Part shown: piece after piece, positions 1 through 64,000 of the stretch
Position numbering within the stretch: the stretch's first letter is position 1
Layout: the number at the start of each line of letters is the position of its first letter
Source: Candidatus Yanofskybacteria bacterium
GTDB lineage: Bacteria; Patescibacteriota; Minisyncoccia; 2-02-FULL-40-12; IGHO2-01-FULL-4-A
Length of the DNA stretch: 64,000 nucleotides
Assembly: GCA_016181175.1 (NCBI GenBank)
Contig: JACOZV010000002.1
Span: 115-64,114 of the forward strand
Direction of reading: 5' to 3'
Translations under genes and position numbers: made by a program
The notes under the pieces: generated by a model
Told to the model about the DNA's origin: nothing
Databases searched by the model: none
Seen by the model: the letters and a program-made list of their open reading frames with translations, nothing else

Positions 1-13
1 AACCAAGTTAGAG

Positions 14-1720
14 ATGGTTAACTCTGAAAACACATCAACTGACTATGATATAAAATTTATCAAAATCGGGGCAAGTATTAACAGTACAAATGTAGTTTGG
101 AGTGCATTGGGAATGTATGATGATAACGGGTCAATATACGGGGCCGATATAGGGTTTTCGACTCCTGTTGGCGGCGGTTACTCGCTGACCTTTGGTACGA
201 ATAATGATATAGTCGGAAATCCCATAACACGCATGACCATTAATAATTTTGGCAATATTGGAATGGGAACAACAACACCGGCAATGAAGTTGCATGTGGC
301 GTCCACGTCGGACGAGGCCGTCCTGCGTTTGCAAGATAGCGACGGAACTTGCGATTATAACCCGGAATCTACCGATACCGGTTTTTCTTGTTCATCTGAT
401 GCCAGGCTCAAAACTAATATAAGGGAAGCATCTCCAGCTCTTCCGTATTTGTTGGGCCTTCCAATAAAAGATTATGTGGTCATATCTTCGCAGGAAGAAA
501 AAACCGGTGTAGTCGCGCAGGATTTACTGGAAAAGTATTCAGAACTGGTTTCACTTGGCGACGATGGTTTTTACAAAGTTACGCCGGTAACTTCATGGAA
601 AGTAGTTAAGGGCATACAGGAACTTGATGCTAAAATAGCCAGTTTGTCGGCGCAATTAAACAACAACGGAGTTATTGTCGATTCTGGCAGTTCCGGCGGC
701 AGTGTTACAATTAATAACCGGTTATCTGTTGATGATATACTGGGAGTTTACGCATCGGGGAGCGCGGTGGCGCTAGAACATTCAAGCGAGTTTGACAGTC
801 TAAAGTTAAAAGCGGTAAAAAATTTAATTTTTGATGCGCCGGTTTCGATATTCCAGAGTATTTGGGCTAAAGGAGATTTTATAACCGATGGCATTAAAAA
901 AACTTATTATACCGTGGCAAATATCTTACCGAACGTGGATATTGCGACAATGGCTGCCAACTGGGTTTCAAGGGATGTAATCATTTCAAATGACGCCGAT
1001 TTGGATACGCTGTCGCTGTTCAGCGGTAATGGGGCGCAGGCGGCGGAGCAATCAAAGGCAGACTTGGCCGAAAACGGCAACTATATAGCAACTTATGGTG
1101 TAGATTCCACGAGGGGAGAAGTGCAACTAAGTGGGTCATCTGATTTGGTGGGTGGTGAGGCAAAAATTTACTTTGATTACTCATTCACGGCCTTGATATC
1201 TGATGTAGCGTCAATTAAGGTCATAGTTACGCCTACGACGAATACAATCCGCGGACAACTATATGTTGCAAACAAAACACCCTATGGGTTTACTATCCGC
1301 GAGCTCAACGGACTAAGCGATGGTAAATTTGACTGGTTGGTGATTGCAAGAAGAAAAGGATATGAAGGCGCAGATGGGCAAAACACAAACAGTCAAACTC
1401 AAACAACAAATGAGCCAACTCCGTTTCCGATACCAATTCCAGAGCCGAGCCTATCAGAAAATCCAACGCCATCTACGGAGCCCTCAATTAACCTCGAGTC
1501 TAGCGTGTCTCCGATTCCAACACCAGAGATATTATTGACCCCAGAACCGATCTTGTCTGAATCGCCAAGTCATACCCCATTAGAGCCGACCCCGGAACCA
1601 CCCGCCAATAGCGGAGTTACGGGACAGGTACCAACACTTTCTTCTGGTCCTACACCAGAATCAAGTGTGGAAACGATACTAAGTCCAACCCCAACCCCGA
1701 CTGACGCGTTGACACCATAA
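14..1720 (+). CDS. Surface/secreted protein with a tail-fibre-like N-terminus, an internal intramolecular-chaperone (Peptidase_S74 / endosialidase-chaperone-like) domain, and a C-terminal Pro/Thr/Ser-rich tail. Its 5' end may lie upstream of the window.
   Basis: The motif SSDARLKTNI...GVVAQDLLEKYSELV matches the conserved S-D-x-R-L-K-x-N-I ... G-x-I-A-Q-E-V autoprocessing signature (from memory). It is preceded by a tail-fibre-like GMGTTTPAMKLHV motif. The last ~150 aa are a PT/PS-rich linker-like stretch. The reading frame is open back to base 2. Confidence 0.6.
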   Translation: MVNSENTSTDYDIKFIKIGASINSTNVVWSALGMYDDNGSIYGADIGFSTPVGGGYSLTFGTNNDIVGNPITRMTINNFGNIGMGTTTPAMKLHVASTSDEAVLRLQDSDGTCDYNPESTDTGFSCSSDARLKTNIREASPALPYLLGLPIKDYVVISSQEEKTGVVAQDLLEKYSELVSLGDDGFYKVTPVTSWKVVKGIQELDAKIASLSAQLNNNGVIVDSGSSGGSVTINNRLSVDDILGVYASGSAVALEHSSEFDSLKLKAVKNLIFDAPVSIFQSIWAKGDFITDGIKKTYYTVANILPNVDIATMAANWVSRDVIISNDADLDTLSLFSGNGAQAAEQSKADLAENGNYIATYGVDSTRGEVQLSGSSDLVGGEAKIYFDYSFTALISDVASIKVIVTPTTNTIRGQLYVANKTPYGFTIRELNGLSDGKFDWLVIARRKGYEGADGQNTNSQTQTTNEPTPFPIPIPEPSLSENPTPSTEPSINLESSVSPIPTPEILLTPEPILSESPSHTPLEPTPEPPANSGVTGQVPTLSSGPTPESSVETILSPTPTPTDALTP

Positions 1721-1814
1721 ATTAATTTTTTTAATATCTTAATTCAGCCCTTGGTAATTTGCACGGGAGGCCGATTTGATTGGCAATTCGCTGTGATTAC
1801 CGGGTCATGATTTT

Positions 1815-4325
1815 ATGAAGGTTGATTCATACGAAGAGGATTTTGGAAATTTTTCAGAAATAAGTCAGTCAGATTCCACGGTGGTGGAAGAAGGTGAAAA
1901 CCGAGATGGCAGTTCTGATGCCGTTCAGTACCAAGAAGAGCCAATTTTGGCCAACGTTACTCCTTTGTTTCGAACGACAATACGCCGGTTAGTTTATTCC
2001 GCAGTCTTTATATTGCCGCTTTGGTTTTTACCGTGGACGGCGGATATTTTGGAATTCAATAAGCAAACTTTGTTAATTGCGGTAGCCGGTATCGGGCTAG
2101 TCTTGTATCTGGTTGATATTATCAGGGGCGGTATTGTTAGTTATAAACCGACTTTGTTTTATTTTCCTGTTGCCGGCATCATGGCAGCTAGTGCCATATC
2201 GGTTATTTTTTCAGTTAACAAGTTTACCAGTTTATTTGGTGTTGGAGAGAGTCGAAGCGCCGCTTTTGTAACCGTTGCTTCATTGGCTGTCTTGTTTTTC
2301 TTGGCAGTAAACGTCATTGAAGACAGAGGAAATAAATTGAAGAAAATTGTCACTGCATCATTGGCGCTGGCATTTATTTTTGGAGTATTGCAAGTTTTTG
2401 GCATTTTTCTTTTTAAGGGAACGGTTTTTGCTTCCAGAGCTTTTAACAGTGTCGGCTCTTTGAACTCTCTAGGCATATTGGCCGCCTTATCCCTAGTATT
2501 TTTTATTCCTTCTGGTATTGCAAAAAAACATGACGACGAAAACTTGGCCGAACCGAATTTGATTTCAATGCTTGCCGGCGGCTTGCGTTATATAGGCATA
2601 GTGTCCGCTCTTTTGCTGGTCATACTTATCAATTGGTGGCCGGTTTGGGTTATTACTTTTATATCCTTGTTGACATTGGTGTACTTTGATTCTGTCGGTG
2701 ATGCCAGGTTGGTCAAAAATAGGAAGATGAAATTGTTTGCAATGCCGATGGTCGTGATCGTTTTGGGCGTTTTCTTAATGTTGATTAATTTTAACTGGAC
2801 GTCATTAAAATCAAAATTACCGGTAGAGGTTGCGCCATCGCACAAAACTTCTTGGAAGATAGATTTAAATTCTTTGAGAACCAAGCCTTCGGGCTATGGA
2901 GCTGAAAATTTTGCGATTGCTTATGATAAGTTTAAGCCGACTAGCATAGCTAACTCTGTTTTTTACCGATTCAGGTTTAGTGATTCGGCATCAGAGTTGT
3001 ACAATTCTGCGGCAGAAGGAGGTTTTTTGGCCATATTAAGTTTTATTGCGCTTCTTTGGTTCTACTGGAAGGAGATGACAGCACGAATTAAGGACAGTTT
3101 TAATAGCGGTGCGGAGACAAGCGCTATTTGGGCCGCAAGTTTTGGCTTATTGGTAGCTTACTTTTTATACCCATTCAATGTTGTAACCATGGCATTTTTA
3201 TTCTTGTTGCTTGCCTTGATAGTTCTGACTTCGGATTCCAGCCAAGAACGCACAATTAGTCTTGAAAGTGATGCGAAACTATCTTTTGCCGGTTCACTGG
3301 CCTTTATAATGGGATTAGTATTGGTTTTGGTCGCGGGTTACTTTACAACCAAAAATTACGCGGCCAATATTTCTTTGGCTAGAGCTTTGGAAAATAGCAA
3401 TTTGAGCAAATCCATAGAATATTTTGTAAAAAGTGCCAACGGTAACCCGAATGATACCAGGGCTTACAGATTACTATCCCAAGCGGTTGTGGCCCAATTG
3501 GCGGAAGATTTGAAAAAAGGTCCGCAAAAGGGCGAAAGCCGTGAAACTTATGACAGCAAAATACAAAACCAGATTGCTTCGGCAGTCAGCATTGCATTAA
3601 GGGCAACCGATACCAATTCGGCTGATTCTCAAAATTGGATAAATCGCGGTTTGATTTATGAAAACATCATGACCTTAGTTAGCGGAGCCAATCAGGCGGC
3701 GGTTAATATGTATAACGAGTCTCTGACGCGCAATCCGGCCGATCCGAATACTTATTTAAGAATAGGTAATGTCTACTTGTCCGCATCTGATAATCTGCAA
3801 AGGGCGTTAAATAATTCTCAAAATCGGGGAGGTGTTGATTTTGCCGCCGTTCGCAAACAAATAAGCGATGACTTGGTAAGGGCGGAGGAAAATTATAAAA
3901 AAGCAATTTCTTTTTATAACAACTTTGGCCAAGCCCTCTTTAACTTAGCGGTGGTTTATGATCGGCAAGATAAGTTGCCGGATGCTATCAAGCAGTTTGA
4001 GAAATTACGAGCGGCCAATCCAAAGGATCCAAGCGTGGCGTTCCAATTGGGACTCCTTTATTATCGCAACAACCAGAAGAATAACGCTTTTACGGTGTGG
4101 CAACAGGCGGTGATACTTTTCCCGAACTATTCCAACGCCAGATGGTATTTGTCATTAGTCTTTGAAGAACGTGGTGATCTGGATAATGCGCTAAAGCAGG
4201 TTGAGGAAATAGAAAAATTCAACCCCGATAACGAATTAATTAGACAAAGATTGACCCAGTTGCGTTCCGGCAAAAGAACGATACCCCCGGACAGGGTTTT
4301 AGATAAAAAACCCTTAGATCAATAA
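1815..4325 (+). CDS. Polytopic membrane protein with an O-antigen-ligase (Wzy_C)-like core and C-terminal TPR repeats
   Basis: At least 10 predicted TM segments; YNSAAEGGFLAILSFIALL resembles the Wzy_C signature; the C-terminal ~300 aa have TPR-like periodicity (the motif LGLLYYRNNQKNNAFTVWQQAV). Confidence 0.6.
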   Translation: MKVDSYEEDFGNFSEISQSDSTVVEEGENRDGSSDAVQYQEEPILANVTPLFRTTIRRLVYSAVFILPLWFLPWTADILEFNKQTLLIAVAGIGLVLYLVDIIRGGIVSYKPTLFYFPVAGIMAASAISVIFSVNKFTSLFGVGESRSAAFVTVASLAVLFFLAVNVIEDRGNKLKKIVTASLALAFIFGVLQVFGIFLFKGTVFASRAFNSVGSLNSLGILAALSLVFFIPSGIAKKHDDENLAEPNLISMLAGGLRYIGIVSALLLVILINWWPVWVITFISLLTLVYFDSVGDARLVKNRKMKLFAMPMVVIVLGVFLMLINFNWTSLKSKLPVEVAPSHKTSWKIDLNSLRTKPSGYGAENFAIAYDKFKPTSIANSVFYRFRFSDSASELYNSAAEGGFLAILSFIALLWFYWKEMTARIKDSFNSGAETSAIWAASFGLLVAYFLYPFNVVTMAFLFLLLALIVLTSDSSQERTISLESDAKLSFAGSLAFIMGLVLVLVAGYFTTKNYAANISLARALENSNLSKSIEYFVKSANGNPNDTRAYRLLSQAVVAQLAEDLKKGPQKGESRETYDSKIQNQIASAVSIALRATDTNSADSQNWINRGLIYENIMTLVSGANQAAVNMYNESLTRNPADPNTYLRIGNVYLSASDNLQRALNNSQNRGGVDFAAVRKQISDDLVRAEENYKKAISFYNNFGQALFNLAVVYDRQDKLPDAIKQFEKLRAANPKDPSVAFQLGLLYYRNNQKNNAFTVWQQAVILFPNYSNARWYLSLVFEERGDLDNALKQVEEIEKFNPDNELIRQRLTQLRSGKRTIPPDRVLDKKPLDQ

Positions 4326-4361
4326 CCTATTCTGAAAAATAATTATTATAAAATTAGCGCC

Positions 4362-5336
4362 ATGATTATCATGGTTGCCCTAATTATCGGGGTAGTTATG
4401 ATAATTTTGCCAAACTCTTTAATTCACAGAACGCTTCCCATAGAAGCAAGTTTTGTTATTGAGAGGGGCCAATCTTTGGGTTCAGTTGCACGTTCATTGG
4501 CAAAACAAGATTTGATATTAAATAAGTATCTTTTTGTGATTTATGCCATAGCTTCCGGCAACGAGAGAAATTTTAAAGCCGGAAATTATAAAATACCCGC
4601 CAATGCCAGTATCGGAGAACTGGTAAATATTTTTGCGGAAGGCAGATCAGAGCCGGAGGGTATGGTTGTTACCATTCCGGAGGGGACGAATATCGCAGAT
4701 GCGGACAGGATATTAACAAAAGCTAATATAATAAAGGCGGGAGAATTTTTGGGGGCGGCATTACAACACGAGGGATATCTCTTCCCGGACACATATAGAT
4801 TTAATGAAGCCGGTGGCAATAATACGGCAAATAATGGTGTTGAAGAAATTGTTAAAAAGATGCGGGAAAATTTTGAGCTGAAAACCGTAGATGTATTTAA
4901 AGGAATTAGCCAGCCAAGAATTAAAGAGATTGTTATTACAGCTTCAATTTTAGAGAGGGAGGTAAAGACAGAGCAGGATATGAAAATAGTAGCGGGCATT
5001 ATTGAAAAAAGGTTTAGTTTGGATTTGCCGCTGGAAATTGATGCCACGGTTGCTTATGGAGTTTGTTACCCGGAATTTTTATTCGGGCGTATCTGCGATG
5101 TTTCACTGGCAAATATTGTGGATAACATACCAAAGAATTCGGTCTATAATACATATAAAAGGAAGGGATTGCCAATCGGTCCGATAACGAATCCTGGATT
5201 GACGGCGATAAACGCCGCCTTGAATCCGCAGCCAAGCGATTATCTGTTTTATCTTAGTGCAAGGGACGGAACCACAATTTTTTCTAAGACCGCAGAAGAA
5301 CACGCGAGAGCGAGGGCTAAGTATCTGAAATTATAA
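4362..5336 (+). CDS. mltG: Endolytic murein transglycosylase MltG (YceG family)
   Basis: N-terminal TM anchor; YceG-like catalytic region with the motifs GLPIGPITNPG and LFYLSARDGTTIFS. Confidence 0.8.
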   Translation: MIIMVALIIGVVMIILPNSLIHRTLPIEASFVIERGQSLGSVARSLAKQDLILNKYLFVIYAIASGNERNFKAGNYKIPANASIGELVNIFAEGRSEPEGMVVTIPEGTNIADADRILTKANIIKAGEFLGAALQHEGYLFPDTYRFNEAGGNNTANNGVEEIVKKMRENFELKTVDVFKGISQPRIKEIVITASILEREVKTEQDMKIVAGIIEKRFSLDLPLEIDATVAYGVCYPEFLFGRICDVSLANIVDNIPKNSVYNTYKRKGLPIGPITNPGLTAINAALNPQPSDYLFYLSARDGTTIFSKTAEEHARARAKYLKL

Positions 5337-5369
5337 ATTTTAAATTATAAATTATAATTCAAAAAAAAT

Positions 5370-5687
5370 ATGTTAATAAATTTTTTAGTAAATTACGCTC
5401 GGGCGGTTGAACTACCGACATTTGACCAGCCGGATTTGCCGGCTTTTATTAGTTCAGTTTATAGTTTCTCTCTTACTATAGTAGGTATAATTGTTTTTGT
5501 CAGGATTTTGTATGCCGGTTTTTTACTGCTGACTGCCGCAGGCAATGTTGGCAAAATAAGCGATGCTAAGACAAAAATAACCAATGCGGTTGTAGGCACA
5601 ATTTTACTTTTTGCGGCTTACCTGATTCTGTATGTTATCAACCCGGATTTGGTTAAAAATACGTTTAATTTTGGCTTGAACCAATAG
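5370..5687 (+). CDS. Small two-TM pilin-like protein (TrbC/VirB2-like type IV secretion pilin family)
   Basis: 105 aa, two hydrophobic helices; the motif AGFLLLTAAGNVGKISDAKTKITNAVVGTILLFAAYLI resembles VirB2/T4SS-pilin family proteins. Confidence 0.4.
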   Translation: MLINFLVNYARAVELPTFDQPDLPAFISSVYSFSLTIVGIIVFVRILYAGFLLLTAAGNVGKISDAKTKITNAVVGTILLFAAYLILYVINPDLVKNTFNFGLNQ

Positions 5688-5699
5688 GGGTTGACCCCT

Positions 5700-5924
5700 A
5701 AAAAAATATTTGCTAAGCTAATTTTACCGTAGAAAGCGGGCAGGTTCTCGATATAGAGAATGGCATAAGTCCCGCCGAGGTATTAAGCCTTTTTTGGATC
5801 GAGCTACGGTTTAAAAGACCGTTTTTGTTTTAAAAATGAATCCCGTACGAAGTCCGAAATATTATTTCGGCAGAAACCGGAGGTTTCTTACTTCGTTCGG
5901 GATGCAGCAGCTACTTCATACGGG
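5700..5924 (+). promoter_or_regulatory. Structured 5' leader of rplJ-rplL (candidate L10-leader autoregulatory RNA). It contains an inverted-repeat element (5840-5903) and an 8-codon uORF.
   Basis: 225-bp ORF-free region directly upstream of rplJ with several hairpins. The uORF ATGCAGCAGCTACTTCATACGGGATGA (5902-5928) has a stop that overlaps the rplJ ATG (ATGA). Confidence 0.35.
5840..5903 (+). repeat. Inverted-repeat element ATCCCGTACGAAG...CTTCGTTCGGGAT, a short member of the CCCGWACGA IR family
   Basis: 11-bp arms with one conserved central mismatch flanking an internal hairpin CCGAAATATTATTTCGG. The arms share the ATCCCGTACGA / TCGTTCGGGAT core with the elements at 8993-9118 and 34488-34628. 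Confidence 0.5.
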
Positions 5925-6422
5925 ATGAAATCAAAAACACAAAAAAAAGAAGAACTGGCAAAGCTAAAAGACAAATTGGCAAAAGCTAAGATTGTAGTAT
6001 TTTCTTCTTTTGCCAGAGATGGTGAAAAGGGTTTGAATGTCGCGGAAATGAGGAGATTAAAAAATGAACTCCGGGTAATTAACTCGGAATATTTGGTTGA
6101 GAAAAAAACACTGCTTGACAGGGCGTTAAAAGATGTCAAAAGTGAAATTGATGTTTTTCAGTACCAGGGTTCGTTGGGTGCCGCTATCGGATATGGAGAC
6201 GGACAAACGGTCGCCAAGACAATTTATAGTTTTGCGAGGAAAAGCCCGGCATTGAAGTATTTCGGTGCCATATGGAACGACAAGTTCTTGGATCTCGCGC
6301 AATTTATTGAATTTGCCAAGCTGCCGTCAAAAGAGGTTATGATTGCAAGATTGCTGGGCATGATGAAGTACCCCTTGCAAGCCTTAGCGATAACATTAAA
6401 ACAAATAGCAGATAAAAAATAA
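5925..6422 (+). CDS. rplJ: 50S ribosomal protein L10
   Basis: 165 aa, L10-like; immediately upstream of L7/L12. Confidence 0.9.
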   Translation: MKSKTQKKEELAKLKDKLAKAKIVVFSSFARDGEKGLNVAEMRRLKNELRVINSEYLVEKKTLLDRALKDVKSEIDVFQYQGSLGAAIGYGDGQTVAKTIYSFARKSPALKYFGAIWNDKFLDLAQFIEFAKLPSKEVMIARLLGMMKYPLQALAITLKQIADKK

Positions 6423-6460
6423 AACTAATTTTATAATTTTTAATTTTATAATTTTATAAA

Positions 6461-6506
6461 TAATTTTTAATGTTTAAAAATTAAAACATTAAGATTTATT
6501 TAAAAA
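6461..6506. repeat. AT-rich intergenic repeat (copy a; reverse orientation) with the hairpin core TTAATGTTTAAAAATTAAAACATTAAGATTTATTTAAA
   Basis: Reverse complement of the TTTAAATAAATCTTAATGTTTTAATTTTTAAACATTA motif found at 10893-10975, 14045-14130 and 63690-63770. Lies in the rplJ-rplL spacer. Confidence 0.55.
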
Positions 6507-6513
6507 CTAAAAA

Positions 6514-6912
6514 TTGGAAATTAAAAATTTAAACAAAATGAACAAAGAGGATTTCATAAAGGATATTGAATCTATGTCTGTGGTCGAATTGAACGAATTA
6601 GTTAAGTCTCTTGAAGAGAAATTCGGTGTATCCGCCGCGGCTATGGCTGCGCCGGCAGCCGGAGCGGCAGCTGAAGAGGGAGTGGGAGCAGCCGAAGAAA
6701 AGGATAGCTTTTCGGTAATTTTGAAAGACGGGGGACAACAGAAGATACAAGTTATCAAGGTTGTTCGCGAAGTAACCGGCAAGGGTCTTAAAGAAGCCAA
6801 GGATTTGGTTGATGGCGTGCCGCAAACCGTCAAAGAAGGAGCCAAAAAAGAAGAGGCCGAGGAACTCAAAAAGAAGTTAGAAGATGCAGGCGCGACAGTG
6901 GAACTAAAATAA
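6514..6912 (+). CDS. rplL: 50S ribosomal protein L7/L12
   Basis: 132 aa; Ala-rich flexible hinge ([16 protein letters not shown]); C-terminal domain with the motif [20 protein letters not shown]. Confidence 0.92.
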
Positions 6913-6930
6913 GAACCAAGAACCGCTTGA

Positions 6931-6980
6931 AATCAACTAACTAAAAATCCGCCGAAAGGCGGATTTTTAGTTAGTTGATT
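6931..6980. terminator. Bidirectional rho-independent terminator (23-bp perfect stem, GAAA loop)
   Basis: AATCAACTAACTAAAAATCCGCC-GAAA-GGCGGATTTTTAGTTAGTTGATT lies between convergent rplL and the minus-strand gene 6979-8994. Confidence 0.75.
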
Positions 6981-8994
6981 ATTTGATTGTCCAAATTTTA
7001 TTGTCTGCCGAGAGTATCCAGATAGTGCCGTCGGGAGATATAGAAATGTCTTGTGGCGTGCCGACGGTGTCAAGTTTGTATGTTGTCTTGATTTCACCTG
7101 TTGTTTTGTCAAAAATATAAACTCTTTTGTTGGCTTTATCTGTTTGATAAATGAATGCCGAATCCTTAGAGGTGAAAATGCGGCTGCCTGAAGCAGGAAT
7201 CAGCTTAAGGTCCGACTCGCCAACTTTCTCACCCTTGAAGTATTTGAACAATTTTCCCTCACTTGTGAGTGCATAGATGTTGCCGTCGGCAGTTATGGAT
7301 AGCAGATTGGCACTTTGATCACTATTGGACCAGCCAGTTCGTTTTGTGCCGCCCGTTGCTGCATCGGCATATTTGTAAATAATGTTTCCCGAGAGTGTAT
7401 AAAGATTGTTTTCATACAGAATAGCATCGACTGCTGGTGATGCATCCTTTAATGAGTATTCACTCATTTTTTTAGATTCCAAATTGTAAACTCCAAAAGT
7501 TTCCGAACCGTTAAACAACAAGATTCCTGATGGAATGCTAAACAAAAATTGCGGTATTATCTTAAACTGACTCAAATTAGAATTTTCATTTGGAGTGACA
7601 GACGACACGATTCCATCGGAATCAGTCAAAAAAGCCAGATCGCCAGCTGCTGTTATAAAGTTTGCTTTGAAATTTTGATTTTGAACCGTCGGATCAGCAA
7701 AAAGTACCGGTTCCTTATTACTGGCGTGATCCAGGCCATCCAGTATCTGGTTTATTTGTTGTTTTGTATCATCGGCTTTTTTTCCGGAAATATCAGTCAG
7801 GCTTACCAGTGACGCTTGGAGCAATGATCTCGCGTCTCTTAAGTTGTTTTGAGTTATGCGTGATTCCGCAAGTTTCAGGTTTTCGCCGGCTTGTTTAATG
7901 ATATTTTTCTCTGTGCCGGAATTGCCCCCAGTTTTCAATAAGACGAAAGCCAAAATTGGTATTAAAACAATTACCGATAATGCAATAAAACTGTGACGGT
8001 GAGCACGATTGTTTAATTTACCGATTAATCCCAGCTTTTTAATGGTGTTCAAAAGCGGTGTAAAAATATTAACCCTTTTGCTAACCAAAAATTCTGCGGG
8101 TATAATTCTTGACTGTTCCGGCAATTCTTGCAAGGAAACAGATTTGGTCGGTTCCTCGTTTAACAGTTGGTTTTGGTTTTCTTTTTGAACAGCGGCTGAA
8201 TTTGGAGAGTTAGTAGTAAGTGATGCCGCTAATTTATCAGATGGCCCGTCAGTTTTTTCGCTTTTGATTTGGACTGGCCTGATTGTTTTGGGGGCCATAG
8301 CTGAAATTGGTATCTCTTTTATTTCGCGTATGTCCATGTGGACGCCGCAACAAGAAAAGTTGGTGGCATTGGCCGCAAGGTGGGCGATTTTTTGACCGAA
8401 TTCGTCCTGGCCATCTTTAACAAAAATGTCATTTAACTGTTTCTCTCTTGAAGTTATGGATCTAAACGGAAAATAAGCAAAAATTTTGTCGTTTGGCTGT
8501 ACTTTGCCAGAAATAATATTTGAAAACTGTTTTTCTCCCTCCGCATCTTTGCTGAAAAGCTCTATGTTGTTGAGGATATCTATATATCTGCCGTTGCGCG
8601 CCAAGGCTATTTTAAATTTGCCCAACCTTGAGATATAGATATTGTCGCCGGATATGGCCGCTAGGCCGATATCCAATTTGAAATTTTTATTTTGGAAAAA
8701 ATCATCCAGAACCTCATTGAGTTTTTTAAGTGTTCGTTCAAAGGAGCCCTTGGCGTTTTGTTCGCGGAGAGAATACTCGGAATAATATTCCCTTTTTGCC
8801 AAAGACGAAATCAGGCTTACAACATAGGCAAGATTTTCGTCAGCATACTTAATGTGTCCCAGGATAAAAAGTGAACCCAGCATTTTTTCCTGCCCGTTTG
8901 CGCCCTGGTAAGACAAAACATCAAAGTGAACGTTGCCCCCGCTGTTTTTATATATGAGTTCTTTTACGCTTGGTTTTAGAGTTATCTTTTCCAT
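6979..8994 (-). CDS. Membrane-anchored protein: N-terminal cytoplasmic domain, single TM, extracellular beta-propeller-like repeats
   Basis: 671 aa; a TM segment (FIALSVIVLIPILAFVLL) at mid-protein; the C-terminal ~300 aa carry repeated ...DG.IY... blades ending in DGTIWILSADNKIWTIK. Confidence 0.55.
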   Translation of the reverse strand: MEKITLKPSVKELIYKNSGGNVHFDVLSYQGANGQEKMLGSLFILGHIKYADENLAYVVSLISSLAKREYYSEYSLREQNAKGSFERTLKKLNEVLDDFFQNKNFKLDIGLAAISGDNIYISRLGKFKIALARNGRYIDILNNIELFSKDAEGEKQFSNIISGKVQPNDKIFAYFPFRSITSREKQLNDIFVKDGQDEFGQKIAHLAANATNFSCCGVHMDIREIKEIPISAMAPKTIRPVQIKSEKTDGPSDKLAASLTTNSPNSAAVQKENQNQLLNEEPTKSVSLQELPEQSRIIPAEFLVSKRVNIFTPLLNTIKKLGLIGKLNNRAHRHSFIALSVIVLIPILAFVLLKTGGNSGTEKNIIKQAGENLKLAESRITQNNLRDARSLLQASLVSLTDISGKKADDTKQQINQILDGLDHASNKEPVLFADPTVQNQNFKANFITAAGDLAFLTDSDGIVSSVTPNENSNLSQFKIIPQFLFSIPSGILLFNGSETFGVYNLESKKMSEYSLKDASPAVDAILYENNLYTLSGNIIYKYADAATGGTKRTGWSNSDQSANLLSITADGNIYALTSEGKLFKYFKGEKVGESDLKLIPASGSRIFTSKDSAFIYQTDKANKRVYIFDKTTGEIKTTYKLDTVGTPQDISISPDGTIWILSADNKIWTIK

Positions 8995-9118
8995 CCCGTA
9001 CGAGACAGGAAATGCTTTTTGAGCATTTCCGTATTATATAAGTTTATCTTGCTGGTATTGATAATCATAATTTTACAAAACGATTATTTGTGTTGCTCTT
9101 GCTGTCTCGTTCGGGATC
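8993..9118. repeat. Inverted-repeat element (copy 1 of the ATCCCGWACGAGACAG IR family). Its left arm overlaps the ATG of the gene 6979-8994.
   Basis: 16-bp arms ATCCCGTACGAGACAG ... CTGTCTCGTTCGGGAT with one mismatch; a 94-bp interior with its own hairpin GAAATGCTTTTTGAGCATTTCC. Both arms are identical to the copy at 34488-34628. Confidence 0.65.
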
Positions 9119-9210
9119 CATGCTTGTATTGATAATTGACACAGTAAAGCCGATTTACTACTCTTCCTAGTGTAATTCCCTACTCTAATTCTAATCCGAA
9201 AGATATAAAC

Positions 9211-9408
9211 ATGTCAAAACACAAATCCCTCTTCGAATTATTGTTTGGTTCAAAAACAAGAGTTAAAATACTCAAGTTTTTATTTCGCAACCCTAGCCTG
9301 TCATTTAGTGTTAAAGAATTATCAGTTCGGATACAAGAACCATTGTCGGTAGTAAATAAAGAAGTTAAAAATTTTACTGAAATCGGATTGATTAAATTTA
9401 AAAAATAG
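9211..9408 (+). CDS. Small winged-helix (ArsR/MarR-like) DNA-binding protein
   Basis: 65 aa; the motif SKTRVKILKFLFRNPSLSFSVKELSVRIQEPLSVVNKEV fits an HTH/winged-helix pattern. Confidence 0.4.
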   Translation: MSKHKSLFELLFGSKTRVKILKFLFRNPSLSFSVKELSVRIQEPLSVVNKEVKNFTEIGLIKFKK

Positions 9409-9423
9409 CCATATTTTTAGATC

Positions 9424-9885
9424 ATGAAAAAATCCAAAAACAAAAAAAGACGGTCAAAAAAAGAACCAGCCAAAAAGATAGCCCAAAAAATTGACAGAAA
9501 ATTAAGCTATATTTTAAATACAGAGTTCGGTTCTTTTTTTGAACTGCGAGATCTGATCCTCAAATCCTTACCAGCGGAAAAAAATGACATGGTAGAAAGA
9601 ATAAATAATCTTGGCAAGGTAAAACTGGCTGTTGTTTCAGGCGTGTTTATAAATAAAGACAACCCCGATCCTTATATTCCGGACCTCTTGATAGTTGGCG
9701 ATGATTTGGAAAAAAGAAAGTTGCGGTCTTTTTTAAAGGCTCTAGAAGCGGAAGTCGGCAAAGAAATTAAATTCGTCATTCTAGACAAAGATGAATTTCA
9801 ATACCGCCTCAACATGTTTGACCGTTTCATACGCGTGCTTCTAGACGGCCCTCACGAGAAATTGATAAATAGATTGGGAATATAA
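9424..9885 (+). CDS. Hypothetical protein with a Lys-rich N-terminus
   Basis: 153 aa. It is in the same frame as 9211-9408 but separated from it by two in-frame stops. No confident family assignment. Confidence 0.4.
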   Translation: MKKSKNKKRRSKKEPAKKIAQKIDRKLSYILNTEFGSFFELRDLILKSLPAEKNDMVERINNLGKVKLAVVSGVFINKDNPDPYIPDLLIVGDDLEKRKLRSFLKALEAEVGKEIKFVILDKDEFQYRLNMFDRFIRVLLDGPHEKLINRLGI

Positions 9886-9887
9886 CA

Positions 9888-9959
9888 GGGCACTTAGTTC
9901 AGTGGTAGAACGTTGCATTCACATTGCAAAGGTCGGAGGTTCAAATCCTCCAGTGCCCA
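9888..9959 (+). tRNA. tRNA-Val (anticodon CAC)
   Basis: 72-nt cloverleaf. Acceptor GGGCACT/AGTGCCC; D-arm GTTC-AGTGGTA-GAAC; anticodon stem TTGCA/TGCAA with loop TTCACAT; T-arm GGAGG-TTCAAAT-CCTCC; discriminator A; no encoded CCA. Confidence 0.85.
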
Positions 9960-10172
9960 CACAGAGCAAACCAATTGATTGGTTTGCGTGAGGATTTGAA
10001 GACCGTAGCGATATATTTTCTGCAATTGGCGGAAAATATCGCGAGGGGCGGCCTGCGACCGAGCCGACGGAAGTCGGCGAGAATTGTAGGCAACTTCTTC
10101 GTTGCCCACCAGGCAGTGGATGTTGATAACTTGTACATAGAATTACACAAAAAGTGAATATTCAAGTTGAAT
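9960..10172 (+). ncRNA. Candidate structured small RNA between tRNA-Val and a strong terminator (function unknown; SRP-RNA-like GGAA-capped helix noted)
   Basis: GC-richer ORF-free stretch with several stable hairpins (CAAACCAATTGATTGGTTTG; GCGATATATTTTC...GAAAATATCGC; CGAGCCGAC-GGAA-GTCGGCGAG containing a tandem G.A mismatch; GGCAACTTCTTCGTTGCC). It ends at the terminator at 10173-10215. Confidence 0.25.
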
Positions 10173-10215
10173 AACCACCAAAAAATCGGCCATTCTAGGC
10201 GATTTTTTGGTGGTT
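10173..10215. terminator. Rho-independent terminator (16-bp stem)
   Basis: AACCACCAAAAAATCG-GCCATTCTAGG-CGATTTTTTGGTGGTT. Confidence 0.7.
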
Positions 10216-10449
10216 GTGACTAATATCGGATTGACGTTAAAGTTATACACATTGCGTAGTGTTGCGGTTCTATAATTGGGTGGTATATAATTAAGGTAAA
10301 GTGTAAGAAAGTGGATAGAAGTGTGAATAAGCCAAACTTTTTGTTGATAAACATTTATAAAGAAAGATGAGAATTTTAGAATACGAACCTGTAAAAAAGA
10401 TTAATGACGATTACTTAAGACTGGTAATTTATTATTTGCTGTTGCAACT

Positions 10450-10884
10450 ATGCTTATTGGAGAATACAAACACACGCTTGATCCCAAGAAGCGTCTATCT
10501 ATCCCGGTCAGACTTAGAAAAGAAATCGGTGATCGAGCGGTGCTGACCAGGGGTTTGGATAGCTGTCTTTTTCTTTTTCCAATGAAAGAATGGGAACAGT
10601 TGGCGGACAAGTTGGGCAAATTGCCTTTCGGCCAGCAGGACACAAGGGGATTTGTGAGGTTATTGTTGTCGGGTGCTTCCGAAGTTGAAATGGATCAGCT
10701 GGGAAGAATATTGATACCTGATTTTTTGAAAGATTACGCAGTGCTTAAAAAAAATGTAGTTGTCGCCGGGCTTTTCAACAGATTAGAAGTTTGGGATGAG
10801 GAACGATGGACGAATTATAAAAATAGTCTTGAAAAAAATAGCGACAGAATAGCGGAGAAGTTGGGGGAGCTTGGGGTCATCTGA
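10450..10884 (+). CDS. mraZ: Transcriptional regulator MraZ
   Basis: 144 aa; duplicated MraZ fold; first gene of the dcw cluster, upstream of rsmH. Confidence 0.9.
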   Translation: MLIGEYKHTLDPKKRLSIPVRLRKEIGDRAVLTRGLDSCLFLFPMKEWEQLADKLGKLPFGQQDTRGFVRLLLSGASEVEMDQLGRILIPDFLKDYAVLKKNVVVAGLFNRLEVWDEERWTNYKNSLEKNSDRIAEKLGELGVI

Positions 10885-10985
10885 ATTTTGTAATTTTGTA
10901 ATTTTGTAATTTTTAAATAAATCTTAATTTCTAAATGTTTAAAAATTAGGACATTATTTATAAAATTAAAAATTTAAAAATTGGT
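10885..10985. repeat. AT-rich intergenic repeat (copy b) preceded by the (TAATTTTG)x3.5 microsatellite
   Basis: CTGAATTTTGTAATTTTGTAATTTTGTAATTTTTAAATAAATCTTAAT...AAATGTTTAAAAATTAGGACATTATTTATAAAATTAAAAATT shares the TTTAAATAAATCTTAAT and AATGTTTAAAAATTA motifs with copies a, c and d. Lies in the mraZ-rsmH spacer. Confidence 0.5.
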
Positions 10986-11882
10986 ATGCATGCACCGGTT
11001 CTTCTAAACGAAGTTATAGAATATTTTGATCCCAAACCTGGGCAAAAATTCGTGGATGCGACTATTGACGGTGGTGGACACGCGCTGGCGATTTTAGAAA
11101 GAATTATGCCCAATGGTAAATTATTGGGTATAGATCCGGATAACGAACTGGTAAACAAGTTAAAATTAAAAATTCAAAATTCCGAATTCAAAAATAATGC
11201 GATTTTAGTAAATGACAGTTATGTAAATTTAAAAAAAATTGTCGGGGAGAATGATTTTATGGAAGTTGACGGGGTTTTATTTGATTTAGGCGTGTCCAGT
11301 TGGCACCTGGAAGAAGCGGGCAGGGGATTCAGTTTTCAAAAGAACGAACCCCTTGATATGAGATTCGGATTAGGCCAAGAATTAACCGCGGAAAAGATTG
11401 TAAACCGTTATTCTTACGATGAATTAGCCGAGATATTCAAAGATTACGGAGAGGAAAGGTTTGCTAAATCAATAGCCGCGGGAATAACAAAAGCCAGAAA
11501 AGACAAACCAATAAAAAATACATTTGAATTGGTAGAAGTGATTAAAAACGCGGTGCCATTCTGGTATAGGCGTGGAAGAATACATTACGCGACGAGGACT
11601 TTTCAGGCTTTGAGAATAGCGGTAAACAACGAACTTGATAATTTGAAATCAGGTCTTGAGTGTGGTGTAAATGTTTTAAAAGCTGGAGGCAAGATAGTGG
11701 TTATATCTTTTCATTCGTTGGAAGACAGGATAGTCAAAAATTTTTTCAGAGAAAGGGCTAAAGACGGTGATTTGGCCATAATCACAAAGAAACCAATTGT
11801 TGCCGGACTTGCGGAAACAAGTGAAAATCCGCGAGCCAGGAGTGCCAAGTTAAGAGTTGCCGAGAAGGAACGTCTCGGTTAA
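10986..11882 (+). CDS. rsmH: 16S rRNA (cytosine1402-N4)-methyltransferase RsmH (MraW)
   Basis: 298 aa with the motifs DATIDGGGHA, GVLFDLGVSS and ISFHSLEDRIVK. Confidence 0.9.
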   Translation: MHAPVLLNEVIEYFDPKPGQKFVDATIDGGGHALAILERIMPNGKLLGIDPDNELVNKLKLKIQNSEFKNNAILVNDSYVNLKKIVGENDFMEVDGVLFDLGVSSWHLEEAGRGFSFQKNEPLDMRFGLGQELTAEKIVNRYSYDELAEIFKDYGEERFAKSIAAGITKARKDKPIKNTFELVEVIKNAVPFWYRRGRIHYATRTFQALRIAVNNELDNLKSGLECGVNVLKAGGKIVVISFHSLEDRIVKNFFRERAKDGDLAIITKKPIVAGLAETSENPRARSAKLRVAEKERLG

Positions 11883-11887
11883 AACAA

Positions 11888-12262
11888 GTGGCAGTTTATG
11901 CAGAAATACTAAACCATCGCCCTTTTTACAAAAGAGGCGGGGCAAACGGATACCAAACAGTCTCTACGAAGATGGAGAATTCTTCGGTTTATAGATTCAA
12001 TTTAATTTTGGTGGCAATGGCGATCGTTGCCATGACAACTTACATCTTTTTGTCTAATTTGTTGGTTTCTCAAAGATATGCTTTGGGTTTGCGTTGGTCG
12101 GAGCTTAACCGATTAAATGCCGGATTATTAACTGAAGAACAACAAGGCGTGAGCTACAATATGAAGGAATTACTTATTTATGGGCAAAAATCGGGATTAA
12201 TAGAAGCCAAGGACATTGATTCAATTTTAGAAAATGACGGTTTTGCCGTTCTTAATAGATGA
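11888..12262 (+). CDS. ftsL: Cell-division protein FtsL-like (single-TM, coiled-coil)
   Basis: 124 aa with one TM (LILVAMAIVAMTTYIFL). It sits between rsmH and the PBP gene and overlaps the next gene by 4 nt. Confidence 0.5.
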   Translation: MAVYAEILNHRPFYKRGGANGYQTVSTKMENSSVYRFNLILVAMAIVAMTTYIFLSNLLVSQRYALGLRWSELNRLNAGLLTEEQQGVSYNMKELLIYGQKSGLIEAKDIDSILENDGFAVLNR

Positions 12263-14034
12263 TAGCTAGGAATATAAGAAGCGGAACACGGGCAAACGTA
12301 TTATTAATTGCCATATTTTTTTTAACAGGCCTAATCATTTATAGGCTTTTTAATTTAACTCTTGCCCAACATTCTGAATTTGTAAAATCAGCAAAAAGTC
12401 AGTACAGCAACCCATCGGCATTATTGGCCGGTCGGGGCAATATTTATTTTTCTGATATTGCTTCCAATGGTACTAAAATCGTTGCGACCAACAGATCTTC
12501 CTTTTTTGCGTATTCCAACAATTCCGCTATTTCTTTTGCCAAAGAGTTGGCGGAAAAAATAGCACCGATTTTAAACCAGAATAAAGATGTCCTGGAAGCA
12601 TTACTTTCACAAAAAGATAAAACTTACTTAGTTCTTGCCAGGAATCTGACAAAAAAACAAGCCGAAGCGATCAATGGTTTGAAAGTAAAAGGTTTGGCCG
12701 CCACTTCAGAAATAACTCGCTACTATGATGAAGTGTTTTCAGCGGCGCATGTTCTGGGTTTTGTCGGTTTTGATGGTAATCAGCGTGTTGGCCGCTCTGG
12801 TGTGGAATTTTCTTACGATAAAATATTGGGCGGCGAAACAAAAACGCTGGAAATTCTGGGTAACAAAACCTACTCGGATATTTTCAAATTTTTAAAATTT
12901 TGGAGAAAAGATGATGCCAAAAAAGAAAATGCTGAAGCAGAAGGCAACGAAGCAAAGCAAGATCTTAACATAGTTGGCAGCGATATTGTTTTAACAATTG
13001 ACCAAAATATACAGTCTGTAGTTGCATTAGCGTTAAACTCTGTTTTAAAAAAATGGAGCGCGCCGAGAGGTTCCATTATTGTGGAGGACCCGAATACTGG
13101 CGCAATACTAGCAATGGCTTCTTCACCCAGTTTTGACCCCAATAACTATTCGGAATATCAATTAAACGATTTTTTAAACCCCAATACTCAAGAAGTTTTT
13201 GAACCCGGCTCATCGTTTAAACCGGTTACAATGGCGGCCGCGTTGGATAGTGGCGTAATTACGCCAAATACAACTTATGATGACACCGGTGCGGTAAAAA
13301 TTGGCGGATATACAATTCGTAATTTCAATGAAAAAGCCAATGGGATTCAAACCATGCGGCAAGTATTGGAACATTCGCTAAACACGGGGGCAATTTTTGC
13401 GCAAGAAAAAACTGGAGATGATCAGTTTTTAAATTATGTGGTTAGTTTTGGTTTCGGTCAAAAAACCGGAATAGATTTAAATGCCGAAATTTCAGGCAAT
13501 ATCTCCAATCTTTACAGTGGCCGTAAAATAAATTTTTTGACTGCTTCATTCGGCCAAGGCATTGCGGTTACACCGCTTCAATTGGCAAATGCCTATTCAG
13601 CCATTGCAAACGGGGGGAAACTTATGCGGCCATATTTGGTAAAAGAAATAATGAGACCCGATGGAACTACAGTTAAGACGGAACCCAAAATTTTGGGCGC
13701 ACCCATAACAGAAAAAACTTCTGTTCAACTTAAATCCATGCTGGTTGATGTGGTAGACAAAGGGTTTGATAAGGCCAGGATTAAGGGATATGATGTAGCC
13801 GGTAAAACAGGCACGGCGCAAATCCCGGATCCTAGTGGGGGTGGCTATTTGGACAACGATCAGTTTGTACACGATTTTGTCGGTTTTGCTCCGGCTTATT
13901 CTCCAAGATTTGTAATTTTAATCAAAATGGAACGGCCAAAAGGAATTAAATTTGCCGCCGATAGTTTATCGCCGGTATTTGGGGATATAGCAAGATACCT
14001 TATTAGATACTTCAATATACCCCCAACAAGATGA
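12259..14034 (+). CDS. ftsI: Penicillin-binding protein 2/3 family transpeptidase (FtsI-like)
   Basis: 591 aa; N-terminal TM; transpeptidase motifs S-x-x-K (GSSFKP), S-x-N (HSLNTG) and K-T-G (KTGTA). Confidence 0.85.
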   Translation: MIARNIRSGTRANVLLIAIFFLTGLIIYRLFNLTLAQHSEFVKSAKSQYSNPSALLAGRGNIYFSDIASNGTKIVATNRSSFFAYSNNSAISFAKELAEKIAPILNQNKDVLEALLSQKDKTYLVLARNLTKKQAEAINGLKVKGLAATSEITRYYDEVFSAAHVLGFVGFDGNQRVGRSGVEFSYDKILGGETKTLEILGNKTYSDIFKFLKFWRKDDAKKENAEAEGNEAKQDLNIVGSDIVLTIDQNIQSVVALALNSVLKKWSAPRGSIIVEDPNTGAILAMASSPSFDPNNYSEYQLNDFLNPNTQEVFEPGSSFKPVTMAAALDSGVITPNTTYDDTGAVKIGGYTIRNFNEKANGIQTMRQVLEHSLNTGAIFAQEKTGDDQFLNYVVSFGFGQKTGIDLNAEISGNISNLYSGRKINFLTASFGQGIAVTPLQLANAYSAIANGGKLMRPYLVKEIMRPDGTTVKTEPKILGAPITEKTSVQLKSMLVDVVDKGFDKARIKGYDVAGKTGTAQIPDPSGGGYLDNDQFVHDFVGFAPAYSPRFVILIKMERPKGIKFAADSLSPVFGDIARYLIRYFNIPPTR

Positions 14035-14140
14035 AATTTTTAATTTCCAATTTTTAATTTTTAAATAAATCTTAATGTTTTAATTTTTAAACATTAGAAA
14101 TTATTTATAAAATTATAAAATTAAAAATTATATATCAGCC
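14035..14140. repeat. AT-rich intergenic repeat (copy c)
   Basis: AAATTTTTAATTTCCAATTTTTAATTTTTAAATAAATCTTAATGTTTTAATTTTTAAACATTAGAAATTATTTATAAAATTATAAAATTAAAAATTA is nearly identical to copy d at 63664-63773. It abuts the truncated murF. Confidence 0.6.
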
Positions 14141-14165
14141 GACAGTTATTGGCATCACCGGTTCG

Positions 14166-15377
14166 GTGGGTAAGACTATGGCCAAAGAAGCGATTTTCAC
14201 GGTTTTGAGCCGCAAGTTTTGGGTAAGAAAAACTGAAGAAAATTTTAATAATGAATTTGGAGTGTCGGAAACAGTTATTGGGATTAATCCGCGCTTATCA
14301 ACTGCAAATCTAAGATTTAAAAATTGGTTACGGCTCTTAAAGTTCTGGAATCAGATTGTACCAGCTTTTTGGCTGGCATTTGGATTACCAAAGAAAAAAT
14401 ATCCCAAAGCGCTGGTCTTAGAGCTGGCTGCCGCCAAGCCCGGCGATATTGATTATTTGGCTGATATTGTCAGGCCGGAAATCGGTGTTATAACGGCGGT
14501 AGGCGAGGTGCCGGTGCATGTGGGGTTTTATGCAAGTCCGGAAGAGGTAGCTAAAGAAAAGTCCAAACTGATAACACGTCTGCCAGCGCATAATGGTTTG
14601 GCAGTGTTAAATTATGATGACCAAACGGTTTTAGATATGAAAGAAACTTTTGGTGCCAAAGTTGTGACGTTTGGTTTTTCTAACCTTGCCGATGTGTGGG
14701 CCTCTGATGTGTCATATTTTGCAGTTGATGATAACCAAAACATAGGCGGACTATCTTTTAAAATAAACAGCAAAAATACTTTTATTCCGATTAGGATTAA
14801 TAAATTCGCCGGCCAGCACCAGATATACGGTATTTTGGCGGCAACGGCGGTTGGTTTGCATTTTGGCATGAATCTGGTTGATATTGCAGGTGCGCTTGAA
14901 AATATAGATCTGCAACACGGACGCATGAACCTATTATCGGGAATTAAAAATTCGGTGGTTATTGATGATACCTACAATGCTTCCCCACTTTCAATGCATG
15001 GGGCGTTAGATGCGCTTAAAAATTTTACGAAGGCCAAGGAAGAATTAGGTCGGAAGGGCCGCAGAATCGCGGTATTGGGCGACATGAGAGAGTTGGGTAA
15101 ATATGAAATAGAAGCCCATCGTGCGATAGGGAACTTGGCCGCTGAATGTTGCGACTTATTGGTAACAGTCGGAAATGCCGCTAAGCTAATCGCTGACTCT
15201 GCGGCCAATCAGATGTCCAAGGAAAATATAATGAGTTTTAATACTTCCGAGGAGGCTAAATTAAAAGTGCAGGAAATGATTAAAGAAAATGATGTTGTAC
15301 TGGTGAAGGGGTCTAGAGCAATGAAAATGGAAAAAATAGTTGAAGAAATCGCACTTGATTCTCAAAAAAGTTTATAA
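14166..15377 (+). CDS. murF: UDP-MurNAc-pentapeptide synthetase MurF-like Mur ligase lacking the N-terminal domain. The annotated GTG start falls inside the P-loop, so this may be a pseudogene or use a non-canonical start.
   Basis: Central and C-terminal Mur-ligase domains (DDTYNASPLSMHGALDAL is MurF-type). The in-frame upstream sequence back to the stop at 14088 reads ...PTVIGITGSVGKTMAKE, so the GxxGxxGKT P-loop starts before any ATG/GTG/TTG. The ~90-aa N-terminal domain is absent. Confidence 0.6.
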   Translation: MGKTMAKEAIFTVLSRKFWVRKTEENFNNEFGVSETVIGINPRLSTANLRFKNWLRLLKFWNQIVPAFWLAFGLPKKKYPKALVLELAAAKPGDIDYLADIVRPEIGVITAVGEVPVHVGFYASPEEVAKEKSKLITRLPAHNGLAVLNYDDQTVLDMKETFGAKVVTFGFSNLADVWASDVSYFAVDDNQNIGGLSFKINSKNTFIPIRINKFAGQHQIYGILAATAVGLHFGMNLVDIAGALENIDLQHGRMNLLSGIKNSVVIDDTYNASPLSMHGALDALKNFTKAKEELGRKGRRIAVLGDMRELGKYEIEAHRAIGNLAAECCDLLVTVGNAAKLIADSAANQMSKENIMSFNTSEEAKLKVQEMIKENDVVLVKGSRAMKMEKIVEEIALDSQKSL

Positions 15378-15385
15378 CATTAAGG

Positions 15386-15545
15386 TTTGCTGACCGGCTA
15401 CGCGCGCGTGTTTTGCTGGCCCTTCGGGACAGGCGCAAAATACGCGCGCCTCCACCGGCAACAAACATCCTTTTCTCATCAATTATAAAAGTGATAAAAA
15501 CCGCCGATTGGTATCGGCTTTTGTTTTTAAGAATCAAATGCGATT
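15386..15545 (+). repeat. GC-rich structured 3' element (copy 1 of 2): a long imperfect hairpin with a CUUCGG apex plus a second hairpin and U-run
   Basis: CCGGCTACGCGCGCGTGTTTTGCTGG-CCCTTCGGG-ACAGGCGCAAAATACGCGCGCCTCCACCGG ... AAAACCGCCGATTGGTATCGGCTTTTG. It is about 85% identical to 29292-29465. Confidence 0.65.
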
Positions 15546-15599
15546 TCCTTGGGCGATAAACTAAAATAAAATTTAAAAACCCGCTAATTGCGAGTTTTG

Positions 15600-16505
15600 C
15601 TAGAGCTGGAGTAGCCAGTCAAATAGTAGTCTCCAGGCGTGCGGGATTTTGAGACGGCGGAGAATGTAGGGTAAAGCTACGCTGTCTTCGCCGTAAGGCA
15701 AATAAATTCTTACGGGGAAGCCCTCGCTTAGCAACTGGCGGCCCAGCGCCAAATAGCCGTGAAGCAATTGGAACTCTATGCAATTCTTATCCAGGATTCG
15801 GTGATTGGACTCAAAACATTTCCTAGCGTAGTCAATTATTTCCTTATCTCTGCTTGCAATGGCATGCACGGGTTCCATTATGCTTCGCAGTTTATTTCGT
15901 ATTGTGCCTAAAAAAGCCAGATTTATTAATAACTTAAAATTTTCCGTTATGTCTTCCTGGTTGTAAAATGACACATCCGATGCCTCTTCATAAGCGCCCT
16001 TTACCAATCTAACCGAGTGACCATGGCCATGTAGGAGATCCAAATTCTCAAAAGAATTTTTTATATTTGCTTGAAGACAGATGCGGTTTTTATCTTCTGG
16101 TTTGGATAAATTCTGAAAAATTTCAATCGTATCATGATTGTATTTAAATTCCTCCATATCAAATTCAACACCTACGCAGTTTCGGCTAGCATAACTGACT
16201 AAATCTTTGACAACGTTGAAGCAGTAGCCAAAGCCGAGCTCCATACCGAGATGGGTAAGCTTGATTGAAATTGTGGACTGAATGCCATACTTTTTAATAT
16301 CGTCCACGAGTTGTTTATATTCCGACAATGACTTTCCAACATTGTCTTCGTTTTTTGAATGTTCGCCAAGCACATCTATCGTAGTCAAAAATCCCTCTAC
16401 ATTTAGCCTGACCGCGACATTTAGAGCTTCTTGTCTAGTTTTACCGGCAATAAAAATTTTGCGCGGTAAAAATAGCATTGCTTTTGTGAATATGTTAATT
16501 TTCAA
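15600..16505 (-). CDS. Proline dehydrogenase family protein
   Basis: 301 aa with the motifs VRLVKGAY and EFQLLHGY, characteristic of the proline dehydrogenase family (from memory). Confidence 0.65.
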   Translation of the reverse strand: MKINIFTKAMLFLPRKIFIAGKTRQEALNVAVRLNVEGFLTTIDVLGEHSKNEDNVGKSLSEYKQLVDDIKKYGIQSTISIKLTHLGMELGFGYCFNVVKDLVSYASRNCVGVEFDMEEFKYNHDTIEIFQNLSKPEDKNRICLQANIKNSFENLDLLHGHGHSVRLVKGAYEEASDVSFYNQEDITENFKLLINLAFLGTIRNKLRSIMEPVHAIASRDKEIIDYARKCFESNHRILDKNCIEFQLLHGYLALGRQLLSEGFPVRIYLPYGEDSVALPYILRRLKIPHAWRLLFDWLLQL

Positions 16506-16579
16506 AGGATACTCCTTAAATTTTTAAAAAACTAAACTTTTTGTTAATATATAATAATAATTTGGGTTAGTCCACAATT

Positions 16580-16654
16580 GCCGCCATCGTCTAGCCCGGC
16601 CCAGGACACATGGTTCTCAGCCATGGAACACCGGTTCAAATCCGGTTGGCGGTA
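16580..16654 (+). tRNA. tRNA-Glu (anticodon CTC)
   Basis: 75-nt cloverleaf. Acceptor GCCGCCA/TGGCGGT; Glu-type D-arm GTCTAGCCCGGCCCAGGAC; anticodon stem CATGG/CCATG with loop TTCTCAG; T-arm ACCGG-TTCAAAT-CCGGT; discriminator A. Confidence 0.8.
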
Positions 16655-16868
16655 CAGGCAGTTGACAACATAAAATATTGAGCGTATGCTTATAATAGCA
16701 AGAAAGAAAAGGGCAAGTCCCCAGACTTTAATGGCTATGAAGCCTAAAAAAGCCGGGAGCTGTCGACTCTATTCCTACGCGTGTTTTTGATGCGCAAAGG
16801 AAAAGATTCGAGAGTTTCCGGCTTTCTTGCGTGTTAGGACAAAGTTTTTTGAAAAAAGGAGAAAGGAC

Positions 16869-17537
16869 ATGAAAAACAGTCTTGTTTTAATGATTACGTT
16901 GATGACTATTTTAATCGGAGACGCGCGTGTTTTGGCGCAAGAGCCGGCTTATCCCACATCCGGAACGGCAGTGCAAGAGGAGCAGAAGTTAATGGTGAAG
17001 ATGCATTTAGAGATTTCGGATGGTGGAATGACTTACCGTGAAGACCAAGACGGAATCATGATTCACCCGCAAACGATGTTAACCACCGTTTCCCCGCTAA
17101 TGTTGATTGGCGCAAGAACGGTAGTTATTTATAAAGGGAAAAGAATTCCGGCAATTAGATTGACTTGGGATCTGGAAGAAGGACTCGTAATGTTTGCACT
17201 CATTCACCCGCTTCCGGTTAGCAACTTAGATTTGGGTGTTTTTCTTGATGTTGGCAATAGCGATGATGATTTACTCATGCTTTCGTCAGGTGGTGTTGTC
17301 AACGCCAGGGTTATCCAAAATGACCAAAGTCAGATTCACGGTGGTAACATCTTAGTTGATAATTGTGGGCGGCTTGTGGCGATGATTTTGAAAGATGCCG
17401 CCGGCAGATTGTCACAGACTGGAATTTCCAGAGAAAAAATAAGCGAGTTTCTTCATTTTTTTAGCCAAGGCCCGCCGATGCCCAAGTTGCCAGAAAAGGA
17501 TGAAAAAGACCTGAAGACGGGGACGCATGAGATCTAA
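16869..17537 (+). CDS. Secreted trypsin/HtrA-fold protein, apparently inactive because the catalytic Ser motif is degenerate
   Basis: Signal peptide (MKNSLVLMITLMTILIGDARVLA); HGGNILVDNCGRLVAMI aligns to the GNSGGPLVN.G.LVGIN serine-protease motif but lacks the Ser. The region is GC-richer than its flanks and lies directly after tRNA-Glu. Confidence 0.45.
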   Translation: MKNSLVLMITLMTILIGDARVLAQEPAYPTSGTAVQEEQKLMVKMHLEISDGGMTYREDQDGIMIHPQTMLTTVSPLMLIGARTVVIYKGKRIPAIRLTWDLEEGLVMFALIHPLPVSNLDLGVFLDVGNSDDDLLMLSSGGVVNARVIQNDQSQIHGGNILVDNCGRLVAMILKDAAGRLSQTGISREKISEFLHFFSQGPPMPKLPEKDEKDLKTGTHEI

Positions 17538-17655
17538 AAGATGTCCAGCTGGTTTTCTCGCTCTTAAGCAAAGAGCCGTTATGACACTGCGGCTCTTTTT
17601 TGTTGCAAATCATAGTTTTGTTGACTAAAGGAATAAAATTTGTTAGGTTTTAAAA

Positions 17656-17973
17656 ATGTTTGCAATTATAAAAACAGGCGGAAAACAATACAAAGTTACC
17701 GAAGGCGGTAAGTTTTTAATTGAAAAAATAAACCCCAATGTGGGAGACGAGTTTGATTTTGAGGAAGTATTAATGATCGGCAACGGCAGTGCCGATAGCG
17801 TCAAAATAGGCACGCCATTGGTGGAAGGCGCGAAGGTTCATGCTCGCGTGCTTGACCATGGCAGGGCCAAAAAGAAAATCGTTTTCAAGTACCACAACAA
17901 AACACGTTATAAAAAGAAAAAAGGCCATCGTCAGCCGTTCACCAAGGTAGAAATTCTACAAATAATTTCTTAA
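17656..17973 (+). CDS. rplU: 50S ribosomal protein L21
   Basis: 105 aa; begins MFAIIKTGGKQYKV, which is L21-typical. rpmA (L27) is not adjacent; it is found at 47291. Confidence 0.9.
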   Translation: MFAIIKTGGKQYKVTEGGKFLIEKINPNVGDEFDFEEVLMIGNGSADSVKIGTPLVEGAKVHARVLDHGRAKKKIVFKYHNKTRYKKKKGHRQPFTKVEILQIIS

Positions 17974-26371: not shown

Positions 26372-26650
26372 TTGAGCGGTGATGAAGGAAGGGTATACGA
26401 GTTGTTAGAAAAAATAAACGAAATTCTGATTGGAGAAAAGGGTACTTATTCCTTGCCAGAATGGAGTAGGGAAGAAATTCGTGCTCTGATAAATTCTAAA
26501 AAGCTAGATGTAAAAGTTTATCTGGGCGATGGAGGACTGTCGCGCCTTCTTTTAATACGGTTAAAAAATAAAATCATTTTTGAAATAAGTATTGCATCAA
26601 GCGGGGAAGTAAAAGAAAGGTGGAAAAAACTTTTTGGGCCCAGTCACTAA
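26372..26650 (+). CDS. Hypothetical small protein between hrcA and grpE
   Basis: 92-aa ORF within the heat-shock operon; no family recognised. Confidence 0.35.
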   Translation: MSGDEGRVYELLEKINEILIGEKGTYSLPEWSREEIRALINSKKLDVKVYLGDGGLSRLLLIRLKNKIIFEISIASSGEVKERWKKLFGPSH

Positions 26651-27191
26651 ATTTTTGCCAATTAAATCAAAAAATATGGATGACCAAAAACAAAAAAACG
26701 AAAATCAAAATCAAAACAATATAAATCAAACCATTGTTGCCGACGAGAAAGATATGACAGAAGAATATTTAAATAATTGGAAGCGCGAGAGAGCCGATTT
26801 TGTAAACTACAAAAAAGATGAGGCCAAGAGAATGGAGGAATTTGTTAAGTTTGCAAATGCGGGTTTGATTTTAGAATTATTGGATACCATGGACGATTTA
26901 TATATGGCTACAAAGCAAGTCAAAGATGCAGGTCTGGGGCAGGTAATTAAAAAGTTTGAAGATTTGTTAAAAAAATATGGCGTGGAAAAAATTGAGGTAG
27001 GCGGCCCTTCGACGGGCTCAGGGCAGGTAAAATTTGATCCAATGTTACATGAGGTAGTAAGCATGGAAGAAGGCGACCCCGTAAAATCGCCTGACGGCGA
27101 CAACGGGGCAAGAAATATAGAGGAAGTAAGAGTCGGCTATACAATGAATGGCAGAGTAATCAGGCCGGCAAGGGTTAAAATTATAAAATAA
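26634..27191 (+). CDS. grpE: Nucleotide exchange factor GrpE
   Basis: Asn/Gln-rich N-terminus, coiled coil, GrpE C-terminal beta domain. The start is ambiguous (26634 or the Met at 26676). Confidence 0.85.
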   Translation: MGPVTKFLPIKSKNMDDQKQKNENQNQNNINQTIVADEKDMTEEYLNNWKRERADFVNYKKDEAKRMEEFVKFANAGLILELLDTMDDLYMATKQVKDAGLGQVIKKFEDLLKKYGVEKIEVGGPSTGSGQVKFDPMLHEVVSMEEGDPVKSPDGDNGARNIEEVRVGYTMNGRVIRPARVKIIK

Positions 27192-27369
27192 TAAAGCGGT
27201 TTTAGCCAAAGCATGCCTCAGGCACGCTTCGCCGCTCCAGCGGCGGCTACGCTATTTCGTCTCACGGATTTGATTTTTGACGGAGAAATATTTTATCAAA
27301 AATCAACCGAGCAATCCGTTCGTCGGAATGCCTGAAACATACTTTGGCAAAAACCTAAAAATAATAAAC

Positions 27370-29283
27370 ATGAGCAAGGTACTTGGAATTGATTTGGGAA
27401 CAACTAATTCGGCGATGGCGATTGTGGAGATCGGACAGCCGAGAGTGCTGGAAAATAAGGAAGGGATGAGGACCACTCCTTCGGTGGTTGCTGTTGGTAA
27501 AAACGGCGAGCGTTATGTCGGCGTTACTGCCAAGCGCCAAGCCGTTACCAACCCCGCCAATACCATTTTTTCAGTTAAGAGGCTTATCGGTCGCCGTTTT
27601 TCAGATACAGAGGTTCAACACGACAAGAAGCTTCTGCCCTATGAGATTAAGGAGGGTTCAAATGGCGATGTAGAAGTAAAAATGCAGGAAAAATGGTATA
27701 AGCCTGCAGAAATCTCGGCAATGGTTTTGCAAAAATTAAAAACGGACACTGAAGATAAGCTTGGTGAGAAGATTACCGACGCTATTATTACAGTGCCCGC
27801 ATATTTTGACGACTCCCAGCGTAAAGCTACTAAAGACGCTGGTGAAATTGCCGGACTTAACGTTAAGCGCGTTATCAATGAACCGACAGCGGCCGCGCTT
27901 GCTTATGGTTTCAACAAGAAAAAAGATGAAAAAATTGTCGTCTACGACTTTGGCGGCGGAACTTTTGACGTTTCAGTGCTCGAGGTTTCCGAAGACACCA
28001 TAGAAGTCCGTAGTACTGGCGGAGATACCCATTTGGGGGGAGATGATATTGACCAGAAGATTATCCAATATCTAATTGATGAATTTAAAAAAGAAAATGG
28101 CGTGGACATAAGCAAAGATCAGTTGGCGGTTCAGCGTCTCAAGGATGCGGCGGAAAAAGCAAAGCACGAGTTATCAAGCACGATGCAGACAGAAATTAAT
28201 ATTCCTTTTTTGACCGCCGATGCTTCCGGGCCTAAGCATTTCAGCATGTCGTTTACGCGAGCCAAACTTGATGATTTAGTCAAAGACTATATTGATAAAT
28301 CGATAGAATTAACCAGTAAAACCGTAGAAGAAGCGGGGCTTAAAATGTCTGACATAAACGAGGTAATTCTTGTTGGTGGTCAGACCAGAATGCCAGCTAT
28401 TATTGAGGCGGTTAAAAAATTATTCGGCAAAGAACCGCACAAAGACATAAATCCTGATGAAGTTGTGGCAATAGGCGCGGCAATTCAGGGCGGTATAATG
28501 CAGGGTGATATTCGCGATGTATTACTGCTTGACGTAACTCCTCTTTCACTTGGCATAGAGACTCTCGGTGGCGTAATGACCAAAATGATAGAGAAAAACA
28601 CCACCGTGCCGACTGCCAAGACCCAAACATTTTCAACGGCGGCAGATAATCAGCCATCAGTTGAAATACACGTATTGCAAGGCGAGCGGGCAATGTCAGC
28701 GGACAATAAAACGCTTGGCAAGTTTATTCTGGATGGTATTCCGCCTGCTCCGCGCGGTGTGCCGCAGGTTGAAGTGACTTTTGACATTGATGTTAACGGT
28801 ATTTTGAATGTAAAAGCCAAGGACAAGGCAACAAACAAAGAGCAGTCTATTAGGATTGAGGGATCGTCTGGATTGACAGATGAAGAAAAGAAAAAAATGA
28901 CAGCCGAAGCGGAAAAATTTGCCGCCGAAGATGCCAAGAAAAAAGAGCTGGTTGATTCTTGCAATATGGCGGAGACATTGGTTTATTCGACGGAAAAAGC
29001 AATGAAAGATGCGGGGGATAAGATAAGTGCCGAGGAACGCAAAAATATTGAAGACAAAATGGCAGCTCTAAACGAAGCTAAGAAAAGTGAAGACGTTGGC
29101 ATAATTAAAAAAGCCACAGAAGAATTGTCCGTGGCAGCGCAGAAAATAGGGGAAATATTGTATAAGCAATCAACCCCGAAAAGTGGTGATGCCACCTCGG
29201 GGCAGGCAGGGGAGCAGAAGCCGGAGGAGAAACCAGAGAGCGAGGAGTTAAAAGAGGAAGACCAAAAAACAGGGGGAAAATAG
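27370..29283 (+). CDS. dnaK: Molecular chaperone DnaK (Hsp70)
   Basis: [28 protein letters not shown] and the rest of the Hsp70 signature. The start was trimmed to the conserved Met. Confidence 0.95.
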
Positions 29284-29291
29284 ATAGTTCG

Positions 29292-29465
29292 CCGTTTTGC
29301 TGTCCGGCTACGCGCGCGTGTTTTGCTGGCCCTTCGGGACAGGAGCAAAACGCGCGCGCCTCCGCCGGAAAATCCGTCGGGCTAGTACTTTTCTTAGCAA
29401 TTTGCGAACGATAAAAGCCGCCGATTGGTATCGGCTTATGGTTTGTAATTTTTTAGTAAATAAAA
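29292..29465 (+). repeat. GC-rich structured 3' element (copy 2 of 2)
   Basis: CCGGCTACGCGCGCGTGTTTTGCTGG-CCCTTCGGG-ACAGGAGCAAAACGCGCGCGCCTCCGCCGG ... AAAAGCCGCCGATTGGTATCGGCTTATGGTTTGTAATTTTTT. Same element as 15386-15545, here downstream of dnaK. Confidence 0.65.
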
Positions 29466-29517
29466 ATCAGGATTTCTCCTGATTACCAGACCCTCCTGTC
29501 TATTTCATGCCTTCTTT

Positions 29518-29820
29518 TTAGTTTTCTGGACAAGTCAACAATACAGAACACTCACAACTTCTAGCCTGCCCATCTGAAGCTCTCAATATAACATCTGATG
29601 CCAAAATTTTTAAACCGCCAGATTCAAGCATTCGTTGTACTGAATCGAAGATTTCTGATGTACTGACGCTTACCTTATCTTTTTTCTCTAGGGAGTAACG
29701 AATTGCTGATGTATTAATAAATACCACAACATTAGTTGAAATATTGTTAGCAAGATATGGAGCAATAAAACTGTTTGTTTCTTCTTTGTTTAGCCCGTGC
29801 TTAATAGTAGTAGATGCCAT
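29518..29820 (-). CDS. Hypothetical protein (100 aa)
   Basis: Clean ORF between dnaK and dnaJ on the opposite strand; no family recognised. Confidence 0.4.
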   Translation of the reverse strand: MASTTIKHGLNKEETNSFIAPYLANNISTNVVVFINTSAIRYSLEKKDKVSVSTSEIFDSVQRMLESGGLKILASDVILRASDGQARSCECSVLLTCPEN

Positions 29821-29881
29821 TTTCCACCTCTTTTTTAAAGAAAAGACGGATATGTTAAAATACTAACAAATAGAAAAAATT

Positions 29882-31003
29882 ATGTTAACTACCGATGACT
29901 TTTATACAACTTTAGGGGTGCCAAAAAGCGCCTCGCAGGAAGATATTAAAAAGGCCTATCGAAAGCTGGCCCATCAATATCATCCCGACAAGCAAGGCGG
30001 GGACGAGAAAAAATTCAAAGAAATAAACGAGGCCTATCAAGTGCTTTCCGACCCCAATAAACGTTCGCGATACGATCAATTCGGATCTGCTTTTGGTTCC
30101 CAGGGATTCAGCAGGCAAGGTCCTTTTGATGGTTTTGATTTTTCACAGGGATTCGGTGGATTTAGACAGGGACCTTTCGGGGAAGCTCAAGGCGGGCAGA
30201 ATTTTAATTTTGAAGATATTTTTGATATTTTCGGTGATGCTTTTGGCGGGCGAAGCAGGGCAGCTAGGCGCGAGCCAGAAGAATCTGGCATAGGCATGGA
30301 TTTGAGAATCAGTTTAGCCATTAGTCTTTACGAAGCTGCTCGCGGCGCGAAGAAAACCATTCAGATTAAACAAGATGTTTCCTGTAGGGAATGCGGCGGC
30401 AGTGGTGCTGAAAAGGGGACCGACTTGGTCAACTGTTCCGTTTGCGGCGGTAGGGGTGAAGTCAGAGAAGCCACTGCTTCATTTTTTGGAAATATAACCA
30501 GAGTGTATATATGCAATATTTGTCGTGGTAGTGGCAAGGTGCCCAAAACGAACTGTCATGCTTGTAAGGGTGAGGGTAAAAAACGTGAAGATAAAACCAT
30601 TGAGCTTAAAATTCCCGCAGGTATCAATAACGGCGAAGCATTTATTGTCAAAGGCGAAGGACAGGCTGGTTTTCGCGGCAAAAAATCCGGGAATTTATAC
30701 GTTCAGGTCAGCGTTGAGACGGACAAGAGCTTTAGACGTGTTGGCAATGACATAGTTTATGAAATGCCTATAAAAATCACCGATGCGGTTCTTGGTGCGC
30801 ATTTGTCTGTTCCGACACTGGACGGAGAAAAAGAAATTGAGATACCGTCTGGTGTCCAAAATGGCGAATTATTGCGTCTGAAGGGCTTGGGTGTGCACGG
30901 TTCCCACAAAGGTGACCAGATAGTTAAAATAAAAATTGAAACACCGCGAAAATTAAGCGGTAAAGCCAGGAAGTTAGTTGAGGAATTGGCCAGGGAAATT
31001 TAA
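29882..31003 (+). CDS. dnaJ: Molecular chaperone DnaJ
   Basis: J-domain with HPD (YHPDKQ), G/F-rich region, four CxxCxGxG zinc-finger repeats, C-terminal domains. Confidence 0.9.
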
Positions 31004-31074
31004 TATGAAATTTGTAATTTTTGACTAAACGCGTTATTTTAGTTTCATGATTTTTGACAACCAAGGAGAGCTAG

Positions 31075-31716
31075 ATGATTTATATAGCCAATGACGTTGA
31101 ATCTGCCGGTGGGAAACTTGGACGGCACAGCACCATATCTATTGGGGCGGCCGTAATAACACGTGAAAAAATCACTTTTGAGGATTATTGGAAAAAGGGA
31201 CTGGTTTTTTATGCCGAGTTGATTCCCGATTCCTATTGTTATGACATAGAAGCGATGAGGGTCGGTTGTTCTCAATTAATGTGTATTGAAGAGATCAAGT
31301 TGAGAGATGACAGGTTTGACTCTAAAAGTTTGAAATTTGATCCGGAAAAAGTTTTAAGATTCATGGCAAAACGTTGTGAAGAACGATTTTCGGCCATGCA
31401 AAGGTTTAGCGATTGGATTAAAAGCATGAAAAGTGGAGAAGAAAAAGTTATCGGTGTGACCGATACCGTCTTTTTTGATGGTGGTAGAATAGATTTATGT
31501 TTCGGTCTTTACGATGATCTACGGTCGCCGTCTCCTTATGGATGGAGTGGTCTTGATTTGGACTCCGTTTATCGTGGTTACATGAGAAAAGCAGGCGCTT
31601 CTTTAAGAGAATTAGGCGTAAAAGATGAGCGTACAAAGCCTCATCGGGCCGACCAGGACGCGGTTTTTCTTGCTCAGCAGGGTCACGATTTGTTGTTTGA
31701 AAAAATGGGCTGGTGA
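31075..31716 (+). CDS. DEDDh-type 3'-5' exonuclease (DnaQ-like fold)
   Basis: N-terminal D-x-E (NDVES) and C-terminal H-x4-D (HRADQD) motifs in an exonuclease-like arrangement. Confidence 0.5.
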   Translation: MIYIANDVESAGGKLGRHSTISIGAAVITREKITFEDYWKKGLVFYAELIPDSYCYDIEAMRVGCSQLMCIEEIKLRDDRFDSKSLKFDPEKVLRFMAKRCEERFSAMQRFSDWIKSMKSGEEKVIGVTDTVFFDGGRIDLCFGLYDDLRSPSPYGWSGLDLDSVYRGYMRKAGASLRELGVKDERTKPHRADQDAVFLAQQGHDLLFEKMGW

Positions 31717-31773
31717 GCCGTTTAATTAAAGATTGCTTATTCACCTCGTAAATAACGAGGTTTTTTAATCTTA

Positions 31774-32382
31774 TTGACTGATGTTATAATTACATTGATC
31801 ATGGCTAACCAAATTATTTCTCAAATATTGATTTATCTAATGGATTTTTCCAAGTTTGCCCAGGGGCTGGCAGGTAATATTAATGTATCAGGTTTGCGTT
31901 ATGATTGGTTAATTATTTCTTTTTTTGTTTTTGCAATTTTGTTGGTGGCATTAAGCTTAGGCCGGTCACGTATACTATTGGTATTATTGAGCTTGTACGT
32001 TGCCGCTTTTCTGGAATCGCATTTTGTATATTTTGATAAATTGCGTACATCAATAAAAAACGTGCCCGACTATTGGCTGCACTTTGGTTTATTTTTCTTA
32101 ATTTATGGAATTGCCTTTGGAATTTTAAATCGTTCGGTTCTTAAGCATCGCCTGACCCTTGCCGAATCGTCAATCGCCGCCGTTGTATTAATCGCGGTAG
32201 TGGAAATGGGATTTTTGGCGACAATTATGCTTTCTTACTTTCCGCCGGAACTTATAGAGCGTGTTCCGTCAAAACTAGTCCCATATTTTGCGACAAAAAC
32301 CGCCCAATTCTGGTGGGCGGTGGTTCCTTTATTTGTTCTGATTTTTTCTAAAAAGAATAAAGAGGCGAGTGTTAGCTCCTAG
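31774..32382 (+). CDS. Hypothetical polytopic membrane protein
   Basis: 202 aa, 5-6 predicted TM helices. Confidence 0.45.
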   Translation: MTDVIITLIMANQIISQILIYLMDFSKFAQGLAGNINVSGLRYDWLIISFFVFAILLVALSLGRSRILLVLLSLYVAAFLESHFVYFDKLRTSIKNVPDYWLHFGLFFLIYGIAFGILNRSVLKHRLTLAESSIAAVVLIAVVEMGFLATIMLSYFPPELIERVPSKLVPYFATKTAQFWWAVVPLFVLIFSKKNKEASVSS

Positions 32383-32951
32383 CCTTTACTGGCTCTCTCT
32401 ACATATTCTCCAGTTTCGGTATTAAGACGGACAATATCACCCTCACCAACGAATAGCGGGACGTTAACCATGGCGCCTGTTTCCAATTTAACTTGTTTGA
32501 CTCCTCCTTGGGCCGTATCGCCGCGTATGGCCGGCGGGGCCTCTATTACACGGAAATCCATTTTAATAGGTAATTCTATGTTTATTATTTTTCCATCAAA
32601 AGTTATAGCTTCAAGCAAAGTGTTGGGTTTAAGGAATTTGTAATTGTCGCCGATAATTTCCTTTTCCAGTTTAAACCTTTGCGCTGGGTTTGACGGATCG
32701 GCAAACCAATATTCATCACGGTGGTTATATAAAAACTTAACGCCCTTGCGTTCGATGTTAGCTTCCTCAAAAATATCTGACTGGGCAAAATTGCGCTCCA
32801 AGGTTTTGCCGTTAAGCAGGTTGCGCATGCGTGTTTGTACCACTGGACGTCGTTGTTGCATCTTAAGATGATGCGTTTCAAGCACCTCATAAGGTTGACC
32901 TTCCCAGATAAAGAAAGTTTTGGGTTTTAGTTCGTTTACGCCAAGAGACAT
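32379..32951 (-). CDS. efp: Elongation factor P
   Basis: 190 aa; three-domain EF-P pattern with the motif KPGKGxAFVR-like region VVQTRMRNLLNGKTLE. Confidence 0.9.
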   Translation of the reverse strand: MSLGVNELKPKTFFIWEGQPYEVLETHHLKMQQRRPVVQTRMRNLLNGKTLERNFAQSDIFEEANIERKGVKFLYNHRDEYWFADPSNPAQRFKLEKEIIGDNYKFLKPNTLLEAITFDGKIINIELPIKMDFRVIEAPPAIRGDTAQGGVKQVKLETGAMVNVPLFVGEGDIVRLNTETGEYVERASKG

Positions 32952-32972
32952 AATCCGATAATTGAAACAAAA

Positions 32973-33731
32973 TTATTTTTTAAATGCAAGAGTGGCCAAA
33001 AATATGGCTGTACTGGTAAGAACCGCTATGGGGCCTGGCGGAAGTCCAAATCGAGTAGCCAAGATGATTCCCCCAACTAAACTCACCAAACCGATGGCGG
33101 CACTAGTTTTGGTGTAACTGTACATGTTGGAAGTAATATTTTTGGAGGCAATCGCGGGGATTATAACCAAGGCGCCCATAAGGAGAGTGCCAACACTTTT
33201 AATTCCCAGAGCTACAATTAGAGCAACTAAAATCATGAAAATAAAATTATCACGGGCCACTTTGATGCCGGATGCCTTAGCCAAGTCCTTTGAAATTGTT
33301 CCAAGAATAAATCCTTTTGAAATAGATTTCATTATAAAAAGCACTGTCAGAGAGAAAATTATGGCTAGCAAGGCGTCGGTACCAGATATGGTTGCAATAT
33401 CTCCGAATAATGCTTCAAGTAATTCTTCTTCAGGCGTGATAAGTAAGCCAACGGCAAGAGAAAAAGTAAAAAACAAGCCGACTACTGATTCGGCCGGCAA
33501 TTCCGTCTTATGTTCTATAAGCCAGATGCCGATTATGCCAGCAAACAATGTGGCAAAAGCGCCTAAAAATGGGTTTATGTTAAAAAGTAATGCCAATGCT
33601 ATGCCAGGCAAGGCGACATGAGACAAGGCATCACCCACAAGAGCCATACGCTTGAGGACCATAAAGGAACCCAGATAGCCGGAAGCTATACCGACGAAAA
33701 TCGCAGAAATCAATTGTAATTCGTTAACCAT
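32973..33731 (-). CDS. Metal (Zn/Mn) ABC transporter permease, ABC-3 family (ZnuB/TroCD-like)
   Basis: 252 aa, 7-8 TM segments, ABC-3 permease-like sequence; immediately downstream of the ATPase gene. Confidence 0.8.
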   Translation of the reverse strand: MVNELQLISAIFVGIASGYLGSFMVLKRMALVGDALSHVALPGIALALLFNINPFLGAFATLFAGIIGIWLIEHKTELPAESVVGLFFTFSLAVGLLITPEEELLEALFGDIATISGTDALLAIIFSLTVLFIMKSISKGFILGTISKDLAKASGIKVARDNFIFMILVALIVALGIKSVGTLLMGALVIIPAIASKNITSNMYSYTKTSAAIGLVSLVGGIILATRFGLPPGPIAVLTSTAIFLATLAFKK

Positions 33732-33754
33732 TTTTATAACTATCGTAGATGTTT

Positions 33755-34489
33755 TTAATTCTCACTCAAAGAGTGGTCATGATGGTAAAACTTTGCTTCC
33801 CCGCCGTAAAGTGATGATAAATCTTTTGGGCTTAATACAGTATGTGGTTCCCCAAAACAAACCTGCTGCCTGTTAAGGCAAATGACAGTTTTAGCATATT
33901 TATAAACAACGTTCAGGTCGTGGGATATTAAAATAATCGTTAATTTTCTTTTGTCTTGAAGCTCGTGAAGGAGATTGTAAATAGTTTCTTCTCCGCCGAT
34001 GTCTATGCCAGAAGTTGGTTCGTCGAAAAGCAGAACGTCAGGATTATCAACCAGAGACCAGGCGACAAGAACTCTTTGGAATTCTCCGCCGGACAATAAA
34101 CCCATTTGGCGATTGAGAATATGGTGTTCAAGGTGGTGCTCGTGTTCGGAGTCTGTATTAATGCCAACGGAGGACAAGGCTTGCAGCATGTTTGTTTTGG
34201 ATGCCGACTTGAGACCAAGAAACTCCTTGACGCTTAGCGGCAGTCCTCGGTCAATGATGAGCTTTTGGGGTGCATAGGCAATTTTGAGTCCGGTTTCCCA
34301 ATTTATTTTTCCAGAATAGGGGACAAGTCCAAGCAAAGTGCGGAATAGCACGCTCTTACCTGAACCATTAGGACCGATTACGGCCAAAACCTCGCCCCTG
34401 TTCAGGGAAAAATTAATATTATCCAAAACCTTTTGGCCGTTAAATGAAACTGATAAATTTTCTACTTCAAGGACTCTTTCTTTTTCCAT
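33755..34489 (-). CDS. Metal ABC transporter ATP-binding protein (ZnuC-like)
   Basis: Walker A GPNGSGKS, signature LSGGEFQR, Walker B LLFDEP; His-rich HEHHLEHH insert. Confidence 0.85.
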   Translation of the reverse strand: MEKERVLEVENLSVSFNGQKVLDNINFSLNRGEVLAVIGPNGSGKSVLFRTLLGLVPYSGKINWETGLKIAYAPQKLIIDRGLPLSVKEFLGLKSASKTNMLQALSSVGINTDSEHEHHLEHHILNRQMGLLSGGEFQRVLVAWSLVDNPDVLLFDEPTSGIDIGGEETIYNLLHELQDKRKLTIILISHDLNVVYKYAKTVICLNRQQVCFGEPHTVLSPKDLSSLYGGEAKFYHHDHSLSEN

Positions 34490-34628
34490 CCCGTACGAGA
34501 CAGGATTAGGTTTAAATCTTTAAACCTTAAACCTAATCCGTATCTTTTAAGTTATCCCGTAAAAGAAAGCCTGGTTTGATTATTTGGTTTTGCTTATAAT
34601 ATAAACTCTTGCTGTCTCGTTCGGGATC
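34488..34628. repeat. Inverted-repeat element (copy 2 of the ATCCCGWACGAGACAG IR family). Its arm overlaps the ATG of the ABC ATPase gene.
   Basis: Arms ATCCCGTACGAGACAG ... CTGTCTCGTTCGGGAT are identical to those of copy 1. The interior carries its own hairpin GGATTAGGTTTAA...TTAAACCTAATCC. Confidence 0.65.
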
Positions 34629-34639
34629 CACAATAAAAA

Positions 34640-35524
34640 TTATAACAGATTTACTTTAAAATTGGGATGGCCTGCCAAAAATTCTTTTATATCCATTGGC
34701 TTGCCACCTTCAAGTTGCACTCTTTTAAATTTTGGGCGACCATTTTCCATTTCGGCGGCCAATATCTTTAGACTTATTTTTTTACCGTTTTTTTCAAGCC
34801 ATATAAACACGCCCGGTTCCGGGTTCAGAGCCCGTATTTTATTATATGTTTGTTCGGGGGTGTCGTTAGGTTTGATCTCCCCGTCTTCGGCCGTAAATTT
34901 TTTAGTAAAAGTTGCTTGTGTGTGGTCTTGCGGTCGCGGTTTAATTTTGCCGGATAAATAATCCGGCAAGGTTTTTATCAAAAGTTCCGCGCCTAATTGC
35001 CATATCTCTGCATTAATTTTGGGGAATAAGTCAATGCCGGATATTTTGTAATTTTCCGAAGAAATAATTGGTCCATGGTCTAATTCCTCGTCAATTTTCA
35101 TTATAGTAGCGCCAGATATTTTTTCTCCATTTAAAATAGCTGTTTGAACTGGTGAGGGGCCACGATATTTAGGTAGTAAAGAAGGATGAACGACCACCAT
35201 ACTATGCCCGGGCAAATTAAAAATTTCTGGCGGGATAAGTTTGCCATAAGCGGCAACGACACCGATATCTAATTTTAAATTATAAATTATAAATTTTAAA
35301 TCGGGATCATTTTTAAGACTAGACGGTTGTAAAACATTGAGGCCTAGTTTTTGTGCTGCAACCTTAATCGGCGGGGGAGTGAGGATTTGTTTGCGCCCAA
35401 CTGGCTTATCCGGCGTAGTAACAACTGCCACAATATAGTAGCCCGCCTTAACTAATGCTCCCAATACCGGCACCGCAAAATCCGCCGTCCCAAAGAAAAT
35501 TATTTTGGTTTTTGACTCTTGCAC
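34640..35524 (-). CDS. fmt: Methionyl-tRNA formyltransferase
   Basis: Formyl-transferase N-domain (IIFFGTADFAVP...) plus C-terminal domain; adjacent to def. Confidence 0.9.
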   Translation of the reverse strand: MQESKTKIIFFGTADFAVPVLGALVKAGYYIVAVVTTPDKPVGRKQILTPPPIKVAAQKLGLNVLQPSSLKNDPDLKFIIYNLKLDIGVVAAYGKLIPPEIFNLPGHSMVVVHPSLLPKYRGPSPVQTAILNGEKISGATIMKIDEELDHGPIISSENYKISGIDLFPKINAEIWQLGAELLIKTLPDYLSGKIKPRPQDHTQATFTKKFTAEDGEIKPNDTPEQTYNKIRALNPEPGVFIWLEKNGKKISLKILAAEMENGRPKFKRVQLEGGKPMDIKEFLAGHPNFKVNLL

Positions 35525-35560
35525 GTTAATTATGTATAATAAACTAAGAGGTGTGTTTAT

Positions 35561-35707
35561 ATGAACTATTTGATTGCCGGACTTTCTGGAGTGGCTGTTG
35601 CTTTGATAAGTAAAAAAATGGGCTTACCACTTTGGGCCGCATTACTGATTTATATAGTCGGATTCATTATTCATAAGGTGGCTGGTTTTTTAGCTGAAAC
35701 AAATTAA
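35561..35707 (+). CDS. Small hydrophobic protein (48 aa); not in the ORF track because it is under 60 aa
   Basis: MNYLIAGLSGVAVALISKKMGLPLWAALLIYIVGFIIHKVAGFLAETN with an AAGAGGTG RBS and an upstream TTGCAC...TATAAT promoter. Confidence 0.35.
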   Translation: MNYLIAGLSGVAVALISKKMGLPLWAALLIYIVGFIIHKVAGFLAETN

Positions 35708-36147
35708 ACCCGATCTCTTATGAGCATTCCTTGCAAGTGATCATATTCGTGTTGTAAGACACGCGCGAGAAACCCTCGCGCTTTTATTTTGATTTTTTTG
35801 CCGTTTTCATCAAGTGCCTTTATTTTTATTTTTTTTGAGCGTTTTATCTGGTGCCAATACCCGGGTATACTCAAACAGCCCTCCTCTACTTCGCCGGTAT
35901 TTTTGGAAAACTCCGTAATCTCCGGGTTGATGTAGGCATCTGGCGCGCCGTTTTCGTCTGCCAGATTTTTATCAATCACAAAAATCTGCAAATCATGGCC
36001 TATCTGATTAGCCGCCAATCCCACGCCATTGGACTCAACCATCTTTTTCCTCATATCAGAAATTAGCGCTTTAATTTCAGGCGTTATCTTTTCTACGCTT
36101 TTTAATTTTTTGCGAAGTATTTTTTTGGGTTCTTTTACGATTTCCAT
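35704..36147 (-). CDS. def: Peptide deformylase
   Basis: Motifs GVGLAANQIG, EGCLSIPG and QHEYDHLQG. Confidence 0.9.
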   Translation of the reverse strand: MEIVKEPKKILRKKLKSVEKITPEIKALISDMRKKMVESNGVGLAANQIGHDLQIFVIDKNLADENGAPDAYINPEITEFSKNTGEVEEGCLSIPGYWHQIKRSKKIKIKALDENGKKIKIKARGFLARVLQHEYDHLQGMLIRDRV

Positions 36148-36607
36148 TTTGAGGTAGATTGTTATTTTTTTCTTTTACCGGCTTTTTACCCCGCACCTTT
36201 TCTGGATTATTGGATTCTTGATGCGTAGCATCCTGTCCAGAAAAGGTGCGGGGTTTGTAGGCAGATAAATAAAGGAATAATTTGCCTGGTGTCTCAATTT
36301 TTTTTGCTTGTTTTAATTCGGCGAATATTTTGTATGCGCGTGGCAAGCCGATATTTTTAATTATTCCCAAATACATTCCGAATTTTTTAGGTTCTCCGCA
36401 AAAATCGGATATTTCTTTAGCAAGGGCATGCCTTTCACTATGCAGGCCATGTTCAGGTTTTTTGATGAAATATTCTATTTTTTGAAGTCCGCCGTTCAAT
36501 TCGCCCTGCTGGATGCCACATTTGCTACATTTGCCGCCTATGACATCAAAGTCATGTCCAAATTTCTGGCCGTAGCAAAGAGCGTTTTTTTGGATATCTG
36601 TGGCCAT
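36077..36607 (-). CDS. Hypothetical protein with an N-terminal zinc ribbon and a basic low-complexity tail (the tail overlaps the def start by about 70 nt)
   Basis: CxxC...CxxC (CYGQ...CSKC); C-terminal KKPVKEKNNN...KKRRKDNA. Confidence 0.4.
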   Translation of the reverse strand: MATDIQKNALCYGQKFGHDFDVIGGKCSKCGIQQGELNGGLQKIEYFIKKPEHGLHSERHALAKEISDFCGEPKKFGMYLGIIKNIGLPRAYKIFAELKQAKKIETPGKLFLYLSAYKPRTFSGQDATHQESNNPEKVRGKKPVKEKNNNLPQNGNRKRTQKNTSQKIKKRRKDNA

Positions 36608-36670
36608 TTCTACTTAAAAGATAAACCTTTCTGACTATTTTTTCAACCACTTCTTTGATATAATGGTTTT

Positions 36671-38086
36671 ATGACTAAGGTGAAAAAAGAAGTAGTTAGG
36701 GTGCGAATTGCGCCATCGCCAACGGGATATTTACATATCGGTACTGCTAGAGCGGCCCTTTTTAATTGGCTTTTTGCTCGTCACAAAAGCGAGGGCAAAT
36801 TTATTTTACGTATTGAAGATACTGACCTTGAGCGCTCGGAAAAGAGGTTTGAAGACGATATTATTTCTTCCCTTGAATGGCTTGGCCTGAAATGGGATGA
36901 GTTTTATAAACAAAGTGACAGAACCAAAATTTACTCCAAATATATTCAAAAGTTGCTGGACGACAGAAAGGCGTTTTGGTGCTATCACAGCGAGGAAGAA
37001 TTAGAAAAAGAGAGACAAGAGCAGATGACAAACAAAAACATGCCCAGGCACGTGTGCAGTTTTCGTGACAATGTAGATGCGGCCGATGGTCGGCAAGGAA
37101 TCATAAGATTAAAGATTGACCCGGATTCAACAAGAAAAATTTCGTTCTTGGATGTTATTCGAGGAAATATTGAATTTGAAGAACGATTGCTAGGAGATGT
37201 CAGTATCGCCAAGTCGGTTGACGTGCCGCTTTATCATTTTGCGGTGGTGGTTGATGATTATGAGATGGATATAACGCACGTAATTCGTGGCGAGGACCAT
37301 ATTGCAAATACGCCCAAACAAATTCTTTTGCAAGAAGCACTTGGTTTTGAACAGCCGCAATACGCGCACTTGCCGTTGATACTAGGGCCTGACCGGTCTA
37401 AATTATCTAAGCGCCATGCCTCAACATCTATTGCAGAATACCGCGGATTAGGTTATTTGCCTGATGCTATAGTCAACTTTCTTTTCCTTTTGGGGTGGAC
37501 GCCGGATAAGTCGGAAAATGAAATTTTGACCAAGAACGAGGCAATTGAGCAATTTAACTTGGAAAAAGTTCATAAAGCGGGTGCGATTTTTGATATTAAA
37601 AAGTTGAACTGGATAAATTCACAATACATAAAAATGGAGAACGACGAAGGTCTGGCTAAATTGGTTCAGCCATTCGTGGCAAAACATTTTGGCCATCAAG
37701 AGAAAGAATTAATTGTAAAAATTGCTCCACTTTTGCGGGAACGATTGGAATATCTGGATCAAGTCAAGGAATTTCATTTTTTCTTCAAAGAACCGGAATA
37801 CAGCAAAGAGTTACTGCAATGGAAGTCCAGAAGCGAGGACGAAGTCAAAAATTCTCTTGCGGAAGTTAAAAAAGTAATTGAGGAAATCGGTACGGAAGAC
37901 AAAAGCCGGCTGCGCCAAGAGTTGGATGAACTTGGCAAGCGCCTTGAAGACAGGGGATTGGTGTATTGGCCGTTTAGGGTTTCATTAACGGGTGAAAAGG
38001 CGTCTCCCGATCCGGTGGATGTGGCTTTTGTGCTTGGAAAGGAAATGACTCTTCAAAGAATGGGTTCGGCGACTAAAAAGTCATAA
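36671..38086 (+). CDS. gltX: Glutamate--tRNA ligase
   Basis: HIGH-type motif (PSPTGYLHIGTARAAL) and KMSK-type motif (KLSKRH). Confidence 0.9.
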   Translation: MTKVKKEVVRVRIAPSPTGYLHIGTARAALFNWLFARHKSEGKFILRIEDTDLERSEKRFEDDIISSLEWLGLKWDEFYKQSDRTKIYSKYIQKLLDDRKAFWCYHSEEELEKERQEQMTNKNMPRHVCSFRDNVDAADGRQGIIRLKIDPDSTRKISFLDVIRGNIEFEERLLGDVSIAKSVDVPLYHFAVVVDDYEMDITHVIRGEDHIANTPKQILLQEALGFEQPQYAHLPLILGPDRSKLSKRHASTSIAEYRGLGYLPDAIVNFLFLLGWTPDKSENEILTKNEAIEQFNLEKVHKAGAIFDIKKLNWINSQYIKMENDEGLAKLVQPFVAKHFGHQEKELIVKIAPLLRERLEYLDQVKEFHFFFKEPEYSKELLQWKSRSEDEVKNSLAEVKKVIEEIGTEDKSRLRQELDELGKRLEDRGLVYWPFRVSLTGEKASPDPVDVAFVLGKEMTLQRMGSATKKS

Positions 38087-38088
38087 AA

Positions 38089-39432
38089 ATGTTAAAACTC
38101 TCTAGTAATTCCCACAAATTAAGCCGAGGGGTTTTAATTTTTACTTTGCTTGCTGCTTGTTATTTACTACTTGCAGCGCCCGTTTTTGCCCTTGACGATA
38201 CAAGTCCCGTTAGAAGTCAGACATCAGTAGCGATGTCTGCAGATCTGCAAGCAGATCTTACTTCTAACGGGACAAGTCAAAAAATCCTTGACCTGCGCAA
38301 ACAAATTGAAGAATTGACAAAGCAGGCGGAGCAATATAAAGGCACCATTGCGCAAAAACAAAAACAAGCGGATACTCTGAAAAAACAGATAGACATTTTA
38401 AATAATCAGATTTTACAACTCCAAACCAAGATAGTAATTACTGATCGTCAGGTTACTTCAACAAAACTTGAGATTGTGGACTTGGAAGGGCAGATATTTG
38501 ATGCCAGTGAAAAGATAAATAAACAAAAGTTGGCAGTAGGGGAGCTTCTCTTGTTTCTTTACGAGCAAGACAGGTTAAGCTTGCTGGCGGTATTGCTCAA
38601 AAGTCCGCGGCTTTCTGATTTTACCGACCAGGCGCACCAAGTCCAGAACTTAAACAATAAACTCGTAGGATTATTGACGGAGCTCAAGACGCAAAAAGAA
38701 GACTTGGAACAAGGTAAACAAAAGTTGGATTTGAAAAAGTCGGAACTCGAGGCGCTCAACAGTAAACAAGTAAGCCAAAAAATTGCATTAAGCGGCAATA
38801 AAGTTGGCAAAGACGTGTTATTGGCGCAAACAAAGGGCCAGGAAGCCAAATATCAGCAACTTTTAAGCAGTGTAGAAAAGAAAAAAGCAGAATTTTTCGC
38901 TGAGTTGCAAAAATTTGAAGCAGAAGCGGTAAAAAGCGGAGCTTTTATTGTTCACGTTACCGCAGATTCGGTACCGATGCGTGGCAGTAAAATTTTCCAG
39001 TGGCCATATGACGACTATTATCTCACCCAAGGTTATGGTATGACGGCATACGCGCGGCGCGGCGCCTACGGAGGAGCGCCTCATAATGGGATAGATATTG
39101 CGGCCGGTTATGGCACACCTATCAGGCCAGTTGCGAGTGGCGCGATATTGGCAAGCGGTTTTAACAATGGTTTCGGCAACTGGGTAGCGGTTAGGCACGA
39201 CCGCGGTCTCGTGACTGTTTACGCCCACATGCGCAGTCCAAGCGGTCTTGTTAACGGGACGCCTGTAACAGCTAACTCAATAATCGGCTACGAGGGCTCA
39301 ACCGGTAATTCAACCGGTTCGCACTTGCACCTCTCACTGTACCGTGATTTCTTCACTTATATCAACGACAAAAACGGCCAACTATACTTCAACTATTTCG
39401 ATGGCTCCCTAAACCCACTTGACTATTTATAA
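38089..39432 (+). CDS. M23-family peptidase with an N-terminal coiled coil (EnvC/NlpD-like murein hydrolase)
   Basis: Signal/TM, a long coiled coil, and a C-terminal LytM domain (HNGIDIAAGYGTPIRPVASG, HLHLS). Confidence 0.8.
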   Translation: MLKLSSNSHKLSRGVLIFTLLAACYLLLAAPVFALDDTSPVRSQTSVAMSADLQADLTSNGTSQKILDLRKQIEELTKQAEQYKGTIAQKQKQADTLKKQIDILNNQILQLQTKIVITDRQVTSTKLEIVDLEGQIFDASEKINKQKLAVGELLLFLYEQDRLSLLAVLLKSPRLSDFTDQAHQVQNLNNKLVGLLTELKTQKEDLEQGKQKLDLKKSELEALNSKQVSQKIALSGNKVGKDVLLAQTKGQEAKYQQLLSSVEKKKAEFFAELQKFEAEAVKSGAFIVHVTADSVPMRGSKIFQWPYDDYYLTQGYGMTAYARRGAYGGAPHNGIDIAAGYGTPIRPVASGAILASGFNNGFGNWVAVRHDRGLVTVYAHMRSPSGLVNGTPVTANSIIGYEGSTGNSTGSHLHLSLYRDFFTYINDKNGQLYFNYFDGSLNPLDYL

Positions 39433-39523
39433 GCAGTATGTAAAGATATAATGGTCAGTGTTGCACTTTAAAAACCTATTTTAGTTGGTTTTATAGCTAA
39501 AACATCATCAGGAGGATACAAAA

Positions 39524-39895
39524 ATGGTCAGACAGGTTATAGTACTAGAAAAAGAGTATACTTGTCCTTTGTGTTGTAGTGTGTACAAAAAACTGGAAAA
39601 AGCTAAAAACTGTCTAAAAAAACACAATGATGCCTGCAGGAAAATTTTACCAAATTACGAAATTGGTGATCGGGTTTTAACCCACCTTTTTAATGATGCC
39701 AACCATGGAAAAGAACATACTACTATTGTAAGAATTAAAGGAGACCTATTTGATATGGAACTTTTGGTTGAAAATGATAGAGGAGAACGTTATTGGGTCC
39801 AGGTGATAAGATATGGTACTTTAAATCTACAAGATAATCCCACGTTAGGCTTTAGAGTCTGCGTGCCCATCATTAAAAATTATAGCCATAACTAA
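39524..39895 (+). CDS. Hypothetical protein with an N-terminal Cys cluster
   Basis: 123 aa with the Cys cluster CPLCC...C...C; followed by the terminator hairpin CCGGCCGAAAAGCCGG. Confidence 0.4.
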   Translation: MVRQVIVLEKEYTCPLCCSVYKKLEKAKNCLKKHNDACRKILPNYEIGDRVLTHLFNDANHGKEHTTIVRIKGDLFDMELLVENDRGERYWVQVIRYGTLNLQDNPTLGFRVCVPIIKNYSHN

Positions 39896-39947
39896 TTATG
39901 TCCGGCCGAAAAGCCGGTTTTATTTTTATTTATCCACACCCCCATCT

Positions 39948-39972
39948 TACTTAGGAGTTGAACTCCTAAGTA
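39948..39972. repeat. REP-like 25-bp palindrome (left flank of the HUH transposase gene)
   Basis: TACTTAGGAGTTGAACTCCTAAGTA. Confidence 0.7.
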
Positions 39973-39993
39973 AAGTCAGATAGAATAACGCAA

Positions 39994-40641
39994 ATGATAA
40001 AACCCAAATTTACAACTGGCGAGTTTTACCACATATTCAATAGGGGAAATAATAAGAGGGCGATTTTTTTGAAACCATTTGATTTAATGAGGTTTTTGCA
40101 AAGTATGCAGGAGTTTAATACCAAAGAACCAATTGGCAGTATTTATATCAATTCATTCAAAAACGAAGAACTTAGAAGTTCAACTCCAAAGTTAGAGAAA
40201 ATAGTTGATTTTGTATGCTACTGTTTAAACCAAAATCATTTCCACATTCTTATTAAACAAATAGCGGATGGTGGTATAATTAAGTTTATGCATAGACTTG
40301 GTACTGGATACACAAACTATTTTAATGGAAAGAATAAAACTAGCGGAGCTTTATTCCAGGGGAGATATAAAGCTATCCATGTAGATACTAACGAGTACCT
40401 ACTTTATTTAAGTGCCTACATTAATCTGAATTACAAAGTCCACCAACTTAGGAGTTCAACTCCTAAGTTGTGTAAATCAAGCTGGGAGGAATACACTAAT
40501 GTCATGAATGGATTTTGTAATAAAAAAATAATTATGTCGCAGTTTAACAGTGCGGCAAATTATAAAGATTTTGCCGAGGAAGCTTTAAAAATAATAAGAA
40601 ACAGAAAGGATATGGAAAAATCTCTAAACCTTATCACTTAG
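39994..40641 (+). CDS. tnpA: HUH Y1 transposase, IS200/IS605 TnpA-like / REP-associated tyrosine transposase (RAYT)-like
   Basis: HuH motif HFHILI, catalytic Tyr context GALFQGRYK, N-terminal YHIFNRGNNKRAIF. Flanked by identical palindromes. Two internal copies of the palindrome are translated in-frame as LRSSTPKL (aa 59-67 and 152-160). The stop codon lies inside the right palindrome. Confidence 0.7.
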   Translation: MIKPKFTTGEFYHIFNRGNNKRAIFLKPFDLMRFLQSMQEFNTKEPIGSIYINSFKNEELRSSTPKLEKIVDFVCYCLNQNHFHILIKQIADGGIIKFMHRLGTGYTNYFNGKNKTSGALFQGRYKAIHVDTNEYLLYLSAYINLNYKVHQLRSSTPKLCKSSWEEYTNVMNGFCNKKIIMSQFNSAANYKDFAEEALKIIRNRKDMEKSLNLIT

Positions 40642-40659
40642 GAGTTGAACTCCTAAGTG
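40635..40659. repeat. REP-like 25-bp palindrome (right flank)
   Basis: CACTTAGGAGTTGAACTCCTAAGTG. Confidence 0.7.
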
Positions 40660-40682
40660 AGTGATTTTGATACAATTAGTGC

Positions 40683-41939
40683 ATGACTAAAATACTAATT
40701 CTTGGTGGGGGATTCGGTGGTATACGTGTGGCTTTGGATTTGGAGAGTAAACTTGGGAAAAGGGGAGATACGAAAATTACTTTGATTGATAGAAATAACA
40801 GTCAAACCTTCCATCCGTCTTTGTATGAAGTAGCCTCCATTTATGGTGTTAACCACGAACATCCGTATCACACCAAACTCCGTGGTACGATTTGCATTCC
40901 ATTTAGTAAAATTTTTAAGGGAAAGAAAGTAGAATTTGTACAAGCTGAAATTAACCATATAGATTTGCAAGCTAAGCATGTCGTTACAAACGGCGGTGCT
41001 GTTATTGAATTTGATTATCTCGTGCTGGCTTTCGGTTCGATCGTTTCTACCTTTGGAACACCCGGTGTTGAGGAATACGCATTTAAGTTTAAAACAATTG
41101 AAAACGCGCTTATGCTTAACGACAAAATAGAGCAATTATTTATTGAGGCCAGTGAAAATAAAAGATCCCTGCCGATTAATATATTGATAGGCGGGGCAGG
41201 CTTCAATGGCATAGAGTTGGCGGCGGAGTTTTCAAATTGCGCGGTTCATGTAGCCCATCGGCATGCTATTGCCCAGCCCAATTGTGCGGCTATTACCCTG
41301 ATAGAAGCCACACCGGCCATATTGCCGATGGTTTCAGATAAAGAGAGAAAAATAATAGAAAAACGACTGAAAAAACTCGGCATCAACATACTTACTAATT
41401 CTCCTATTGAAGAAGTCGGCCCGGATTATGTGAAAATAAAAAACGGCGATGTTTTAAGTGGCGATCTTATTGTCTGGACGGCTGGGGTAAAAACTCTCGA
41501 TTTATTTAAGGGTATTTCTGGTCTTGAGCTAGATGATCGCGGCAGGATATTTGCGAATGAATTTTTACAGACAAAAAACCATACTAATATTTTTGCTATA
41601 GGTGATAACATTGTTTTTATTGATCCTAAAACTCAAAAACCAATTCCTCAAATGGCATTTCTGGCAATAGAGCAGGGGAGAGTGGCGGCAGAAAATATTA
41701 TCCGACTCATCAACAGTAAAATGCAGTTAAAAAAATATGAACCAGATTATGATATTTGGATTGCGCCGGTTGGGGGCAAGTATGCCTTGGTGCACCTAAA
41801 CGGATATAATTTTTCCGGCCTTTTGGGATATATTGCTAGAGAAGTGGTTGATTTAAGATATTTTTTGAGTGTTTTGCCACTTTTTGAAGCCATAAAACTA
41901 TTTTTTGAAGATGCAAGAGTATTCAGCAGGAACGATTAA
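40683..41939 (+). CDS. Type II NADH dehydrogenase (NDH-2) / FAD-dependent pyridine nucleotide-disulfide oxidoreductase
   Basis: N-terminal GGGFGG dinucleotide-binding motif and a second GxGxxG (IGGAGFNG). Confidence 0.75.
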   Translation: MTKILILGGGFGGIRVALDLESKLGKRGDTKITLIDRNNSQTFHPSLYEVASIYGVNHEHPYHTKLRGTICIPFSKIFKGKKVEFVQAEINHIDLQAKHVVTNGGAVIEFDYLVLAFGSIVSTFGTPGVEEYAFKFKTIENALMLNDKIEQLFIEASENKRSLPINILIGGAGFNGIELAAEFSNCAVHVAHRHAIAQPNCAAITLIEATPAILPMVSDKERKIIEKRLKKLGINILTNSPIEEVGPDYVKIKNGDVLSGDLIVWTAGVKTLDLFKGISGLELDDRGRIFANEFLQTKNHTNIFAIGDNIVFIDPKTQKPIPQMAFLAIEQGRVAAENIIRLINSKMQLKKYEPDYDIWIAPVGGKYALVHLNGYNFSGLLGYIAREVVDLRYFLSVLPLFEAIKLFFEDARVFSRND

Positions 41940-42008
41940 GGGTGTGGATAACTTCATTGACCTGATATATCAAATGTGGCATAATATAATTATAACAAAA
42001 GAGGGGAG

Positions 42009-42362
42009 GTGCTGATTTTGAAAAAAAATCTAGTTTACACAATCTCATTTCTTGCTGTTATCGCATCAATTATGTTTGTAGTTAGATATTCTTCGGCGTA
42101 TTCAATTAATGAAACTTCTTTGCCTTTACCCTCAATTCTAAACATTAATCCTTTTGACAGCGATTTATTTAAAAATTTGGTTCCCAATATCGATTTAGGT
42201 ACTACTATGCCAAACCTTAATCTTTTGAATATCAATAACCTTTCTAGCAATGACTTCGTAAGCGTTCTAAGGGCGGTTGCCATTCTAGCCATTAACCTTT
42301 TCTTAATTGTTATACAGACAGTGGCGGGCATATTGAAGGCCTTACTGCCGTTCCTGACTTAA
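42009..42362 (+). CDS. Hypothetical small membrane/secreted protein
   Basis: 117 aa with N- and C-terminal hydrophobic segments. Confidence 0.35.
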   Translation: MLILKKNLVYTISFLAVIASIMFVVRYSSAYSINETSLPLPSILNINPFDSDLFKNLVPNIDLGTTMPNLNLLNINNLSSNDFVSVLRAVAILAINLFLIVIQTVAGILKALLPFLT

Positions 42363-42530
42363 CCGGAAGACTTATTTTTAGTAACAGAGAGTTAGAACAA
42401 TTCAGAGTGGTACGTCGCATAACTACGATTGTGCGACGTTATGTTTATATTTAAAATTGTGTCCACTCGCCTATTCCCCATAAAAAAGCCGCTTATTAGC
42501 GGACTTTATTTTTATAAATTTCTATCTTTT

Positions 42531-44147
42531 CTATGTTGATCGATACATTTGATTAACGGTTAACTCAAACTTTTTAAGCAAAGAGTTTTTTTTGATTTTC
42601 ATTGTTGGGGTCATTTCCAATTCGGTATTATTTAATAACACAAAATTCTTTAGTTTGTGTATGCCCTCCCCCACTTGTGGTAGTCTCAACTTTATTTTTT
42701 CAGACAGTTCCCGAAATTCTGAATTTCCGTCAATAAATATTAAAGCTACCAAGTGTGGCCTGTTGACCCCGCAAATTACCGCTTCGTTTATTCTTGGATC
42801 AATTTTTCTGATTTCCTCTTCAATGAATTCAATTTTTTCCGGATTCACGTACTCACCATTTGCCAATTTGAAGCCATTGCCGAGCCTGCCAGTCCAAAAA
42901 ATTTTTTCACCGTCTTTTCTGCAGGTATCGCCGGTGTGATAAATAACCTCGCCCACTTCGTTTTTACTGAAAACCTGTTCATTTGCCGAAGGGTTTTGGA
43001 AATATCCGGCCATAACACAGTCCCCAACCACCACTATCTCTTCTTCTTTAACACACATTTTGTTGTTTGGGCCAAGCGGCACGCCGTTAAATGTTAGGGG
43101 TCCGGCAGTTTCAGTTTGTCCGTATATGTCGTCTACTCGTATACCCAACTTGTCAAAGAATTCCAGGTCATCGCCGCTTATTTTAGCGGCCGCACTCACA
43201 AAAATCCTTGTTTTTCTAAAACCTAGTTTTTTCTTAATTGCGCGTTTTTTTAGCCACTGCGGTATTATCAAACCATGCATCGGTAATTTTTTAATTTGAG
43301 CTTCAATACTTTTTCTAAAACTGGTCCAAATCTTCGGAACTCCTATAAAAATTGTTGGTTTGACTTGCTGAAGAACAATTGGAAAATTTTTTCTTAGTTT
43401 TTCGGGGTTTTTTATAGCTTCTTTCACGTGTTCAGTGAAATAAACGGTGTAGCCGGCGTAAATTTGCCCAAAAAAAGTGGCGACCAATTCGGCTATGTGG
43501 CCAAGAGGCAAATATGATAAAATTCTTTCTTCTTCCGTCGCTTCTAGGGCGGCAGTGATAGCTTCAAGGCGGTTTAATATGTTTTTTTGTGTTAGCATAA
43601 CACCCTTTGGCTGTCCCGAAGTGCCGGAAGTGTATGGCATAATAAGCAGGTCGTTTTCTCCCATTGCGGTGTAAAAGCGATAATAATATGACCGAGGTTT
43701 GTTAGATTTTAATAGGAGTAATTCGGTTCTCGCGATAATACCCTCAATCAAATAAGGATCTATTTCCGGCATTAATTCATACAGGGATTCGTTGGCCAAA
43801 ACTAACTTTGGTTTGCAGTCGTCAATTATTTTTCTTAAATCAACCAACCCCTTTTCTTTAAGAAGCTGAACGTTGATTGGTACCGGAACGGCACCGATCA
43901 GGATTATACCCAATAGTGCGAAAAATGAATCTGGCAAATTAAGCGGGATGATTGCTACAAAATCCCCTCTTTTTATTCCTTGTTTACTTAGCCATTCGGC
44001 TACACACATTGCTTTCTCTTGATAATTGTACCAAGAATACTTTTCTTCTGTGCCGTCGGCTTTTAGAAGTACTATTGCTGTTTTTTGAAGATTAACCCGT
44101 TCTAAGCGTTTTTCAAAAAGCGATGAAATATTCATTCGGTTCACCAC
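42531..44147 (-). CDS. AMP-dependent synthetase/ligase (long-chain acyl-CoA synthetase-like)
   Basis: AMP-binding signature YTSGTSGQPKGV; C-terminal GEV..TGD motif. Confidence 0.8.
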   Translation of the reverse strand: MVNRMNISSLFEKRLERVNLQKTAIVLLKADGTEEKYSWYNYQEKAMCVAEWLSKQGIKRGDFVAIIPLNLPDSFFALLGIILIGAVPVPINVQLLKEKGLVDLRKIIDDCKPKLVLANESLYELMPEIDPYLIEGIIARTELLLLKSNKPRSYYYRFYTAMGENDLLIMPYTSGTSGQPKGVMLTQKNILNRLEAITAALEATEEERILSYLPLGHIAELVATFFGQIYAGYTVYFTEHVKEAIKNPEKLRKNFPIVLQQVKPTIFIGVPKIWTSFRKSIEAQIKKLPMHGLIIPQWLKKRAIKKKLGFRKTRIFVSAAAKISGDDLEFFDKLGIRVDDIYGQTETAGPLTFNGVPLGPNNKMCVKEEEIVVVGDCVMAGYFQNPSANEQVFSKNEVGEVIYHTGDTCRKDGEKIFWTGRLGNGFKLANGEYVNPEKIEFIEEEIRKIDPRINEAVICGVNRPHLVALIFIDGNSEFRELSEKIKLRLPQVGEGIHKLKNFVLLNNTELEMTPTMKIKKNSLLKKFELTVNQMYRST

Positions 44148-44239
44148 GTATGTATTGTTAAATTTCTGAACTGATATTACATGGTATTAATGAAACCGTC
44201 AATTAAAAGTTTTTATTATGGCGTGTTAAAATAAGAGCT

Positions 44240-45004
44240 ATGTATTATTCTGATGTAGAAAATTTTAAGGCTGCAACAGGATACGAAATTGACGGAATTT
44301 GGTATCCGCGGGTTACTTCCATCGTTTCCATTAAGGCCAAACCGGCGCTTTATAAGTTTTACGCCGGCCAGGCAAGTTTTGCCGCTGGCGAAGCGGTTAA
44401 AAACAAATCGGCCGAGGAAGGCACGCTTTTGCATGAGACCGTTGAAGCGATTCTTAAGAACGAGCAACCCGCTATCCCCGATTCGGTGGCCCCCGCTGTT
44501 ACAGCGTTTTTGGATTTTAAAAAACAAAATGAAATAATACCTCATCAGATTGAGACAAGAATCGTCAGTAAGAAGCACCATTATGCTGGTACCATGGATT
44601 GTCTTGCTGAGCTGAATGGCCAATTAGGAGTGCTTGATATCAAAACATCTTACGCGATTTATAGAGACTACGGCATACAGACCTCGGCATATGTAGAGGC
44701 TTTGCGAGAAAGTCCCTCCATGCCGTCTCTCAAGCGTTGGATTTTGCGGCTGGATCAATCTAGGTTTTGTTTGAAAGGTTGTGGTTCCAAGATGCGCGAA
44801 AAAGGCGGAAATATAAAAATACGTCCCGCTAAGGGAGTGGCTGCTTCCAAGTGTCCGCATGTTTGGGGCGAACTTCTTGGTGAAGTTGAACTGCGCGAAC
44901 TTCTGGATATTGACAAAGATGTTCAAGCCTTTCTCGCCGCCAAAACTCTCTGGGAATGGGAGCATGATTACTGGCTCCGACAAATTCCCCGTCCCCGTCC
45001 TTGA
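44240..45004 (+). CDS. PD-(D/E)xK superfamily nuclease (Cas4/RecB/YqaJ-like fold) with a C-terminal Cys cluster; GC-richer than its surroundings
   Basis: GTMDCLAE...GVLDIKTS fits the D...(D/E)xK motif; Y/Q motif further downstream (IQTSAYVEA); C-terminal CLKGC...CPH. Confidence 0.5.
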   Translation: MYYSDVENFKAATGYEIDGIWYPRVTSIVSIKAKPALYKFYAGQASFAAGEAVKNKSAEEGTLLHETVEAILKNEQPAIPDSVAPAVTAFLDFKKQNEIIPHQIETRIVSKKHHYAGTMDCLAELNGQLGVLDIKTSYAIYRDYGIQTSAYVEALRESPSMPSLKRWILRLDQSRFCLKGCGSKMREKGGNIKIRPAKGVAASKCPHVWGELLGEVELRELLDIDKDVQAFLAAKTLWEWEHDYWLRQIPRPRP

Positions 45005-45029
45005 CCGTTAATTTTGTAATTGCTAATTT

Positions 45030-45737
45030 TTGTTAAAGCACTTTAAAAATTTTGGAGGCGCTATGTGGAAATCAGATCCTTGGCGCCTGTATCACATTGG
45101 TGATTTCTTTACTGATTTGGCGCTAAAGATTTTGGGTGGTGAAAAAACTGCCAGCTCTCAAGATTCCGGTGATATTAATAATTGGGATTTTGATAGCCAG
45201 ATAGAAGTAAAGGGTTGCAGCAATCGCAATACTCTCAAGATCTATTCAAAGCAACTGGATGAAGAAGTTGAACAACTCGGATTTCCATTCAGTCACTTGT
45301 TGTATGTGATATTTTTTTATAGAAATCGTTGGTCAGATAGATCAAGGTCTTTGAGTAAAGAGACTCCCAACTACAAAACGCTTAATGCGTTTTTAAGTAA
45401 AAACATAATGGTTGCTTTTGTAATTGATGCAAGAGTGCTTATGGCTATTCGTCGGGTTAATGGCTTGAGAATGGAACAGCGAAATAATGATGTTGTTCAT
45501 GTTATTAGGATAAGCAAGGGAATTCTTCACAATTTTGTAAAAGATTCCAAGGGTACACTTAAGCACTTTAAGCTTCGGGGATTCGGTGTTTTTAGTCATA
45601 AGATATATGGGGAATTTCGGGGTTCTTTGACTAATTTTGATTTAGTTTTTATCCTATCTAAAAAGCAACTGAAGAAGATTTTACAGTTCGACATACATTT
45701 TGATTCCGAAGACATAGAAATAGCCGGTACGCAATAG
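45030..45737 (+). CDS. Hypothetical protein, possible second PD-(D/E)xK nuclease
   Basis: WDFDSQIEVKG fits D-x(n)-E-x-K. No other family signal. Confidence 0.35.
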   Translation: MLKHFKNFGGAMWKSDPWRLYHIGDFFTDLALKILGGEKTASSQDSGDINNWDFDSQIEVKGCSNRNTLKIYSKQLDEEVEQLGFPFSHLLYVIFFYRNRWSDRSRSLSKETPNYKTLNAFLSKNIMVAFVIDARVLMAIRRVNGLRMEQRNNDVVHVIRISKGILHNFVKDSKGTLKHFKLRGFGVFSHKIYGEFRGSLTNFDLVFILSKKQLKKILQFDIHFDSEDIEIAGTQ

Positions 45738-45768
45738 CTTTTTATTAAAAAACGCCCGTTGGGCGTTT

Positions 45769-46767
45769 TTAACTTTCAAATATTAAAAATTCTTGCGGTG
45801 GTTTTTGTCTAGTACCCCTTATTACTATATTACCTGTAATATAGTAATAAGCCGAAGGAATGTTAAATTTGCAGGTTCTCTCAATTGGGCACGAACCGCA
45901 AGTCCTGAAATAACTATTTACTTGGCTTCGATTCCAGGTTATATCAATTGGTTTGATGGTGGTTTTTCTTGCTTCATAATCGCCAACATTGGAGATATTC
46001 CCAGGATGCTGACTGCAAAGAGTCCTGGAGATAATCCACATGGCTTCGCACAAGCGCAAGGGATTGACGTTGTATTTAAGCAAATAACCAGAAAGAAGCT
46101 CACGGATGAGCGAGAGAGTTTTTTTGTTGTAATTGTCCTTGTCCCATTCTTCAATAAGCAATATCTCGTGTCCAAACATGGTACGCAAAACATGAAAATC
46201 TACAGGCGGCGGAAAATGGAATGAATCTATAAAACCTGCCTCCATGAGAAAATGTATAAGCATACTAACCATTTTCTCCTGGAATCCCAAGAAACCAGAG
46301 TTTTTGTTTTCAATACGGTTCTTTTTGACTAATTTATTTCTAATTCTTTCACACGCCTCTTCATAAGTTTCAACTCCTTCAAGAAGTTTTACCGGACTGC
46401 TGTCCCAGTACCGAACTAGCATTTTAAAATTCTCAACCCAGGCCCTGCCTATTTCTCTAGATTGAAAACCGAGGCCGACTTCACGTAAAAACCCAGTAAT
46501 TTCCTGGGGATCTCTGTTCATTCCGTTTTCTGGGACGAATATTTCCGGTTTTGTTTCATATAGTTTTGCAAGTGATTTTATGGCTGTTATACTGTCAATT
46601 CCGCCCCTCATGTGATAACAAAGACAAAAAAGAAAAAGTGGGTGTTCTTTTGATCCTAAGGTCAGGTTCCTAGGCATGTTTTCCGGTATCTGTGGTGGTT
46701 TTGCCCACGGTTTGTCAAAAGGGTATTGGCCGGTATCGAAGGCGGCCATCAAACGGTTTAATACCAA
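45769..46767 (-). CDS. Hypothetical protein with a C-terminal Cys cluster (Fe-S or Zn binding candidate)
   Basis: 332 aa with C-terminal C-x2-C-x5-C (CGSCPIERTC) plus upstream Cys residues. Confidence 0.4.
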   Translation of the reverse strand: MVLNRLMAAFDTGQYPFDKPWAKPPQIPENMPRNLTLGSKEHPLFLFCLCYHMRGGIDSITAIKSLAKLYETKPEIFVPENGMNRDPQEITGFLREVGLGFQSREIGRAWVENFKMLVRYWDSSPVKLLEGVETYEEACERIRNKLVKKNRIENKNSGFLGFQEKMVSMLIHFLMEAGFIDSFHFPPPVDFHVLRTMFGHEILLIEEWDKDNYNKKTLSLIRELLSGYLLKYNVNPLRLCEAMWIISRTLCSQHPGNISNVGDYEARKTTIKPIDITWNRSQVNSYFRTCGSCPIERTCKFNIPSAYYYITGNIVIRGTRQKPPQEFLIFES

Positions 46768-46885
46768 TTCGAGTTTTTAGATGTCTGCTCGCATTTTGTT
46801 TCCTTTTTAAGGTTCTAGCTTAAGACACGAGAGCAATATTAACTGTATTTATCAATAAAGTAAAATATTTTAAGAGTGGAGGGTA

Positions 46886-47299
46886 TTATGGATTGCAATT
46901 TCCGGCAAGGATGTAGCCGGCTGATATTGCCGCGGTTTCGGTGGCGAAAGTAATTTTGTTTTTTTCGGTGATTTTGGAAGCGCTTGGGCACCATGGGAAA
47001 TGATAGATTTTGTTGGCGCTATTTTTAGAAGCAACGACGAAACTAGGCGTTAGGTTGTAGGTGCTAGGTTCTAGCTTTGAATTTTGAATCCCCTTTTCAT
47101 TGTTTCCTGTTGCCTGCCGACTATTAACCGGTTCAGTTATTGTAATTGGCAACTTTTGCTTATGTAATATTGAAATTTTACCAAGGTTGAAACTGATCAT
47201 TGAAATGAAAATAACAACGAAAGTTAAAACAATATCTGACTGGTACATTTTGACTAATTTTAGTAATTTTGCTAACATAAGATTAATAAAATGGCGCAT
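46886..47299 (-). CDS. Hypothetical membrane-anchored protein (the real start may be the internal Met near 47248)
   Basis: One TM (IVLTFVVIFISMISF); C-terminal H/C-containing motif YHFPWCP...AGNC. Confidence 0.4.
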   Translation of the reverse strand: MRHFINLMLAKLLKLVKMYQSDIVLTFVVIFISMISFNLGKISILHKQKLPITITEPVNSRQATGNNEKGIQNSKLEPSTYNLTPSFVVASKNSANKIYHFPWCPSASKITEKNKITFATETAAISAGYILAGNCNP

Positions 47300-47563
47300 A
47301 CAAAAGCTAAATCTACAACTAAGTTAGGCCGCGATTCCGAATCCAAACGCTTGGGCGTCAAGCTTTCAGACGGCCAGGTTGCTATTCCAGGCAACATTAT
47401 TATCCGTCAGCGTGGCAGCAAGGTTATTGCTGGTTCGGGTACTCGCATGGGCAGTGATGATACTATCTATGCCATAAATACTGGCAAGGTTAAGTTTTCA
47501 ACCAAAAAAAAGAACAATTTCGATGGCTCCAGACGATTGGTTAAAATTGTAAGCGTAGTATAG
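47291..47563 (+). CDS. rpmA: 50S ribosomal protein L27
   Basis: MAHTKAKSTTKLGRDSESKRLGVK, the L27 signature. Confidence 0.9.
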   Translation: MAHTKAKSTTKLGRDSESKRLGVKLSDGQVAIPGNIIIRQRGSKVIAGSGTRMGSDDTIYAINTGKVKFSTKKKNNFDGSRRLVKIVSVV

Positions 47564-47577
47564 GTAAAGTCAACCCC

Positions 47578-47632
47578 ATCTAGATCACATAAAAAACATG
47601 GTTATAACCATGTTTTTTATGTGATCTAGATT
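47578..47632. terminator. Bidirectional terminator (about 24-bp perfect hairpin)
   Basis: CATCTAGATCACATAAAAAACATGG-TTATAA-CCATGTTTTTTATGTGATCTAGATT lies between convergent rpmA and rplI. Confidence 0.75.
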
Positions 47633-47645
47633 AATAATCCTACGT

Positions 47646-48092
47646 CTATTTATTAGCTGAAATTAAAATCTTAATTTTGCTTTTAACTTCCGGGTGCAGT
47701 TCTATTTCAACTTCGTGTTCACCTAACATCTTGAGATGTTGTGGTAAGTTTATATTTTCTTCTTTAAGGTTTATCCCCTTCTCCTTGACGGCCGCTAGTA
47801 TTTTTTTCTCATTAACCGAACCGTAAAGATGCCCTTCTTCATTGGCATCTTCCTGGATTTCAATAGTTAGACCTTCCAGTTTTTTGGCGAATTCTAGCGC
47901 CCCCTCCTTACCTGTTTCATATTGTTTCTCGCGTTTTGACTTCAATATTTCTGCCTGTTTTTCAGCATCGGCTGTTGCGGGTTTTGCCAAATTTTTTATG
48001 AACAAAAAATTGCGGGCATAACCATCAGCCACATTCTTGATATCCCCTATTTGGGCTACACCTTTTATGTTTTGCAAAAAAATTACTTTCAT
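47646..48092 (-). CDS. rplI: 50S ribosomal protein L9
   Basis: [31 protein letters not shown]9-typical. Confidence 0.9.
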
Positions 48093-48095
48093 AGG

Positions 48096-49292
48096 CTAGC
48101 GTAGGTTTTTTATAAGTTCCTTTGCCTTATCCAACTGCGGGTCTTTGTCGGCGTTAATGTCTTCCTCAGTTCGTTTGACCTCAATATCCGGCTTTATACC
48201 GTTTTCGTTTATTGATATACCGTTTGGGGTAAACCATTTGGCAATAGTAACTTTCAACGAGGCTTTTTGTGGAAGATCCAGTACTTCCTGAACCGATCCT
48301 TTGCCAAAACTGGTTTCTCCGACAATCGTAATTCCGCGGTTATCTTTTAAGGCGCCTGCAAGAATCTCGGACGCTGAAGCAGAACCTTTGTTTATCAAGA
48401 CAATAATCGGATAGTTTTTAAGTTGGCCGTTCGGTTGGGTTCGGAATTGATTTTCTTGACCATCGCCAAATCTTTCGATTGTTACAATCTTATTGGCATC
48501 CAAGAAGTACCCCGCAATATTTACCGACGAATCAAGCAAACCACCCGGATTGTTACGCAGGTCAAGTATAATTTTTTCAGCTTTTGAATCACTGATTTCC
48601 TGCGCGGCTTTTTTAAATTCCGCATCAGCATTTTGATTGAAGGTAAAAATTTCAAGATAAGCAACTTCTTCGTCTAACAGTTTCCAATCTATGGCCGGTA
48701 TTTTTATGATATCCCTGGTAATTTCTACTTCTTTAGCTTTTTCCAGACCATCGCGAGTAATCACTAATGTTACCTTGGTTCCTTTTTGTCCGCGTATCAA
48801 ACCGACGGCTTCGTCCAGTTTCATGCCCTCGCTGGGTTTATCATTTATTTTCAATATTTTATCTCCCGCCATGAGGCCGGCACGTGCCGCAGGCGTATCT
48901 TTGATGGGTGAAATGACGGTTAAAATGTTTTTGCGAAGGCCAATTTCAATCCCAATACCGCTGAATGCTCCTTTAATTTGCTGTTGGAACTCTTCATTTT
49001 CTTTGGGTTTGAGGAAAACCGTATAAGGGTCACCAACCTTTTGCACCATACCGTCAATGGCCCCGTAAACCAGATCTTGTGTGTTTAGTTTTGACTTGTC
49101 TACATAACGATTATGCAGCATGTCCCACACATTCCAAAAGAGAGAAAAATCCACATCGCGCGGTTGGCCGTAGTCTTTGTTAACAAGATTTAATAATTGA
49201 ACGGGAGATTGCCAATTTTGATAATAAAAACCGCCCAAGAATCCAACGGTGAGTGCAAGAACTATTACTACCGGAACTAATCTTTTTTGCAT
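48096..49292 (-). CDS. ctpA: Carboxyl-terminal processing protease (S41 family) with a PDZ domain
   Basis: N-terminal TM, PDZ domain, S41 motifs (GETSFGKGSVQ). Confidence 0.85.
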   Translation of the reverse strand: MQKRLVPVVIVLALTVGFLGGFYYQNWQSPVQLLNLVNKDYGQPRDVDFSLFWNVWDMLHNRYVDKSKLNTQDLVYGAIDGMVQKVGDPYTVFLKPKENEEFQQQIKGAFSGIGIEIGLRKNILTVISPIKDTPAARAGLMAGDKILKINDKPSEGMKLDEAVGLIRGQKGTKVTLVITRDGLEKAKEVEITRDIIKIPAIDWKLLDEEVAYLEIFTFNQNADAEFKKAAQEISDSKAEKIILDLRNNPGGLLDSSVNIAGYFLDANKIVTIERFGDGQENQFRTQPNGQLKNYPIIVLINKGSASASEILAGALKDNRGITIVGETSFGKGSVQEVLDLPQKASLKVTIAKWFTPNGISINENGIKPDIEVKRTEEDINADKDPQLDKAKELIKNLR

Positions 49293-49302
49293 GAAGTTAA
49301 AG

Positions 49303-50118
49303 TTATTTATTCAGTGGGATTTTTTGTAAGTTATGATATTTCCAAAAAAACTTTATTGCACTGGCGATATGCCAGCGCGTTTTTTTATTAAATATCACAT
49401 CCAGTAATCCCAGGCGCGAACTGGATTCACGCTGATGGTAATGATACATTATGGCCTCTGGGTAATACACAACCTTGTAATCATTGTGCCAAAACCTTCT
49501 GGCCCAGTCAACATCTTCAAAATACATAAAAAATCTTTCATCCATGCCGCCAACCTTTTCAAGCGCTTCCTTGCTCACCATTATAGCCGAGCCCATTATC
49601 CAGTCCGGTGTTTGGATTTTGGACGGATCGGCATCGGCCACGAGAAAATCATCCAGGACTTTTTTAAATCGTCCGAATCTACCCAGAAAACTACGCCGAG
49701 CAAGTATTGTGGCCGGTTTATAATAACCGAAATATGTATTCTGGTGGGTTCCGTTGAAATTGAGCATGCGCGGCCCAAGCATACCAATGTCTGGATGTTT
49801 TTCCATATAGTCAGTCATTTTTATAATTGCGTTGTCAGTAACGACCACGTCTGGGTTAAGGACTAAAATATACTTGCCGTTGGAGTTCTTGATTCCCGTG
49901 TTAACCCCCCGCGCATAACCCAGATTTTCTTTAAATGACAGATATTTTATTTCCGGATACTGCTCAACAACCAAATCTCTTGCCTGACGTGAAATGGTCG
50001 AGTCAATAATAATAGTTTCAAGGTCTATGTTTTTGCATGTTTCCGCAAGCGATTTCAAGCAGAGCTTTAAAAGTTCGGGTGTCTGATGGTGGACGATAAT
50101 TATTGTTAGCTTGCGCAT
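49303..50118 (-). CDS. Family 2 glycosyltransferase
   Basis: GT-A fold N-terminus (IIIVHHQTPELLKLCLKSL), DxD-like motif. Confidence 0.75.
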   Translation of the reverse strand: MRKLTIIIVHHQTPELLKLCLKSLAETCKNIDLETIIIDSTISRQARDLVVEQYPEIKYLSFKENLGYARGVNTGIKNSNGKYILVLNPDVVVTDNAIIKMTDYMEKHPDIGMLGPRMLNFNGTHQNTYFGYYKPATILARRSFLGRFGRFKKVLDDFLVADADPSKIQTPDWIMGSAIMVSKEALEKVGGMDERFFMYFEDVDWARRFWHNDYKVVYYPEAIMYHYHQRESSSRLGLLDVIFNKKTRWHIASAIKFFWKYHNLQKIPLNK

Positions 50119-50120
50119 GA

Positions 50121-51194
50121 CTAATCAGTTAGAATATTTTTAAACAGATTTTTAATTCCTTCAAAATTTGCTTCTTTGGGTAATAATATATATTCGCCTT
50201 TTTCGGTTTTGGTTTCATAGACTAAATTTTCCGTGGTAATTACATAATTTTTTGCTTTATTTTTAGAACTAAAGGTATTTGCCAGTGAAAGCAAATCGCC
50301 GACATCCCAAATTTGAAAGTCGGTGCGTATGTTATCTTTTAGATCGGAAAGCAGAGAAGTTACTTTAACCGGATTGGACAAAAATCCCAAAGACAGTGCT
50401 TTATTCTTAATGATCTTAATTATTTCTTGTTGTCGTCTTGCCCTGTCGAAATCGCTTGTTGAATACCTGGACCGGGCATAATACAGTGCTTGCTCGCCGT
50501 CTAAATGATTGTCTCCGGCCGGCAGAAAGAACTCATAACCCCACTGATTTTTTTCTTCAAACGGTTTGGCAAGGTAAACATCAATACCGCCAAGATTGTT
50601 TACTATCTCCTTGAATGCATTAAAATCAACGACCACGACATTATCAATGTAGATGCCAGTAATCCTTGATATTATTTGTTTAGCCAAAGTTAGCCCGCCG
50701 CCATTTTCCAATCCTCTCTCATAAACCTCATTTATCCTCCCCTTTAATTTTATGTTTTTGCCATTCTGTATTTCTGCTGACATGTCCATATAAAGGTCGC
50801 GTGGTATGGAAATGGTTGCAGCTTTTTGTGTTACCTTATCAATACTCGTTACCATTATCGTGTCAGTAAGCAAGCCGCCCTCTTCTTCAATGGCTATTTC
50901 ATCTTCTCCTCTTATGCCCAAAATCAAAATATCCAGACGATCCGGCTCTTGTCTGGGTATCGGGTTGGGGTCAATTGTCGGTTTAGACTCGTCGCCGATA
51001 TTAAAAATACCAGCTACACTTTTCCACCAGGAGCTATTTTCTACGGAGATCGTGTTATACACCATCCCCAATTGATACACATAATAACCGACAACAATCA
51101 ATAAAACCAGAAAAATACAAAATAATGGTTTTTTAAACCATCGTTTTTTTGATTGCAATTTTTGAAAATTATCCGGCAGTATCATATGATCCAT
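50121..51194 (-). CDS. LytR-CpsA-Psr (LCP) family protein
   Basis: N-terminal TM; LCP domain containing ISIPRDLYMD. Confidence 0.8.
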   Translation of the reverse strand: MDHMILPDNFQKLQSKKRWFKKPLFCIFLVLLIVVGYYVYQLGMVYNTISVENSSWWKSVAGIFNIGDESKPTIDPNPIPRQEPDRLDILILGIRGEDEIAIEEEGGLLTDTIMVTSIDKVTQKAATISIPRDLYMDMSAEIQNGKNIKLKGRINEVYERGLENGGGLTLAKQIISRITGIYIDNVVVVDFNAFKEIVNNLGGIDVYLAKPFEEKNQWGYEFFLPAGDNHLDGEQALYYARSRYSTSDFDRARRQQEIIKIIKNKALSLGFLSNPVKVTSLLSDLKDNIRTDFQIWDVGDLLSLANTFSSKNKAKNYVITTENLVYETKTEKGEYILLPKEANFEGIKNLFKNILTD

Positions 51195-52261
51195 TGGCGT
51201 AATTCTTCGGGTGTTACATTGCTTTTACTCATTATTTCGCTTCTCCTTTTTAACATACTTGGTAGTAGTTTGGCAACCTTAAAAAATTCTAAAAACACCG
51301 ATGGTTCAAATATCAGAAAATATATCCCAAGCCGCAATTGCCGCCATAAAATATGTGGTAAATCTCGCAAGAGATTAATGGTAAAATCATTTTTAATTAT
51401 CGTGAGTGTAGTGTTTCTCAAATCAAGGCGGCGTTTAAACATGGGGATAGTTTTGCGGATTTTTATAAACTCTTTCCATCCTCCGGCTAGTGTCTTGGTA
51501 GTTTTACGATCATGCCAAGCAATGACGCTTGGCGCGTAAACTTGTTTCCAGCCGAACAATCTCATCCGCCATGCCAGATCAAGATCGTCGCCGTACCAGA
51601 AATAGTCACGGTCTATAATTTGATTGTTTTGTGATTCTAAACGGCAATCTTCCAGTGCTTGTCGGCGGAAAATCGGTACAGCTCCCTCTACGGCAAAAAT
51701 TTCACGCTTTTGATTGTATTGTCCGGAATCAGTTTCTCCATGTCCAATATTTACAATTCGGCGGGATTTAAAAATCTTAAACCCACAAGTATCAATAATT
51801 TCGGTGTCATCACAAGACCCATTTATGGTCTTGCGATGACCATGGATTGGATTATGGTCCAGTTCATATTTATAGACTTTTGCTTGGAGAGCTCCGATTT
51901 GGTAGTCCCGTTCCATTACTTCAACGGCATTTTTAATAAAATCTTTATCCAAAATTACGTCTACCGAGAGTGCGATAATATATTTACCGTGACTCTGTTC
52001 AAGCAATTTTTCTTGGCCGGGCCACATGCCCAAATTTTCTCTAGATTCTACTAGCGAAAATTTGGGCGACTGTCCACCGTCCACCGTCCACCGTCCACTT
52101 TTTAAAATTTCTCTTGTGGAGTCAGTCGAATTGTTATCTAAAATATTAAGTTCAATAAACTCATGCGAATAAGATTGTTCCAAAATCGAATCCAAACACC
52201 GGCGAATATATTTTTCACCATTATGGACAACAATATTTATAGAAACTAATTTACTTGGCAT
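51182..52261 (-). CDS. Family 2 glycosyltransferase containing a (CCACCGT)x3 heptanucleotide repeat
   Basis: GT-A N-terminus (VSINIVVHNGEKYIRRCLDSIL); the repeat at 52073-52097 encodes GRWTVDGGQ. Confidence 0.75.
   Translation of the reverse strand: MPSKLVSINIVVHNGEKYIRRCLDSILEQSYSHEFIELNILDNNSTDSTREILKSGRWTVDGGQSPKFSLVESRENLGMWPGQEKLLEQSHGKYIIALSVDVILDKDFIKNAVEVMERDYQIGALQAKVYKYELDHNPIHGHRKTINGSCDDTEIIDTCGFKIFKSRRIVNIGHGETDSGQYNQKREIFAVEGAVPIFRRQALEDCRLESQNNQIIDRDYFWYGDDLDLAWRMRLFGWKQVYAPSVIAWHDRKTTKTLAGGWKEFIKIRKTIPMFKRRLDLRNTTLTIIKNDFTINLLRDLPHILWRQLRLGIYFLIFEPSVFLEFFKVAKLLPSMLKRRSEIMSKSNVTPEELRQWII
52073..52097. repeat. Heptanucleotide tandem repeat (CCACCGT)x3.5 inside the GT2 gene
   Basis: GTCCACCGTCCACCGTCCACCGTCCAC. 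Confidence 0.8.
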
Positions 52262-52328
52262 AACTAGATAAATTTATTATATTGTGCATAGTTGTTTGAA
52301 TTTTTTAATATAGACAGAAAGGTAGCTA

Positions 52329-52742
52329 ATGGCCAAGGCAAGAGAAAGGTTAGAGTGTGCGCTGTCGAGTTTTTGTAAAATTAAGATAGAGGAAAAGGCG
52401 GCTTATTTTACACCCAACATGCTGTTACAACATCTTGGTGATATGTGGGGAGACAAAAACTCACTGCCATCTCCGCAAAAGCTAACCAGATCTCTATTTT
52501 CTTTGTATGAAAACGGCAAAGTGATAATATATTCGATCCTGGCAAAGGAAACCGATGGCATTATAAGATTAAGTTTTATTGGTTTGATAATGTGTTATCC
52601 GGAAGAATTTTCCCAGTCCCAGAAATTATCGCCGCAGTTACTGCGAAAAGTAAAAAGGCGCGTTCATCGAACATTGCGACGTCTGTTAAAGAATAGATCA
52701 AGACCCACGGGAGGAAAATTAGGAGGGAAGCGAAGTAAATAA
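52329..52742 (+). CDS. Hypothetical protein (its 3' part overlaps the minus-strand ligase gene; weakly supported)
   Basis: 137-aa ORF with a basic C-terminus; partly antisense to 52576-54159. Confidence 0.25.
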   Translation: MAKARERLECALSSFCKIKIEEKAAYFTPNMLLQHLGDMWGDKNSLPSPQKLTRSLFSLYENGKVIIYSILAKETDGIIRLSFIGLIMCYPEEFSQSQKLSPQLLRKVKRRVHRTLRRLLKNRSRPTGGKLGGKRSK

Positions 52743-54159
52743 TAATCGGTAACTGGTAACTAGTAACTGATGTCAAAAAATTGCGATGCGATTTTTTCAG
52801 AAGAAGCCAAAGGAACCAAAGCGCAAGAATTAATGCTGGCAAGCCCGTTTCGGCGGCGATATGGAGGTAAAGATTGTGCGCTGACGAACCTGCCTTGGCT
52901 CTGGCCAAATCTTCCCCCACCACGGCCGGAAAATTTCCTATTCCGACACCCAGCAATGGGTGTTTTATTATTGAACGGATTGAATCTTTCCAAATTTCAA
53001 TTCGGCGTGCATTGGAGGTTTCGGAGATATCTAAAACGGAGCGGGCGCGTTTGGCAAGCAAACCAGTTGAATCCTTTTCTGCCATGAACTGATTTGAGGC
53101 GATAATATAATATGCCACGCCGAATAATAAAAAGAAAATAACCAAGAAAGAACTAATATAGGCAAAAACTGCACGACATGTGATGTTGGGCGTGCACGAC
53201 ATGCGATGTCGTGCAATAAGAAAAATGGCCCAAACGGAAGAAGCGGCTCCGGCAGCCCAAATGCCGCGGGTGCCAGTGAGAATAAGTGCTAGAAAAATTA
53301 CAGGAATAAAAATAATAATCACAGAAGCGCGGGACTGTAGCATGGTTTTGAAATTGCCACTTTTTTCAGTAACTCGTTTGAGAGCGATAGTCATAACTGC
53401 CGGTAATCCCAAAAGCATAAATATGGGAAAAGAATGTGAATCTGGGAAAATTGAGAACATTCGCAAAGATAATTGATTGCCGAAATAAGCAAACCACGTA
53501 TTGGCTTTAATGGCCGTTTCAGCCCACACATTGCCGTACATGTTACGTTCTACTACGCCGCCCCAGAAATCTACGAACTGAAAAATATCCATAAAATATG
53601 TAGAAACAAGCTGAACCATGCCGACCAGAGCCACAAATATCGTAGGTATAGCAACATTTTTGATAATTCGCTGACAAAAATCTTGGTTTTTGCGAATTAA
53701 ATCATAAATTACAATACCAATCATAGAAAGATTAACAAAATAGATAATTCTTTTGACTGCTAAAACATGGCTTTGTGCTTGAGAGATTGATAATATCATC
53801 AGCAATAACAAGGCCAAGAGAATAAAAGACGAGCGTGAAAATCTGGGCATAATCTTTGGTTTTAATACCCAAAACCATTTCAAAAAAATCAGTCCGGAAA
53901 AAATACGCCACATATTTAGAGAATCAAAGCCGGCGGTTATGGGGATGGCGACAAAAAATGGAATTGAACGGACGAAGAATACAGTTGAGTTTTCAAGTGA
54001 CGCCATCAATACATAAACTGCAAGCGCAATTGTCCAAAAAGGCACAACCGTCCGCGGCAGAATCCCGCTTGCTACCAAGGCGATCACCGCGGGTTGAGAT
54101 ACAAATAAAATATTTAGGGTCGAATAATTTCCAAAAATTTGTCTGTATGTTTTTGCCAT
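52576..54159 (-). CDS. O-antigen ligase/polymerase (Wzy_C)-like polytopic membrane protein containing a (GTAACTG)x3 repeat
   Basis: At least 11 TM segments; SAHNLYLHIAAETGLPALILALWFLW matches the Wzy_C signature. The repeat at 52748-52768 encodes SYQLPI. Confidence 0.7.
   Translation of the reverse strand: MAKTYRQIFGNYSTLNILFVSQPAVIALVASGILPRTVVPFWTIALAVYVLMASLENSTVFFVRSIPFFVAIPITAGFDSLNMWRIFSGLIFLKWFWVLKPKIMPRFSRSSFILLALLLLMILSISQAQSHVLAVKRIIYFVNLSMIGIVIYDLIRKNQDFCQRIIKNVAIPTIFVALVGMVQLVSTYFMDIFQFVDFWGGVVERNMYGNVWAETAIKANTWFAYFGNQLSLRMFSIFPDSHSFPIFMLLGLPAVMTIALKRVTEKSGNFKTMLQSRASVIIIFIPVIFLALILTGTRGIWAAGAASSVWAIFLIARHRMSCTPNITCRAVFAYISSFLVIFFLLFGVAYYIIASNQFMAEKDSTGLLAKRARSVLDISETSNARRIEIWKDSIRSIIKHPLLGVGIGNFPAVVGEDLARAKAGSSAHNLYLHIAAETGLPALILALWFLWLLLKKSHRNFLTSVTSYQLPIIIYFASLLIFLPWVLIYSLTDVAMFDERAFLLFAVTAAIISGTGKILPDNTLSNQ
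52748..52768. repeat. Heptanucleotide tandem repeat (GTAACTG / GTAACTA)x3 inside the Wzy-like gene
   Basis: GTAACTGGTAACTAGTAACTG. Confidence 0.7.
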
Positions 54160-55217
54160 GTATATTTTGTCAAAATGCTCTGACGGGCATTTTTTATTTC
54201 TTGTCGTTTTGTCTCGTTGGTTAATCCCTTCGTAATTGCTTCGGCGATTGAATTGGGATCATCAGGGTTAGAAACAAAAAAGGCGTTATCCCCAAAAATC
54301 TCATGGCTTATTTCAGAATCAGACACAACCGCTGGTACGCCATGTCCCAACGCTTCAAGTGGCGGTAAGCCGAAGGCTTCTTTGGAAGAAACGTATACTA
54401 ACAGTTTAGCATGAGCGTAAAGCTGGACTAGTTCATTTTCGCTGACGTATTCTTTATAAATTATTTTTTCTTTGCCGATACGATTATTTATTTCTTTAAC
54501 AAGTGTTTTTATAATTGGTGGGTTATATTTATCTTTGCCGATTGCGACTAATTTTAAATCTGGAAAGCGTGATGATATTAATTCAAAAGCCAACATGGTT
54601 TCGCGCAGGTGTCTTCTTGGAAATGCTTGGCCGACATAGAGAATGTAATTGGTAATTGGTAATTGGTAATTAGTAATTGGTTTGGGTTGGTCAACACCGA
54701 GTTGGTTTACTACAATGCGGGTAGGGTTTATTTTGAACAACTGAGCCATTTCTTTTTTTGAAGTTTCGGAGATAGCCATAATTTTGGTAGCGTGTCTTGC
54801 TGTCCACCAGCCGGCAAAGATTTTGTAGGCAAGTTTGTAACGGAAGGGCAATGTACTGGTATGAATTTCGTAATAAATATCCTCGGTCAGCATAACCAGT
54901 GATTTGCCGAGAAATAAAATCGGAAGCATGTAATTAGGCAAAAACATTAGATCGAGTTTTTCGAACCAAAGTTTAATTGGCAGAAGTAAATAATAATACA
55001 AGCTGAATGATGATACTCCCGATACTTTCTTTACAAAAATAGGATTATCCAAAAACGGTAATTTGGGAATGTGTGATTTGAAATAAAGAAAAAATCTGAA
55101 CTCGCTGGTGAGTTCAGGTCTTAGTGATATTTCTTCAAGAAGATTTTTTACGATTCTACCGATCCCCCATGACTCGAGACCCTCAATAGATTCGCATTCT
55201 ATGCCAATTTTAAGCAT
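54114..55217 (-). CDS. Family 1 (GT4-type, GT-B fold) glycosyltransferase containing a (GTAATTG)x5 repeat
   Basis: EAFGLPPLEALGHGVPAVVSD motif. The repeat at 54645-54679 encodes PITNYQLPITNY in the inter-domain linker. Confidence 0.8.
   Translation of the reverse strand: MLKIGIECESIEGLESWGIGRIVKNLLEEISLRPELTSEFRFFLYFKSHIPKLPFLDNPIFVKKVSGVSSFSLYYYLLLPIKLWFEKLDLMFLPNYMLPILFLGKSLVMLTEDIYYEIHTSTLPFRYKLAYKIFAGWWTARHATKIMAISETSKKEMAQLFKINPTRIVVNQLGVDQPKPITNYQLPITNYILYVGQAFPRRHLRETMLAFELISSRFPDLKLVAIGKDKYNPPIIKTLVKEINNRIGKEKIIYKEYVSENELVQLYAHAKLLVYVSSKEAFGLPPLEALGHGVPAVVSDSEISHEIFGDNAFFVSNPDDPNSIAEAITKGLTNETKRQEIKNARQSILTKYTWQKHTDKFLEIIRP
54645..54679. repeat. Heptanucleotide tandem repeat (GTAATTG)x5, with one GTAATTA variant
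   Basis: GTAATTGGTAATTGGTAATTGGTAATTAGTAATTG. Confidence 0.85.
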
Positions 55218-56121
55218 TTATTTTTCCGAACCTTCCTTTATAAAAATCTAATACCCCAGCTAATATTGCTTTTGATATTTCAACATTGTGCCTCAATATA
55301 ATTTTAGTGAGCTGTTTAATTATAATAAAAAATGACCAAAATGGCAAGGAGAATTTAACCCAAAACGGCCCATTTTTACAGTTAAATAAGTGAGCATTTC
55401 TGTAGTGGTAGTGGAGTAATATGGGTGCTCCCAATGATGAGGTAGACGACGATTGTTTATGATGAATCAGTTCTTCAGGCACAATTTTGAGCTTGTAGCC
55501 CGCTTTTTGCGCGCGCAGGCAGTAATCAGCATCTTCAAAATAGAGAAAATAGCGTTCATCAAACAATCCAATCTTTTCTAAAACTTCTCGTTTGATAAGC
55601 ATACAAGCTCCTACAACATACTTAGTGGTTGAACTACTAAGTGCACTTAGTAGTTCAACCACTAAGTGCGAAAGTTCGGGTTTTAGCCAGCCAATTTTGC
55701 CGCCATAAATTATTTGGTTACCCTCGTTTATTGCGGGTCCTGCAATGCCTATTTGCTGATCAGATTCTGTTGCTTCTACTAATTTTGATAACGCATCCTT
55801 TCTAATTGTCGTATCGGGGTTCAATATCAAGACATAATCAGCGCCATGCTCTAACGCATGTTTGATACCCAGATTATTTCCGCCAGAATAACCAGAGTTG
55901 TAAGAAGTAGTAAGTAAAAAGTAACAAGTAGCAGAACTTGTATTGCCTGTTTTTTCTATCCAATTTCTAACCTCGTCGATTGCATTGACATCTGAGCCGT
56001 TATCCACTATAATTGTCTCATAGTTCTGATAGTCCAGTTCTTTAACAGAATTAAGGCACCTAATGGTGTCTTGAGAATTATTATATTGGAGGATGACAAT
56101 GAAAACTTTAGATTGATTCAT
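55210..56121 (-). CDS. Family 2 glycosyltransferase with an in-frame REP-like palindrome doublet
   Basis: GT-A N-terminus (VFIVILQYNNSQDTIRCLNSV). The 46-bp palindrome at 55621-55666 is translated as LVVELLSALSSSTTK. Confidence 0.75.
   Translation of the reverse strand: MNQSKVFIVILQYNNSQDTIRCLNSVKELDYQNYETIIVDNGSDVNAIDEVRNWIEKTGNTSSATCYFLLTTSYNSGYSGGNNLGIKHALEHGADYVLILNPDTTIRKDALSKLVEATESDQQIGIAGPAINEGNQIIYGGKIGWLKPELSHLVVELLSALSSSTTKYVVGACMLIKREVLEKIGLFDERYFLYFEDADYCLRAQKAGYKLKIVPEELIHHKQSSSTSSLGAPILLHYHYRNAHLFNCKNGPFWVKFSLPFWSFFIIIKQLTKIILRHNVEISKAILAGVLDFYKGRFGKINA
55621..55666. repeat. Perfect 46-bp palindrome made of two inverted REP-like units (CTTAGTGGTTGAACTACTAAG / CTTAGTAGTTCAACCACTAAG). 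It is related to the RAYT-flanking palindrome CTTAGGAGTTGAACTCCTAAG.
   Basis: CTTAGTGGTTGAACTACTAAGTG|CACTTAGTAGTTCAACCACTAAG; the second half is the exact reverse complement of the first. Confidence 0.8.
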
Positions 56122-57239
56122 TAGATTGATACCTTTTTCACCAAATCCGTTATCTCGTTTTTAAACCTTTTTTCTGAAAACCGTTCTGCGGTTTTTTTTA
56201 TTTTTTCGGAATCATAATTGGGCAAATTTTGTTTTAGACGGCGGATGCCGTCGGCTAGCACCTCTTCGGTTGGGTCGTCAAAAAATTCGCCATTTATGCC
56301 TTCTTGTATATATTCTAACGCGCCGCCGCGCTTGAGCGCCAATACTGGTTTGCCGTAGCTCATTGCTTCGATGGGTGTAATGCCAAAATCTTCCTCTTGC
56401 GGCATTATAAACGCTATACAGTTTTGATAATAATGGGGCAGTTCTTTGTCAGAAACAAAACCCAACATTTTAATATTTTTTAAATTTGAGATTTGAGATT
56501 TGAGATTTTTGTTTTCGGGGCCATTTCCTATTATGATGAGAGGCCAGCCTAATTTATTAAAAGCCCCGATTGCTATATCTATATTTTTATGTTTAAAAAG
56601 ACGGCTTACAATTAAAAAATAACCTTTAGTAATTGGTAACTGGTAATTAGCAACTGGTAATTTGGTTACCGGCGGGTATATTACGGAAGAATCTCGCTGG
56701 TAGTATTTCTTTATGCGTTGGCGGACGTTTTCAGAAATTGCGACAAAATGATCAACTCGTGTTGAGGCGTGCCGGTCCCAGATTCTTAGAAAGTGTTGGA
56801 CCAAAGATGCCCACAACTTGGGTGTAAAACTGATTTCTTTTTTATATTCTGCGTGCCAGTCCCATAATTGCCTGGTGGGGCTGTAACAATAACAGATGTG
56901 TTTTGTGCGCGGTTTGAGCACAAGTCCTTTGGCAAATGCGACAGATGATGAAATTACCAAGTCAAAATCACTTAAATCAATAGTCTCAATGGCAATTGGC
57001 AGAAGCGGAGTTAGCAATTTATGACTTTGGAAAATGCGATAGAAGTTTTGAGTAAAAGTTGTTCTAATTTCTGCTTGCGGCAAAAACCAATCGGTAAATT
57101 TTTTATTATAAAAAAGTGTATAAATCGGAGCTTGCGGAAATATGTCATGAAATGTTTTCAATGTCTTTTCTGCCCCGCCAACACCTAAAAGCCAGTCATG
57201 AATTAAAGCAATCTTTATGTTTTGGGTATTGTTTGACAA
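56121..57239 (-). CDS. Family 1 (GT4-type) glycosyltransferase containing a degenerate (GTAAYTG)x5 repeat
   Basis: EDFGITPIEAMSYGKPVLALKRGGALE motif. The repeat at 56629-56663 encodes LPVANYQLPITKGY. Confidence 0.8.
   Translation of the reverse strand: MSNNTQNIKIALIHDWLLGVGGAEKTLKTFHDIFPQAPIYTLFYNKKFTDWFLPQAEIRTTFTQNFYRIFQSHKLLTPLLPIAIETIDLSDFDLVISSSVAFAKGLVLKPRTKHICYCYSPTRQLWDWHAEYKKEISFTPKLWASLVQHFLRIWDRHASTRVDHFVAISENVRQRIKKYYQRDSSVIYPPVTKLPVANYQLPITKGYFLIVSRLFKHKNIDIAIGAFNKLGWPLIIIGNGPENKNLKSQISNLKNIKMLGFVSDKELPHYYQNCIAFIMPQEEDFGITPIEAMSYGKPVLALKRGGALEYIQEGINGEFFDDPTEEVLADGIRRLKQNLPNYDSEKIKKTAERFSEKRFKNEITDLVKKVSI
56629..56663. repeat. Degenerate heptanucleotide tandem repeat (GTAATTG GTAACTG GTAATTA GCAACTG GTAATTT)
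   Basis: GTAATTGGTAACTGGTAATTAGCAACTGGTAATTT. Confidence 0.7.
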
Positions 57240-57295
57240 TTAATCGTGTGACCTATATCTTCTTATTATGGTTTTTTAAAAAAAACGGAGAAAGA

Positions 57296-57721
57296 ATGCC
57301 AGCTTGGTTGTCATTGGCGATGTTGGTAGCTATATTTTTTGGGGTTGTTCCGATTCTGAGTAATAAAGCGATACAGATACACGGTCCCATCGTTAATTTC
57401 TTGATTTTAAACGAAGTCATGTTTGTTTTGGCTTTAACCTGGCTTTTGTTTTCCGGATATCAAAACATATTTCTTGTGACTAAAAAGTCTCTAAGCTTTT
57501 CTTTGATTGGCGGTGTGCTGTCATTTTTTGGAGTAGCTTTAATCTACTCTATTTATGAAATGTTCCCCAGGGAATTATCGCTGATTGCAATTACGACAAG
57601 TTTTTCGGTGGTAATTTTGGCAATAATTAATAATTTTCTTGGCGAAAAATTATTTTTCCACCAGTGGCTCGGAGCGATTATCGCCTTTTTGGGCATAGTT
57701 CTGGTTAACTGGAAAAAATAA
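57296..57721 (+). CDS. Small 4-TM EamA/SMR-like membrane protein (ArnE/ArnF-like flippase-subunit candidate) at the edge of the polysaccharide cluster
   Basis: 141 aa from the Met with RBS AACGGAGAAAGA; four hydrophobic helices. The ORF track's longer N-terminal extension lacks an RBS and overlaps the upstream gene. Confidence 0.45.
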   Translation: MPAWLSLAMLVAIFFGVVPILSNKAIQIHGPIVNFLILNEVMFVLALTWLLFSGYQNIFLVTKKSLSFSLIGGVLSFFGVALIYSIYEMFPRELSLIAITTSFSVVILAIINNFLGEKLFFHQWLGAIIAFLGIVLVNWKK

Positions 57722-57743
57722 AGCGCGCAAGCGCTTTTTTTAT
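57721..57743. terminator. Bidirectional terminator
   Basis: AAGCGC-GCAA-GCGCTT followed by TTTTTTATTTTTT. Confidence 0.6.
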
Positions 57744-58747
57744 TTTTTCGCCATAATATTCTTTTTGTAAACTTCCAAGTTGTCCAGCACGATTCCCGTT
57801 CCTTTGGCCACACAAAGCAGTGGGTCATCCGCAGTACGGGCCGGTACGCCAGTAATCCGCGTCATGAGGATATCTATATTTTTTAATAATGCTCCGCCTC
57901 CGGATATAACAATTCCACGATCCATTATGTCGGAACAAAGTTCTGGCGGAGTTTCTTGCAGAACATTTTTTACAGTTTGTACTATTTCTCGTAATTGTTC
58001 TTGCGTGGCATCTGTAATTTCATTTGAAGTCAACTCGATGGTTTTTGGATAGCCAGTAGTCAAATCACGTCCGCGTACATTAATTTTTTCTTCATTTGTT
58101 TGTTTTATTGCGTTACCAATTGCTATTTTTATAAGTTCTGCAGTTCTCTCACCTATTGCTAAGCCATGTTTCTTTTTTACATACTCAACAATTGCTAGAT
58201 CTATTTTGTTGCCACCTACTCTAGCCGACGACCAAGTAACTATGCCTCCTAAACTAATAACCGCAACATCCGAAGTGCCACCGCCGATATTTAAGATTAA
58301 GTTGCCAATGGGGCTATTGATGGGTATTTTAGCTCCAATTGCGGCCAAAACCGGTTCCTTGACCAAGTATGCTACTTTGGCCCCAGCATTAATTGTGGCC
58401 TCAATTACAGCTCGTCGTTCGGTGGAGGTGATACCTGCAGGTACCGAAACTAAAATTTCTGGTTTATAAAATCCAAAACGTCCAATTGCTTTGTTTATAA
58501 AATATTTCAACATTGCTTCCGTAACCCTATAATCAGCAATTACGCCATCCTTAAGCGGTCTAGAAACAATAATACTATCAGGCGCTCTGCCTATCATTTC
58601 TTTTGCATAGTTACCAACAGCAATTATTTTATTGTCCAACACAGAAATTGCGACAACAGACGGCTCATTTATTACAAGTCCTTTGTTTGGCACGAAAACT
58701 AAAGTGCTAGTTGTCCCAAGATCAATACCTATTTTTTTGACAAACAA
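57740..58747 (-). CDS. mreB: Rod-shape-determining actin homolog MreB
   Basis: IGIDLGTTSTLVFV..., actin-fold motifs, 335 aa. Confidence 0.9.
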   Translation of the reverse strand: MFVKKIGIDLGTTSTLVFVPNKGLVINEPSVVAISVLDNKIIAVGNYAKEMIGRAPDSIIVSRPLKDGVIADYRVTEAMLKYFINKAIGRFGFYKPEILVSVPAGITSTERRAVIEATINAGAKVAYLVKEPVLAAIGAKIPINSPIGNLILNIGGGTSDVAVISLGGIVTWSSARVGGNKIDLAIVEYVKKKHGLAIGERTAELIKIAIGNAIKQTNEEKINVRGRDLTTGYPKTIELTSNEITDATQEQLREIVQTVKNVLQETPPELCSDIMDRGIVISGGGALLKNIDILMTRITGVPARTADDPLLCVAKGTGIVLDNLEVYKKNIMAKK

Positions 58748-58894
58748 TGGTTACGCAGTTAATGGCTTTTGTTTCCAAGTAACTAACTAGGAAACAGAAA
58801 GCAATAAAAAACCACAAAGAATAACAAAAGATAGCGATAAAAATCATTATTGACAAGATTTACAAAAAAATAATTTTAGTTTAAAATAAACGAT

Positions 58895-59767
58895 ATGAGT
58901 AAAAAAACTAAAAAGCTAGTCTTTTACATTGCAGTGCTTGTTTTTATTATACTTAGTTTTTTGGTAATGCTTTTTGCGTTTGGGTATAGATATGATTTTG
59001 TGCAGCACAGATTTTTTAAGACAGGGTCATTGGAATTAAAAACAAACGTGAGAGCGGAGGTATACATCAATGATAAATTAATTGGCAATACCTCATTTTT
59101 GAGCAATTCTTTTTCTAAGGGTCAGTTTTTGCCAAGAACATATAACCTGCGGCTTGAGAGCGACAAATTTCAGCCGTGGAAAAAATTGGTAAAGATTGAA
59201 GCTGGATTTTTAGTCAGTTTTCCGAAAATTGTACTTTTGCCGCAAAACTTTGAATCTGAAATAATAGCTTCCAGTTCAATAAACAATATAACCATTAAAC
59301 GTTTTGATGCCGAAAATAACATTGCAATAATTGGTAATAAACAAAAGTTAGACTCCATTGATCTAAAAAGTGGAAAAAAAAATTCCATTAACATTTTGCC
59401 AAGAGTTAATCTGCCAGGTGCTTTAATAGTTTCTCCTGATGGGAACAAAAACGCGTGGATTGGAGAACGTGAAATTTGGGTTAGATGGGTTAACGATTCC
59501 AGTTATCAGCCCCTTAAATTGGCCGGAAATACGGAGTTAATTACTAGATTTTCACAAACCGTTGAAGATTTACAATGGTTTAAAGACTCGGAACATTTGG
59601 TAGCCAATGTAGGCGGTATTTTAAAATTTATAGAAATAGACGATCGTGGCGAAGTAAACATAAATGATATTTCCACTATCAGCGGGCCATTTTATTATGA
59701 CCGTAATCAAGATGCGATATTCAAATTTGAAGGGAATAGGTTGATTAGGATTATTCTTACAAAATAA
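58895..59767 (+). CDS. Membrane-anchored protein with a PEGA-like domain
   Basis: N-terminal TM; VYINDKLIGNTS resembles the PEGA-domain core. Confidence 0.4.
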   Translation: MSKKTKKLVFYIAVLVFIILSFLVMLFAFGYRYDFVQHRFFKTGSLELKTNVRAEVYINDKLIGNTSFLSNSFSKGQFLPRTYNLRLESDKFQPWKKLVKIEAGFLVSFPKIVLLPQNFESEIIASSSINNITIKRFDAENNIAIIGNKQKLDSIDLKSGKKNSINILPRVNLPGALIVSPDGNKNAWIGEREIWVRWVNDSSYQPLKLAGNTELITRFSQTVEDLQWFKDSEHLVANVGGILKFIEIDDRGEVNINDISTISGPFYYDRNQDAIFKFEGNRLIRIILTK

Positions 59768-60120
59768 CCACTCGCAACTGCAAAAATTACAAACCCAAAC
59801 TTACCCCCGATTTTCTTACAACTTCATATCTGTCTACAAACATACGCAAAGCTCGCTAAATTGTCGGACACAAGTTGGTTCCCCTATCGGCTTGTTTTCT
59901 GCGCGTTTTTCGACCAGCCGTTGTGTTACCAGACAATTTTAACACTCGTTTTGCTAATTTGCTTCGCCCCGTAGCGAGCTTCGCTCTGCTACTAGGGTTA
60001 GTTGACATATGAATGACGAAAATCAGATGGCTTCGCTTGTTCCCGGTTTGTAATTTTTGAACTTGATGCTTCATTGCGTTAGTCACACGGATTAGGGTAG
60101 AGGAATTTATATTTTATAGC

Positions 60121-60144
60121 AAAAAAACCGAGTATTACTCGGTT
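60121..60144 (-). terminator. Rho-independent terminator of the minus-strand gene 60172-60720
   Basis: On the minus strand: AACCGAGTAATACTCGGTT followed by TTTTTTT. Confidence 0.6.
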
Positions 60145-60171
60145 TGGGAGCCTTTTATTAAAAATTACAGT

Positions 60172-60720
60172 TTAAAGGTTTACCCTTTCTTTTAGGTGTT
60201 TGATCATTCTTGTAAAAACGTTCGATACGGTCGTAGCTTCATCAATTTTTTCGAGTGCAGTATAAGCACTGTCGTACTTATCAAAAAATAATTGTTTCCG
60301 TAACTCTAAAAATAAACCCGAAAATACAATAGCCACAGAATACACACAAAATATGATAAGTACTACAAAATTTTCAGTACGATTTTGTTTTAAAATGGTA
60401 GGGAGAAAGAAAGACGGAATGAGAAAAAAGGAGAACAAATAACTCAACAAGCCATAGCCCCTCAATCTAATTTGATTATTTTTTAATTCTTGCAAAAGCC
60501 CGCACTCAAGCCGTACTCGGGCAGAAGGTTCAGCTAATATCTCAAAACATTGTTTTTTGGTGTAATCAAATTTACGAACTAAATAATCTTGTAACATACT
60601 TTCAACAGCCTCATCCAGCGCCATTTTTAGATTTAGGGTTTTTGTTTGCTGGTTTTTTAGTGTGGTGATTGCCAAAATATCCTGCCTAATCAAGCAAGAT
60701 TCTTGTTCCATATTGTCCAT
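60172..60720 (-). CDS. Hypothetical membrane protein (182 aa)
   Basis: Start trimmed to MDNMEQ, which has a strong SD (AAGGGGGCAGAA). The longer ORF-track version overlaps rpsI. Two C-terminal TM helices. Confidence 0.45.
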   Translation of the reverse strand: MDNMEQESCLIRQDILAITTLKNQQTKTLNLKMALDEAVESMLQDYLVRKFDYTKKQCFEILAEPSARVRLECGLLQELKNNQIRLRGYGLLSYLFSFFLIPSFFLPTILKQNRTENFVVLIIFCVYSVAIVFSGLFLELRKQLFFDKYDSAYTALEKIDEATTVSNVFTRMIKHLKERVNL

Positions 60721-60910
60721 TTCTGCCCCCTTTTTTTTAAAGACCCCAATATTTAACACAAGTGTAACACGAGAGCTGATAATAGTCAAATAATAAAAAA
60801 CCCGACTCAATAGAGCCCAGTTGAGCCGGTTTAAAATTGTTGCGGTTAAAAGACCAAAGTTTGGCCCAATGCGGGGTCGCGACAATTCTGACTCGCAGGC
60901 TAGCGTTGAC

Positions 60911-61498
60911 TTAACGCTTCGCCCATTGTGGGGCTTTTCGGGCTTTTTTGAGGCCGTATTTGCGGCGTTCTTTTTCGCGTGAATCACGAGTAAGATAGCC
61001 TGCTTTGCGGAGTTTTTTAGAAAAATTTTGATCAAACATAACTAATGCTCGGCTTAAACCGAACTTAGCCGCATCGGCCTGGCCATGTATGCCGCCGCCA
61101 AATAGTCGTATTGTGGCCTTAAACCTGCCAAGAGATTTTAGTTTTTTAAGTGGAGATTCAACTATGTTTTGCAGTTCCTGGACCTTAAAATATTCATAAT
61201 ATGGTTTATCATTAACTGTGATTAGTGCCTTATCCTCAGCAGTTTGAGCATCGGTTGATTTTTTGGTAAATACGCGTACTCTCGCGACAGCTCTTTTCCT
61301 GCGGCCTATGGATTCATAATATTTTTCTGGGCCGTTTTTTATTGTTTTTGTCGGTTCTGATTGCATTTCTGTTTCTTTCATTTTTATCTCCACATCTTTT
61401 ATAATTTTAGGCTCACCCTTAAGAACGGTTTTTTTAACCGTTTTTTCTTTGACAGTTTTTGTTAGCTTGACTGTTTTGGTTGTTGTTTTTTTAAGCAT
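60911..61498 (-). CDS. rpsI: 30S ribosomal protein S9 with a Lys/Thr-rich N-terminal extension of about 65 aa
   Basis: GRRKRAVARVRVF...RKYGLKKARKAPQWAKR, S9-typical. The total of 195 aa compares with about 130 aa for typical S9. Confidence 0.9.
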   Translation of the reverse strand: MLKKTTTKTVKLTKTVKEKTVKKTVLKGEPKIIKDVEIKMKETEMQSEPTKTIKNGPEKYYESIGRRKRAVARVRVFTKKSTDAQTAEDKALITVNDKPYYEYFKVQELQNIVESPLKKLKSLGRFKATIRLFGGGIHGQADAAKFGLSRALVMFDQNFSKKLRKAGYLTRDSREKERRKYGLKKARKAPQWAKR

Positions 61499-61839
61499 TA
61501 TTCAATTTCTAGATTCTTTATTATCTTACTTCTTAATTTATTTGGTGCAAGCATTCTATAAACCGCTAACCACAATACACGTTTCGGGTTTTGCTCAAAT
61601 AGCGTTTTTAATTTTTTGGATTTCATTCCGCCTGGATAGCCCGAATAATGATAATATGTTTTTTGGTCAGTTTTTTTGCCCGTAAATTTAATTTTATCTA
61701 TATTCGTGATTAAAACCTTTTCTGTTGGCAAAATATTGGGTTTATAATTGGGATTAATTTTGCCACGCAAAATAACGGCAATATTACTTGCCAAACGTCC
61801 TAATGATTGATTTGCGGCATCGATGTTATGTATGGCCAT
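61498..61839 (-). CDS. rplM: 50S ribosomal protein L13
   Basis: 113 aa, L13-like; directly upstream of rpsI. Confidence 0.9.
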   Translation of the reverse strand: MAIHNIDAANQSLGRLASNIAVILRGKINPNYKPNILPTEKVLITNIDKIKFTGKKTDQKTYYHYSGYPGGMKSKKLKTLFEQNPKRVLWLAVYRMLAPNKLRSKIIKNLEIE

Positions 61840-61844
61840 AAATT

Positions 61845-62195
61845 TTAACTTACCAATTCTATAATTGCCATTTTGGATCCGTCGCTTAAACGCGGTGGCA
61901 GATTCCTGATCCTGGTGTACCCCCCGCTTCTTTCGGCAAATCCCGGGCCAATTTCTTGGGTTAATTTTTTCGCGACAAGCGTTCCCACTTGTGAAGCAAT
62001 TGTTTTGAATGCCGCAAGATTATTCGCTTTACCCTTTGTTATCAGCTTTTCTATAAATGGCCTTAAACTTTTTGCCTTGGCTTGTGTTGTTGTTATTTTT
62101 TTGTTTGTAATTAGGGCCAATGTAAGGTCACGCAATAATGCCTTGCGTTGCTTAGTTTCTCTCCCAAATTTACGATTTTTTTTACCGTGTTGCAT
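61845..62195 (-). CDS. rplQ: 50S ribosomal protein L17
   Basis: 116 aa, L17-like; downstream of rpoA. Confidence 0.9.
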   Translation of the reverse strand: MQHGKKNRKFGRETKQRKALLRDLTLALITNKKITTTQAKAKSLRPFIEKLITKGKANNLAAFKTIASQVGTLVAKKLTQEIGPGFAERSGGYTRIRNLPPRLSDGSKMAIIELVS

Positions 62196-62206
62196 GTGTT
62201 AAATTA

Positions 62207-62950
62207 TTATTCTTCTGATTTTTTCTTGCGGCTCTTTTTGGGTTTTTCTTTTGCCGCTTCTTCCGTGGGTAATTCCACATTTTTAATTATAGTAAAATGC
62301 TCAACTAGTATTTGGGATGCTTTCTTTAGCGCTTCTTCAGGACTGATACTACCATCAGTTTCTACGTCTAGCAAAACTTTATTGTAATCAGTTCTTTGGC
62401 CTACACGGATGTTTTCTACGGTGAAATTAACATTTCTAATCGGAGTAAAAATACCATCAATTGCAATTTTACCAACACTCAACTTTTCTTTTTGTCTTTG
62501 TTCGGCTGGGACGTAACCGATACCCCTCTCAACAGTTATTTCCATTTCAAACTCTATTTTCTTATCGGTTACTGTCGCAATATGCTGGTTTTTATTTATA
62601 ATTTCAACATCAGAGGTGCTTTTAATGTTAGCAGCTGTAACCTCACCTTCTCCCTTTGAACTAAGCACTAGCGTAACCGGTTCATCAGAAAATAATTTAA
62701 ATCTTACTCTTTTTAAGTTTAATATAATTTCAATTACATCTTCTAAGACTCCTGAAATTGCAGAAAATTCATGGTCAACTCCTTTTATTTTCATAAAAGT
62801 TATTGCCGCACCGTCCAAAGATGACATTAAAACGCGTCGAAGGGTATTACCAATGGTGGTTCCATAACCCGGAAAGAGAGGTCCAATTTCAAAAACTGCC
62901 TGGTTGCCATTTTTGGAAACGACCTTTGGTTCTGTTGGTAGTTGAAACAT
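62207..62950 (-). CDS. rpoA: DNA-directed RNA polymerase subunit alpha, N-terminal domain only (no alpha-CTD)
   Basis: 247 aa. The alpha-NTD fold reaches about residue 225 and is followed by a Lys-rich tail (EEAAKEKPKKSRKKKSEE). There is no linker or CTD (E. coli alpha is 329 aa). Confidence 0.85.
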   Translation of the reverse strand: MFQLPTEPKVVSKNGNQAVFEIGPLFPGYGTTIGNTLRRVLMSSLDGAAITFMKIKGVDHEFSAISGVLEDVIEIILNLKRVRFKLFSDEPVTLVLSSKGEGEVTAANIKSTSDVEIINKNQHIATVTDKKIEFEMEITVERGIGYVPAEQRQKEKLSVGKIAIDGIFTPIRNVNFTVENIRVGQRTDYNKVLLDVETDGSISPEEALKKASQILVEHFTIIKNVELPTEEAAKEKPKKSRKKKSEE

Positions 62951-63027
62951 GCAATTAGATTTTAGATTTTAGGTTTTAGGTTTTAGAAAATTATCTAGTA
63001 CCTAATACCCAGCATCTAAGACCTTTT

Positions 63028-63663
63028 TTAGCGTGAGTAAAATTCAATTAATAGTTGTATGTCTTTTACTTCAAGACCGCTTTCTTGTATTGTTGGTAAA
63101 CCTACGATTTTGATGGTCAGCGTATCTTTATCAAGTTCAATCCATTTGGGTGGTTCACATTTTTTAAGCCACTGTGCCAACGAAACAGAAAAATACTTTG
63201 TTTTTAAGCTGCCCTCTCTGACTTTCAATATGTCCCCGATTTTAACTTCGCAAGAAGGTATAGACACCTTTTTACTGTTAACTTTGATATGGCCATGATT
63301 TACGAGCTGGCGCGCTTGGTCACGCGACTGGGCCAAACCAGAGCGGAACACTACGTTGTCTAGTCTTGTTTCAAGTTTTTTTATCAGAGTATCGCCCGTT
63401 TCCTGTTTTGATTTAATGGCATCTTTTACCCAGTTCTTAAATTGCCTTTCCATCATACGGTAAGTATTTCTTATTTTTTGTTTGGCCTGTAGCTGGGAGC
63501 CGTATTCGGAAATGCGGTTCCTGAAACTTTTGCCATGCATTCCTGGTGGATACATCCTTTTTACAGTAGCTGATTTGGGAGAATATGAACGCTCACCTTT
63601 TAAAAAAAGTTTAGTTCCTAATCTTCGTTCTATTTTTTCTCGTGGGCCAGTATAGCGTGCCAA
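63028..63663 (-). CDS. rpsD: 30S ribosomal protein S4
   Basis: MARYTGPREKIERRLG..., S4-typical, 211 aa. Confidence 0.9.
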   Translation of the reverse strand: MARYTGPREKIERRLGTKLFLKGERSYSPKSATVKRMYPPGMHGKSFRNRISEYGSQLQAKQKIRNTYRMMERQFKNWVKDAIKSKQETGDTLIKKLETRLDNVVFRSGLAQSRDQARQLVNHGHIKVNSKKVSIPSCEVKIGDILKVREGSLKTKYFSVSLAQWLKKCEPPKWIELDKDTLTIKIVGLPTIQESGLEVKDIQLLIEFYSR

Positions 63664-63773
63664 ATTAGGAATTAATTTTTAATTTCCAATTTTTAAATAA
63701 ATCTTAATGTTTTTAATTTTTAAACATTAGAAATTATTTATAAAATTATAAATTATAAAATTATGTTTAAAAG
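63664..63773. repeat. AT-rich intergenic repeat (copy d) in the rpsK-rpsD spacer
   Basis: CAAATTAGGAATTAATTTTTAATTTCCAATTTTTAAATAAATCTTAATGTTTTTAATTTTTAAACATTAGAAATTATTTATAAAATTATAAATTATAAAATTA is nearly identical to copy c. Confidence 0.6.
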
Positions 63774-64000
63774 TTACACTCTTCGGGGTTTTGCCGCCCT
63801 TACTCCATTATGCGGCATGGGTGTGGCGTCTATGATTGAAGTGATGTTTATACCAGTGCTAGCGATACCACGTATTGCTGCTTCACGGCCAGGGCCAATG
63901 CCTTTTATTGAAACCTTTGCTTCCTGAAGCCCTAATCTTTTTGCTTTTTCTGATGCGTCCTTGCCAACAAGCGTTGCAGCATAAGGAGTTGATTTTCTTG
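63774..64000 (-). CDS. rpsK: 30S ribosomal protein S11 (3' part; the gene continues beyond the window)
   Basis: The minus-strand translation ends ...GIGPGREAAIRGIASTGINITSIIDATPMPHNGVRAAKPRRV*, the conserved S11 C-terminus. Confidence 0.85.
   Translation of the reverse strand, partial: RKSTPYAATLVGKDASEKAKRLGLQEAKVSIKGIGPGREAAIRGIASTGINITSIIDATPMPHNGVRAAKPRRV

Follow-up and report, generated by a model that had tools for sequence, protein, structure and literature searches.

A perfect inverted hairpin doublet in a Yanofskybacteria glycosyltransferase gene belongs to a RAYT-associated repeat family and is probably an inherited passenger

Within a glycosyltransferase gene (GT2) of Candidatus Yanofskybacteria, an ultra-small CPR/Patescibacteria bacterium, lies a perfect palindrome made of two inverted hairpin units. 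It belongs to a family of short hairpins associated with a RAYT gene, sits in frame in a loop of the enzyme, occupies the same position in orthologs and shows higher nucleotide conservation than the rest of the gene. We consider it likely that this doublet is a tolerated REP/REPIN-like passenger of the RAYT-linked family, ancestral in its loop and inherited ever since. Throughout, the window denotes the whole stretch of 64,000 nt (64 kb) that was analysed; the gene and its palindrome are located in it as follows.

55210..56121, minus strand: GT2 glycosyltransferase gene, 303 aa, GT-A fold (Pfam, structure model)
55620..55667, unstranded: perfect 48-bp palindrome, an inverted doublet of the hairpin unit (repeat search, folding)
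55621..55641, plus strand: hairpin unit 1, CTTAGTGGTTGAACTACTAAG, GTTGAAC orientation, one internal G.T mismatch (sequence match)
55646..55666, minus strand: hairpin unit 2, exact reverse complement of unit 1 (sequence match)

Read directly, positions 55621-55666 are CTTAGTGGTTGAACTACTAAGTG followed by CACTTAGTAGTTCAACCACTAAG. The initial annotation described a perfect 46-bp palindrome with exact reverse-complement halves, and the repeat search confirmed this and extended it by 1 bp on each side to 48 bp, the arms (55620-55643 and 55644-55667) being 24 nt each and 100% complementary with zero spacer. The 21-nt units are inverted, separated by 4 nt and joined in a perfect 24-bp stem, which is the arrangement of a REPIN. 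By our own arithmetic the number of perfect palindromes with 24-nt arms expected by chance in 64 kb is about 64000 x 4^-24, roughly 2e-10, and a 21-mer search of the window with up to 3 mismatches gave 7 matches as compared to 0.00 in 100 dinucleotide shuffles; hence chance does not explain the palindrome. Folding of the single DNA strand gave -23.8 kcal/mol (z = -7.7 relative to shuffled sequence) and folding as RNA gave -38.6 kcal/mol (z = -7.0).

Direct reading of the three frames of the palindrome meets TAG in frame 1 and TGA in frame 2, and only frame 3 is open. The GT2 gene uses this sole stop-free frame, in which the palindrome is translated as H-LVVELLSALSSSTTK-Y. Because the doublet is read in this frame and its length is a multiple of three, the GT2 enzyme stays intact; neither its frame nor the catalytic motifs downstream are disrupted. 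The ORF matches Pfam Glycos_transf_2 PF00535 with 65.1 bits (cut-off 23.3), and the structure model, with an overall pLDDT of 88.8, has Foldseek matches that include GlfT2, RmlT and SpsA at E about 1e-12 to 1e-13. The in-frame placement within a GT2 gene, as first annotated, is thereby borne out, and the surface-loop position then envisaged on the GT-A fold coincides with a low-confidence loop of the model. Residues 152-167 are encoded by the palindrome; pLDDT is <50 at residues 157-164 and there is no secondary structure between 153 and 166. Across 88 homologs the loop varies from 10 to 60 aa with unrelated sequences. Heptanucleotide tandem arrays occupy it in L127, L128, L135, L143 and L206, and other orthologs hold palindromic inserts (L133, L142) or recurrent peptide inserts. 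As judged from the model, the palindrome is predicted to encode a surface loop of the GT-A fold enzyme that is both disordered and hypervariable.

Elsewhere in the window, units of the same kind surround and interrupt a transposase gene:

39994..40641, plus strand: RAYT-like Y1/HUH transposase gene, 215 aa, HUH = H82/H84, catalytic Tyr Y142 (Pfam, alignment, fold)
39950..39970, plus strand: hairpin unit CTTAGGAGTTGAACTCCTAAG, 24 nt upstream of the transposase start codon (sequence match)
40171..40191, minus strand: degenerate hairpin unit inside the transposase gene, LRSSTPK slot 1 (sequence match, translation)
40447..40467, minus strand: exact hairpin unit inside the transposase gene, LRSSTPK slot 2 (sequence match, translation)
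40637..40657, plus strand: hairpin unit overlapping the transposase stop codon (sequence match)

The transposase matches Pfam Y1_Tnp PF01797 (29.4 bits, cut-off 23), and alignments of 13 and of 28 homologs show no variation at H82, H84 and Y142. Sequence-only PDB searches (phmmer and a 13-sequence profile) returned nothing relevant, so a fold search was needed; the top match of the model was 4ER8_A (E 2e-5, target TM 0.71), ahead of IS608 TnpA. The domain, the invariant HUH and Tyr residues and the best fold uphold the RAYT identity assumed at the outset, and JGI annotates the homologs as 'REP element-mobilizing transposase RayT'. The repeat CTTAGGAGTT[G/C]AACTCCTAAG is present in three exact copies at 39950, 40447 and 40637 and in a degenerate copy at 40171. 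Near-full-length transposase homologs were found at 13 loci (42-64% identity), with partial matches at two more. Detailed reading of L119, L114, L087, L055 and L031 revealed the layout of the window in each of them: one hairpin precedes the start, others lie in frame within the gene and a further one sits at the stop. In L119, L114, L087 and L055 one variant of the NN positions (see below) is common to all units of a locus.

The GT2 unit is identical to the transposase-associated unit at 18/21 bases, which places both in the same hairpin family, as the initial annotation proposed in calling the halves variants of the RAYT-associated palindrome. It further held that two flanking positions had changed compensatorily, and this is correct for a single pair within one GT2 unit (G-C to T-A); three bases differ, however, and the other altered pair is G.T in one arm and A.C in the opposite arm. 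Exact complementarity of the doublet holds only between the arms, not inside each unit. The GT2 units are the TGG/CTA variant, and the units around the only transposase observed in the window are GGA/TCC, a difference that weighs against the proposed link. The translations agree with the statement that LSSSTTK of GT2 is read in the frame of the transposase-internal LRSSTPK, the orientation being the same too.

The family consensus is aCTTAG-NN-GTTGAR-C-NN-CTAAGt, 21-23 nt, with a 9-bp stem (ACTTAGNNG / CNNCTAAGT) and a 5-nt loop TTGAR. Scanning genomes with any base allowed at the NN positions yielded at least 120 stretches, mostly in Patescibacteria, and the NN positions are complementary in 104/146 units, indicating covariation. 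Identical units occur at other loci in many genomes and in unrelated genes. The window contains 8 family units, 4 of these at the transposase gene, and at least 11 units were counted in one Yanofskybacteria genome; several hairpin variants along with at least two transposase paralogs were detected in one Yanofskybacteria genome. Non-transposase ORFs of at least 150 codons hold 26 of 96 family-like copies (~27%) and transposase genes hold 8 of the 96. The 26 in-ORF copies are read only in the three stop-free frames (counts 10, 10 and 6), and Pfam-confirmed host genes are ArgRS, CysRS, topoisomerase I (TopA), UvrA and a class-V aminotransferase. For ArgRS, a comparison at 33% identity reveals no more than that the doublet falls in an indel region. 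The CysRS copy lies in the window:

23028..23048, minus strand: diverged hairpin unit in the CysRS gene (22647..24062, minus strand), LGSSATK (in-frame, ortholog comparison)

Orthologous hairpins are found at the same codon of CysRS in two other genomes, with two further compensated pairs between orthologs.

An inverted partner within 50 nt was present for only 12/142 units, so doublets are not the prevailing form and in this respect the family is not of the REPIN type. The unit ends A-CTTAG and CTAAG-T are conserved and GTAG is seen solely in the NN = TA variant, which is not how a REP tag behaves. Rfam at gathering thresholds reported only two tRNAs and no family matching the hairpin, and a scan of viral contigs gave only 4 matches, which suggests that the family is not noticeably phage-borne. 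Flank complementarity was 45-53% at positions 2-3 as against 29-40% further out. As this is weak we claim no target rule or target-site duplication, and the idea that insertions create or prefer palindromic flanks was rejected for the same reason. A DNA uptake sequence was likewise discarded, since in our judgement the density of about 8 units/64 kb is too low, as was a tRNA T-arm mimic, whose pairing register is at odds with the sequence as read.

Five orthologs (about 70% amino-acid identity) share the GT2 doublet, and in all six genes codon position, phase and unit order are identical and the spacing nearly so. The carrier ortholog L036 shares synteny with the window, the nucleotide identity being 72-78%, and L002 and L004 have arms of 23-24 nt with a 2-nt spacer. 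The same doublet at the same codon was recovered from independent assemblies of different samples and projects, namely four Logan runs and an NCBI MAG. The palindrome has a nucleotide identity of 0.79-0.92 among the carriers, higher than the gene as a whole (0.70-0.78) and third codon positions (about 0.5-0.6). A neighbour-joining tree unites the carriers and P0005 in one cluster; strict monophyly of the carriers appeared in 1/100 bootstraps and failed in 99/100 because P0005, the only clade member where a heptanucleotide array replaces the doublet, nests among them. The doublets of the window, L001 and L003 correspond to no canonical unit, being imperfect or hybrid variants, and this fits divergence in place over fresh insertion. 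On these sequence comparisons the GT2 doublet appears to be old and inherited within the ortholog clade, not a recent insertion.

The doublet was first interpreted as an insertion, an interpretation that the same peptide in orthologs without palindromic symmetry would have spoken against; the peptide-bearing orthologs are also palindromic. The retained symmetry thus agrees with an insertion, but the feature is apparently an old, inherited one, and no clean 48-bp empty site was found among the orthologs compared because the loop is always filled by other sequence. The shortest GT2 loops are only about 8 aa below the carrier loop length, which implies more than the mere addition of 48 bp to a loop that otherwise stayed as it was. 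The suggestion of a recombination or slippage hotspot finds no support, as the doublet survives ~70% protein identity with P0005 as the sole exception.

In the alignment of the palindrome both sides are changed in 4/24 pairs and 93% of cells are paired. The covariation in five sequences is suggestive only, the observed values being reached by 31-40/500 shuffles, and the counts cannot separate one long palindrome from two hairpins, both being 93.3% paired. Every unit of the doublet in the window, and independently of that in L022, carries an internal mismatch, although one arm is the exact reverse complement of the other. We propose that a hairpin doublet entered the GT2 loop in the ancestor of the ortholog clade and was then inherited, the Y1 transposase having put the units in place by working on hairpins of single-stranded DNA; the GT2 copy would be tolerated as a passenger that does nothing for the enzyme. 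Its symmetry is probably maintained by hairpin-templated correction, where intramolecular template switching (quasipalindrome correction) would copy a change in one arm to the other, and continued recognition by the transposase may help to keep the arms symmetrical. Quasipalindrome template switching is known to copy a change in one inverted-repeat arm to the other (PMC7202029, PMC3820800). It would yield paired changes and perfect symmetry without selection, as in the present doublet; it belongs to replication in general and defines no element family, and we infer its action here from the pattern in the window and L022.

The conservation of an in-coding hairpin at saturated synonymous divergence could instead reflect selection for function. 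One such reading, which we find doubtful, is that the RAYT-like protein and the hairpins form a domesticated, Patescibacteria-wide system in which in-frame hairpins, in essential and envelope genes as well as in the RAYT gene itself, are selected as ssDNA or RNA recognition sites; the hairpin would then be more than a selfish passenger. It is raised by the GT2 and CysRS hairpins, which at orthologous codons keep their pairing through two-sided changes with synonymous sites nearly saturated, and if true it would mean that coding sequence carries a second, structural signal.

Another possibility is that the loop is an insertion hotspot, hit independently in each lineage by the variant of that lineage, or that the copy is repeatedly overwritten from other genomic copies. 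The palindromic and recurrent peptide inserts in the loops of other orthologs would agree with this, as would the GT2 doublet of a Yanofskybacteria genome, whose variant TGG-GAG-CCA equals the transposase-associated copy L041 and the ArgRS doublet L019 of the same genome, the one with multiple variants and at least two transposase paralogs. We still regard repeated hits as rather unlikely, given the shared codon, phase, unit order and near-equal spacing in six genes, the syntenic locus, the clustering of the carriers in the tree and the noncanonical variants of the window, L001 and L003.

It also seems improbable to us that the doublet is a selected cis-acting element (mRNA hairpin, DNA cruciform or binding site) tuning GT2 expression, whether by translational pausing, RNase processing or on/off switching of a glycan gene via palindrome-mediated deletion. 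The elevated nucleotide identity of the palindrome with conserved synonymous positions, the pairs preserved through two-sided changes in GT2 and CysRS genes, the very stable predicted RNA hairpin and the likeness of the in-frame heptanucleotide repeats of the glycan cluster to contingency loci are all compatible with such a role. Against it, the same units reside in genes whose silencing would do harm (ArgRS, CysRS, topoisomerase I, UvrA), the doublet is missing from most GT2 orthologs, in which the loop has an unrelated sequence, and Rfam has no matching family. No length or sequence variants were seen for the window strain, which is present in the metagenomes SRR12113430, SRR12113383 and SRR12113384; for it, other assemblies gave only the transposase region and not GT2. 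Further, a second GT2 gene of the window differs from its ortholog by a whole doublet:

49303..50118, minus strand: GT2 paralog without hairpin doublet (comparison with L068)

The 75%-identical ortholog of this paralog in a Yanofskybacteria genome (L068) has a 42-nt doublet at the corresponding position, making the pair a presence/absence case with the doublet gained or lost as a unit.

A local origin by slippage or template switching in a low-complexity loop, with only a chance likeness to the transposase-associated hairpin, is very improbable; the loop does form local repeats, as its heptanucleotide arrays illustrate, but the 18/21 match to the transposase-flanking repeat has a chance expectation of 0.00, identical units are spread over many genomes and unrelated genes, and the unit is present elsewhere in genomes carrying the GT2 doublet. 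That the palindrome is an artefact of assembly or amplification, for instance a chimeric inverted junction, can hardly be entertained, for even though chimeric reads are able to produce perfect palindromes and the exact GT2 protein is absent from a protein collection where contigs 100% identical to the transposase region of the strain are present, the doublet recurs at its codon in the four Logan runs and the NCBI MAG and leaves frame and catalytic motifs intact.

The preferred reading, that of an inherited passenger, places the family next to REP/RAYT systems such as E. coli TnpA_REP (PDB 4ER8). Here too short hairpins adjoin a RAYT-type Y1/HUH gene, with 4ER8 as best fold, as flanking repeats in the form of short (20-40 nt) imperfect stem-loop palindromes, and several repeat variants are found with transposase paralogs within one genome. 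REP hairpins have a conserved GTAG (or CGTC) tetranucleotide at the foot (PMC3733652, PMC6006769), whereas the present family has no such tag and ends in ACTTAG and CTAAGT. It also differs from REPs in that the stem is AT-rich, the core is common to many Patescibacteria lineages and not species-specific, about 27% of copies are inside non-transposase genes, and the transposase gene itself has in-frame copies. REPs are numerous and mostly extragenic; the copy number here may be low (8 units/64 kb, at least 11 in one genome). As in the REPINs of Pseudomonas, the inverted doublets can form one long hairpin. REPINs are vertically inherited over long times (bioRxiv 10.1101/2021.07.10.451892), which seems to be true of the hairpin repeats here as well, but single units here far outnumber doublets (12/142 units in doublets).

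Intragenic REPs have been reported wholly within ORFs of known proteins, often replication and repair genes, where they are translated as extra residues (PMC3733652, Di Nocera et al. 2013) and are sometimes found at the identical site in orthologs (PMC3733652). GTAG repeats were described from Proteobacteria, Cyanobacteria, Chloroflexi and the PVC group (PMC3733652); those repeats belong to other phyla and are GTAG/CGTC-tagged, while ours are from Patescibacteria and untagged. In the literature searched we found no report of intragenic REPs in Patescibacteria or of a perfect inverted doublet inside a gene. The Rickettsia palindromic elements are likewise in-frame palindromes in unrelated genes, and have been judged to leave the host protein able to fold and function. 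They are however about 100-150 bp, confined to Rickettsia, CGTC-tagged and with no known dedicated transposase, as opposed to 21-23 nt, no CGTC tag and a linked RAYT-like gene here, so the likeness is functional only. IS200/IS605 elements (IS608, ISDra2), which transpose as single strands guided by hairpins, share the transposase fold with its HUH and Tyr motifs, and recognise DNA hairpins as landmarks of the element; in contrast, we saw here no element of the IS kind whose left and right ends differ and whose target sequence is fixed, and the dispersed units are single 21-nt hairpins without coding capacity. PARCELs are described as palindromic intragenic tandem repeats that encode an amphipathic peptide and spread horizontally among Mollicutes and other microbes (PMC2996958). 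They resemble the present units as palindromic DNA repeats translated within genes, but nothing ties them to this hairpin family.

The family would extend REP/RAYT biology to Patescibacteria, for which no paper linking RAYT or REPIN with this group was found in the literature searched. The form is an unusual one, AT-rich, lacking the GTAG tag, spread over many lineages and with about a quarter of its copies translated in housekeeping and envelope genes. In-gene repeats are known from other bacteria; here the hairpin family spans many CPR genomes and housekeeping genes. For annotation, it accounts for odd inserts of 7 aa and 16 aa (LxVExLS, LxxSTxK) in Patescibacteria proteins, and orthologous in-gene hairpins that keep their pairs offer a means to separate structural selection from template-switch symmetrisation. 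The results also single out the GT2 surface loop, together with the cell-envelope glycan cluster around it, as having a strong tendency to accumulate repeats; the neighbourhood (Wzy_C, LytR_cpsA_psr, GT4, GT2) is rich in in-frame heptanucleotide repeats.

The sequence at positions 55621-55666 was confirmed on reading the window, but the extent reported in the initial annotation was too short, as the inverted-repeat search found the symmetry to be perfect over 48 bp:

55620-55643 and 55644-55667: arms of a perfect 48-bp palindrome, without spacer

Chance cannot be the source of this palindrome, because by arithmetic about 2e-10 perfect palindromes of such arm length are expected in 64 kb. A search with the 21-mer allowing up to 3 mismatches gave 7 matches in the window and 0.00 in shuffled sequence. 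Folding of the single strand gave -23.8 kcal/mol for DNA (z = -7.7) and -38.6 kcal/mol for RNA (z = -7.0). Only one of the three reading frames is free of stops, and direct reading revealed that the GT2 gene uses exactly that one, translating the palindrome as H-LVVELLSALSSSTTK-Y; the proposal of an in-frame doublet (two inverted hairpin units) is thereby borne out. The GT2 gene belongs to a cell-envelope glycan cluster:

55210-56121, minus strand: GT2 glycosyltransferase ORF, 303 aa (Pfam PF00535, 65 bits)
49303-50118: GT2 paralog
50121-51194: LytR_cpsA_psr gene
52576-54159: Wzy_C O-antigen-ligase-like gene
54114-55217: GT4 gene
56121-57239: GT4 gene

In a structure search the AlphaFold model of the GT2 protein (pLDDT 88.8) matched GT-A enzymes, among them GlfT2, RmlT and SpsA. 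Residues 152-167, encoded by the palindrome, fall in the one stretch of the catalytic domain that is poorly predicted, and residues 157-164 have pLDDT below 50 and no secondary structure in the model. A surface loop of the GT-A fold had been raised as a possible location, and the residues do map to a low-confidence loop of the model; the in-frame site thus lies in what is predicted to be a disordered, hypervariable surface loop.

Each palindrome arm is a hairpin of 21-23 nt, a 9-bp stem capped by a loop of 5 nt, aCTTAG-NN-GTTGAA-C-NN-CTAAGt, where NN are two free, covarying stem positions. The variant CTTAGGAGTT[G/C]AACTCCTAAG occurs in the window as three exact copies and one degenerate copy, and hairpin copies surround and enter a transposase gene:

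39994-40641, plus strand: Y1/HUH transposase ORF
24 nt upstream of the transposase start: hairpin copy
overlapping the transposase stop: hairpin copy
within the transposase gene: two hairpin copies, oriented opposite to the flanking pair and translated LRSSTPK

The Pfam Y1_Tnp match of this ORF exceeds the cut-off, the HUH motif (H82, H84) and the tyrosine Y142 are invariant among homologs, and some JGI homologs carry the name 'REP element-mobilizing transposase RayT'. The model (pLDDT 84) has as its top structural match 4ER8, the E. coli REP-associated tyrosine transposase with bound REP hairpin, while the IS608 and ISDra2 transposases rank lower. As the ORF is a Y1/HUH transposase with 4ER8 as best fold match, the suggestion that the GT2 palindrome is linked to a RAYT-associated repeat stands, and the palindrome belongs to a family of REP-like hairpins associated with a RAYT-like transposase. 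The GT2 units differ from the transposase-associated variant by 3 bases. These flanking changes had been described as compensatory, which is correct for one stem pair, compensated within the GT2 unit, but not for the second, where one arm has G.T and the other A.C; exact complementarity in the doublet is arm-to-arm only.

The internal transposase hairpins (40171-40191 and 40447-40467) are in frame at two positions conserved in alignments A2 and A3, and the model shows both positions as loops of low confidence (residues 51-70 and 151-160). Among 115 database homologs with both motifs, hairpin-type peptides were found at both positions in 41 and at one in 25, and wherever loci were read in detail, internal and flanking copies agree in their NN variant. 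Self-regulation could account for these in-frame copies, as could repeated invasion of the transposase gene.

A family scan covering one genome per species, with both NN positions free, gave at least 120 stretches, and most matches listed were from Patescibacteria, including Saccharibacteria, Yanofskybacteria, Lloydbacteria, Paceibacteria and Parcubacteria. The family was nearly absent from a scan of viral contigs and had no match in Rfam. Among the matches listed, the two NN positions complement each other in 104 of 146 units, 13 loci carry a homolog of the transposase close to full length (42-64% identity), and only 12 of 142 units form close inverted doublets. Detailed reading of L119, L114, L087, L055 and L031 showed the hairpin/transposase layout of the window in each, the first four each having a single NN variant throughout their hairpins.

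Location of family-like copies among the matches listed
without a long ORF over them: 49/96
flanking transposase genes: 13/96
within transposase genes: 8/96
in other ORFs, 150 codons or longer: 26/96

The frame of these last 26 listed copies is always stop-free (LxVExL in 10, LxxSTxK in 10, LxVQxL in 6), and Pfam-confirmed hosts include arginyl- and cysteinyl-tRNA synthetases, topoisomerase I, UvrA and a class-V aminotransferase.

REPs within genes have been described before, some of them sharing their site between orthologs (PMC3733652), and Rickettsia is classically known for palindromic elements lying in frame (PMC10969869). The GT2 case works likewise, and on the structural tests it qualifies as a REP/RAYT association. 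Unlike the described systems, it lacks a GTAG or CGTC tag, has an apparently low copy number, a large intragenic share and more single units than doublets, shares its core among many lineages instead of one species, and has in-frame copies within the transposase gene. A full-text literature search found no papers linking RAYT or REPIN with Patescibacteria.

The organism of the window also turns up in other assemblies, as three Logan contigs (L207-L209; SRR12113430, SRR12113383 and SRR12113384) are 100% identical to window positions 32299-42509, where the transposase gene lies. Its exact GT2 protein was missing from the protein collection (best match 73% identical); a perfect palindrome may break short-read assemblies. 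The position of the doublet is common to orthologs: the five closest homologs (P0001, P0002, P0003, P0006 and P0010) have a near-identical peptide at the same location, and in all four homologs having DNA the palindrome is at the same codon and phase, perfect in L002 and L004/L036 (arms 23-24 nt, spacer 2 nt) and imperfect in L001 and L003. L036, from a Yanofskybacteria genome, is syntenic with 51.5-59.3 kb of the window at 72-78% nucleotide identity. In a neighbour-joining tree with the loop left out the carriers group together, and strict monophyly has almost no bootstrap support because the non-carrier P0005, whose loop is five ATTACNA heptads, nests among them. The remaining homologs have loops of 10-60 residues of unrelated sequence, many made up of heptanucleotide tandem repeats (L127, L128, L135, L143), with different palindromic inserts in L133 and L142; no clean empty site was found among the homologs compared. 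The postulated insertion thus holds as an acquisition but not as a recent one: since orthologs share the position, other loops are unrelated and the modelled loop is disordered, the doublet is an old acquisition by a permissive, fast-changing surface loop. That the loop is instead a hotspot, hit repeatedly and independently or overwritten, seems rather unlikely to us. The GT2 paralog at 49303-50118 is without the 42-nt doublet, whereas its 75%-identical Yanofskybacteria ortholog L068 has it, which shows gain or loss as a unit.

The palindrome is conserved at the nucleotide level, with pairwise identities among carriers of 0.79-0.92 over the 48 bp against 0.70-0.78 for the whole GT2 gene and about 0.5-0.6 at third codon positions, despite the peptide sitting in a disordered, hypervariable loop. 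Such conservation favours a selected cis-acting hairpin; we nevertheless consider this unlikely, as the same units are also found in essential genes and are missing from most orthologs. Across five sequences both members of 4 of the 24 palindrome pairs were altered, and 93% of cells were paired. As there are only five sequences and 31-40 of 500 shuffles reach the observed values, the covariation is suggestive only; the two-hairpin structure is paired equally well as the long palindrome. Although the units of the window doublet are each mismatched internally, its arms remain exact reverse complements, and the same was seen independently in L022; hence the changes are mirrored between arms and not within units. 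A CysRS hairpin shares its codon position between the window (LGSSATK), L032 (LRSSTPK) and L112 (LSGSTTK), in proteins 66-70% identical. It has two compensated pairs between the window and L032, and supports the pattern of paired changes as a second orthologous case.

We consider it probable that the palindrome is a REP-like doublet placed by the transposase, tolerated in the gene and symmetrised by template switching. The units would be placed by the Y1 transposase working on single-stranded hairpin DNA, on which IS200/IS605 and RAYT enzymes are known to act (PMC3733652, PMC6006769), and genic copies would persist only given an open frame and a site tolerant of added residues. The perfect symmetry would be maintained through intramolecular template switching, the known path from imperfect to perfect inverted repeats (PMC7202029, PMC3820800). 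A local origin of the palindrome is very improbable, and an assembly artefact, excluded by independent assemblies, can be given practically no credence.

The window also holds many short heptanucleotide tandem arrays of 3-5 copies, several in frame in envelope-glycan genes:

54645-54681, 56484-56508, 56629-56660, 52748-52769 and 55900-55930: heptanucleotide arrays
5328, 35271, 47051, 52072 and 62955: further heptanucleotide arrays

In the GT4 gene at 54114-55217 (ATTACCA)n is read as PITNYQLPITNY; in that at 56121-57239, NLKSQISNLK comes from (CTCAAAT)n and ANYQLPIT from (CAGTTAC)-type heptads. The Wzy_C gene contains a SYQLP motif. The GT2 orthologs L127, L128, L135, L143 and L206 have heptad arrays precisely at the palindrome site of the window. 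As a one-unit copy change shifts the frame, the in-frame arrays could be contingency loci. In the GT2 loop of L142 a GC-rich palindromic insert lies in a heptad array, with CTACAAACTACAAAC duplicated on either side, and peptides such as LPRRQAGKTRNLKP and ENSRATSRGSRVGGMADF recur in the loop of different orthologs (proteins P0029/P0030/P0033, P0084/P0088/P0092/P0111, P0081 and P0108/P0117), which suggests more small in-frame elements in these genomes. A second perfect palindrome, of 54 bp (47578-47631, ATCTAGATCACATAAAAAACATGGTTA|TAACC...), lies between convergent ORFs at 47291-47563 (plus strand) and 47646-48092 (minus strand), and at 6931-6980 there is a perfect inverted repeat whose 23-nt arms enclose a loop of 4 nt (AATCAACTAACTAAAAATCCGCC/GGCGG...); both are unrelated to the hairpin family. 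Finally, an 18/36/72-nt tandem repeat array with core GAGTGAGCCA (21993-22419) adjoins the CysRS gene, and minus-strand ORFs overlapping it encode repetitive peptides.
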